Below the pieces are notes generated by a model that saw only the letters and a program-made list of their open reading frames with translations, searched no databases and had not been told where the DNA came from. Below, piece by piece: positions 1 to 32,000 of a stretch of 32,000 bases of DNA; positions within the stretch are counted from its first letter, which is position 1; each line of letters opens with the position of its first letter. The position numbers were made by a program, and so were the translations under genes. Source of the stretch: Fibrobacter succinogenes subsp. succinogenes S85 (lineage in GTDB: Bacteria > Fibrobacterota > Fibrobacteria > Fibrobacterales > Fibrobacteraceae); NCBI RefSeq assembly GCF_000146505.1, contig NC_017448.1, positions 570,001 to 602,000 on the forward strand. Direction: 5' to 3'.

Positions 1-766
1 TCTTGAAAAGGTGGAACAGGCGCTTGAATTTGACGAAGCCGATGACTTTGAGCCACCTGAGTATATCGCCAAGAAGTTCCGCGACAAGCACGGCAAGCAA
101 GGCCGCTTTGCGTTCATCTTTACCGACATCAAGGAAAACTTTGGCAGCGAATGCGTAAAATTGCACAAAGAACTCCACCAGATTGAAGGTATCGACAACG
201 GGAAATACTTGGTGGCAGGCATCCCGATTACTCGCGCTATTTTCTTGGATAGGATTACAAATAATATCAGTAGACCATTGCAAGTGGGTGGTATTTTAGT
301 GTTTCTGTTCATGCTCGTTTATTATAACCGCTTTAGCCGCGCCTTGTTTACCGCACTTCCGTCTGTATTTGCAGCAAGCTGGTTCCTCGCAGCGCTCAAC
401 GCATTTGACGTGAAGATTTCAGCATACAGCGCACTCGCCTTCCCGATTTTGATTGGAGCAAGCGTCGATGGCTCCCTCCAGTTTTTCTCGGCTTATTACG
501 AGAAGCAAACAGGGACCGCGCTCACAATCCTTAGGGACAAGTTCTTTACGATTTTTCTCTCGCAGATGGCCGCCTTCATCGGTACATACGGCATGCTCGT
601 TTCGTCCCACCCGGGGCTTCGCAGCATGGGCTACGTCTCGTTGACAGGCCTTATCTGCATATTCATTTCCCAATTCACCATCTTCCCCCTCATCGCAGGA
701 TCGCTCGACCAATACCGTCTGAGACAGAAAAGGAAAAAGGAAGCTAAAGATGAAAACGCTTTCTGA
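1..766 (+). CDS. MMPL/RND-superfamily membrane transporter, C-terminal part (5' end lies outside the window)
   Basis: The frame is open from the window edge, with no stop in codons 2-10 before the GTG where the ORF track starts. It has several hydrophobic helices and the segment FPILIGASVDGSLQFF typical of MMPL/SSD-type transporter halves. The stop TGA 764-766 overlaps the next gene by 17 nt. Confidence 0.6.
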   Translation, partial: LEKVEQALEFDEADDFEPPEYIAKKFRDKHGKQGRFAFIFTDIKENFGSECVKLHKELHQIEGIDNGKYLVAGIPITRAIFLDRITNNISRPLQVGGILVFLFMLVYYNRFSRALFTALPSVFAASWFLAALNAFDVKISAYSALAFPILIGASVDGSLQFFSAYYEKQTGTALTILRDKFFTIFLSQMAAFIGTYGMLVSSHPGLRSMGYVSLTGLICIFISQFTIFPLIAGSLDQYRLRQKRKKEAKDENAF

Positions 767-1940
767 TAGAACTCAAAATATTGCAGCATCGCTCACCGTC
801 GCCATCGACACAATGGCAAAACAGATGATCGCAGACGGCAAGGACGTCGTGAGTCTCGGCGCAGGCGAACCCGACTTTGGAACGCCCACCCCCATTCAAG
901 ATGCGGCAATTGATGCTATCCGCGCAGGCAAGACGCGCTATACTGCACCTGTCGGGATTCTTGATGTGCGCAAGGCTGTTGCAAAGAAATTGGAAGAAGA
1001 AAACGGACTCCATTACAATGCATCGCAAATCATCATGACGAGCGGTGCAAAGCACGCCGTGTTCAACGCTCTCGCCGCCCTCATCAATCCGGGTGACGAA
1101 GTGATTATCCCCGCCCCGTACTGGGTCACGTATCCGGAACTTGTGAAGTGGCTCGGCGGTACGCCGGTGTTTGTTGAAGCCGGCATTGAAAAGAACTTCA
1201 AGATTGATGCCGAAGATTTGCGCAAGGCTTGCACGCCGCGCACGAAGGCAATTCTCTTGAACAATCCGTGCAACCCGACTGGCGCCGTTTACAGCAAGAG
1301 AGAACTTGAAGCATTGGCAAAGGAAATTGTAGCACAGGACATCTACTGCATCTCGGACGAAGTTTACGAATACTTTGTCTACGATACTGAGTTTACGAGC
1401 GCAGCAGTATTCCCCGGCATGGCAGAACGTACAATTGTGATTAACGGCTTTTCGAAGTCTCACTGCATGACCGGCTGGAGAATCGGTTACGATGCCGCCC
1501 CCGCCCCGATTGCAAAAATCATCGGAAAAATCCAGGGACAGGCCACGCACCACCCGAGCAATGTCGCACAGTACGCCGCACTCGGCGCTCTGAACATGGA
1601 CAAGAGCAATGTTCATGCCATGCAGGCAGCCTTCCGCAAGCGCAGAGCCTACATGCTTGAACGCACTTCGTTCCTCTCGACCAAGCCGCGCGCACCCGAA
1701 GGCGCATTCTACCTTTTTGCACCGGTGAGCGATTACTACGGGAAAAAGACTCCGGACGGCAAGGTGATTGCAGGCTCGATTGATTTTTGCAGCGCACTTT
1801 TGGAAAGCAAGGGACTTGCGATTGTGCCAGGCGCCGCCTTTGGCGACGACACATGCGTTAGATTCTCGTACGCCGCAAGCGATGAAAATCTTGCGAAGGC
1901 TTGCGACCGCTTTGAAGCATTCGTGAAAGAACTCTCGTAA
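750..1940 (+). CDS. Class I PLP-dependent aminotransferase (aspartate aminotransferase-like)
   Basis: 396 aa. It has the motifs NNPCNPTG and SKSHCMTGWRIGY (PLP-lysine motif) and ends in RFSYA. A purine-rich stretch (aaaggaaaaaggaag) precedes the ATG at 750. Confidence 0.85.
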   Translation: MKTLSDRTQNIAASLTVAIDTMAKQMIADGKDVVSLGAGEPDFGTPTPIQDAAIDAIRAGKTRYTAPVGILDVRKAVAKKLEEENGLHYNASQIIMTSGAKHAVFNALAALINPGDEVIIPAPYWVTYPELVKWLGGTPVFVEAGIEKNFKIDAEDLRKACTPRTKAILLNNPCNPTGAVYSKRELEALAKEIVAQDIYCISDEVYEYFVYDTEFTSAAVFPGMAERTIVINGFSKSHCMTGWRIGYDAAPAPIAKIIGKIQGQATHHPSNVAQYAALGALNMDKSNVHAMQAAFRKRRAYMLERTSFLSTKPRAPEGAFYLFAPVSDYYGKKTPDGKVIAGSIDFCSALLESKGLAIVPGAAFGDDTCVRFSYAASDENLAKACDRFEAFVKELS

Positions 1941-1952
1941 TAAGGAATTGCG

Positions 1953-4016
1953 ATGTTCCCATTCCGCCTCGTCAATCCAGACCCATCGAAACCGTTTACC
2001 ATCGGGCGCAAATCGGATAACGTTTTGCAATTCGACAACCTGATGGTTTCGAGGTATCATGCGGTTCTGAATTTTACGGACGGCAAATGGATTTTGCAAA
2101 GCTTGACCCAGAACAGTATCACGATGCTGAACGGGAAAGACGTGACGACCGCCGTGATAAACGATGGCGACGTGATACTCATTGGGCCGAGGCAGTTGCG
2201 AGCGACACTCCGTGGCGCGGATTTGACGCTTTTGATTATGGAGCGCGAAACGGAAAGCGATATGCAGACCGTAACGCTTTCAACGGAATGGAGAGAAATT
2301 GAAATTCCTGGAATCGGGAAAGCACGCGCTTCTAAAAATGCCCGCGAAAATCGCGCCGAAATCAAGTTTGCGAAAGCGATTGTAGACGAGAGCGGCAAAC
2401 GCACACGCACGATTACGATTGCAAGCGGTGACGCCAGCCGTTTTGAATCAGCCGTGGTCGGGTTCCGCAACAATGATTTACTGATTGAAGCGCAAAATTC
2501 GGGTTTTGACGTTTTCGCGCAAAACGTGAATGTTTTCGCAGGCAAAAAGCAATTACTGAAAGGGATTGATTTTGAACTCCCCGCCGGCGAAATTCTTGCA
2601 ATTATCGGGCGATCCGGACAAGGCAAGTCTTCGCTTCTGAAGATGATTCAAGGCATAAACAGTTGCGACAAGCAGAGCATTGTGCGCATCGGCGGTGTCG
2701 ATTACCGCAAAAACGAGATTCGCAGACGCATCGCGATATTGCCGCAAGACCCGCCGCTCCGCCCGGAGCTGACCGTCGAGGAAACCATTCTCGACGGAGC
2801 GCGTTCGTCAATGGACGTGCGAAACTTCAAGCAAGATGCTCTTGCGCGACTCGAAAAGTTCTGCGAACTTTTCGGGCTGAGCGGACGCAAGCATAACCTC
2901 GTGAAGACGCTCAGCGGCGGCGAAATGCGCCGCGTCGCGCTCGCACGCGAGCTCATGGGCAATCCGGGCCTCGTGATTCTCGACGAACCGCTCTCGGGTC
3001 TTGATCCGTACAATTCAAGAATCCTTTGCACGCACTTGAAGCAGCTAGCGTTCCTCGGTCATACGATTATCCTCACGACTCACAGCTACGAAGCGTTGCA
3101 GATTGCAAATAAAGTTCTCGTACTGCACCAGGGCGAAGAAGCGTTCTTCGGGACTGTTCAGGCCGCATACGCGCACTTCAACACGAACGACCCGCAAGCG
3201 CTCCTCACGAGCATCACACAAAGCAAGGCTGCGGAATTTCACGAGAGCTACAAGCACGAGCAAAAAGTGCGCGACAGCAAATATTACTTTGAACGCACCA
3301 AGCTCCCCCACAATTTCGCCTACACTGTGCGCATCACCGCCAAGCAGTGGTTCCGCGACAAAGGCCGCATTGCAGCGCTTTTTGTGCAACCCGCGATTAT
3401 CGGATTTTTGCTCTCGCAAATATTCTCCGATCAAAGTTCACTCTGGACCGTCGCCTTTGCGATTATCCTTTGTGCAAACTGGTTTGCGCTCTCGCTTTCT
3501 ATCCGTGAAATCGTGCAGGAGAAAGACATTCTCCGCGACAAGTTCCGCCGAGGCGTTTCTGCAATCTCGACGCTAACCGCCAAATGCACGCTCCCCATCA
3601 TTTTCACGATGATGCAGACGGCAATCGTCTATGCGTTTATCAGTACCCGCATTACCCCCCACCCCCAAATTGCGCTTATCGCCTGCGTTTTCGCCTGCAT
3701 CGCGGTCCCCGCAACCACCGTCGGGCTTTTCACGAGTACACTCGCCAAGAACACGAGCCAGGCAAATGCCTTCTTGCCGCTCCTCATCATCCCGCAAGTC
3801 GCCCTCGCCGGAGCCCTCGTGCCGCTTGACCAAATGCAGCCCATTGGCCGCGCGCTTTCGAGCGTCATCTGGTCGCGCTACAACCAAGCTTCGCTCCTCA
3901 ACATTTTGCTAGAACGAAAAGACGACATTTTCAACACGATTTTCGCCATCGCGATCGCGCTTAGTTTCTATATTGTAACTGCAATTTTACTACACAAATT
4001 AAAGAAGCCAAGATGA
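1953..4016 (+). CDS. FHA-domain-containing ABC transporter (FHA + ATPase + ABC-2-type permease in one polypeptide)
   Basis: The N-terminus carries an FHA signature (TIGRKSDNVLQFDNLMVSRYHAVL...NGKDV...GDVILIG). It has Walker A GRSGQGKSS, ABC signature LSGGEMRR, Walker B LVILDEP and H-loop TTHS. The C-terminal ~250 aa contain multiple TM helices. It starts 12 nt after the aminotransferase stop. Confidence 0.85.
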   Translation: MFPFRLVNPDPSKPFTIGRKSDNVLQFDNLMVSRYHAVLNFTDGKWILQSLTQNSITMLNGKDVTTAVINDGDVILIGPRQLRATLRGADLTLLIMERETESDMQTVTLSTEWREIEIPGIGKARASKNARENRAEIKFAKAIVDESGKRTRTITIASGDASRFESAVVGFRNNDLLIEAQNSGFDVFAQNVNVFAGKKQLLKGIDFELPAGEILAIIGRSGQGKSSLLKMIQGINSCDKQSIVRIGGVDYRKNEIRRRIAILPQDPPLRPELTVEETILDGARSSMDVRNFKQDALARLEKFCELFGLSGRKHNLVKTLSGGEMRRVALARELMGNPGLVILDEPLSGLDPYNSRILCTHLKQLAFLGHTIILTTHSYEALQIANKVLVLHQGEEAFFGTVQAAYAHFNTNDPQALLTSITQSKAAEFHESYKHEQKVRDSKYYFERTKLPHNFAYTVRITAKQWFRDKGRIAALFVQPAIIGFLLSQIFSDQSSLWTVAFAIILCANWFALSLSIREIVQEKDILRDKFRRGVSAISTLTAKCTLPIIFTMMQTAIVYAFISTRITPHPQIALIACVFACIAVPATTVGLFTSTLAKNTSQANAFLPLLIIPQVALAGALVPLDQMQPIGRALSSVIWSRYNQASLLNILLERKDDIFNTIFAIAIALSFYIVTAILLHKLKKPR

Positions 4017-5518
4017 TACGTCCAGAACAACCGCTAAATTTTCCGTACCCCTTTAACGAAAACTACGAACTATTGGGAACGCTCGGCAAAGGCGGAATGG
4101 GCTATGTCTACAAGGCCCTCGATAAAAGGCTGAACCGCGAAGTCGCCTTCAAGATACTCGACTCCACCTCCGATGTCGAAGCCATCAAGCGTTTCTATCT
4201 CGAAGCGCAGGCCATGAAGGAGCTCGACCACCAAAACATCGTTCACGTGTTCGACTTTGGCCAGCAGGGCAACCAGCTCTTTATTTCGATGACTTACGTG
4301 CAAGGTATTTCGCTTGCCGAAATTTTGCAAAACAAGAGCAAACTTTCCTTTGAGGCCATTGAAGTCATCATCAAGCAAATTGCACGCGGTCTCCTTTACG
4401 CGCACAGCAAGGGCATCGTCCACCGCGACGTGAAGCCATCAAACATCATGCTCACGCGCGACAACCGCGTCTACATCATGGACTTTGGCATTTCATACAT
4501 CCAGGAGATGGAAAAGGAACGCCTCACCCGCACCGGCATGACCATGGGTACGCCCGAATACATGTCGCCCGAACAGTGCCACGGTGACGAAGTCACGCTC
4601 CAGTCCGACATTTATAGCATGGGCGTGATCCTTTACGAAATGACTTGCGGACGTTTGCCGTTCGAAGGCAGCCGCCCTGTGGAAATTGCGCTCAAGCACG
4701 TGCAGGAACCGCCTCCGGCTCCGGAACTTTTCCGCGAAGATATCCCGGACGGACTTTCGGCGCTCATCCTCAAGTGCCTCAAGAAAAAGCTGAACGAACG
4801 CTTCCACGACATGCAGGAATTCTTGGACGAATGCGACCAGGTATTCCCGCAGCACGACACACCGTATCAGAATTCTTCTGTCGGTCGCAAGACCGGCAGC
4901 CACCGCAGCGTTCCTTCCATTGCAGAAGCGGCCAAGCGATTCGGCAGCAACCTCACTCCGCACAAACTCATCATTGTTGCGTTCTCGGTGCTGTTCCCGC
5001 TCATCGTGATTTTACTCATGCTCCTCATGTTCACGCACAAACCGCAGAACATGTTGCATGAAGTTGAATGGAGCGAGGTCATCGCAAACTACGAAACGAG
5101 AGCCATCGAGCCCGAAATGAAAAAGGGTTACCCGATTGAGAACTTGACTGACGGCGACCTCACCACGGCATGGCTCAACAAGATGCCGCTCAAGCCGTTG
5201 AACCCGGTGCTCGCCATGTACTTTGACCAGAACACGCTCATCACGAACATCGGCATTGCTGTTGGCTACCAGAAGTCCGTAGATGACGCTTTCGGCGACC
5301 GCTTCCGCATTTTCAAGAAACCGCACACGCTCACCATTGAGACAAAGGACGGATTCAAGCAACGCATCAAGCTCGAAAATATTAGGGGAATGCAGTACCC
5401 GAACATTCAGGCTGTTGAAACGACGGAGCTCCGGTTCTACCTTGAAGACGTTTACGAAGCTGACAACGACGACTACGCTATTTCGGAAATCCGCTTGCTT
5501 GGGATGGAAGTGGAGTAG
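4013..5518 (+). CDS. Hanks-type Ser/Thr protein kinase with a single TM and an extracytoplasmic discoidin/galactose-binding-like domain
   Basis: It has G-loop GKGGMGYVY, the lysine in VAFKIL, catalytic loop HRDVKPSNIM, DFG, and GTPEYMSPEQ. The TM helix is LIIVAFSVLFPLIVILLMLLMF. The C-terminus has ENLTDGDLTTAW...ISEIRLLG (domain call is inferred). The ATG overlaps the upstream stop as ATGA at 4013-4016. Confidence 0.9.
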   Translation: MIRPEQPLNFPYPFNENYELLGTLGKGGMGYVYKALDKRLNREVAFKILDSTSDVEAIKRFYLEAQAMKELDHQNIVHVFDFGQQGNQLFISMTYVQGISLAEILQNKSKLSFEAIEVIIKQIARGLLYAHSKGIVHRDVKPSNIMLTRDNRVYIMDFGISYIQEMEKERLTRTGMTMGTPEYMSPEQCHGDEVTLQSDIYSMGVILYEMTCGRLPFEGSRPVEIALKHVQEPPPAPELFREDIPDGLSALILKCLKKKLNERFHDMQEFLDECDQVFPQHDTPYQNSSVGRKTGSHRSVPSIAEAAKRFGSNLTPHKLIIVAFSVLFPLIVILLMLLMFTHKPQNMLHEVEWSEVIANYETRAIEPEMKKGYPIENLTDGDLTTAWLNKMPLKPLNPVLAMYFDQNTLITNIGIAVGYQKSVDDAFGDRFRIFKKPHTLTIETKDGFKQRIKLENIRGMQYPNIQAVETTELRFYLEDVYEADNDDYAISEIRLLGMEVE

Positions 5519-5558
5519 TTGGCAGTTGGCAGTAGGAAGTAGACAGTAGGCAGTAAGC
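5517..5558. repeat. Degenerate heptanucleotide tandem repeat, 6 units (AGTTGGC AGTTGGC AGTAGGA AGTAGAC AGTAGGC AGTAAGC)
   Basis: Read directly from the sequence. It begins inside the TAG stop codon of the kinase gene (5516-5518) and ends 18 nt before the yraN ATG. Confidence 0.8.
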
Positions 5559-5576
5559 TGCTGAAAAGAGGGGAAA

Positions 5577-5993
5577 ATGCAAAAAAGGATTGTACAAAGA
5601 TCCTGCAATCGCGCTAAGGGAAATTTTATAGAGACGCAGGCGGTGGCATTCCTGATGCGCGAAGGCTACCAAGTTGTCACCCGTAATTACGCTTACCATG
5701 GCGGAGAACTCGACATTGTCGCCCGCGATAACGGGACTCTCGTTTTTGTTGAAGTCAAGTCTGTTTGGAATAACCAGGAAGGGAACCCTGCCGCACGTGT
5801 GAACGCTCTCAAGCAAAAGAAGATTTGGCAAACCGCTTGCCATTTCTTGGCAACGCAAAAAACAATTGCCCCTAAGGGCTTTGACACTCCTTGCCGTTTC
5901 GATGTTCTGAGCGCCCGCGCCTACCAAGAACCGCTCCAGTTTGCGCACATCAAAAACGCCTTTGAAGGCAATCAAGTCATTCCCAATATCTAG
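5577..5993 (+). CDS. yraN: YraN-family (UPF0102) endonuclease-like protein
   Basis: 138 aa. It has E..A..FL...G......NY....GELDIVA......VFVEVK, characteristic of YraN. The RBS aagagggga precedes the ATG. Confidence 0.75.
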   Translation: MQKRIVQRSCNRAKGNFIETQAVAFLMREGYQVVTRNYAYHGGELDIVARDNGTLVFVEVKSVWNNQEGNPAARVNALKQKKIWQTACHFLATQKTIAPKGFDTPCRFDVLSARAYQEPLQFAHIKNAFEGNQVIPNI

Positions 5994-6170
5994 TCTCGCC
6001 TTTAACAGCGCAGAAACCACATACAACATTTCAGCACGTTTGTAAAAAGAGAGTTACACAACAAGAGCTAAAGCGCTGCACAGCAAGCATCGTCTTAATT
6101 GGAGTATCGTAATTTATCTAAATTGCGTTAAAAAGTACTCTTTTAAAAAGCATTTTTGTTTTTTATAAAT

Positions 6171-9100
6171 ATGAATTTGAAAACAGTTAAAATATCTCGC
6201 TCTAGCCTTTGTGCCTCCCTGTTCGGGTTGTTCTTCCTTGTTTCCTGTGCCGGTAACAACACACCAGAAGTTAACCCTTCGCCCACGCCAGAAATTTCCG
6301 AATCGACGGACGCTTATTACGACGATGAATCCTCTACAGATTACGTCACCGAAGAAGCGCCCGCCACGGTAGCCACCGGTGGAACTATCGAAACGAGCGG
6401 CTACACGTTTACCGCACCCGACAACGGTTGGACAATTATCGGTGGCGAAGACAATGCCCCGTACGAATTCTACAATCCGAAAACGGGACGCCGAGCCGTC
6501 CTCGTGGAAGTGATGCTTCCCGAAGGTGAACCGCTCCGCCTCATGGACCGCGCCCAGATCGAAATGCAGTCATTCGAATCAAGCGGTAAAAAGGCGACAC
6601 TCGCAGAAACATACCCGGAAGAAGCATTCGGCACGACAGGCGCATTCTTTGATGTCGCCGGCAAGCGTTACGACACGCCTTACGAAGCCGTCGGTCTCGT
6701 GATTGGCGCAGGGAACCGCATCTTTACACTTACTCTCGCGGCAACAGATACGCAACTCCCCGCAGGCACACTCAAACAGGAATGGAAAGACTTCTATGCA
6801 TCATTCAAACTGAAAGAAGTTGTCCAGGAAGCCGTTTCTGAACTTTCCGAAGAACGCATCATGCAGTACTCCAGCGCAGACCTCGGATACTCCTGGAGCA
6901 CAAGCGATACGCTTTGGCACAACTGGACCGGAGTCGCCCGCCAAAACGAAGACCCGGATTTAGTGCTCAGCAACAAGAAAGAAGATATTTCGCTGTTTGT
7001 ATATGGCGCCATCGTCCCGAGCGACGAAGTCAGCCAGCAAGACATGTTCAAGGTCCTCCTCAGCCGTCTTGGACTTTCCATGAACGAACCGAGCTTTGAA
7101 GTCCAGCGAGTCAAGGTCGGCGACCGCTACGCCCAGGAATTCACGCTCACCCACGTCGTCAATAAATTTGACTTCTATTATACAGGCCGATTCTATTACG
7201 ATAACGGTCGAGGAATCTTGATTGCCACCTGGACCCAGGGCATCAACAAGAAGAAATATGCCTCTGTGATGAAAAATGCAGTCAACAGCCTCAAGGTCGG
7301 CGCGATGCCCAAAATGGCAAGCGACGAAGAAGCCCGCAAAAAGCAGAACAAGTTCAACGCAGCCGTCATGAGCCAAGTCGGTATTCTCCGTTTGCTTGAA
7401 GACCAGCCGTTTGTCGCCCTCAGCTACTTTGAACGCGCTAACAAGATGGACCCGGAAGAACCGCTCTATTTAATTAACTGCGGATTCGTTTACCAGATGA
7501 AGGAACTTTACGGCCCGGGCATCAGCTATTTCACAAGCCAGATTGATCTTGTACGCAAGAACGGCAAGTTGCTCTCCATTCTCGGTGAAATGTACGAAGC
7601 ATTGTTCGACTACGGCCACGCCCGCGAATGTGCCGAAGCGGCCCTCCGTTACACGCCGAACAATCCGGAATACGTCATCAACTTGAGCGACGCTCTCTGG
7701 GGTTTGGGACAGCGCCACCAGTCCCTCATTGTGGTGCAACGCCTCTATGACACGCAGCCAAGCTCCCGTCTGGGCGTTTACCTCGCCAAGACTTACATGG
7801 GTCTTGACCAGTACGCCGAAGCCGTCGATATCTTGTACGCTATCCGTGGCCGCTTTGGCATGAGCAAGGAACTTGGCGAAACCCTCATGGACGCTTTGAT
7901 GTTCCTCGGCCGCTACGAAGAAGCCCGCGCCATTAGCGACGAAACGCTCGCCAAGGCCAAGAACGATTATAAAGTCTGGACAATGCACGGCAAGATTTTG
8001 TTCTACAGCCGCAATTACCGCGATGCCGAAAAGGCGCTCACCAAGGCTCTCGCCCTCAAGCCGGATAACGAAGATGCCAAGAGCTTCCTTTCCGCCACTA
8101 AGGCTTACCTCGGCAAGGCTGACAACCGCACACTCCAAAAGCCGATTACCCCGGTGGAAGACCGCACCGCAGACTTGAAGACTCTTCTCCGCCCGCAGGC
8201 CAAGCAGAACGCCATCGAAGGCGACTTCCCTGCCGTAATTCATTACCAAAAGGAATCCCTCAAGGCCGAAAAGAACGCCAACTGGGTCCGCAGCGAAGAA
8301 ATGCTCCTCGAAGTTCTGGACCAGCGCGGCGCCGCCATTTATCGTGAATTCACGTTTGACTTTTTGCCGGGCTACGACCGCATTTTCTTGAACGCGCTCG
8401 AAGTTTACGACAGCAACTGGAAACTCAAGCAGAAGGCAACACTCAACGGAGCCTATATCACATACGCTACAGAAATTGGTGGTGGTAACGAAAGCCAGAC
8501 TGCCCACTTCCCGCTTTCGGAACTTGCTCCGGGTGACTTTATCTACATGCAATTCAGCCGCACGAATCTCGAAAACAAGGGCATGATTCCGTACACGAAC
8601 TACGAAAGCAGCCGCGATGTACCGGTCGGAGAATCTGTATTCCGCATTTACGCCGACACGACCCGATTTGTCACCGAAGAATACGGTCCGCTCGAAAAGA
8701 CAGCCATCAAGGGTGGCATTGAATGGAAGATTGAAAACCCGGTCATTGTCCGCAAGGAACTTTATATGCCGGTGTACCGCGACTTCGGCGCAGGCCTCAT
8801 GCTCACAGGCAAGCAGGAATGGCGCGACGTTGGTGACGATTACCAGAACCTCATCAGCCATCAGTTCAAGAAGGCAGTCAAGGTTCGCGAACAAGCTTTT
8901 GAAGTGCGTGGCAACAAGATTGGCGATGAAGCAGTCAAGGCCATAATCAACTTTGTCCGTCAGGACATCCGTTACCGCGATGTGCGATTCGGCGGCCACA
9001 GCCTGATTCCGCAGACCGCAGAAGTCACGCTCAAGGAACACCGTGGTGACTGCAAGGACATGGCACTTTTGCTCAAGGACATGCTTGATGCCATTGGCGT

Positions 9101-9974
9101 CAAGAGCTACCTCACCGCCATCCACCTCACGGAAGAAGGTTTCTCGCACTTACCGACCATCCAGCAGTTCAACCATATGATCCTCTACATCCCGAAGCAA
9201 GGGAAGATTAGCGAACGCTGGGTCGACGCTACCGACAAAACAGGCAACGATCGCCCGGTACCGCTCGACATGGAAGGCAAGGTCGCTCTCGTGATTGACG
9301 GAGACCAGAGCCATGTGGTGACAACGCCGATTCTTGAAGACAACCAGGAACACCAAATTGCGATTCAGCACGACCTCTTTATCGCCGAAGACGGCAAGTG
9401 CGAATTCCGCGATTCCGTACAGCTCCAGGGCAAGTTCGCTAGCGCCATCCGCAACAAGTTCTTTGGCCGCGATGTCAAGGATCAGGAAAAGCTCTTGGAA
9501 CAGTTCCTCGCCGCAGGCGTGCCGGACGTGAGCATCGGCAACATCCGCATCAAGAACCTAGACCAGTTCAACAAGCCGCTTATCATCGTGAACACGTACG
9601 CCTCAAAGGGTTACTTTGGTCAGGGAGGTTCTGAACTCAAGGGAAGATTCCCGAACGTCTGGGAACGCAGCCTCTTCAAGCTCCCGAAGGTCGCAAAGCG
9701 CCACCACCCTATCCGCATGCCGCACGAGACGCAGTTCAGCTTTAAGCTGAACATCAAGACGGCTAGCGGCCACACGGTAACGCTCACCGAAGCAAAGCCG
9801 CTTAACCGCGCCCCGGATTACGTGAGCTTCGAAAAGCAGCCGAAGTCCAAGACTTCTAGTGGCATCAAGTGGACCACGTTTGCACTCTACGCCGATCCGA
9901 CCGAATACGACAAGATTCGCGAAGAATGGAACTACCTCTTGAGTGAAACGAGCCCGATGATTACAGTGAAATGA
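6171..9974 (+). CDS. Large lipoprotein with TPR repeats and a transglutaminase-like cysteine-protease core (DUF3857/transglutaminase/DUF3858-like architecture)
   Basis: I moved the start to ATG 6171, which gives the signal peptide MNLKTVKISRSSLCASLFGLFFLVSC with lipobox LVSC (the ORF track begins at TTG 6156). A TPR-like segment covers roughly aa 400-650. The transglutaminase core motif is HRGDCKDMALLLKDML. Confidence 0.75.
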   Translation: MNLKTVKISRSSLCASLFGLFFLVSCAGNNTPEVNPSPTPEISESTDAYYDDESSTDYVTEEAPATVATGGTIETSGYTFTAPDNGWTIIGGEDNAPYEFYNPKTGRRAVLVEVMLPEGEPLRLMDRAQIEMQSFESSGKKATLAETYPEEAFGTTGAFFDVAGKRYDTPYEAVGLVIGAGNRIFTLTLAATDTQLPAGTLKQEWKDFYASFKLKEVVQEAVSELSEERIMQYSSADLGYSWSTSDTLWHNWTGVARQNEDPDLVLSNKKEDISLFVYGAIVPSDEVSQQDMFKVLLSRLGLSMNEPSFEVQRVKVGDRYAQEFTLTHVVNKFDFYYTGRFYYDNGRGILIATWTQGINKKKYASVMKNAVNSLKVGAMPKMASDEEARKKQNKFNAAVMSQVGILRLLEDQPFVALSYFERANKMDPEEPLYLINCGFVYQMKELYGPGISYFTSQIDLVRKNGKLLSILGEMYEALFDYGHARECAEAALRYTPNNPEYVINLSDALWGLGQRHQSLIVVQRLYDTQPSSRLGVYLAKTYMGLDQYAEAVDILYAIRGRFGMSKELGETLMDALMFLGRYEEARAISDETLAKAKNDYKVWTMHGKILFYSRNYRDAEKALTKALALKPDNEDAKSFLSATKAYLGKADNRTLQKPITPVEDRTADLKTLLRPQAKQNAIEGDFPAVIHYQKESLKAEKNANWVRSEEMLLEVLDQRGAAIYREFTFDFLPGYDRIFLNALEVYDSNWKLKQKATLNGAYITYATEIGGGNESQTAHFPLSELAPGDFIYMQFSRTNLENKGMIPYTNYESSRDVPVGESVFRIYADTTRFVTEEYGPLEKTAIKGGIEWKIENPVIVRKELYMPVYRDFGAGLMLTGKQEWRDVGDDYQNLISHQFKKAVKVREQAFEVRGNKIGDEAVKAIINFVRQDIRYRDVRFGGHSLIPQTAEVTLKEHRGDCKDMALLLKDMLDAIGVKSYLTAIHLTEEGFSHLPTIQQFNHMILYIPKQGKISERWVDATDKTGNDRPVPLDMEGKVALVIDGDQSHVVTTPILEDNQEHQIAIQHDLFIAEDGKCEFRDSVQLQGKFASAIRNKFFGRDVKDQEKLLEQFLAAGVPDVSIGNIRIKNLDQFNKPLIIVNTYASKGYFGQGGSELKGRFPNVWERSLFKLPKVAKRHHPIRMPHETQFSFKLNIKTASGHTVTLTEAKPLNRAPDYVSFEKQPKSKTSSGIKWTTFALYADPTEYDKIREEWNYLLSETSPMITVK

Positions 9975-9992
9975 GGTCTGAGCTATGGGCAC

Positions 9993-10013
9993 GGTCGCCC
10001 AAGGGCGACCTTT
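9993..10013 (+). terminator. Putative intrinsic terminator after the large lipoprotein gene
   Basis: GGTCGCC-CAAG-GGCGACC forms a perfect 7-bp GC-rich stem, but it is followed by only TTT. Confidence 0.45.
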
Positions 10014-10091
10014 GAGGTATGAGGTATAGTCCAAAGCGAAGCGACCCCAAAGCACCAAAGGTGCGACCCCATAGCCCAAAGCTAATGACCT

Positions 10092-10114
10092 TTGACTAAC
10101 AACTATTGACTAAC
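10092..10114 (+). repeat. Two 9-bp direct repeats TTGACTAAC (10092-10100 and 10106-10114) immediately upstream of the phosphoesterase ATG
   Basis: Read directly from the sequence. The function is unknown; promoter or operator is only a guess. Confidence 0.4.
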
Positions 10115-10115
10115 T

Positions 10116-10775
10116 ATGCGCGCATTAATTCTCTCCGATATTCATGGTTCTGCTTTGGCGGCAAGGCAGGCGCTCACGTTCTTTGAAAAGTTTAACTGCG
10201 ACAAGATATTCTTGCTGGGCGATACGCTCTATCACGGCCCGCGAAACCCGCTCCCGGCAGGACACGGCCCGATGCAAGTCGTCGAAGCGCTTGCGCCGTA
10301 CAAAGACCGCATTGTCGCTGTCCGCGGCAACTGCGATGCCGATGTTGACTTGATGATGCTAGACTTCCCTATCGAAAACGAATACAAAGTCGTCAAAGAT
10401 TGCGGACTTCACTTGTTCATGAGCCATGGACACATCTTTATGCCGGAATGTTTCCCGAGAGATGCGCTAAACGCCATTGAATCTACGGGTGCGGCGCAAT
10501 CCTCAGCGCAGTCCACGCAGCCAGAAGCCGAGGTTCCGCAAAAGCCGCAAATTGACGTGTATCTGTACGGTCACACGCACATCTGGAAGCTCGAAAAGAA
10601 CTTCCGCAATGTGCTTCTCGTGAATCCGGGTTCCACGAGCCTCCCGAAAGGCGGTAACCCGCCGACATTCGGATTCTACGAAAGCACGCCCGCGACAGCA
10701 AACGAACATGCCCATGCCAAATTCAGCATCCACACGCTGGAAGATGGCATGGAAATTGCGGCTGTGAGCATATAG
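10116..10775 (+). CDS. yfcE: YfcE-like metallophosphoesterase (MJ0936 family phosphodiesterase)
   Basis: MRALILSDIHGS...LLGDTLYHGPRNPLPAGHGP...VAVRGNCDADVD...GHTH closely mirrors the E. coli YfcE motif order. A Q/S/A-rich low-complexity insert (AAQSSAQSTQPEAEVPQKPQ) lies before the GHTH motif. Confidence 0.8.
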   Translation: MRALILSDIHGSALAARQALTFFEKFNCDKIFLLGDTLYHGPRNPLPAGHGPMQVVEALAPYKDRIVAVRGNCDADVDLMMLDFPIENEYKVVKDCGLHLFMSHGHIFMPECFPRDALNAIESTGAAQSSAQSTQPEAEVPQKPQIDVYLYGHTHIWKLEKNFRNVLLVNPGSTSLPKGGNPPTFGFYESTPATANEHAHAKFSIHTLEDGMEIAAVSI

Positions 10776-10817
10776 GGAACGACGCACCACCTGCTATTTT
10801 TTTCTTACATTTGAGCC

Positions 10818-12065
10818 ATGGTTTTAAACGTAATCTGGCTCGTGTTTTTCTTCGGTGCATTTATCGCATGCATCGTCCAATGGCTTGCTTTCGGCGATAC
10901 CGGCATTTTTAACAAGGCCATTCTCGGCGCTTTTGACATGTCCAAGACGGCATTCGAAATCGCTCTTGGCCTCACGGGCATTTTGAGCCTGTGGCTCGGC
11001 ATCCTGAAAATCGGCGAAAAAGCGGGCGCAGTCCAGATTTTGGCAAAAATCGTGCAGCCGCTATTCTCGAGACTCTTCCCCGAAATCCCGAAGGGCCACC
11101 CGGTCGTGGGTACCATGCTCATGAACATCAGCGCGAACATGCTCGGGCTCGACAATGCGGCAACGCCGATGGGCCTCAAAGCCATGAAGCAGCTCCAGGA
11201 CTTGAACCCGAACGACGACAAGACCGTCGCAAGCGATTCGCAAATCATGTTCCTCGTCTTGAACGCAAGCGGACTTACGCTAATTCCTGTTAGCATAATG
11301 ACTTACCGCGCACAGCTCGGCGCAGCAAACCCGAGTGACGTGTTCCTCCCGCTCCTCCTCTCGACATTCTTCAGCACTATCGCAGGTATTTTCGCACTCA
11401 GCTTTTTCCAGAAAATCAAGCTCAAGGACCCAGTAACCGTCATGTGGCTCGGCGGCATCAGCGCTTGCGTTATCGCCGTAATGTTCTACTTTAGCCATCT
11501 CACCGCCGAAGCACTCGGCACTACGAGCCTTTTCATTAGCGGTCTTGTGCTGTTTGGAGTCATCGTTGCATTCCTCGGCCTAGCCTGCTACAAGAAAGTC
11601 CAAGCTTATGAAGCATTCGTGGAAGGCGCAAAGGAAGGTTTCAACACCGCCGTCATGATCATCCCGAACCTCGTCGCGATTCTCGTGGGTGTCGCCGTGT
11701 TCCGCGCAAGCGGTGCGATGGACCTCGTGATGAACGGCATCTCTGCTTTGCTCGGCCTTATCGGTGTTGGGAACGACGTTGTCCCAGCGCTCCCCACCGC
11801 CCTTATGAAGCCCCTTAGCGGTAGCGGTGCTCGCGGCATGATGATCGACGCCATGAAGAACCTTGGCCCGGATAGCTTTGCTGGCCGCCTCAGTTGCATG
11901 TTCCAAGGAGCAGCCGACACGACATTCTACATCATCGCCGTGTATTTCGGCTCTGTAGGCGTCAAAAAGACCCGCCACGCCGTCACCTGCGCCCTCATTG
12001 CAGATGCGGTCGGAGTCATTGCAGCCATCGTTATCGCCTACATATTTTTCCCACCGTTCCACTAG
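10818..12065 (+). CDS. Nucleoside-recognition (Gate) domain membrane protein, SpmA/SpmB-like fusion
   Basis: 415 aa and polytopic. It has MLMNISANMLGLDNAATPMGLKAM, typical of Gate domains, and a second Gate-like half near the C-terminus. Confidence 0.65.
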   Translation: MVLNVIWLVFFFGAFIACIVQWLAFGDTGIFNKAILGAFDMSKTAFEIALGLTGILSLWLGILKIGEKAGAVQILAKIVQPLFSRLFPEIPKGHPVVGTMLMNISANMLGLDNAATPMGLKAMKQLQDLNPNDDKTVASDSQIMFLVLNASGLTLIPVSIMTYRAQLGAANPSDVFLPLLLSTFFSTIAGIFALSFFQKIKLKDPVTVMWLGGISACVIAVMFYFSHLTAEALGTTSLFISGLVLFGVIVAFLGLACYKKVQAYEAFVEGAKEGFNTAVMIIPNLVAILVGVAVFRASGAMDLVMNGISALLGLIGVGNDVVPALPTALMKPLSGSGARGMMIDAMKNLGPDSFAGRLSCMFQGAADTTFYIIAVYFGSVGVKKTRHAVTCALIADAVGVIAAIVIAYIFFPPFH

Positions 12066-12205
12066 CTTTTGTAAGCTAAATCACGCGCTCTAAAATGGAC
12101 TAAAAATATTGTGTTATATTAATTTTTTTTTACCCTTTCAAAATTTTTTTATTTACATTTAGAACGCTAATTTGGTGTATAATGTGTGGACTTTAAGGGG
12201 TGAAA

Positions 12206-13900
12206 ATGGACTACGTCATTTTCAGTAGCGTTTATAAAGATTTTAGGGATGCGATTTTAGATAATATTCCTGATATGTCGGCGATGAGCAAACGAATCAG
12301 CGCCGCCATTCCTCCTATATGTAATATTTTAAACATTGGTTTTATCAAGCTCAAACTTATTGCCCCGAGCTCCATTATCGCCAAAGAAGGCTTAAACGAC
12401 GAAAAAATTATTTACGAAGACACGAATGGTTACGAGTCCATGCCACTCATCCAAACTTACCGTACGGGTGAAAACGGCATGGCGACTATTGAGATTAGAG
12501 CCAAGAAAAGTCACAAATTTTCAAACCCAGAACTCCAAGCTGTAAAACTCATCAGTGATGACATGTTCATCATTCTCGGCCGCTCTCGTCTCATGAGCGC
12601 AATCCACTACGCAAGCCAGACAGACACCATGACTGGCGCCCCCAACACAGCAAAGCTCGTACACCACAGCATCGAACTTAAGTCTAAAAACAAGCTCCAT
12701 AATTTTAGCGGTCTATTCCTCAATCTCAAGAACTACAAGTACATCAACCAGTCCAAGTCCCCCGCTATTGGCGACAAGGGTATCGCCCTCTTTACACACA
12801 CCATCATGGCAATGTGCCACGATGACGAAATGATTGCAAGACTCGGTGGCGACAACTTCTTCGTCCTCGTCAAAAAGGAAAACAGAGACCAGTTCGTCAA
12901 GAATTTGAGTTCTATAAAGGTCAACGTCCCTACGCCCCAAGGCCAGGTGATCCCGCTGACCATACAGAGCCGCATTGGCGTTTACGATATCCAGCCGCAA
13001 GACACCATGAACGAAATCATGCACTGCAGCTCTGTTGCCCTGAATGAATCCAGAGTCCATCCGGGTAACGATATCGTTTACTTCACCAGGAAAATGCTCG
13101 AAGACGTTTACCACGAAAAGGAAATTTCTTCGATCTTCCGCGAAGCTCTGCGTCGCAAGGAATTTATCGTCTACTACCAGCCCAAGGTTTCCGTCAAGGA
13201 ACAGAAGCTCTGTGGATGCGAAGCGCTCGTGCGCTGGAACCGCAATGGGCAAGTTATCCCGCCTAGCGAATTTTTGCCGATCCTCGAAAAAGAAGCATCC
13301 ATTTGCCTTCTTGACTTTTACGTTTTCCGCAAAGTCTGCGAAGACATCCGTAATTGGCTGGACACGGGTATTGAACCGGTCCGCGTGTCTTCAAACTTTT
13401 CAAGACACCATCTTAGCAATCCGCACTTGACTGAAGATATCCTTGACATCATGAAGGAATTCAATATCGACAGCAAGTTCATTGAAATTGAGCTCACGGA
13501 ATCCTCCAATTTTGAAGATAAAATTGCGATGCAGAAGTTCGTGAACGGACTTCGCCAGCATGGCATTTCAGTCTCTATCGACGACTTTGGTACAGGCTAC
13601 TCCACATTTGCCGCCATCAAGGATTTGAACGTCAACGTCATCAAATTGGACAAGTCGCTCCTCGACCACATCGGCGACGAAAAGTACCATGATGAAGTTG
13701 TCATCAAGAACATGGTGAACATGATCAACGAACTCAATCTTGAAGTCGTTGCAGAAGGTGTCGAAAACTCGAAGCAGCTTGACTTCTTGCAGAACGCCAA
13801 GTGCTCAATTATTCAGGGATTCCTTTTTGACAAGCCGCTGACCAAGGAAGAATTTGAAAAGAGACTTTCAAAAGAAGTCACTTACACAAACATTTCCTAA
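12206..13900 (+). CDS. GGDEF (degenerate, GGDNF) - EAL domain c-di-GMP phosphodiesterase with an uncharacterised N-terminal domain
   Basis: I prefer ATG 12206, which lies 6 nt after AAGGGG (the ORF track starts at GTG 12200). GGDEF-fold markers are DTMTGAPN and RLGGDNFFV. EAL markers are EALVRW, EIELTES, DDFGTGYS, KLDKS, EGVE and QGFLF. Confidence 0.85.
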   Translation: MDYVIFSSVYKDFRDAILDNIPDMSAMSKRISAAIPPICNILNIGFIKLKLIAPSSIIAKEGLNDEKIIYEDTNGYESMPLIQTYRTGENGMATIEIRAKKSHKFSNPELQAVKLISDDMFIILGRSRLMSAIHYASQTDTMTGAPNTAKLVHHSIELKSKNKLHNFSGLFLNLKNYKYINQSKSPAIGDKGIALFTHTIMAMCHDDEMIARLGGDNFFVLVKKENRDQFVKNLSSIKVNVPTPQGQVIPLTIQSRIGVYDIQPQDTMNEIMHCSSVALNESRVHPGNDIVYFTRKMLEDVYHEKEISSIFREALRRKEFIVYYQPKVSVKEQKLCGCEALVRWNRNGQVIPPSEFLPILEKEASICLLDFYVFRKVCEDIRNWLDTGIEPVRVSSNFSRHHLSNPHLTEDILDIMKEFNIDSKFIEIELTESSNFEDKIAMQKFVNGLRQHGISVSIDDFGTGYSTFAAIKDLNVNVIKLDKSLLDHIGDEKYHDEVVIKNMVNMINELNLEVVAEGVENSKQLDFLQNAKCSIIQGFLFDKPLTKEEFEKRLSKEVTYTNIS

Positions 13901-14340
13901 AAGAACATCCAAATTGCCATCCAAAGGACGATGAGTCCAAACTCGATTTCCCTAGAAATTCGAGCCATAAAGCAGCATCCGAGAGCAATTTCGGCAATAG
14001 CTGCTAGACGTATCCAGGGAGCTTCTTCGCCCGCCTGATAAAGCGAAATGATTCCGAGAAGTTCCACCCAAAGCCAAAACGTTTGAGCAAGCACCATGAA
14101 GCGCCTGCGGTTATCGCGAAGCCCCGTCGTGAAAACGCAGAACGTGAGAGCAACCATGCGGAACGGGTAATTCTCTAATGTCGGGATCGCAAGGTTCCCC
14201 GCAAAAGCGGTGTAAAGGCAACTCGTCATGACAATAAAAAACATGACTAGCGTTATGCGGAACATGCCCTTTATTTTCCAAAGGAACGCCGCAAAAATAA
14301 GGCAGAGGAGGCAAGCGACGGCATTGGCAAACATGCTCAT
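13897..14340 (-). CDS. Small polytopic membrane protein, unknown function
   Basis: 147 aa with 4-5 hydrophobic helices. Its ATG overlaps the upstream gene stop as ATGA at 14337-14340. Its stop overlaps the convergent EAL gene stop by 4 nt. Confidence 0.5.
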   Translation of the reverse strand: MSMFANAVACLLCLIFAAFLWKIKGMFRITLVMFFIVMTSCLYTAFAGNLAIPTLENYPFRMVALTFCVFTTGLRDNRRRFMVLAQTFWLWVELLGIISLYQAGEEAPWIRLAAIAEIALGCCFMARISREIEFGLIVLWMAIWMFF

Positions 14341-15596
14341 TTGCGGACCCTCCTATGCTTTTTCGAAAACCCAAGATGGACAAACGGTTGCAGACAGACT
14401 AACAAGCAACTCACATAGGCGCCAAAAGGTCCGGCCAAATTGACCCAATCCGATGTAAAATAGCCATACGCCACAGCCGTCAAAACACCACACAGCACAG
14501 GCAGGCGTACAACTTTAAATTCCGGAGCGGAGAACGGCGAATAATATTTATTAACATCGGTTTCAACGACTTCGCCATCCGAGCTATCGCTCTCCTCGCC
14601 CATCAGGATTTCGTCGTTTTCAAAGAACCGCGAAAGCAAGAAACGCACGCCAAAGAAAATGGCAACAAACAGAGCTCCACATGCAAACATCAAACCCGCA
14701 TTTGCAAAAACAGCATTCGAGAAGAAATGAAACTCATCTAGATTCACAACAAAATCGCACTTGAGCAAAACACCAAATAGAATAAAGGCAACAACCAGCA
14801 AACGCCCCCAAAGGTTTTCGCGAACGGCCTCGATGAACAGCAGTTGCGGAACAACACACGCAAAAGCAAACGCGGTATAACTCCCCTCGCCTTTGACAAG
14901 GATAACCCAAAGGAACAATAGCGATATGAACCAGCTGCAAAGCAAAACAAACCGTTCAATCAAGCGGTTGTAGTAGTTTTCGAATGAAAGGAGCGCAATC
15001 GAACTCGCAAGCCCCATATAAAAGACAATGGAGACCACATACAACGGAAAGAACGCACCCTGCCAAACGGAATTTTCAAGTCGAGCGAAATCTAAAGCAA
15101 ATTCAGAAATGACCCAGAACACCGTCGGGAGGATAATCCACGCAAGCGGCCGCCTGATTTTAGCGAGTTCCTTGCATAGAGAGACGTCTTCTGCACTATC
15201 CGCCGCCACAAGATGAGTCACGAAAAACAGGAGCGACATAAAGCCGACAATGCCGATGCCATAAACGTCGCTATGGACATCGCTATTCATTTGGATGGAA
15301 CGGGAATAAACAAACGATAGGACAACGGCTACGACCAAACTACAAAGCGAACTGAGTTCGAGCAAAAGCGATGTACGACGGTGAATTTTGACCTTCATGA
15401 CAAGCAAAAAAGCCGAAAGGAGAACGCCCGCCTGCGACATGCCAATCCAGAAAATGAAAAGCGTCTTGGGGAATTTCCAGCTACCGCTATTGTGCAAAAG
15501 ATGGTCATAGGAGCCGTCCCAGAACGAGCCCCCTACCGAAAGCAGGAGCAACAAGCACAACCCAATAAAAACTATAGTAACGACTTTGCTGTTCAA
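14337..15596 (-). CDS. Polytopic integral membrane protein, unknown function
   Basis: I trimmed the ORF-track start (15944) because it overlaps mntP. TTG 15596 lies 8 nt downstream of GGAGAGG and precedes the first TM helix (VVTIVFIGLCLLLLLSV). The first ATG is at 15440. There are about 10 hydrophobic segments. Confidence 0.55.
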   Translation of the reverse strand: MNSKVVTIVFIGLCLLLLLSVGGSFWDGSYDHLLHNSGSWKFPKTLFIFWIGMSQAGVLLSAFLLVMKVKIHRRTSLLLELSSLCSLVVAVVLSFVYSRSIQMNSDVHSDVYGIGIVGFMSLLFFVTHLVAADSAEDVSLCKELAKIRRPLAWIILPTVFWVISEFALDFARLENSVWQGAFFPLYVVSIVFYMGLASSIALLSFENYYNRLIERFVLLCSWFISLLFLWVILVKGEGSYTAFAFACVVPQLLFIEAVRENLWGRLLVVAFILFGVLLKCDFVVNLDEFHFFSNAVFANAGLMFACGALFVAIFFGVRFLLSRFFENDEILMGEESDSSDGEVVETDVNKYYSPFSAPEFKVVRLPVLCGVLTAVAYGYFTSDWVNLAGPFGAYVSCLLVCLQPFVHLGFSKKHRRVRK

Positions 15597-15644
15597 CGTT
15601 CGCGCCTCTCCCCCTACAATATATTTTTTATTTTTGGGCGCGTC

Positions 15645-19239
<3,595 letters not shown>

Positions 19240-19302
19240 TTCAACAGTTGAGTCATTGGGTAGTTTTTGAACAATACCTATCTCACATTTTAGATTACGA
19301 GA

Positions 19303-20499
19303 TCAATATGCAATATAATCTTCCTCCGAACCCGTAGCAGCCCAATGCAGATAATCAGGAGCATTATCTTCCGCCTTGCATACAAGATACGAAGATTTTC
19401 CCATTGTTTCCGAAACGAGAACCATACCAAATCTTGAAGAAACACATGCAAATCCTTGTTCAACGTGAGCACTGACCCATTTGCCCTGAAGCGAATCATA
19501 GGCATAGGAAAACGATGTAAAATTCGCTTTTATCACTTCACCATCATGACCTTTTTCAATGCCATACAATTCCTGAAAAGTACCGTTCGGACAAATCCAG
19601 CCCGTATCTTTAGAGCACATGTAAGGTCTTTCAACATAGCGGCTCAAAGGATTTGTAACCTTCTTTACTTCCCCATCGTTCTTGTCAGAACATTCTCCAA
19701 GACCATTTGTCTGTCCGAACACATAGCCACTCAGCTTAGTAACAAGGTAATCTGTTTTAGGAATAGACTTTACCCATAAATTTCCTTCTATCATATCAGC
19801 ATATTTCGTTTTAAACGTATCGATTTTTGCTGAATCCGTTTCAAGCATCCAGAACACAGCCGTATCAGAGCTCAACTGGCTAGAAAGCCTTGTATAGGGG
19901 ATACGCGAAAGCATTTGCCATACGGCTTGAAGTTCCGCATCTTTTTCGTTCCCTTCAATTTGATTAGACAGTTTAATATCAAGTGAAGTGGACAACATAT
20001 ACTCCATAATTTCATGCTGAGCGGTTCTTTCAGCAGAATCAGAAGGTATTCCCTTTTTCATCAAATAGAGAATCCTGTTGTACTCCATATTTGTCATAAA
20101 ATTCACATAGACAGAATCCACCCTGCTCAAGTCTGCAAAGCTCCAATATCCGCTTTTCGACATTTTATTCCTAACACACATTACAACATTAGACGATTGT
20201 AATTTGAGATTTTCAAATTTGAAGACATTCGGATACGTCACATATGTTGTAAATTCGCGACCGGTCCAAGAAGCACTAGAATCCAGTTCATACAAAGTCA
20301 CTTCGTACTTGGTGCCACCCCTATCAATAGAATTATAATCTTCACTTGAAATAAAAGACGCAACTCCAACTAATTTGTTTAATTCATATTCAGGAGCGTT
20401 ATCTTCGCTTTCGATATTAACACCTTTAGATACTTCACTACAGCCCATCAAAGCAAGCAAACAAAGCACTATTCCTAAAACATTCAGTTTCATATTCAT
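19303..20499 (-). CDS. Cys-rich lipoprotein, paralog of the 20505-21773 product; possibly the N-terminal part of a split FISUMP protein
   Basis: The signal peptide is M(NM)KLNVLGIVLCLLALMGC with lipobox LMGC. The second ATG at 20493 is better spaced from the GGGGAG RBS. The stop is TGA at 19303-19305. Confidence 0.7.
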   Translation of the reverse strand: MNMKLNVLGIVLCLLALMGCSEVSKGVNIESEDNAPEYELNKLVGVASFISSEDYNSIDRGGTKYEVTLYELDSSASWTGREFTTYVTYPNVFKFENLKLQSSNVVMCVRNKMSKSGYWSFADLSRVDSVYVNFMTNMEYNRILYLMKKGIPSDSAERTAQHEIMEYMLSTSLDIKLSNQIEGNEKDAELQAVWQMLSRIPYTRLSSQLSSDTAVFWMLETDSAKIDTFKTKYADMIEGNLWVKSIPKTDYLVTKLSGYVFGQTNGLGECSDKNDGEVKKVTNPLSRYVERPYMCSKDTGWICPNGTFQELYGIEKGHDGEVIKANFTSFSYAYDSLQGKWVSAHVEQGFACVSSRFGMVLVSETMGKSSYLVCKAEDNAPDYLHWAATGSEEDYIAY

Positions 20500-20504
20500 C
20501 TCCC

Positions 20505-21773
20505 CTACTTCAATGGTTCCTGCTTTGGAAGGTTTTCATCGCATTCACTCATATCAACATCAGGCAAATAATATCCATAAGAATATTCGCATCGGTAGCA
20601 CTTGCGCCCACTTTTTCCATAGCGATTTAACGTTTCTTTCGTACAAGCAAAGCCGACACCACTTTCGGCGGCACTAGCCTTAGTCCATCCAACAGAGCCG
20701 TCGTACATGCGCCCCCACTTGTAATAATCATCCGTACAATATGTTCCTTTAGTCAAGTGGCCCGGAAGCGTATCGCCCACAGAAGAGTTCAGAACAATCA
20801 TGTCCAAATCATAGCATCCATTTCTAGGAAGGGTCCACCCTAATGTATCGCAATACAGGAACTGCGTCTTGTTAGATTCGGTAGCCTTGATTTCATGATA
20901 GTTTTCCGCAGAGCAGTTTCCGAGATTATACTTCTTCTGCCAGATGTTATTCAAGTATTCCTTAACTTTGTATGCATCGGTTTTATAGCCGAATCCAGGC
21001 ACGAAATCATCGAACTTATCGCAACTTGAATTATGATTAAAATAATACGCATAGCTCCAATAAGTCGAGAACAGCGAATCCGTCAAAACATCTTCTTTCA
21101 ACAAGTCGTCTAGTCCACCCGACCTCCACACATAAGTTTCGTTAAGGACATTTACTCCCAACAAGTAGTAATTGTAGTCCCGCAACGTCGAAAGATTCAT
21201 CTTGCTAAAGTCTTCGTGCAGAGAATCGAGCAGGAACAAATCCGAAATTTCTTTTTGCAGCAAAGCCATCGACGAATCAAACGAAAGTCCACGATCAACA
21301 TAGTGCTTTAAACGTTTCGCCTGCATATGCGTCAAAAGGTTCACGCTTATCGAATCGCCTTTACGAACATCCGCATAAGCTTCTAGAACCTTCCAGTTGG
21401 TCATCGGTTCTGTTTCATTCGCATCATAGCAATTGGAATAGAAATTGCCATTCACTTCAAGGTAAACATAGGGCTGTGTAAGTTTGACATTCTCAAGGGA
21501 AAAATGCCCAGAATAATCATCCACAAAACCATGGTACGCCACACCTGTTTGCGAAAGCGTGCTATCGACTTCACGCAAAACAACCTCAGTCATCGAATAA
21601 CCACGCGTTCGATCAACATAACCGACGATGTTATGCGTCGTTTCCTTGGAATTTTCAATTTGCGGGAAATTACTCGAAGTTAAATTATCATCGGAGCAAG
21701 AGCATAACAAAGCGTTCACGCCAAAAACAGATACAATTATGGGGATTAATTTATTTTTTGCAGAAAAAATCAT
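20505..21773 (-). CDS. Cys-rich lipoprotein, unknown function
   Basis: The signal peptide MIFSAKNKLIPIIVSVFGVNALLCSC has a lipobox-like LLCS. Collinear similarity to the next ORF includes VVLREVDSTLSQTG vs VTLYELDSSASWTG, FSLENVKLTQ vs FKFENLKLQS, and GFACT vs GFACV. Confidence 0.7.
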   Translation of the reverse strand: MIFSAKNKLIPIIVSVFGVNALLCSCSDDNLTSSNFPQIENSKETTHNIVGYVDRTRGYSMTEVVLREVDSTLSQTGVAYHGFVDDYSGHFSLENVKLTQPYVYLEVNGNFYSNCYDANETEPMTNWKVLEAYADVRKGDSISVNLLTHMQAKRLKHYVDRGLSFDSSMALLQKEISDLFLLDSLHEDFSKMNLSTLRDYNYYLLGVNVLNETYVWRSGGLDDLLKEDVLTDSLFSTYWSYAYYFNHNSSCDKFDDFVPGFGYKTDAYKVKEYLNNIWQKKYNLGNCSAENYHEIKATESNKTQFLYCDTLGWTLPRNGCYDLDMIVLNSSVGDTLPGHLTKGTYCTDDYYKWGRMYDGSVGWTKASAAESGVGFACTKETLNRYGKSGRKCYRCEYSYGYYLPDVDMSECDENLPKQEPLK

Positions 21774-21840
21774 ATTTCCAACTCACTTCTTATAAAATCA
21801 ATAATAAAAAATTTGGTATTAAAAACAAGATAAAAAGTGC

Positions 21841-21870
21841 ATAAAAAGAAAGGCGCCCCGAAGGACGCCC
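21841..21870 (-). terminator. Strong minus-strand intrinsic terminator (GGCGUCC-UUCG-GGGCGCC followed by UUUCUUUUUAU)
   Basis: On the minus strand it forms a 7-bp stem with one G-U pair, a UUCG tetraloop and a U-tract. On the plus strand the same position is a C-A mismatch and there is no T-tract, so the element is strand-specific. Confidence 0.7.
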
Positions 21871-21997
21871 AGAACTGTTTTAGTTAAAAGATTTAGCACA
21901 GCGAAGCTACAATCTGCAACCCTCAAGGAAGGGTAGTAAACCAAAGCAGCTCGTTTCGGAATAAAACTCGGCTCAAAAGCCCTCGCTTCAATCCCTA
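21841..21997 (-). ncRNA. Candidate ~155-nt structured RNA (independent sRNA or 5' leader/attenuator of the lipoprotein operon)
   Basis: It is bounded by a sigma70-like promoter (22004-22032) and the terminator at 21841-21870. The minus-strand segment contains no ATG. Its 5' and 3' ends can pair (GUUUUUAG with CUAAAAC, GAUU with AAUC, AGCGAGG with CUUCGCU). Internal hairpins include ACCCU-UCCUUG-AGGGU. No known family was recognised. Confidence 0.35.
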
Positions 21998-22003
21998 AAA
22001 ACA

Positions 22004-22032
22004 AATGTATTAAAAATTTAAGAAAATGGCAA
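22004..22032 (-). promoter_or_regulatory. Sigma70-like promoter TTGCCA-17 nt-TACATT on the minus strand
   Basis: The -35 is the reverse complement of 22027-22032 and the -10 is the reverse complement of 22004-22009, with an exact 17-nt spacer. Confidence 0.4.
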
Positions 22033-22121
22033 GATGTTTGATAGTACAACTTGGAATGGTGCCAGAACCTGTAATCGGGGTCACATTGCCTAAAATTCCA
22101 TTTTTTAGTAAATTTTAACGC

Positions 22122-23441
22122 ATGAAATCAGTACCTATAACGCTCCTGACCGGTTACCTGGGAGCCGGCAAAACAACTCTCCTCAACTACGTTCTCAACA
22201 ATCAGCAGGGCTACCACGTCGCCGTCATCGTAAATGACATTGGCGAAGTGAACATCGACCAGACTTTAATTGAAAAGGGCGGAAACATCACGAAGGAAGA
22301 TTCGGGCAAGGTTGTCCCGCTTTCGAATGGTTGTATCTGCTGTTCGCTCAAGACCGACTTGATCGAACAAATCGCCGAACTTTTGGAAATGGGCAAGTTC
22401 GACTACATTCTCATCGAAGCTAGCGGCATCTGCGAGCCGATTCCTATAGCCCAGACCATTAGCTTTGCAGGTAGCCAGCTCCGCAGCAAAGACGGCAGAC
22501 CTCTCCCCTGCCATTTGGACAACATCGTGGCAGTCGTTGACGTGCTCCGCCTCGCAGACGAATTTGCCGGTGGCGAAAAGCTCCTCGAAGAAGACCTCGA
22601 AGAAGAAGATATCGCAAACTTGCTCATCCAGCAGATTGAATTCTGCAACACGATTATCATGAACAAGGTCGACGCTCTCAGCAAGCACGACTTGGAACAC
22701 GTGAAGGCAGTCGTGAAGGCTTTGCAGCCGACAGCCAAGATGATCGAGACGAACTACGGCAAGGTCGACATGAAGGACATTCTCGACACGAAGCAGTTCG
22801 ACTTCAACAAAGTTGCCGAATCGAGCACTTGGGCAATCAAGCTCAACGAAGAAGGTCACGACAACGATGACGATGATGATGACGATCATGACGAACATGA
22901 ACATCACCACCACGACCATGACGATGACCACGATGAGCATGAGCACCATCATCACGACCATGATGAACACGAACATCACCATGACCACGACGATGAAGAC
23001 CACAGCCATTGCGACCATGAACATGGTGTTTGCCACTGCGGCCACCACCACGACAAGGACCATCCGCATGGTGACGAATACGGCATCAGCACGTTCGTGT
23101 TCGAAGACCACCGTCCGCTGAACCGCGAAAAGTTCGAAGCATTCCTCGATGACTATCCAACGAGCATCATCCGCACGAAGGGTCTCCTCTGGTTCAGCGA
23201 CGAACGCAGTGAAAGCTACTTGTTCGAACAGGCAGGCAAGCAGGCCTCCGCCCAGAATTTTGGACGTTGGTTCGCCGCCGAAAGCAAGGCCGAACAACAG
23301 CGCATTCTCGAAGAAAATCCGCAGCTCCAGAAAATTTGGGACGAAAAGTACGGCGACCGCATCATCCGCCTGGTATTCATTGGCCAGCACATGGACAAGA
23401 AAAAGATTATCCAGGTGATGAAGGACTGCTTGGACGACTAA
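22122..23441 (+). CDS. COG0523-family (CobW/ZigA/YeiR-like) metallochaperone GTPase with a long His/Asp-rich insert
   Basis: It has P-loop GYLGAGKTTLLN, the metal-binding motif GCICCS, NKVD, and a CobW C-terminal-like region. Confidence 0.85.
   Translation: MKSVPITLLTGYLGAGKTTLLNYVLNNQQGYHVAVIVNDIGEVNIDQTLIEKGGNITKEDSGKVVPLSNGCICCSLKTDLIEQIAELLEMGKFDYILIEASGICEPIPIAQTISFAGSQLRSKDGRPLPCHLDNIVAVVDVLRLADEFAGGEKLLEEDLEEEDIANLLIQQIEFCNTIIMNKVDALSKHDLEHVKAVVKALQPTAKMIETNYGKVDMKDILDTKQFDFNKVAESSTWAIKLNEEGHDNDDDDDDDHDEHEHHHHDHDDDHDEHEHHHHDHDEHEHHHDHDDEDHSHCDHEHGVCHCGHHHDKDHPHGDEYGISTFVFEDHRPLNREKFEAFLDDYPTSIIRTKGLLWFSDERSESYLFEQAGKQASAQNFGRWFAAESKAEQQRILEENPQLQKIWDEKYGDRIIRLVFIGQHMDKKKIIQVMKDCLDD
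22857..23075 (+). repeat. Low-complexity His/Asp/Glu-coding tract with internal near-repeats (HDEHEHHHHDHD three times)
   Basis: About aa 246-318 of the GTPase read HDNDDDDDDDHDEHEHHHHDHDDDHDEHEHHHHDHDEHEHHHDHDDEDHSHCDHEHGVCHCGHHHDKDHPHGD. Confidence 0.9.
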
Positions 23442-23443
23442 TT

Positions 23444-23478
23444 ATTGGTCAATAGTCATTGGTCATTAGTTATTAGAA
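23444..23478. repeat. Degenerate heptanucleotide tandem repeat, 5 units (ATTGGTC AATAGTC ATTGGTC ATTAGTT ATTAGAA)
   Basis: Read directly from the sequence. It starts 3 nt after the TAA stop of the GTPase gene (23439-23441). Confidence 0.8.
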
Positions 23479-23488
23479 TGTAAGACGC

Positions 23489-23522
23489 GAATCCCTGCGA
23501 CCGAAGTCGCGGGGATTTTTTC
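23489..23522. terminator. Bidirectional intrinsic terminator between the convergent GTPase gene and rmuC
   Basis: ATCCCTGCGAC-CGAA-GTCGCGGGGAT forms an 11-bp stem with one G-U pair, followed by TTTTTT on the plus strand. Confidence 0.8.
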
Positions 23523-23540
23523 ACCAACGGAGTTAAGCAG

Positions 23541-24989
23541 TTACATTTCTTCGATTTCTTGCATTTCAATAGCATCAACGTCTGGCGGGAGCGGATTTTT
23601 GGAGTCTTGTTTTGCACCAAGACGTTCCAGCTTGCGGCAGGACTGTACAATGCTTTGGCCCTTATCGTCAAGTTTTGCCATTCCCTTATTGTAGGCCTCC
23701 TGAGCCTTACCGAGAGCGGCACCGATTTCATCCATGTTTTTTACGAAAATGCCCACGCGCTTGAGCACTTCGTTCGCAAGTTCAAAGACCTTTTGCTGGT
23801 TTTGAGCCTGTTGCACTTGGCGCCAGGTCATTTTCACCATACGAAGCATCGCGTAAAGGGATTGTTCATCGGCGATGTAGACATTTTTTTCAAAAGCATC
23901 ACGCCATAACGCATGATCTTCGGCAAGAGCTGTCCAAAGGGCTGCCGCTCGCGGCACAAACATCACGACAAAGTCCATTGTCTTCTTGGGAGCCTTGACA
24001 TAGCTCGAATAATCCTTTACCGAGAGTTCATTTACGTGTTTGCGGAGGCTTTCGATATGCTTTTTCAAGAGAACTTTGCGCTCGTCAGGATTTTCTGCCT
24101 GCATATAGTCCATAAATGCAGCCATAGAAACTTTCGAATCAACGACAACTTCTTTGTACGGGTCCAAATGCACAATCACATCCGGGCGCAACATTGCATT
24201 ATTCCCTTCAGCACGCACAACGTTACCGTTGGCATCACGGAGTGTTGCCTGCACATCAAAATGTTTCCCTTCCTCAAGACCAAGTGATTCCAGGACTTCT
24301 TCAAGAACGCGTTCTCCCCAATCGCCCTGAATTTTGCTATCGTGCTTAAACGCACGCACAAGTTCATTAGCAGCATTCTTGGTTTTGTCATTGGCATCAA
24401 TGGACTGTTTCAAGACTTCCTTGAGTGAAGAATTCGCTTCGGTCTGTGCGCGGGTCGTGTCGTTCATGGTCTTTTCCATCTTGGCGATGGTTTCCTTGAG
24501 CGGGCTTACAAGCTGTTCCATGGTCGCATGACCGGATTCCGAGATCTGCTTTTCGCGCTGTTTAAGCATTTCTTCAGTAGAGTTCTTTGCTTGGGCATAT
24601 AAGCGCTGCGACATTTCCGTAAAACGAGCATTTTGCTCATTTAGCGAAGATTGATGCACTCGTTCCATATCCAGCTTCATACTTTCTAGGCGCTTGGCAC
24701 TCGCCTCTTTTTCATCGGCTAGAGACTTGGCAGCGGCGGCGCGCTCGTCAGCAATCCGCTTTTCAGCATCGGCTTTTACCATTTCAAGCTGTTTTTCGGT
24801 ATTTTCTTTAAGTTCTGCGTTTTTAACAGTTTCTGTCGCGAGCTGGCTACGCAGCACAGCGACTTCCTTTTCCATTTCAACATTCGCCTGACGCGCAGCG
24901 GCTTCGCGCTGCGAGTTTCCATTACGGGCAAACAAGACGCCGATTACAATTCCGAGGACAGCGCAAATAATGGCTACGGCTATGGTCAT
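23541..24989 (-). CDS. rmuC: DNA recombination protein RmuC
   Basis: 482 aa. It has an N-terminal TM anchor (MTIAVAIICAVLGIVIGVLF), a long coiled-coil, then an RmuC-type C-terminal region (GDWGERVLEEVLE...RPDVIVHLP-like...VDSKVSM...FVVMFVP). Confidence 0.85.
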   Translation of the reverse strand: MTIAVAIICAVLGIVIGVLFARNGNSQREAAARQANVEMEKEVAVLRSQLATETVKNAELKENTEKQLEMVKADAEKRIADERAAAAKSLADEKEASAKRLESMKLDMERVHQSSLNEQNARFTEMSQRLYAQAKNSTEEMLKQREKQISESGHATMEQLVSPLKETIAKMEKTMNDTTRAQTEANSSLKEVLKQSIDANDKTKNAANELVRAFKHDSKIQGDWGERVLEEVLESLGLEEGKHFDVQATLRDANGNVVRAEGNNAMLRPDVIVHLDPYKEVVVDSKVSMAAFMDYMQAENPDERKVLLKKHIESLRKHVNELSVKDYSSYVKAPKKTMDFVVMFVPRAAALWTALAEDHALWRDAFEKNVYIADEQSLYAMLRMVKMTWRQVQQAQNQQKVFELANEVLKRVGIFVKNMDEIGAALGKAQEAYNKGMAKLDDKGQSIVQSCRKLERLGAKQDSKNPLPPDVDAIEMQEIEEM

Positions 24990-25037
24990 GAAGATACTCC
25001 TTTTAACGTTTTATCAATATATCGCTATTTAAATGAA

Positions 25038-25080
25038 AAATGTCAAGTGTTTTTCAAGAAATAATGGATCCTACGCTCAA
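25038..25080 (-). promoter_or_regulatory. Repeat copy A / rmuC promoter module (minus strand: ..TCCATTATTTCTTGAAA..TTGACATTT)
   Basis: It shares the blocks AAATGTCAA, TTTCAAGAAATAATGGA, CC and TACGCT with 30504-30552. The minus-strand TTGACA (reverse complement of 25041-25046) lies exactly 51 nt before the rmuC ATG, and CGATA follows at spacer positions 17-21. Confidence 0.55.
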
Positions 25081-27389
25081 CTGGCGAGATCCTTGACCTT
25101 GTCCCAGAGCTTGGCGCCAGCATTTTTCACAGACTTGAGACTTTTGCGAGCCTTTCCAAAAAAACTGTAATTATCAAGTTCGTCTTGCGCGGATTCATTG
25201 CCGACGTTTTCAGCGACATTCACAGGCTTGTCGCCTTCATTGTTTTCGACAGACGGATCAGCGCCGGCATCAACAAGCATTTTGACGATACGACCATTCG
25301 CATAACGCGCTGCAATATGGAGCGGACGGTTCCCATAAGCATCAACTCGGTTGACATTCGCATTTTTCTTGATCAAGAAAGCCACCAAATCCGTTCTGTT
25401 CCGCTGGATGGCGTAAGCAAGCGGCGTTTCGCCCGCATTGTCCATCGCATCCACTTTCGCGCCCTGCGAAAGGAGAACGTTCATCCACATCGCCCCATTC
25501 TGCATGCTCAAGGCGCGATGCATCAGCGTTTTTCCATTTGCAAAGACTCGATTCGCCGAGCCCACATCGTTTGCAAGCAAGAACTGCAACGATTCCTTTT
25601 TCTGGCCCATAAGAGCCTTTTCAACAGGCGCCATGCTTTTATATGGGAGCATCATATTGGCGCCCTTTGACTTCAGGAATTTCAGGGAGGACACGTCATT
25701 ATTTTCTACAGCATAATGAATCGCTGCACAACCAGTGTATTTCGACACATAATTGATATTCGCGCCCAACTGCAAATAGGACTTTGCCAGGTCCAAATTA
25801 CGATGTTTTACAGCAGCCACAAAAAGGCTATCTCTATAGGTATAGTCAAACAGGTATTTCGAGGTTTTGTTGTGGACAAAGGTCATGGGAGTCTGCGCAG
25901 AAGAGTTCTTATCATACACGGAAAGCCCAAACGACATCAGCTTTTGAGCGATCGCAAGATCGTTCTTCTTGACAGCCACGAAAAGTGCTGTTTCGCCCAA
26001 ACGGTTCCTGGCGTGAATATCCGCACCCAATTTCTGCAATTCCGTAAACATCGTAAGATTGCGTGCAACCGCATAATGAATAAGCGGGACGCCATTTTCG
26101 TCCTTATCATTGACGCTTGCGCCATACCCAACAACTTCTTTCAGCAAATCAATATTACCCTTCTTGACAGCATCGAAAATCAACTGATTTTTGAGCCTGT
26201 AATGGTTCAAGAACTTTTTGTTCACCGCATTCTTCGTCAATTTTTCAGCAAGCACACCTGCATTATCCGGAGTATTCACGTCAAGACCAAGCGCAATGAG
26301 GTGTTTGAGCACAGGCACATTTCCGTTCACAGCTGCATAATGGAGCAAAGTATTGCCTTTTTCATCCGTGTAATGCAAGTCTGCGCCATTTCTATACGCA
26401 AGCTTTGCATCAAGCGCAGCAATATTCCCCGCCTTGATGGCGTTCTGGATTTGCTCCACCTTGGTATACGCATCCTGAAGCACAAGCAAACTCTGCTGCG
26501 TCTTGGCATAATTCTTCAAATGCTCATAGTTTTCCTGAATCCATTCATGCGGACGCGCCTGGACAAAAGGTTTCGCATAATAAGAGCATCCCGATTCAAG
26601 CGCAAGCTCCAACGGGGTACGCCCCATATTATCGGTCAACCGCTCATCAGCGCCATGATGCAACAACGTATCAATCAGCTCCGCAGAGCCAATCCTTACT
26701 GCATAATGCAAAGGCGCATCACCAACTGAGTCCTTGCTATTGACAAAGACTCCGTTATTCAACAAATCCGCAACGTACTTGGCGTCGCCCACGGCACAAG
26801 CGGAGAATAGCTTTTCCATTTTACGCTTAGGGTCTTTCGGAATGTAGCCGTTATCGTACAAGACAAAATAAGCCACAGAAATCAAAAGCGCAGCACCAAT
26901 CAACGTAAAAAGCAAGCCCCAAAGTCTTACTCGACGGGCTTTTACCAAAGCAACCTGCGAATACATCGCTGTTTCACGCGCTCTCTGTTGCGTTGAATCG
27001 CGCTCACGCTGCAGAGTTGTAATCTGCTGAGTCAACCCGACAAGAGTCCCCTCCAAAGTCGGCACAACAACATTCTTGACAAGCCCCAATGCATACGCAT
27101 ACGAGTCAATCACATAATCGCTCATCACGCGATCAAGCCTGGAATTTTCGGCAAAAAACTGTTTCTGCTTGCGAATACAGAGGTTCAGGTCACTGCGATT
27201 GCTTGCAAAACCGAGCATAGAACTCCCCACGCCCAGCTGCTCCGCAAGCACTATTGACGAACGGTATTCATAAAACGACTCGCCAAGTTCATCAGCAAGC
27301 AACCCCCGCAATCTATGATCGCAGACAATGTCGTTACCATAAGTATTGACAAGCTGACGCATGATAATATGTAAGGGGCGCTTATTCAT
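25077..27389 (-). CDS. Membrane-anchored ankyrin-repeat protein (N-terminal ~110-aa unknown domain, coiled-coil, one TM, then at least 12 ANK repeats)
   Basis: The TM helix is LWGLLFTLIGAALLISVAYFVLY. There are many ANK consensus units (GDAPLHYAVRIGSAELIDTLLHHGAD, GNTLLHYAAVNGNVPVLKHLIALGLDVN, GETPLAYAIQRNRTDLVAFLIKKNANVN, GNRPLHIAARYANGRIVKMLVDAGADP). The ATG directly abuts the upstream TAA (TAAATG). Confidence 0.85.
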   Translation of the reverse strand: MNKRPLHIIMRQLVNTYGNDIVCDHRLRGLLADELGESFYEYRSSIVLAEQLGVGSSMLGFASNRSDLNLCIRKQKQFFAENSRLDRVMSDYVIDSYAYALGLVKNVVVPTLEGTLVGLTQQITTLQRERDSTQQRARETAMYSQVALVKARRVRLWGLLFTLIGAALLISVAYFVLYDNGYIPKDPKRKMEKLFSACAVGDAKYVADLLNNGVFVNSKDSVGDAPLHYAVRIGSAELIDTLLHHGADERLTDNMGRTPLELALESGCSYYAKPFVQARPHEWIQENYEHLKNYAKTQQSLLVLQDAYTKVEQIQNAIKAGNIAALDAKLAYRNGADLHYTDEKGNTLLHYAAVNGNVPVLKHLIALGLDVNTPDNAGVLAEKLTKNAVNKKFLNHYRLKNQLIFDAVKKGNIDLLKEVVGYGASVNDKDENGVPLIHYAVARNLTMFTELQKLGADIHARNRLGETALFVAVKKNDLAIAQKLMSFGLSVYDKNSSAQTPMTFVHNKTSKYLFDYTYRDSLFVAAVKHRNLDLAKSYLQLGANINYVSKYTGCAAIHYAVENNDVSSLKFLKSKGANMMLPYKSMAPVEKALMGQKKESLQFLLANDVGSANRVFANGKTLMHRALSMQNGAMWMNVLLSQGAKVDAMDNAGETPLAYAIQRNRTDLVAFLIKKNANVNRVDAYGNRPLHIAARYANGRIVKMLVDAGADPSVENNEGDKPVNVAENVGNESAQDELDNYSFFGKARKSLKSVKNAGAKLWDKVKDLAS

Positions 27390-28367
27390 TTACTGTTCGT
27401 TTCCTTTTTTGTTGATGATCCCGGCAAGGCTCATGTCGTCCTTGCTGCCGTGCAAGCTCATATCGCTGAAGCCTTCGTCCATACGGGCGACCGCCTGCTC
27501 TTTACCAATATCTAAATACATTTGCAAAAGCCGCATATAGAACCGGTTCAGACATTCAGGAGCTACATCGTAATCGCCTACAGAATCCTCGATTCCATCG
27601 CTACACGCAAATACCGCAAACGGGAAATGCCCTGTACCGTCAAATGCGTAGCGGAACGAGTCCGCGGGATTCTTATCGCAAAGCGATGTCGTGTAGTTCA
27701 AGAAACACGTTGAATCCCACGGCACTGGCGGAGTCCAGTTTTCATAAGGCTCGGCGCTATCGTTCAGGCAAAGCAGTCTGCCATCGCCCACGTGAATCGC
27801 AAGCCAGCCCCACCGCGTCTGCACATAAGCCATCAGCGTTGAGCCATAAGCCTTCACCAAGTCGTTTTTGCCCAAGAGTTCCTTCTCAGCATCGGTCAGC
27901 GGGTTTTCTTGGGCGTCCTGCTGGATGGCGGCAACCCACTTTTCGCAAATTCGACGGCACACATCGCGGATTAGCTTTTCTTGCGGCTGGATATTCCCAA
28001 TCTGTTGCTGATACAGCATTGCTTGCTCTTCGCGAAGCTTCGCTGTTTCGGATTTTTCCTCCGATTTTTCAGTCCAACAGGAATCCCCCACATCCGTGCG
28101 GGCTGTCACCGCCCCCGTCCGATTTCCAAGGAACTTGCGAGCATCTTCGGATTGCATGAACTGCATCAGTTCATCCTTTGCAATCCCAGCCGCAAGCCTT
28201 GCCCCAACATCACTCCGGACGTAAGACGGTGAACCATGCCCATCGCATACCACGATCAACTGGATTTCGCCATCATTATATTCTAGCGAAAAGTCCTGGC
28301 ACGGGATATTTGCAGGCAAATGCTTCGCCCCGACTTTGCTCACCGCAAACGTTTCAGCATTTTGCAT
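27390..28367 (-). CDS. PP2C-family Ser/Thr phosphatase (TerY-triad type)
   Basis: I trimmed the start to ATG 28367, with GGAG upstream and 16 nt after the vWA stop (the ORF track starts at 28496, overlapping the vWA gene). Motifs are SKVGAKHLPANIPCQDF, VVCDGHGS and ACSDGIED. Confidence 0.8.
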   Translation of the reverse strand: MQNAETFAVSKVGAKHLPANIPCQDFSLEYNDGEIQLIVVCDGHGSPSYVRSDVGARLAAGIAKDELMQFMQSEDARKFLGNRTGAVTARTDVGDSCWTEKSEEKSETAKLREEQAMLYQQQIGNIQPQEKLIRDVCRRICEKWVAAIQQDAQENPLTDAEKELLGKNDLVKAYGSTLMAYVQTRWGWLAIHVGDGRLLCLNDSAEPYENWTPPVPWDSTCFLNYTTSLCDKNPADSFRYAFDGTGHFPFAVFACSDGIEDSVGDYDVAPECLNRFYMRLLQMYLDIGKEQAVARMDEGFSDMSLHGSKDDMSLAGIINKKGNEQ

Positions 28368-28383
28368 ACACACCTCAGACTCC

Positions 28384-29154
28384 CTAGTTCCAGCCGGACC
28401 AGTCATTGGAACCGGAATTGGCCGTACTTGAACCCACATCGACTCCTGAAAGCGATGCATCGTTTGCAACCGTATTCGAAATTGACTGTGCGACAAGCTG
28501 GTTCTGCGTTACCATTGCAGCGCCGACAGATGCACTTTGGCTTGCCACCGTTGTCGCAGACACGCTGACCGTATGAATCATCTTCTTGAGCTGATCCACA
28601 TTGTGAACCGTGATGACCGATTCCGAACTGCCCGTAAATTCCCGGAGCACGTCATTATTGGCATCGTCACCGATGGCGATAGCCACCTTCACACCAGCCT
28701 TGAACCAGCGATTCCCCTTGAGCTTTTCCAGCTTACGGACATAGCCATCCGTCGGAGCGCCGTCCGAAAGGAGGACAATGGCAGGTGCGCGGCACCCCGT
28801 CTTTTCGCCCATAAAACCATTAGACCTGGAAAGTTTAGCGTCCAATTCTGCACAGGCGCTACCAAACGATGTCGTACCACTTGCGCTCAAATCCTGCCAC
28901 TGGAACTTTTCGGCTTCAAGCGGCTGTTCGTACATCCAATTGACAGCGCTACTGAACTCAAGCACGGCAATCTTGATTTGCGAATCGCCGCAATTCTTGG
29001 AGATGTCGCCCACATCGTCAAGAGCGTCACGAACCGCCGTATTGAGCGATGCAATCTTTGAACCGGACATACTGCCCGACGTATCCACCATAAAAATCAG
29101 ATGCGTGACACGACGCGGGATCGGTTCCAACGCAAACGGGTCTTTTGTAGCCAT
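28384..29154 (-). CDS. von Willebrand factor A (vWA) domain protein, TerY-like
   Basis: It has the MIDAS motif MVDTSGSMSG, then SGTTSFGSA and LLSDGAPTD. The C-terminal tail is S/N/T/V-rich and ends in NDWSGWN. The RBS AAGGAG lies 8 nt upstream of the ATG. Confidence 0.8.
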   Translation of the reverse strand: MATKDPFALEPIPRRVTHLIFMVDTSGSMSGSKIASLNTAVRDALDDVGDISKNCGDSQIKIAVLEFSSAVNWMYEQPLEAEKFQWQDLSASGTTSFGSACAELDAKLSRSNGFMGEKTGCRAPAIVLLSDGAPTDGYVRKLEKLKGNRWFKAGVKVAIAIGDDANNDVLREFTGSSESVITVHNVDQLKKMIHTVSVSATTVASQSASVGAAMVTQNQLVAQSISNTVANDASLSGVDVGSSTANSGSNDWSGWN

Positions 29155-29168
29155 ATTCTATTCTCCTT

Positions 29169-30455
29169 TTATTCAATAACGGCAGTTTCGCCTTGATTTC
29201 CAAACTTGATCTTGTAACCTTTGCGGGCAGGCATGCCCTGACCATCCGCAACGACTCGCTGAGTGCCGTCCAAACACGTCACCGTCCAGGATTCGCCAGA
29301 ATTATTGCAAAGCCCCACCTCATTGTTCTTGACGACGGTTCTGCCAACGACCTTGTCGTAATCGGTTGAGCAGTGGACTAGACATTCATGGAGCTTCTGC
29401 TCCATCATCAGCGGAATTTTAAACTTACCTACGCGCAACATTCTATAATCTCCAAATGACTTATCGCAGTAAGCACACTTTTTGTCAACACTATCCGGGT
29501 CCGCAAATGAAAATTTTCCGCATTTCGGGCATTTGACAAAATCCGCACGCACCTGCAGCAAAATATCGCGCCATTCCTTATCCTTCACGCGGAGGTCTCC
29601 GTTTTGCAGAGCCTCCTTACTGAACGTCTTGCAGAATGCATCGCGCAATACCTTCGGATAGATATCCCAACGGCGCATCACATTCTTATGCAGGCTCGGA
29701 TCCGGCGCATTGCTCTTGTCGTTTGGATCCATAATAAATACGGCGTTATACCCCAAAAGTTGCCTTGCCATTTCCGGGTCGTTATCACACGGGCAAGAGA
29801 GATAACGTCTGCCTTCAAACGGACGGTTCATATAAATCAAGATGAACAGACAAACCGCAAGCGAATGGTAATCCGTCACTTTGCGCGGCCTAGACTTTCC
29901 TTCGACAATTTCGGGTGCCATATACCCCGCCTTGCCAAGAATGCCAAGGTCGTCGGTACCATCGGGAGCCACGTTATCGTTATCGCAAATCAGCACGTCA
30001 CCCGTTTTAGGGTTAATAAAGAAGTTGCCATCGTTCATATCCTGGTAGCTATAACCGTCGCGATGCAGGTCCAAAAACGATTTCACAAGTTGCATACAGG
30101 CGTTCAGCTGGGCATTCACATCGGCAAAACGGGCAGTCACCAAGATGAACTTGCTCATGTCCACATAGCCTGCGGGGCGGATTTTCATCAAATAGCCAAA
30201 TCCACCATTGGGGTCTTCGGCAACAGCCATCGGCCAAATAAAATGTTCGTTCGGCGTCTGGCGATTCGCATTGCGCTTCAGATTTTCACGGAAACGCTCA
30301 CTCACCTTTTGCGTGTACCATTTTAACGCATACTCACTACCATTATAATTGACAGCGTAAACGATTCCCTGACCGCCACGACCCAATTCACGGACAACTT
30401 GACAAGTGTCACCGCCAGCGAGCGCGACCACATCCCCTTTTTTCAATTCGGACAT
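29169..30455 (-). CDS. Atypical Hanks-like protein kinase with a CxxC..CxxC zinc ribbon and a beta-rich C-terminal domain
   Basis: I trimmed the start to ATG 30455, 5 nt after GGGAGG (the ORF track starts at 30512). It has G-loop LGRGGQGIVY, a lysine in YALKWY, catalytic loop LHRDGYSYQDMNDGN (Asp and Asn retained; HRD becomes YQD), ICDND in place of DFG, GYMAPE, and CPKC...CAYC. Confidence 0.75.
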   Translation of the reverse strand: MSELKKGDVVALAGGDTCQVVRELGRGGQGIVYAVNYNGSEYALKWYTQKVSERFRENLKRNANRQTPNEHFIWPMAVAEDPNGGFGYLMKIRPAGYVDMSKFILVTARFADVNAQLNACMQLVKSFLDLHRDGYSYQDMNDGNFFINPKTGDVLICDNDNVAPDGTDDLGILGKAGYMAPEIVEGKSRPRKVTDYHSLAVCLFILIYMNRPFEGRRYLSCPCDNDPEMARQLLGYNAVFIMDPNDKSNAPDPSLHKNVMRRWDIYPKVLRDAFCKTFSKEALQNGDLRVKDKEWRDILLQVRADFVKCPKCGKFSFADPDSVDKKCAYCDKSFGDYRMLRVGKFKIPLMMEQKLHECLVHCSTDYDKVVGRTVVKNNEVGLCNNSGESWTVTCLDGTQRVVADGQGMPARKGYKIKFGNQGETAVIE

Positions 30456-30503
30456 AAAGCCTCCCAAAAATTTTTTCTTCATACTTATCGACTTGAGGGG
30501 GCT

Positions 30504-30552
30504 AAATGTCAAATTAATTTCAAGAAATAATGGAACCCGTCGCTACGCTTCA
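30504..30552 (-). promoter_or_regulatory. Repeat copy B / promoter module of the kinase operon
   Basis: It has the same blocks as 25038-25080, with a 6-nt insertion. The minus-strand TTGACA (reverse complement of 30507-30512) lies exactly 51 nt before the kinase ATG at 30455, and CGATA again sits at spacer positions 17-21. Confidence 0.55.
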
Positions 30553-30574
30553 GGATGACAAGCGTCAGGATGAC
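30550..30574. repeat. Two 10-bp direct repeats TCAGGATGAC (30550-30559 and 30565-30574)
   Basis: Read directly from the sequence. They lie in the divergent kinase/sigma intergenic region, immediately distal to repeat copy B. Confidence 0.7.
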
Positions 30575-30631
30575 GAGCAATGACATTATAATAGGGGGTT
30601 CTGAAAAAAAATTTTCGGCAGGACCTCCGAA

Positions 30632-30646
30632 TGTCATTATATGACA
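30632..30646. promoter_or_regulatory. Inverted repeat TGTCAT-TAT-ATGACA (candidate operator) upstream of the sigma-factor gene
   Basis: It has perfect 6-bp arms and lies about 58 nt upstream of ATG 30704. Related ATGACATTATAAT at 30580-30592 contains a perfect TATAAT (30587-30592). Confidence 0.4.
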
Positions 30647-30703
30647 GTGCAAAAAATTATTTTTGGGAACGCTTTCAAGTTCACCTCATCCAAGGAGTCG
30701 CCC

Positions 30704-31444
30704 ATGATGAACACCCACACCACCGCAAACGAAGTCATGAACCTCATTGACCTCGCCCAGCACACCAAAAATGGCAAGGAAGGTTCCGATGCCATCAACA
30801 AACTGTGGGACATCTTCGGCGACAAGGTCACCGGAATCACCATCAAGAAATCTTTTTCGCACGATTCCGACCATAGCATGCACGGCATGTCGGTCTACGA
30901 ACGCCGTAACCAGCTCCAGGAACAGGCGTTTGACACATTCCGCAACGCCGTCTTGACATACGATGCCAGCACGAACGTGCCATTCATGGCTTACGTTTCG
31001 AAGAAAATCAACTGGCAGCAGCTTGACTTCAAGCGCAAGAACGCAAAGCACACCCATAACGAAAAAGCCACCGACTTTTCCATCGAAGGCGGCTCTTCCA
31101 TCTCAATGGACGATCCAAAAAACGCAGAAATGCTGGAAACCATGAACCACATTGACTTGGAATCACCCATGGCAGGCCGTTTTGTCGAGGATTTTGAAAA
31201 GCAGTCATACCTCGATGACATGGTCCACGTTCTCTTCGGCAAGCTCCAGAACGAAAAGAAGCTTCTTGAATTCGCCACCACATACTATGAAGTATGCCAG
31301 GAAGAAGACAAGGACACCGATGCCGAAGTCGCCAAAAGGATGGGCTGCACCCGCTCTTACGCAAGCCAGCTCCACAAAAAGCTCATCGCATTCTTGAGCA
31401 ACACCGATTTCGCCGACGACTGCCGCATGGCTCTTGCCGCATAA
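30704..31444 (+). CDS. ECF-like sigma-70 family RNA polymerase sigma factor (orphan, no adjacent anti-sigma)
   Basis: I trimmed the start to ATG 30704, 6 nt after AAGGAG. Region-2-like PFMAYVSKKINWQQLDFKRKN resembles the FxxWLxxIxxNxxxDxxRK pattern. Region-4 HTH-like sequence is EVAKRMGCTRSYASQLHKKLIAFL. A long acidic linker joins them. Confidence 0.6.
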   Translation: MMNTHTTANEVMNLIDLAQHTKNGKEGSDAINKLWDIFGDKVTGITIKKSFSHDSDHSMHGMSVYERRNQLQEQAFDTFRNAVLTYDASTNVPFMAYVSKKINWQQLDFKRKNAKHTHNEKATDFSIEGGSSISMDDPKNAEMLETMNHIDLESPMAGRFVEDFEKQSYLDDMVHVLFGKLQNEKKLLEFATTYYEVCQEEDKDTDAEVAKRMGCTRSYASQLHKKLIAFLSNTDFADDCRMALAA

Positions 31445-31460
31445 AAAATTTGATAAGAGA

Positions 31461-31498
31461 GGCTTTTTATAGCGTTTCACTATAAAAAGTCCCTTTTC
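31461..31498 (+). terminator. Putative terminator after the sigma-factor gene
   Basis: GGCTTTTTATAG-CGTTTCA-CTATAAAAAGTCC forms an AT-rich 12-bp stem with one bulge, followed by CTTTT. Confidence 0.4.
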
Positions 31499-31542
31499 AG
31501 AGTAGGTTTATAGGATTTTTCATTTTTTTTTAGAACTCCCCC

Positions 31543-31571
31543 TTGCCATGTGCAATTTTGATTGATATTTT
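31543..31571 (+). promoter_or_regulatory. Sigma70-like promoter TTGCCA-17 nt-TATTTT for the trp leader
   Basis: The -35 is at 31543-31548 and the -10 at 31566-71. The predicted start site falls at or near the leader ATG (31578), which would explain the missing SD. Confidence 0.35.
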
Positions 31572-31577
31572 TGTGTC

Positions 31578-31634
31578 ATGATGAATTTCGTAACAAATGC
31601 AACTCTCAACCGTCGTTGGTGGCGCGGACTCTAA
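31578..31634 (+). CDS. trpL: trp operon leader peptide MMNFVTNATLNRRWWRGL (tandem Trp codons)
   Basis: An 18-codon ORF read by hand (too short for the ORF track). It has TGG TGG at 31617-31622, four codons before the TAA. It lies 154 nt upstream of trpE and is followed by alternative hairpins and a terminator. Confidence 0.65.
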   Translation: MMNFVTNATLNRRWWRGL

Positions 31635-31679
31635 CATAGAGCCCGGTATTTGTTACAAATCACCCAAGATTTTTAAGCA

Positions 31680-31712
31680 AAGGCTTCCGGACTCACGGAG
31701 GCCTTCCTTTTT
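31680..31712 (+). terminator. Attenuator terminator upstream of trpE
   Basis: AAGGCTTCCG-GACTCA-CGGAGGCCTT forms a 10-bp stem with one G-U pair, followed by CCTTTTT. It lies 76 nt before the trpE ATG. Confidence 0.65.
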
Positions 31713-31787
31713 ACCGAAAATTGACGAAATCCTCCGGGAAATAAAGCCTTTGCGAAAGCAAACGAGTTTTAAAACTAGAGGATTAAA

Positions 31788-32000
31788 ATGACTAAGATTA
31801 CTCACATCACCGAACGCCCGGGTTACGCTCCGCGTACCGACAGCATTTACGTCGCTCTCCCCGGTGAACGTTACACCCCGTTTTCACTCGCCAAGAAGCT
31901 CGGCGCAAAGGCCATCTTCGAATCGGCAAGCTTTGACCACGGTCGTAGCCGTTATTCGACCTTGATGGTGGACGAAGGTTTTCGCCTGCGCCAGAACGAC
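31788..32000 (+). CDS. trpE: Anthranilate synthase component I, N-terminal 71 codons (3' end lies outside the window)
   Basis: The hand translation is MTKITHITERPGYAPRTDSIYVALPGERYTPFSLAKKLGAKAIFESASFDHGRSRYSTLMVDEGFRLRQND. The pattern TPxSLxxKL...xxES...GRSRYS matches the TrpE N-terminus. The RBS AGAGGA lies 5 nt upstream. Confidence 0.75.
   Translation, partial: MTKITHITERPGYAPRTDSIYVALPGERYTPFSLAKKLGAKAIFESASFDHGRSRYSTLMVDEGFRLRQND

Follow-up and report, generated by a model that had tools for sequence, protein, structure and literature searches.

A TerY-P triad and an ankyrin-repeat membrane protein in a four-gene operon of Fibrobacter succinogenes S85

Gene content of the locus

The window, the whole 32,000-nucleotide stretch of Fibrobacter succinogenes S85 DNA that was analysed, contains a four-gene operon combining a TerY-P triad with an ankyrin-repeat membrane protein (Table 1). 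The four minus-strand genes, encoding a kinase, a vWA protein with a MIDAS motif, a PP2C phosphatase and a 770-aa ankyrin protein, are tightly packed. AAGGAG lies between the kinase TAA and the vWA ATG, the vWA TAG is separated from the PP2C ATG by 16 nt containing GGAG, and the PP2C/ankyrin junction is TAAATG. The ORF lengths, taken from the likely true starts, correspond exactly to the NCBI F. succinogenes S85 proteins Fisuc_0135 to Fisuc_0132. A preliminary description of the locus had given the same four ORFs and junctions, and Pfam profile search agreed with its kinase, vWA and PP2C domain calls. None of the three triad proteins has a TM segment.

The genes surrounding the operon have housekeeping character (LigA, CobW, RmuC). 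No mobile-element genes were found in the window, and neither its ORF list nor Pfam revealed a TerD or TerY-C gene. Adjacency of rmuC and the ankyrin gene was observed in Fibrobacter only, in the arrangements S85/L082 and L003/P0080. The direct repeats previously described as flanking the operon are real (34 nt, 29/34 identical). Judging from their sequence and position, they are duplicated promoter regions, one of the kinase operon and the other of rmuC. This repeat was not conserved in a close relative.

Table 1. Genes, domains and sequence elements of the operon and its flanks (window positions)
Feature	Position	Strand	Evidence or remark
RmuC-family gene, immediately downstream of ankyrin gene	23541..24989	-	Pfam RmuC 3e-83; own promoter-like element
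Repeat copy, promoter region of rmuC	25038..25071	-	TTGACA; ends 49 nt before ATG
Fourth gene, Fisuc_0132, 770 aa: N-domain / long helix / TM / ankyrin repeats	25077..27389, stop included	-	TAAATG with PP2C
Ankyrin-repeat solenoid, aa ~191-745	25155..26819	-	Pfam Ank_2/Ank_4/Ank, down to 3e-54
Single TM, aa 159-177	26859-26915	-	Hydropathy peak 2.53
Long helix, aa 112-179, coiled-coil-like stalk + single TM	26859..27056	-	AF2 secondary structure
Triad-associated N-terminal adaptor domain, aa ~9-101	27087..27365	-	Profile, alignments, AF2; D33 invariant, G18 near-invariant
PP2C-type phosphatase, Fisuc_0133, 325 aa	27390..28367, stop included	-	Pfam PP2C_2 5.5e-25
TerY-like vWA, Fisuc_0134, 256 aa	28384..29154, stop included	-	Pfam VWA 8e-9; YegL per IMG
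vWA low-complexity tail, acidic-Trp end ...SNDWSGWN	28387..28542	-	Trp in last 5 residues, 70/79 homologs
vWA MIDAS DxSxS, D24-S28	29071-29085	-	Intact in 79/79 homologs
Ser/Thr protein kinase, Fisuc_0135, 428 aa	29169..30455, stop included	-	Pfam Pkinase 4e-11; exact NCBI match
FHA-like beta-sandwich, kinase C-terminus, aa ~338-427	29175..29444	-	AF2 + Foldseek
Kinase zinc ribbon, C309-P-x-C312 ... C327-x-x-C330	29466..29531	-	Four Cys invariant in two alignments
Repeat copy, promoter region of kinase	30504..30537	-	TTGACA; ends 49 nt before ATG
Divergent sigma-70-like ORF, Fisuc_0136, 246 aa	30704..31444	+	Weak sigma-70-family matches; alternative start 30641

The triad and its relatives

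The GxGxxG loop, ALK lysine, D-x4-N and APE motifs of the kinase were invariant across an alignment of 18 homologs, and by sequence the enzyme looks active. Its C-terminus consists of a zinc ribbon followed by an FHA-like fold. The ribbon gave a weak match to Pfam Zn_ribbon_3; a Ser/Thr kinase with a fused C-terminal zinc ribbon is the TerY-P kinase type (PMC11090510). For the C-terminal AF2 model (pLDDT 94.7, pTM 0.86), the top 50 Foldseek matches in the PDB were all FHA domains (probability ~1, TM up to 0.66), and a CAP-domain protein encoded in L085 carries the same FHA-like module as a fusion. The Pfam FHA model did not match this domain, and no Arg or His was invariant among the 18 homologs; consequently, phosphothreonine binding by it is putative.

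A Hanks-type kinase, a PP2C phosphatase and an FHA-fold reader are likewise brought together in the mycobacterial PknB-PstP-FhaA/GarA signalling module. In contrast to that module, the FHA-like fold here is part of a soluble kinase, in which it follows the zinc ribbon, and it shows no evident canonical Arg/Ser/His signature. The vWA protein is an obligate partner, and sensor-like modules are provided in trans on the N-domain proteins described below. The homologs of this vWA protein typically end in ...DDW(D/G), and the acidic-Trp tail is a candidate docking peptide. The DGHG motif of the phosphatase was present in 75/76 homologs.

The same kinase type occurs at no fewer than 588 genomic loci. 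Gene order (kinase, vWA, PP2C) is retained in ~78/80 sampled loci, which were drawn from Bacteroidales, Clostridia, Spirochaetes, Synergistetes and Riflebacteria. A gene for TerD (4e-73) or stand-alone TerY-C (~1e-10) often lies directly upstream of the triad kinase in other phyla, which ties the kinase family to the Ter system and bears out the TerY-type identity initially assigned to the triad.

The triad corresponds to that of Anantharaman, Iyer and Aravind (2012, Mol Biosyst 8:3142), which, as recounted in PMC11090510 and PMC4978471, comprises a TerY-like vWA, a PP2C and a Ser/Thr kinase with a C-terminal zinc ribbon. Loci homologous to the present one share its physical linkage to TerD and TerY-C genes, and some relatives are linked to FtsK-like ATPases and helicases, which is also reported for the triad. 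The present locus differs in that the window lacks ter genes and the fourth gene encodes an adaptor domain absent from Pfam, NCBIfam and PADLOC. The anti-phage TerY-P system of Gao et al. (2020, Science; outlined in PMC7699616 and PMC11090510) is also a stand-alone cassette of kinase, PP2C and vWA. However, its kinase carries a fused OB fold in place of the zinc ribbon and FHA-like fold seen here, and the window vWA and PP2C matched no PADLOC model.

The yegI-pphC-yegL genes of E. coli, first taken for the same trio, proved to be a distant cousin. The E. coli locus, yegL-pphC-(yegJ)-yegI with yegD (Rajagopalan and Dworkin, preprints 10.1101/819920 and 10.1101/303594), shares domain-level homology (E 1e-7 to 1e-10) and an adjacent Hsp70-family gene, yegD, as found beside the triad in L006, L009, L081 and L085. 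In contrast, its genes are arranged vWA-PP2C-...-kinase, the 648-aa YegI crosses the membrane twice and differs at its C-terminus, and no N-domain protein is encoded.

The fourth gene and its N-terminal domain

The main new point concerns the N-terminus of the ankyrin protein, which is a widespread domain absent from Pfam, NCBIfam and PADLOC. This helical domain of ~95 aa (AF2: ~7-helix bundle, pLDDT ~90) had been described as unique, whereas an exhaustive profile scan returned a large family of 2,881 cluster representatives at E ≤ 1e-3, 809 of them at E ≤ 1e-10. It was alignable over sets of 37 and 69 sequences, with D33 invariant in both. No Ser or Thr was invariant in either alignment, so the domain is not obviously a phospho-acceptor. 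Searches against PDB and BFVD likewise returned no match, and structure comparison detected no relative of the fold in these two collections. The domain may already have been noted by Anantharaman et al. (2012).

The N-domain profile identified 64 ORFs in 52/80 triad loci, every one of them on the triad strand. More than half (34/64) directly follow the PP2C gene, often with an overlap of its stop codon. Conversely, N-domain proteins identified independently of the triad adjoined it in L089, L090, L092 and L098, with tandem paralogs in L092 (~9) and L098 (5). At L096, an N-domain ORF had no triad inside 7 kb. At least 17 well-covered triad loci of the 80 yielded no N-domain gene, and some of these have Hsp70 or others instead. 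The fourth gene, which had been placed outside the published description of the triad, is not peculiar to S85, and a co-directional N-domain gene beside the triad is a feature of most loci sampled.

The C-terminal partners of the domain include BspA-LRR, WG-repeat, FGE-sulfatase, ANK, MORN, Sel1, TPR, SF1 helicase with DUF4011, FtsK and PIN. Given this high variability, ankyrin is one interchangeable module among many (5/59 N-domain proteins scanned), and the conserved link to the triad is the N-domain rather than the ankyrin repeats. Ankyrin also recurs independently, as an N-domain+ANK protein without TM in the Synergistaceae locus L054 and as a PP2C-ANK fusion in Riflebacteria L071. In three Fibrobacter arrangements, the ankyrin gene lies beside the triad or one gene off.

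A chance neighbourhood of the triad and an unrelated ankyrin gene is extremely improbable and can be regarded as effectively refuted. Ankyrin-repeat genes are common and occur in a minority of triad loci, as chance would allow. However, the protein carries the N-domain that is the hallmark of triad-linked genes, all of which share the triad strand, its gene is joined to PP2C by TAAATG and stays with the triad through rearrangements, and the L071 fusion unites the two. Because gene order and partner domain recur across phyla, the adjacency is not accidental, and the ankyrin gene is a genuine triad partner, as originally suggested.

The solenoid is probably periplasmic, on the basis of the positive-inside bias in the family (9:1 with 3 ties among 13 single-TM members). 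The TM of Fisuc_0132 itself is flanked by 4 Lys/Arg on each side, a tie that leaves its own topology ambiguous.

Proposed mechanism and physiological role

We propose, with a probability of roughly 60%, that the locus is a four-component TerY-P triad in which the N-domain adaptor ties a variable protein to a switch. The switch would consist of three soluble cytoplasmic proteins, namely the kinase, the vWA with its complete MIDAS and the PP2C. The fourth protein would be held to it by the helical N-domain and not by the ankyrin repeats. The adaptor would dock the variable protein onto the triad, with invariant Asp33 as a good candidate ligand to complete the MIDAS of the vWA protein. Together, kinase and PP2C would set a phosphorylation state that the FHA-like domain may read. 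In Fibrobacter, the variable module is the membrane-anchored, probably periplasmic ankyrin solenoid, whose state (ligand bound or not) could be coupled to the switch, or which could be under its control. In gut and rumen bacteria, the adaptor most likely connects a variable set of modules with a phosphorylation switch in the cytosol in this way.

Effector-associated domains, reportedly described by Kaur, Burroughs, Iyer and Aravind in 2020, are constant adaptors of prokaryotic conflict systems, joined to sensor or effector modules that vary. The N-domain proteins resemble the conflict systems built on them in their small constant helical N-terminal domain, their highly variable C-terminal repeats or enzymes and the conserved core encoded in the same operon, sometimes with tandem paralogs. 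Here, however, the core is a kinase/phosphatase/vWA switch and not an NTPase, and the core proteins lack the adaptor, which means that they could interact with it only heterotypically.

An anti-phage or conflict role, with N-domain proteins as diversifying invader sensors or effectors and the triad as trigger, is conceivable but doubtful; it concerns biological role and is compatible with the adaptor mechanism. Traits typical of conflict systems are seen in the hypervariability of the C-terminal modules, the tandem arrays of paralogs and the helicase/PIN/FtsK partners, an integrase and an Xre-type regulator adjoin the triad in L087/L088, and the kinase gave weak matches to the PADLOC PD-T4-6 and mad6 models. 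Protection against T7-like phages by TerY-P-like modules has also been reported (Gao et al. 2020, cited after PMC7699616 and PMC11090510). In contrast, the vWA, PP2C and N-domain had no PADLOC match even at E ≤ 10, the window is housekeeping in character and free of mobile-element genes, and several Fibrobacter lineages have the locus conserved at one and the same position.

The N-domain proteins may alternatively be outputs, that is, clients or substrates of a triad that responds to an intracellular cue, such as metal- or tellurite-type stress, and acts through the adaptor on envelope or surface proteins and DNA-processing enzymes. We entertain this only tentatively. It is consistent with the TerD and metal-binding TerY-C genes beside the triad in other phyla, the universally intact MIDAS, the effector-like enzymes on some N-domain proteins (helicase, PIN, FtsK) and the gut-anaerobe surface-protein domains on many others (BspA-LRR, FGE-sulfatase). 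A metal-sensing phosphorylation switch was hypothesised by Anantharaman et al. (2012), according to PMC11090510. However, the window has no TerD/TerY-C gene, no phospho-acceptor residue is conserved in the N-domain, and ANK, LRR and TPR solenoids typify ligand or protein recognition more than effector activity.

Sigma factors are known to be controlled by PP2C/kinase proteins, as in the SpoIIE/RsbU systems, and the Fibrobacter triad and ankyrin protein could steer transcription through the sigma-like neighbour in a partner-switching or anti-sigma style, although we consider this unlikely. Fisuc_0136, initially called ECF-like, had no Pfam match at E ≤ 0.01 (Sigma70_r4: 0.034), and its NCBIfam matches to SigE (5.5e-6) and sigma70-ECF (1.9e-3) as well as PDB profile matches to SigF, SigI6 and WhiG (E 0.04-0.1) leave the call weak, with every sigma match below curated cut-offs. 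Region-2-like and region-4-like segments are nevertheless discernible in the matches to SigE, SigF, SigI and WhiG. Homologs lie near the triad in all Fibrobacter-lineage loci seen (L003, L081 with two copies, L082, L083, L093 and L094), through three gene arrangements, and L003 has another, distant sigma-like gene directly after PP2C. In contrast, the 79 non-Fibrobacter loci contained no homolog, which places the gene outside the conserved system, and conservation within a single genus may reflect inherited synteny. Moreover, the gene is 3-6 kb from the kinase in L003 and L081, and no anti-sigma, STAS or RsbW-like partner was found.

MzaA of the MZA anti-phage system (NCBIfam NF041931) unites ankyrin repeats and a sigma-70 factor in one protein. 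Fisuc_0132 was rejected as a member, its match being to the ankyrin repeats only (109 bits vs a cut-off of 800). The likeness lies in the pairing of ankyrin repeats with a sigma-70-type protein in a candidate stress or defence context, whereas the ankyrin and sigma-like functions here are carried by separate divergent genes.

The TerY-P triad and its operon

ORF calling placed four minus-strand genes in 25077-30512, separated by junctions of 0-16 nt. After the kinase TAA come AAGGAG and the ATG of the vWA gene, 16 nt with GGAG separate the vWA TAG from the PP2C ATG, and PP2C and the fourth gene meet in the sequence TAAATG. The preliminary description had reported this packing, and both the genes and their junctions were found where it placed them. 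Its domain calls were borne out by profile searches of the four proteins, in which Pfam returned Pkinase, VWA, PP2C_2 and several Ank families. All five proteins, including the product of the divergent sigma-like gene, have exact NCBI matches in Fibrobacter succinogenes S85 (ACX73746-ACX73750, Fisuc_0132-0136).

Features of the window discussed in the text
Feature	Coordinates	Strand	Details
FHA-domain ABC transporter and Hanks-type kinase	1953-5518	+	second Ser/Thr signalling pair
TPR-rich protein	6156-9974	+	1,272 aa
GGDEF-EAL protein	12200-13900	+	
Low-GC segment	18382-21773	-	GC ~0.40 vs ~0.50 elsewhere
CobW/COG0523-type GTPase	22122-23441	+	two genes from the triad
rmuC	23541-24989	-	directly downstream of ANK
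Ankyrin protein (ANK)	27389..25077	-	770 aa, likely true start
PP2C	28367..27390	-	325 aa, likely true start
vWA	29154..28384	-	256 aa, likely true start
Kinase	30455..29169	-	428 aa, likely true start
Sigma-like gene	30704..31444	+	divergent from the operon
Inverted repeat	30583-30612 / 31522-31551		30 nt, 77% complementary

Full-length relatives of the kinase number in the thousands, and a pattern scan with the kinase, limited to a single genome for each species, yielded at least 588 loci. The best 80 of these were analysed by calling ORFs and searching them with the window proteins. They come mostly from gut and rumen MAGs and represent Bacteroidales, Lachnospiraceae and other Clostridia, Treponema and other Spirochaetes, Synergistaceae, Riflebacteria and others. 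About 78 of these best 80 loci keep the order kinase, vWA, PP2C. Directly upstream of the kinase lies a TerD gene in Clostridia (Pfam TerD, 4e-73) and a stand-alone TerY-C metal-binding protein of ~120 aa in Bacteroidales and Spirochaetes (E ~1e-10); an ORF and Pfam scan of the window found no ter genes (TerD, TerY-C).

The MIDAS motif of the vWA protein (DTSGS, aa 24-28) is intact as DxSxS in 79 of 79 homologs, and the DGHG motif of PP2C is present in 75 of 76. The zinc ribbon of the kinase, CPxC...CxxC, is invariant in the alignments and modelled with pLDDT >89, in agreement with a published passage describing the TerY-P kinase with a C-terminal zinc ribbon (PMC11090510). The conserved order, the ter linkage in relatives, the zinc ribbon and the intact motifs establish that the trio of kinase, TerY-like vWA and PP2C, recognised as such in the preliminary description, is a genuine TerY-P triad. 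Triads of this type were reportedly defined by comparative genomics by Anantharaman and colleagues in 2012, and a related form is said to have been tied to phage defence in 2020. To our knowledge, no inputs, outputs or substrates are known for the TerY-P triad or for E. coli YegI/PphC/YegL.

Two further conserved elements were found in the triad proteins. The kinase region past the zinc ribbon is modelled with pLDDT 94.7 and is predicted to form an FHA-like fold: all of the top 50 PDB Foldseek matches to the kinase C-terminus were FHA domains (probability ~1, TM up to 0.66), and the Pfam FHA model gave no match to it at E<=10. Its invariant residues are G381, N384, S386 and W390, none being Arg or His, and phosphothreonine binding by this module is putative. 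The C-terminal tail of the vWA protein is of low complexity and finishes with a conserved acidic-Trp peptide (...SNDWSGWN in the window), and a Trp lies within the last five residues in 70 of 79 homologs; the tail looks like a short docking motif.

A large co-directional operon at L085/L086, one of the homologous loci (4800-17000), contains a 738-aa vWA-kinase fusion and a second complete triad, together with extra vWA genes, Hsp70, a protein combining MORN repeats with the N-terminal domain described below, and a CAP-domain protein whose C-terminus is the FHA-like module of the kinase.

An N-terminal domain of proteins encoded beside the triad

Across the 80 loci, PP2C is followed in nearly every case by a closely spaced gene on the same strand, which frequently overlaps the PP2C stop. 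These genes differ greatly in length, and many of their products share a related motif at the N-terminus. ANK aa 1-110 served as the seed of a profile that was iterated over the 80 loci to convergence and collected 64 ORFs in 52 loci, every one of them on the triad strand. Of these, 34 directly follow PP2C; the others are separated from it by one or two genes, or lie a short way upstream of the kinase. Since 11 of the 28 loci without a match have less than 1.4 kb of sequence past the triad, the frequency of the domain in well-covered loci is about three quarters or more. The window protein itself matches a profile built from the other loci with an E-value of 1.5e-14.

The linkage was also examined from the opposite side, using genomic contexts of N-domain proteins picked without reference to the triad. 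Four of these contexts are triad-linked. At L090, the fragment upstream of the N-domain gene is a PP2C C-terminus; at L098, five N-domain genes are followed by TerY-C and then the kinase; at L092, about nine N-domain paralogs stand in tandem beside the triad; the fourth is L089. The N-domain ORF of L096 is an orphan with no triad within 7 kb, L097 is ambiguous, and L091 is too short for judgement. The linkage of the N-domain to the triad is strong but not absolute. In the arrays of L092 (4900-15100) and L098 (1780-7340), double zinc ribbons (DZR) are combined with the N-domain in many paralogs; the gene for TerY-C is located inside or after the array.

The N-domain (ANK aa ~9-101) is an all-helical domain of ~95 aa in which Asp33 is invariant and Gly18 nearly so. 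In the AlphaFold2 model (pLDDT around 90), about seven helices pack into a compact bundle, and a long single helix at aa 112-179 comes after it and contains a TM segment at aa 159-177. No match to the domain was found in Pfam, NCBIfam, PADLOC or PDB sequences, and searches with the structure gave no match in PDB (best E 0.79) or BFVD. With ANK aa 1-195 as query, a word-index homology search returned nothing and its profile version only 15 short proteins. The family came to light when 1.84 billion cluster representatives were scanned exhaustively with HMMER, giving 2,881 matches at E<=1e-3, of which 809 reach E<=1e-10, counted as clusters at 50% identity; the domain is nearly always N-terminal in them.

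The preliminary description had considered the N-terminal domain of ANK unique, a view that a family of this size, with ORFs in 52 of 80 triad loci, overturns. Its proposal that the fourth gene is coupled to the triad proved real and general, for a reason it had missed: the conserved link is the N-domain. No mention of the domain was found in the searchable literature, to which the 2012 TerY-P paper did not belong. Its absence from Pfam, which does hold TerY_C, suggests indirectly that the domain has not been formally described. It constitutes an uncatalogued family of about 2,900 clusters, open to naming and modelling.

The C-terminal modules of 59 N-domain proteins are very diverse in Pfam scans, comprising BspA-type LRR, WG beta-repeats, FGE-sulfatase, ankyrin, MORN, Sel1 and TPR modules as well as SF1/SF2 helicases with DUF4011, FtsK and PIN. 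In ANK, repeats matching Ank_2, Ank_4, Ank, Ank_5 and Ank_3 far above cut-offs span aa ~191-745. A TM segment between the N-domain and the variable part is also found in other members; soluble members include the L053 helicase and a 341-aa N-domain ankyrin protein at L054. Among 13 single-TM members, Lys/Arg residues are more numerous on the N-terminal flank of the TM segment in nine, fewer in one and equal in three; the count is tied at 4:4 in the window protein and is 5:3 in its L003 ortholog. No TM segments are predicted in the triad proteins, so the N-domain is presumably cytoplasmic, which would place the ankyrin solenoid of the window protein probably in the periplasm.

An ankyrin gene beside the triad could in principle reflect chance adjacency. 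Ankyrin proteins accompany the triad independently in Fibrobacter, Synergistaceae (L054) and Riflebacteria (L071, where ankyrin is fused to PP2C). Within the Fibrobacter lineage, three arrangements were observed: KIN-vWA-PP2C-ANK-RmuC in S85 and L082, RmuC-ANK-KIN-vWA-PP2C in L003 and the P0080 contig, and ANK-FtsK-like-KIN-vWA-PP2C-Hsp70 in L081. In all three, ANK adjoins the triad or lies one gene away, and chance adjacency is excluded. The FtsK/SpoIIIE-type ATPase between the ANK and kinase genes of L081 (5482-7716) shares homology with the N-lobe of the kinase (aa 1-203) in its C-terminal segment (E 8e-21) and may be a pseudokinase fusion. RmuC, which adjoins ANK in two of the Fibrobacter gene orders, matches the PADLOC model for DRT-associated RmuC ('RTasRmuC') at 6e-68; both observations may reflect ordinary RmuC homology and synteny.

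Flanking elements and relation to described systems

The divergent gene had been described as an ECF-like sigma factor. It has no Pfam match at E<=0.01, and all its sigma-70 matches are sub-threshold: NCBIfam SigE at 5.5e-6 (26 bits, cut-off 339), NCBIfam sigma70-ECF TIGR02937 at 1.9e-3 (17.9, cut-off 42.9), Pfam Sigma70_r4 at E 0.034, and, with a profile of six homologs, PDB SigF, SigI6 and WhiG at E 0.04-0.1. Because the aligned segments correspond to regions 2 and 4.2, "sigma-like" is a reasonable label, and the assignment to the ECF group is unsupported. Homologs occur only in the Fibrobacter lineage (L003, L081 with two copies, L082, L083, L093 and L094), with none in 79 other loci, and a single-protein scan found two close relatives only. 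The gene therefore lies outside the conserved system. As it stays near the triad through the Fibrobacter rearrangements, a lineage-specific link is possible. At L003, a Fibrobacter MAG locus, a 246-aa protein with a C-terminal HTH is encoded directly after PP2C (10270-11010, plus strand); it is 21% identical to the window protein and represents the second sigma-like gene of that locus.

The flanking direct repeats are 34 nt long, 29/34 identical, and have an exact 16-mer in common. A role as recombination sites or as the boundaries of a cassette was considered for them. Both copies end 49 nt before a start codon, that of the kinase in one case and of rmuC in the other, and both include TTGACA, which together with a downstream CGATAWA forms a promoter-like consensus that precedes many genes in related Fibrobacter loci. 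L082, a close relative with an identical gene order, lacks the extra identity of the repeats. Given this placement and their absence from L082, the repeats are not a conserved feature, and we read them as promoter regions that were duplicated only in the S85 lineage and do not belong to the system. Such a duplication possibly arose in the rearrangement separating the S85 and L003 gene orders. In a promoter/terminator scan, the signal was no higher than the shuffled expectation. The inverted repeat bracketing the sigma-like gene contains a T-run and AGAAC(C/T)CCCC, each arm lying just upstream of a promoter-like sequence.

The window locus fits the features of the TerY-P triad (Anantharaman et al. 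2012) that were checked, and differs in having no ter genes. In the defence system of Gao et al. 2020, the kinase is described, in the passage devoted to it, as fused to a C-terminal OB fold (PMC11090510), whereas the window kinase ends in the zinc ribbon and an FHA-like sandwich, with no OB fold. PADLOC 2.0.0, which may hold no TerY-P models, gave no match at E<=10 for the vWA and PP2C proteins and only generic kinase-model matches for the kinase. The locus does not match the Gao et al. variant.

The preliminary description had noted the same trio in E. coli yegI-pphC-yegL. The domains are indeed homologous (E 3e-10 to 7e-7), but the likeness ends at that level: the E. coli order is vWA-PP2C-kinase, its kinase is a membrane protein with a different C-terminus, and a profile search found no N-domain protein at the locus. 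E. coli yegL-pphC-yegI is a distant cousin of the window triad. The yegJ product, considered as a counterpart of the N-domain, does not match the N-domain profile. Several of the triad loci also have an Hsp70-family gene as a neighbour, as E. coli does with yegD.

Proposed role and surrounding genes

In the best-supported reading, the N-domain would act as an adaptor through which variable modules, sensors or effectors, are coupled to a phosphorylation switch in the cytosol. The contacts might involve Asp33 and the MIDAS of the vWA protein, the DDW tail of the latter, and the FHA-like reader on the kinase; both the direction of signalling and the topology are what we infer. Candidate outputs could include defence, metal or xenobiotic stress, envelope control, and transcription through the sigma-like protein.

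More broadly, the triads of gut and rumen anaerobes could be hubs for an unrecognised family of trans-acting receptors and adaptors, with a soluble, eukaryote-like switch of kinase, phosphatase and vWA protein gaining diversifying sensors through one docking domain of novel fold; we put this at roughly one chance in four. The sensors may be periplasmic ankyrin, LRR, TPR and lectin-like modules or cytoplasmic helicases and nucleases, sometimes tandemly expanded. If true, such hubs would parallel, in bacteria, receptor-associated kinases or innate-immune pattern-recognition arrays, and would supply the missing input/output layer of the long-enigmatic TerY-P system. By marking partner proteins, the N-domain provides thousands of candidates and testable handles (Asp33 against the MIDAS, the acidic-Trp tail and the FHA-like reader), and the variable modules hint at what the system recognises.

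The window is ordinary chromosome with no obvious island. Its surroundings encode LigA, a CobW-type GTPase, RmuC and a GGDEF-EAL protein, and this gene content gives no support to a mobile defence island. At L087/L088, the triad and N-domain operon is flanked, upstream of the kinase, by a gene for a tyrosine integrase and by a divergent regulator with an Xre-type HTH, which suggests mobile elements as the carriers of some versions.

Neither the TPR-rich nor the GGDEF-EAL protein shows any sign of a link to the triad. The low-GC segment encodes a Fib_succ_major-domain protein and contains two large ORFs, of 398 and 422 aa, without a Pfam match. In the second Ser/Thr signalling pair, the gene for a 687-aa ABC transporter (FHA, ABC_tran and ABC2_membrane) overlaps the start of a gene for a Hanks-type kinase of 501 aa that has an F5/8-type-C-like (NADase_transloc) domain at its C-terminus. 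The CobW/COG0523-type GTPase, for which any connection with the metal-sensing role proposed for TerY-P would be conjectural, carries a long His/Asp-rich insertion (HHHHDHDDDHDEHEHHHH...), a feature typical of zinc metallochaperones.

Follow-up and report, generated by a model that had tools for sequence, protein, structure and literature searches.

The 32-kb stretch of Fibrobacter succinogenes S85 DNA analysed here (CP001792.1; "the window") contains a four-gene cassette upstream of rmuC that is enclosed by two imperfect direct repeats, copies A and B. With moderate confidence, and on the basis of sequence comparison, we interpret these copies as a duplicated promoter-upstream half (an A/T tract and a −35 hexamer), which would give rmuC its own strong −35 and flank the cassette with direct repeats. 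The allele comparisons further suggest that the repeat marks the point of recombination at which the cassette is gained or lost, in an event of an ordinary kind.

Gene Content of the Locus

All four cassette genes are encoded on the minus strand. The first (29169–30455) encodes a Ser/Thr kinase (Pfam PF00069, with PD-T4-6 matches) carrying a C-terminal CPKC...CAYC zinc-ribbon motif; at the motif level its CxxC pairs span residues 309–330 (CPKC at 309 and CAYC at 327), C-terminal to the kinase domain. It is followed by the genes for a VWA-domain protein in the TerY-like position of the triad (28384–29154; PF00092), a PP2C-type phosphatase (27390–28367; PF13672; the 325-aa form of the public record) and, as the last gene, an ankyrin-repeat protein of 770 aa (25077–27389; Pfam ankyrin families). 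The TerY-P core, consisting of PF00092, PF13672 and PF00069 on adjacent genes of the same strand, is present. The resident gene rmuC (23541–24989, minus strand; PF02646) was found in every related locus, cassette-bearing or not.

Divergently from the kinase gene runs ORF246 (30704–31444, plus strand), whose product is weakly sigma-70-like (sub-threshold NCBIfam and Pfam sigma matches). ORF246 was found in S85 and in loci L137 and L146 and is missing from the cassette-bearing locus L147; it is a separate insertion/deletion difference outside the repeat pair. The S85 DNA missing from the L010-type empty site amounts to 6.4 kb (25025–31468; blastn breakpoints L001 3522–9965, converted to window coordinates) and holds ORF246, copy B, the four cassette genes and copy A. 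Scans of ORF246 and the four cassette genes using Pfam, PADLOC and NCBIfam detected only kinase, VWA, PP2C, ankyrin and weak sigma matches; an integrase, recombinase or transposase was not among them. The GC content of the cassette is similar to that of its flanks.

Repeat Structure and Promoter-Like Elements

Copy A (25038–25079, 42 nt, minus-strand reading TGAGCGTAGGATCCATTATTTCTTGAAAAACACTTGACATTT) takes up the entire interval separating the ankyrin stop codon from the rmuC −35, and copy B (30504–30552, 49 nt, minus-strand reading TGAAGCGTAGCGACGGGTTCCATTATTTCTTGAAATTAATTTGACATTT) lies 5' of the kinase gene. On the plus strand the copies share AAATGTCAA (25038–25046 and 30504–30512), TTTCAAGAAATAATGGA (25052–25068 and 30518–30534) and TACGCT (25072–25077 and 30544–30549), i.e., an exact 9-mer containing TTGACA, an exact 17-mer and AGCGTAG in minus-strand terms. 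Copy B has 6 additional nucleotides (CGTCGC on the plus strand). The placement of the copies, the order of their shared blocks and the insertion in copy B are as described in an earlier note on this DNA, and the start of copy A at the ankyrin stop codon was likewise borne out: the TGA is the reverse complement of 25077–25079, abuts copy A and has one base in common with the AGCGTA block. While the 17-mer is identical at 17 of 17 positions, the 5 nt beside it differ at 4 positions, TTAAT in copy B corresponding to AACAC in copy A.

A repeat search of the window returned the pair as a 34-nt repeat of 85% identity. With up to 3 mismatches allowed, the 17-mer has only two matches in the 32 kb (0.16 expected by chance), and the pattern 9-mer+N5+10-mer also has only two, both perfect (0.05 expected). 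Among the exact direct repeats of the window the 17-mer is the longest, and a length of 17 was reached in 1 of 30 mononucleotide shuffles. By itself it is therefore modestly unusual; together, the composite pattern and the comparative data make the repeat clearly non-random.

Each copy supplies a candidate −35 TTGACA on the minus strand, for rmuC at 25041–25046 and for the kinase gene at 30507–30512, followed after a 17-nt spacer by GATATA (25018–25023) and GATAAG (30484–30489), respectively. The distance of 51 nt between hexamer and ATG that had been noted for both copies is exact, TTGACA ending 51 nt before 24989 and before 30455. The pentamer CGATA, described as a −10-like region, does occupy spacer positions 17–21 behind both −35 hexamers. 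Both hexamers are perfect; a simple E. coli-type sigma-70 consensus scan called neither site. The sites were missed because their −10 positions read GATATA and GATAAG and are not TATAAT-like. In an alignment of 13 orthologous promoters the GATA box and the N17 spacing are conserved. L141, L137 and L013 retain the rmuC skeleton (TTKACA-like, N17, GATATA), their −35 hexamers being weaker (TAAACA, TGTACA, TGTTCA), and the kinase promoters of L137, L138 and L140 read TTTACA-N17-GATAAG and lack the 17-mer. These data yield TTGACA-N17-GATAWR, which is conserved in the kinase and rmuC promoters of this locus, as a candidate promoter layout for Fibrobacter; a literature search found no Fibrobacter transcription-start paper. 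The activity of the rmuC and kinase promoters and the UP-like role of the A/T tract are presumed. As the two S85 genes share the −35 and the upstream tract, similar behaviour of their promoters is plausible.

Distribution among Related Loci

About 20 related loci were compared (designated by L numbers). The shared module, hereafter M, was defined as TCCATTATTTCTTGAAA-N5-TTGACATTT and precedes the first gene after trpE, which is the kinase gene in cassette-bearing strains and rmuC in the cassette-less L142 and L143. Orthologous copies of M are found 5' of the kinase gene in L144, L146 and L147, the L144 copy being identical to S85 copy A at 33 of 33 positions. M-bearing alleles are 93–98% identical overall. 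M is entirely absent from more distant alleles, namely the cassette-bearing L137 (76% identical) and the cassette-less L010, L013 and L148–L153. The cassette occupies the same site in L141 and L137 although L141 lacks copy A and L137 lacks both repeats, and most cassette-less relatives have no repeat copy.

An empty site, with a single repeat followed by rmuC beside the trp side, had been proposed as a check and was found in L142 and L143, where trpE adjoins one module copy and then rmuC directly, with no cassette. The single copy of L142 is a hybrid whose left flank is of the B type and whose right flank is of the A type, the signature of an empty site. Its positions 2482–2561 align to copy B together with the sequence to the left of that copy, positions 2521–5681 align to copy A and rmuC, and the single repeat is covered by both alignments. 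At the 6-nt indel L142 resembles B, whereas GGATCC, AACAG and all that follows them resemble A. The left flanks of L143 (empty) and L147 (cassette-bearing) are 94% identical, and their alignment stops right after TTGACATTTT. L142 and L143 carry a variant of the 17-mer that has 3 changes and is 1 nt longer.

Copy A is optional and recent among these alleles, its frequency among cassette-bearing strains being based on 4 alleles, with the ankyrin–rmuC junctions of L147 and L144 left out. L141 and S85 are 99–100% identical in rmuC and 92–100% identical at the 3' end of the ankyrin gene, while the junction of L141 consists of 20 different nt; L141 has the cassette and lacks copy A, and S85 copy A stands in place of a 20-nt A/T-rich segment of L141. 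In a base-by-base comparison the L141 junction matches that of L137 at 21 of 28 positions. The left part of copy A in L146 differs from that of S85 and equals that of L144 copy B, with which it has about 48 nt in common, a unique loop among them, so that copy A of L146 was probably copied from a B-type allele and not inserted afresh. Since S85 and L146 have the same left boundary of copy A, at the stop codon, but unlike left parts, either two similar events or a later remodelling of the hairpin-repeat part would be implied.

A scan for the composite pattern across the metagenomes gave 4 matches, all at the trpE–rmuC locus, plus 1 unrelated chance match. Neither M nor the 17-mer was found 5' of unrelated genes in the 32-kb window (up to 3 mismatches) or in the metagenome scan; as far as the window and the scanned metagenomes are concerned, M appears to be specific to the trpE–rmuC locus.

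The left part of the repeat derives from a hairpin-type repeat that is small and dispersed, GTCATCCTGA...GAAGGATCC. In S85 two tandem GTCATCCTGA units, the left arm of this hairpin (30550–30574, minus strand), precede a right arm that runs into copy B, and the same tandem GTCATCCTGA/hairpin arrangement lies 5' of rmuC at the empty site of L142. Within about 190 kb of Fibrobacter DNA the family GTCATYCTGA-loop-GAAGGATC(C/T) was counted at four other, unrelated sites (L010 1602, 3451 and 8020; L015 7848). Its presence varies by strain, L010 and L013 having a 173-nt insert between trpGD and trpE where S85 has none; it is only the GTCATCCTGA..GAAGGATC part that is dispersed and strain-variable. 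In L015 and in the L010/L013 element the right arm continues as TCCATTATTT / TCCAGTGA..TTCTGAAA, which resembles the 17-mer. The dispersed members lack TTGACA. Changes in the outer stem preserve pairing (ATCCT/AGGAT versus ATTCT/AGAAT). A two-stem shape was predicted for 4 of the 6 members folded, with energies within the range of shuffled sequences (z −1.1 to +0.2), and no Rfam match to the repeat was obtained.

Origin of the Repeat and Alternative Explanations

If the copies are a duplicated promoter half, M would be composed of the right end of the hairpin-type repeat (AGCGTAG..GGATCC), an A/T tract (ATTATTTCTTGAAA and a further 5 nt) located where an UP element would be expected, and the consensus −35 TTGACATTT. 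In the Fibrobacter lineage of S85, M sits at the edge of the variable trpE–rmuC spacer, with each downstream gene bringing its own conserved −10-like GATA box 17 nt further on. In S85 and L146 a second M would have taken the place of some 20 nt of weaker native sequence that joined the ankyrin stop codon to the rmuC spacer, leaving rmuC with its own full −35 and upstream tract and the cassette between direct repeats of 42–49 bp. Cassette-bearing alleles and cassette-less alleles with M would then be separated by one recombination event with breakpoints in the repeat or its ACATTTT core, and if A recombined with B the cassette would be lost and the M–rmuC promoter would stay intact, as in L142. 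For the making of copy A we favour a short-patch template switch or a microhomology-bounded recombination that used TGA/GA at the left end and ACATTTT at the right end. The allele set fits insertion of the cassette into an M–rmuC promoter and its deletion from a cassette-bearing ancestor alike.

It is improbable, in our judgement, that the copies are two independent insertions of a small MITE- or REP-like mobile repeat with an outward-facing −35, which would be uninformative about the cassette. The dispersed, strain-variable hairpin family in the left part of both copies and the 17-mer-like extensions of its right arm in L015 and L010/L013 speak for such insertions, but in the window and the metagenome scan the composite with a −35 was found at the trpE–rmuC locus only, the dispersed members are without TTGACA, and their hairpins are no more stable than shuffled sequence. 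Moreover, copy A has no left arm, its first base coinciding with the ankyrin stop codon, the L146 copy shares its 48 nt or so with a B-type allele, and L142 joins a B-type left to an A-type right flank. We also consider it unlikely that the 17-mer is kept by selection as a transcription-factor operator, or as a recognition element of the sigma-like ORF246 product, co-regulating rmuC and the cassette. Such a role would account for its complete identity next to a block differing at 4 of 5 positions, for its partial dyad (TTTC-TT-GAAA), for its equal distance to the −35 and the ATG in both copies, and for the position of the weakly sigma-70-like ORF246 beside copy B. Yet the 17-mer is missing from the orthologous kinase promoters of L137, L138 and L140 and from the rmuC promoters of L141, L137, L010, L013 and L148–L153, M persists in L147 without ORF246, L142 and L143 carry the longer variant, and no other copy was found in the window or metagenomes; given the overall identity of M-bearing alleles, the identity of the motif needs no selection. 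The co-regulatory module shared by rmuC and the cassette that the earlier note had offered is accordingly unsupported as a conserved feature, and a regulon motif or generic promoter element was rejected, the motif occurring at no unrelated gene in the window or metagenomes and not being kept at orthologous promoters.

Direct repeats at both ends and single-copy empty sites (L142, L143) are what a classical integrative element would leave, with A and B as attL and attR or as a transposon target-site duplication; this is nevertheless very improbable. Neither the cassette nor ORF246 encodes an integrase, recombinase or transposase, there is no tRNA-type target, the cassette ends lack terminal inverted repeats and its GC content is not distinct. 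A target duplication would be short and exact (2–14 bp), whereas the repeat here measures 42–49 bp, has an indel of 6 nt and includes a 5-nt block that has diverged, and the cassette lies at the same locus with no repeat in L137 and no copy A in L141. The earlier proposal of a cassette lodged between the rmuC promoter and rmuC, with duplication of the promoter, holds in outline, the predicted kind of empty site being present, but not as a simple insertion scar: an att site or target-duplication-like scar is largely refuted by the lack of an enzyme, the imperfect repeat and the cassette alleles without copies, most cassette-less relatives being copy-free as well and ORF246 being a separate difference beyond the repeat pair. 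That two A/T-rich promoter regions resemble each other by chance has hardly any probability. Promoters would share TTGACA anyway and 1 of 30 window shuffles gave a 17-nt exact repeat, but the composite pattern was perfect twice against 0.05 expected, AGCGTAG and the spacing are shared, and the copy relationships among strains (33/33; about 48 nt) refute chance resemblance.

The duplicated promoter half, which we prefer, can be extended to a more doubtful, tentative proposal: that the TerY-P plus ankyrin cassette is cleanly removable and possibly re-insertable, and that the mix of rumen alleles of this defence-type cassette (cassette with or without copy A, cassette-less with or without M) reflects ongoing selected switching at a promoter-embedded recombination hotspot. 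If the cassette is such a removable module, one recombination would delete it and restore a complete rmuC promoter.

Relation to Known Systems and Significance

The locus resembles repeat-flanked genomic islets that come and go through recombination between short repeats (RecA-dependent or microhomology-mediated deletion, homology-facilitated illegitimate recombination) in its 42–49-bp imperfect direct repeats with breakpoints within the repeat and in its natural cassette-less alleles (L142, L143) with exactly one hybrid copy. It is unlike them in that the S85 repeat is a functional-looking promoter half, so that loss of the cassette would leave an intact downstream promoter. The breakpoints fall in the promoter, so that the housekeeping neighbour rmuC has what looks like a working promoter whether the cassette is there or missing. 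As in promoter capture or duplication, where an incoming −35 is combined with a resident −10, TTGACA and the A/T tract are joined at 17-nt spacing to each gene's own GATA-type −10, and relatives without M have weaker −35 hexamers at the same position; unlike in such cases, there is no insertion sequence, and it is the promoter next door, within the locus itself, that serves as donor.

Like REP, BIME or MITE elements, the left part (GTCATCCTGA..loop..GAAGGATCC) occurs at unrelated intergenic sites, is strain-variable and shows pair-preserving stem changes. It differs from these elements in that the rest of the repeat is not part of the family, the hairpins are weak and without an Rfam match, and neither a transposase link nor a target duplication was seen. 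These observations suggest that the genus Fibrobacter has a family of small, dispersed hairpin repeats.

We know of no defence or tellurite-resistance phenotype for the S85 cassette. In PMC10542128 (citing Anantharaman et al., 2012; Gao et al., 2020) the TerY-P triad is described as VWA, PP2C and a Ser/Thr kinase with a zinc ribbon (or OB fold). Going by that description, the S85 cassette has all three domains in one operon, with CPKC..CAYC after the kinase domain, but adds the 770-aa ankyrin protein and often the sigma-like ORF and adjoins rmuC; this comparison bears on the enclosed genes and not on the repeat. The locus provides a worked example at base-pair level of a TerY-P-type signalling/defence cassette coming and going at one site in a rumen bacterium. 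Current understanding is not overturned by it, and its use lies in annotation, in Fibrobacter promoter design and in studies of defence-island turnover.

To our knowledge, recognition by the RNA polymerase alpha subunit has not been studied in Fibrobacter. The UP element consensus of sigma-70 promoters is reportedly A/T-rich and located at about −40 to −60. The tract ATTATTTCTTGAAAAACA lies at about −37 to −54 from the start predicted from the −35 and is UP-like in position and composition only; about 10 of the 15 specified consensus positions match by our own count.

Repeat pair and neighboring genes

The two imperfect direct repeats that the earlier note had placed upstream of rmuC and of the first cassette gene were confirmed when the matches, the spacing and the CGATA pentamer were rechecked in the window, which is from Fibrobacter succinogenes S85 (CP001792.1, about 137-158 kb). 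Read along the direction of transcription, copy A (25038-25079, minus strand) is TGAGCGTAGGATCCATTATTTCTTGAAAAACACTTGACATTT and copy B (30504-30552, minus strand) is TGAAGCGTAGCGACGGGTTCCATTATTTCTTGAAATTAATTTGACATTT, with 6 extra nt in copy B. An exact 17-mer, an exact 9-mer containing TTGACA, and AGCGTAG are common to both, and the repeat search of the window returned the pair as a 34-nt repeat with 85% identity. At both copies the end of TTGACA lies 51 nt before the ATG, and spacer positions 17-21 are CGATA. At up to 3 mismatches the 17-mer had two matches in 32 kb (0.16 expected), as had the composite pattern (0.05 expected); a 17-nt repeat was reached in 1 of 30 shuffles, the 17-mer being only modestly unusual by itself. 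Judged from the composite pattern and the comparison of related loci, the likeness of the two copies is far beyond chance.

The bracketed cassette, all on the minus strand, consists of genes for a Ser/Thr kinase (29169-30455) and a 770-aa ankyrin protein (25077-27389), with those for a VWA protein and a PP2C phosphatase between them; rmuC (23541-24989, minus strand) is the resident gene downstream, and ORF246 (246 aa; 30704-31444, plus strand) is divergent from the cassette. The kinase, VWA and PP2C proteins match the TerY-P-type triad as defined by these three components (PMC10542128). A zinc-ribbon motif (CPKC...CAYC) lies C-terminal to the kinase domain, as expected for TerY-P, and matches of the kinase to PD-T4-6 were weak. 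In L139, a related locus, a triad with 62% identity lies within a larger operon (3129-12501) together with genes for an ankyrin protein, an FtsK-like ATPase, an HSP70-like protein and several unknown ORFs, which suggests that bigger conflict-type systems reuse the triad and the ankyrin gene as one module.

Profile searches of the cassette genes and ORF246 found no recombinase or transposase, and GC content (46-52% in the cassette, 47-50% in the flanks) gave no compositional sign of recent horizontal transfer of the cassette. ORF246 had sub-threshold matches only to the sigma-70 family (SigE/ECF models, E-values 4e-6 to 1e-3, far under the curated cut-offs). Just upstream of ORF246 lies an inverted repeat, TGTCAT-N3-ATGACA, that has TATAAT at its core (30632-30646), and a related sequence, TGTCATATAATGTCA, was found in the cassette-less spacers of L010, L152 and L153. 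A terminator-like hairpin, TTCGGAGGTCCTGCCGAA with a T run after it (30614-30631, minus strand), lies in the interval from ORF246 to copy B and faces the kinase gene; this predicted hairpin may insulate the kinase promoter against upstream transcription.

Cassette-less and cassette-bearing alleles

The trpE gene directly adjoins rmuC, without ORF246 or the cassette, in loci L010-L014 and L148-L153 (RmuC relatives, 77-80% identity), and no repeat copy was found in empty sites of this type. Relative to L010, S85 carries 6.4 kb of extra DNA (window 25025-31468; 3522-9965 in the S85 locus L001) that holds ORF246, copy B, the four genes, and copy A including its TTGACA, and homology picks up again only at CGATATATTG, the rmuC -10 region. 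The earlier note had suggested looking for an empty site in which a single repeat copy is followed by rmuC, and such sites were found in two further cassette-less loci, L142 and L143. The sequence upstream of rmuC in L142 is GTCATCCTGA..GTCATCCTGAGCGAAGCGAAGGATCCAGTGATTTCTCGAAAAACAGTTGACATTTTTCATTTAAATAACGATATATTG. By blastn, L142 2482-2561 aligned with copy B and its left flank and L142 2521-5681 with copy A and rmuC, the two alignments overlapping on the single repeat copy, which is B-like at the 6-nt indel and A-like at GGATCC, at the 5-nt block and everywhere downstream.

The shared upstream half of the putative promoters (17-mer, 5 nt, and 9-mer with TTGACA as the -35 element) is hereafter called M. 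A metagenome scan with a pattern built to fit copy A, copy B and L142 gave five matches, four of them at this locus (L143, L144, L146, L147); the fifth, in L145, was rejected as an unrelated A/T-rich chance match. L147 (97.6% identical to S85) carries the cassette with M upstream of the kinase gene and without ORF246, the presence of which is thus independent of the cassette; no S85 protein was identical to one of L147. In L144, M upstream of the kinase gene is identical to S85 copy A at 33 of 33 positions, and L146 (93.6% identical to S85) has both copies. In a genome-collection scan for the exact 17-mer, the at least 120 matches listed were all chance matches in unrelated taxa, with no Fibrobacter among them and in no case a TTGACA 5 nt downstream. 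Across the 32-kb window and the metagenome scan, the composite of repeat and putative -35 element is specific to this locus.

Since M lies upstream of rmuC in L142 and L143 and of the kinase gene in L144, L146 and L147, the first gene past the trpE spacer, whichever it is, has M in front of it. The left flanks of L143 and L147 are 94% identical and their alignment ends right after TTGACATTTT, placing cassette-bearing and M-carrying empty alleles one event apart; from these alignments, the breakpoints of that putative event are in M or at its end.

Origin of copy A

The ankyrin-rmuC junction was compared in S85, L141, L137 and L146. L141 and S85 are 99-100% identical along the whole length of rmuC and 92-100% over 1.1 kb at the 3' end of the ankyrin gene; after the TGA stop, L141 reads TTTTTTTAGAATTTTATTAA vs. 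GCGTAGGATCCATTATTTCTTGAAAAACACTTG in S85. In our base-by-base comparison the L141 junction agreed at 21 of 28 positions with that of L137, a cassette-bearing locus in which neither promoter has the 17-mer and identity from ORF247 to rmuC is only 76%. Because the L141 junction is like that of the diverged L137, the junction lacking copy A is the older state among cassette-bearing alleles, and by this comparison copy A is optional and recent.

Copy A of L146 likewise begins at the stop codon, and its left part (GCCAAGGAGTAGGGGCTTGGCCCCA) equals that of L144 copy B, not that of L146's own copy B. The 5-nt block of copy B in S85 and L146 has the odd form TTAAT, while that of copy A in these loci (AACAC/AACAT) has the form seen before the kinase gene in L144 and L147. 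Given the 5-nt block and the mismatch of the left part, copy A did not arise as a mere recent duplicate of copy B as it stands at the locus today. Derivation of S85 copy A from L146 copy A by deletions was set aside, as it would need two unrelated ones; a one-unit GCGAAG slip in an L142-type element seems to fit better. Compared with L142, L143 and L146, S85 rmuC is strongly mosaic: identity is 85-100% at the start of the gene (200-600 nt, ending near 200 in L142 and near 600 in L146) and over roughly its final 300 nt, and only 62-78% in the middle (alignment columns ~600-1200), pointing to frequent between-strain recombination at this locus.

Putative promoter structure

In the promoter alignment, eight M-bearing copies have the 17-mer (or its L142/L143 variant) and the -35 element, while five orthologous M-less promoters, without the 17-mer, retain a -35-like hexamer (TTTACA, TGTACA, TAAACA or TGTTCA); the spacer from it to GATAAG in the kinase promoters, or to GATATA in the rmuC promoters, is exactly 17 nt. 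M would thus bring an A/T-rich tract (~-37 to -54), which we take to resemble an UP element by the E. coli consensus, together with a consensus -35, and each gene would retain its own -10-like box. An E. coli-type scan called neither the kinase nor the rmuC site, and a literature search found no Fibrobacter transcription-start data; we infer the activity of both candidate promoters from their sequence. An ECF-type promoter read by ORF246 was dropped as a candidate, given the unsuitable AAC...CG spacing and the retention of M in L147, which lacks ORF246.

Dispersed hairpin-type repeat

Small repeats of the form GTCATYCTGA-loop-GAAGGATC(C/T) are dispersed at unrelated places, and their presence varies between strains. 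Copies were found in L010 at 7882-8054 (minus strand, match at 8020; about 7135-7306 in L013) and at 1602, in L015 at about 7790-7872 (match at 7848), and in the window at 30550-30574. Another (GTAATCCTGAGCAAGCGCAGCGCGTCGAAGGATCTCC; L010 about 3417-3451, minus strand; L013 about 2871-2905) lies inside the IGPS/PRAI gene (trpC/F), apparently in coding sequence; it may be an in-frame insertion that separates the two enzyme domains. S85 lacks a 173-nt insert that holds one copy and lies between trpGD and trpE. At three independent loci the repeat runs on as TCCATTATTT or TCCAGTGA..TTCTGAAA. The outer stem varies in a pair-preserving manner (ATCCT/AGGAT vs. ATTCT/AGAAT), and the predicted hairpins are no stabler than shuffled sequence. 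Loops often hold GCGAAGC-type mini-hairpins, and the segment that separates GTCATCCTGA from TCCATT, of which three loop versions occur, is hypervariable from allele to allele. Given this recurrence at unrelated loci, the AGCGTAG..GGATCC..ATTATTT part of copies A and B stems from such a repeat.

Evaluation of explanations

The best-supported reading, and in our judgment a probable one, is that a duplicated promoter-upstream module flanks the cassette. The cassette would be old at this locus, as in L137, and a hairpin-repeat cluster and M would have evolved upstream of the kinase gene. Recombination between the two -35 regions, either through the full A/B repeat or through the ACATTTT(GC) core that L147 (kinase side) shares with L141 (rmuC side), would then have produced M-carrying empty alleles; this step could also be reversed, the cassette having inserted into an M-rmuC promoter. 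Copy A would stem from short-patch copying, with TGA/GA as its left and ACATTTT as its right boundary; alternatively, the cassette would have re-entered an M-carrying empty allele by homology-facilitated illegitimate recombination. Such an event is of a known kind, a direct-repeat-flanked islet with promoter duplication, here in a new example.

Of the earlier note's two proposals, insertion with promoter duplication was partly supported by the single-copy empty sites, but its form as a simple insertion scar did not hold: an att site or transposon duplication was rejected, as no recombinase was found and the repeats are missing from some cassette-bearing alleles, and we regard it as very improbable. 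The other proposal, a co-regulatory module, is not supported as a conserved feature, given the orthologous promoters without the 17-mer; a conserved operator or ORF246-dependent element, with which the equal spacing at both genes would agree, appears unlikely, M being kept where ORF246 is missing. Independent insertions of a mobile repeat would suit the dispersed left part of the copies and are about equally doubtful, the composite with the -35 element being confined to this locus across the window and the metagenome scan. Chance resemblance, set against the match counts, is negligible.

Other features of the window

The trpE leader, a stretch of about 250 nt upstream of trpE (window ~31540-31790; L001 3203-3450), is highly conserved (84-96%) in every related locus. 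Segments of it (GGAAGGCCTCCG..CGGAAGCCTTT) can form hairpins. An Rfam search of window positions 24000-32000 gave no match at E≤1, so that neither the hairpin-type repeat nor this leader falls in a described RNA family; the latter could be a trp attenuator or leader of an undescribed type. Between cobW and ligA a low-GC stretch (38-43% vs. ~48%; ~19000-22000) contains two or three ORFs without a Pfam match and a Fib_succ_major protein, and its absence from L010, L013 and L142 marks it as a second strain-specific insertion in the window. The CobW-family gene (22122-23441, plus strand) has a long imperfect repeat with a 9-12-nt period (22839-23074) encoding a His/Asp-rich stretch, which is typical of CobW/COG0523-type metal-chaperone GTPases.
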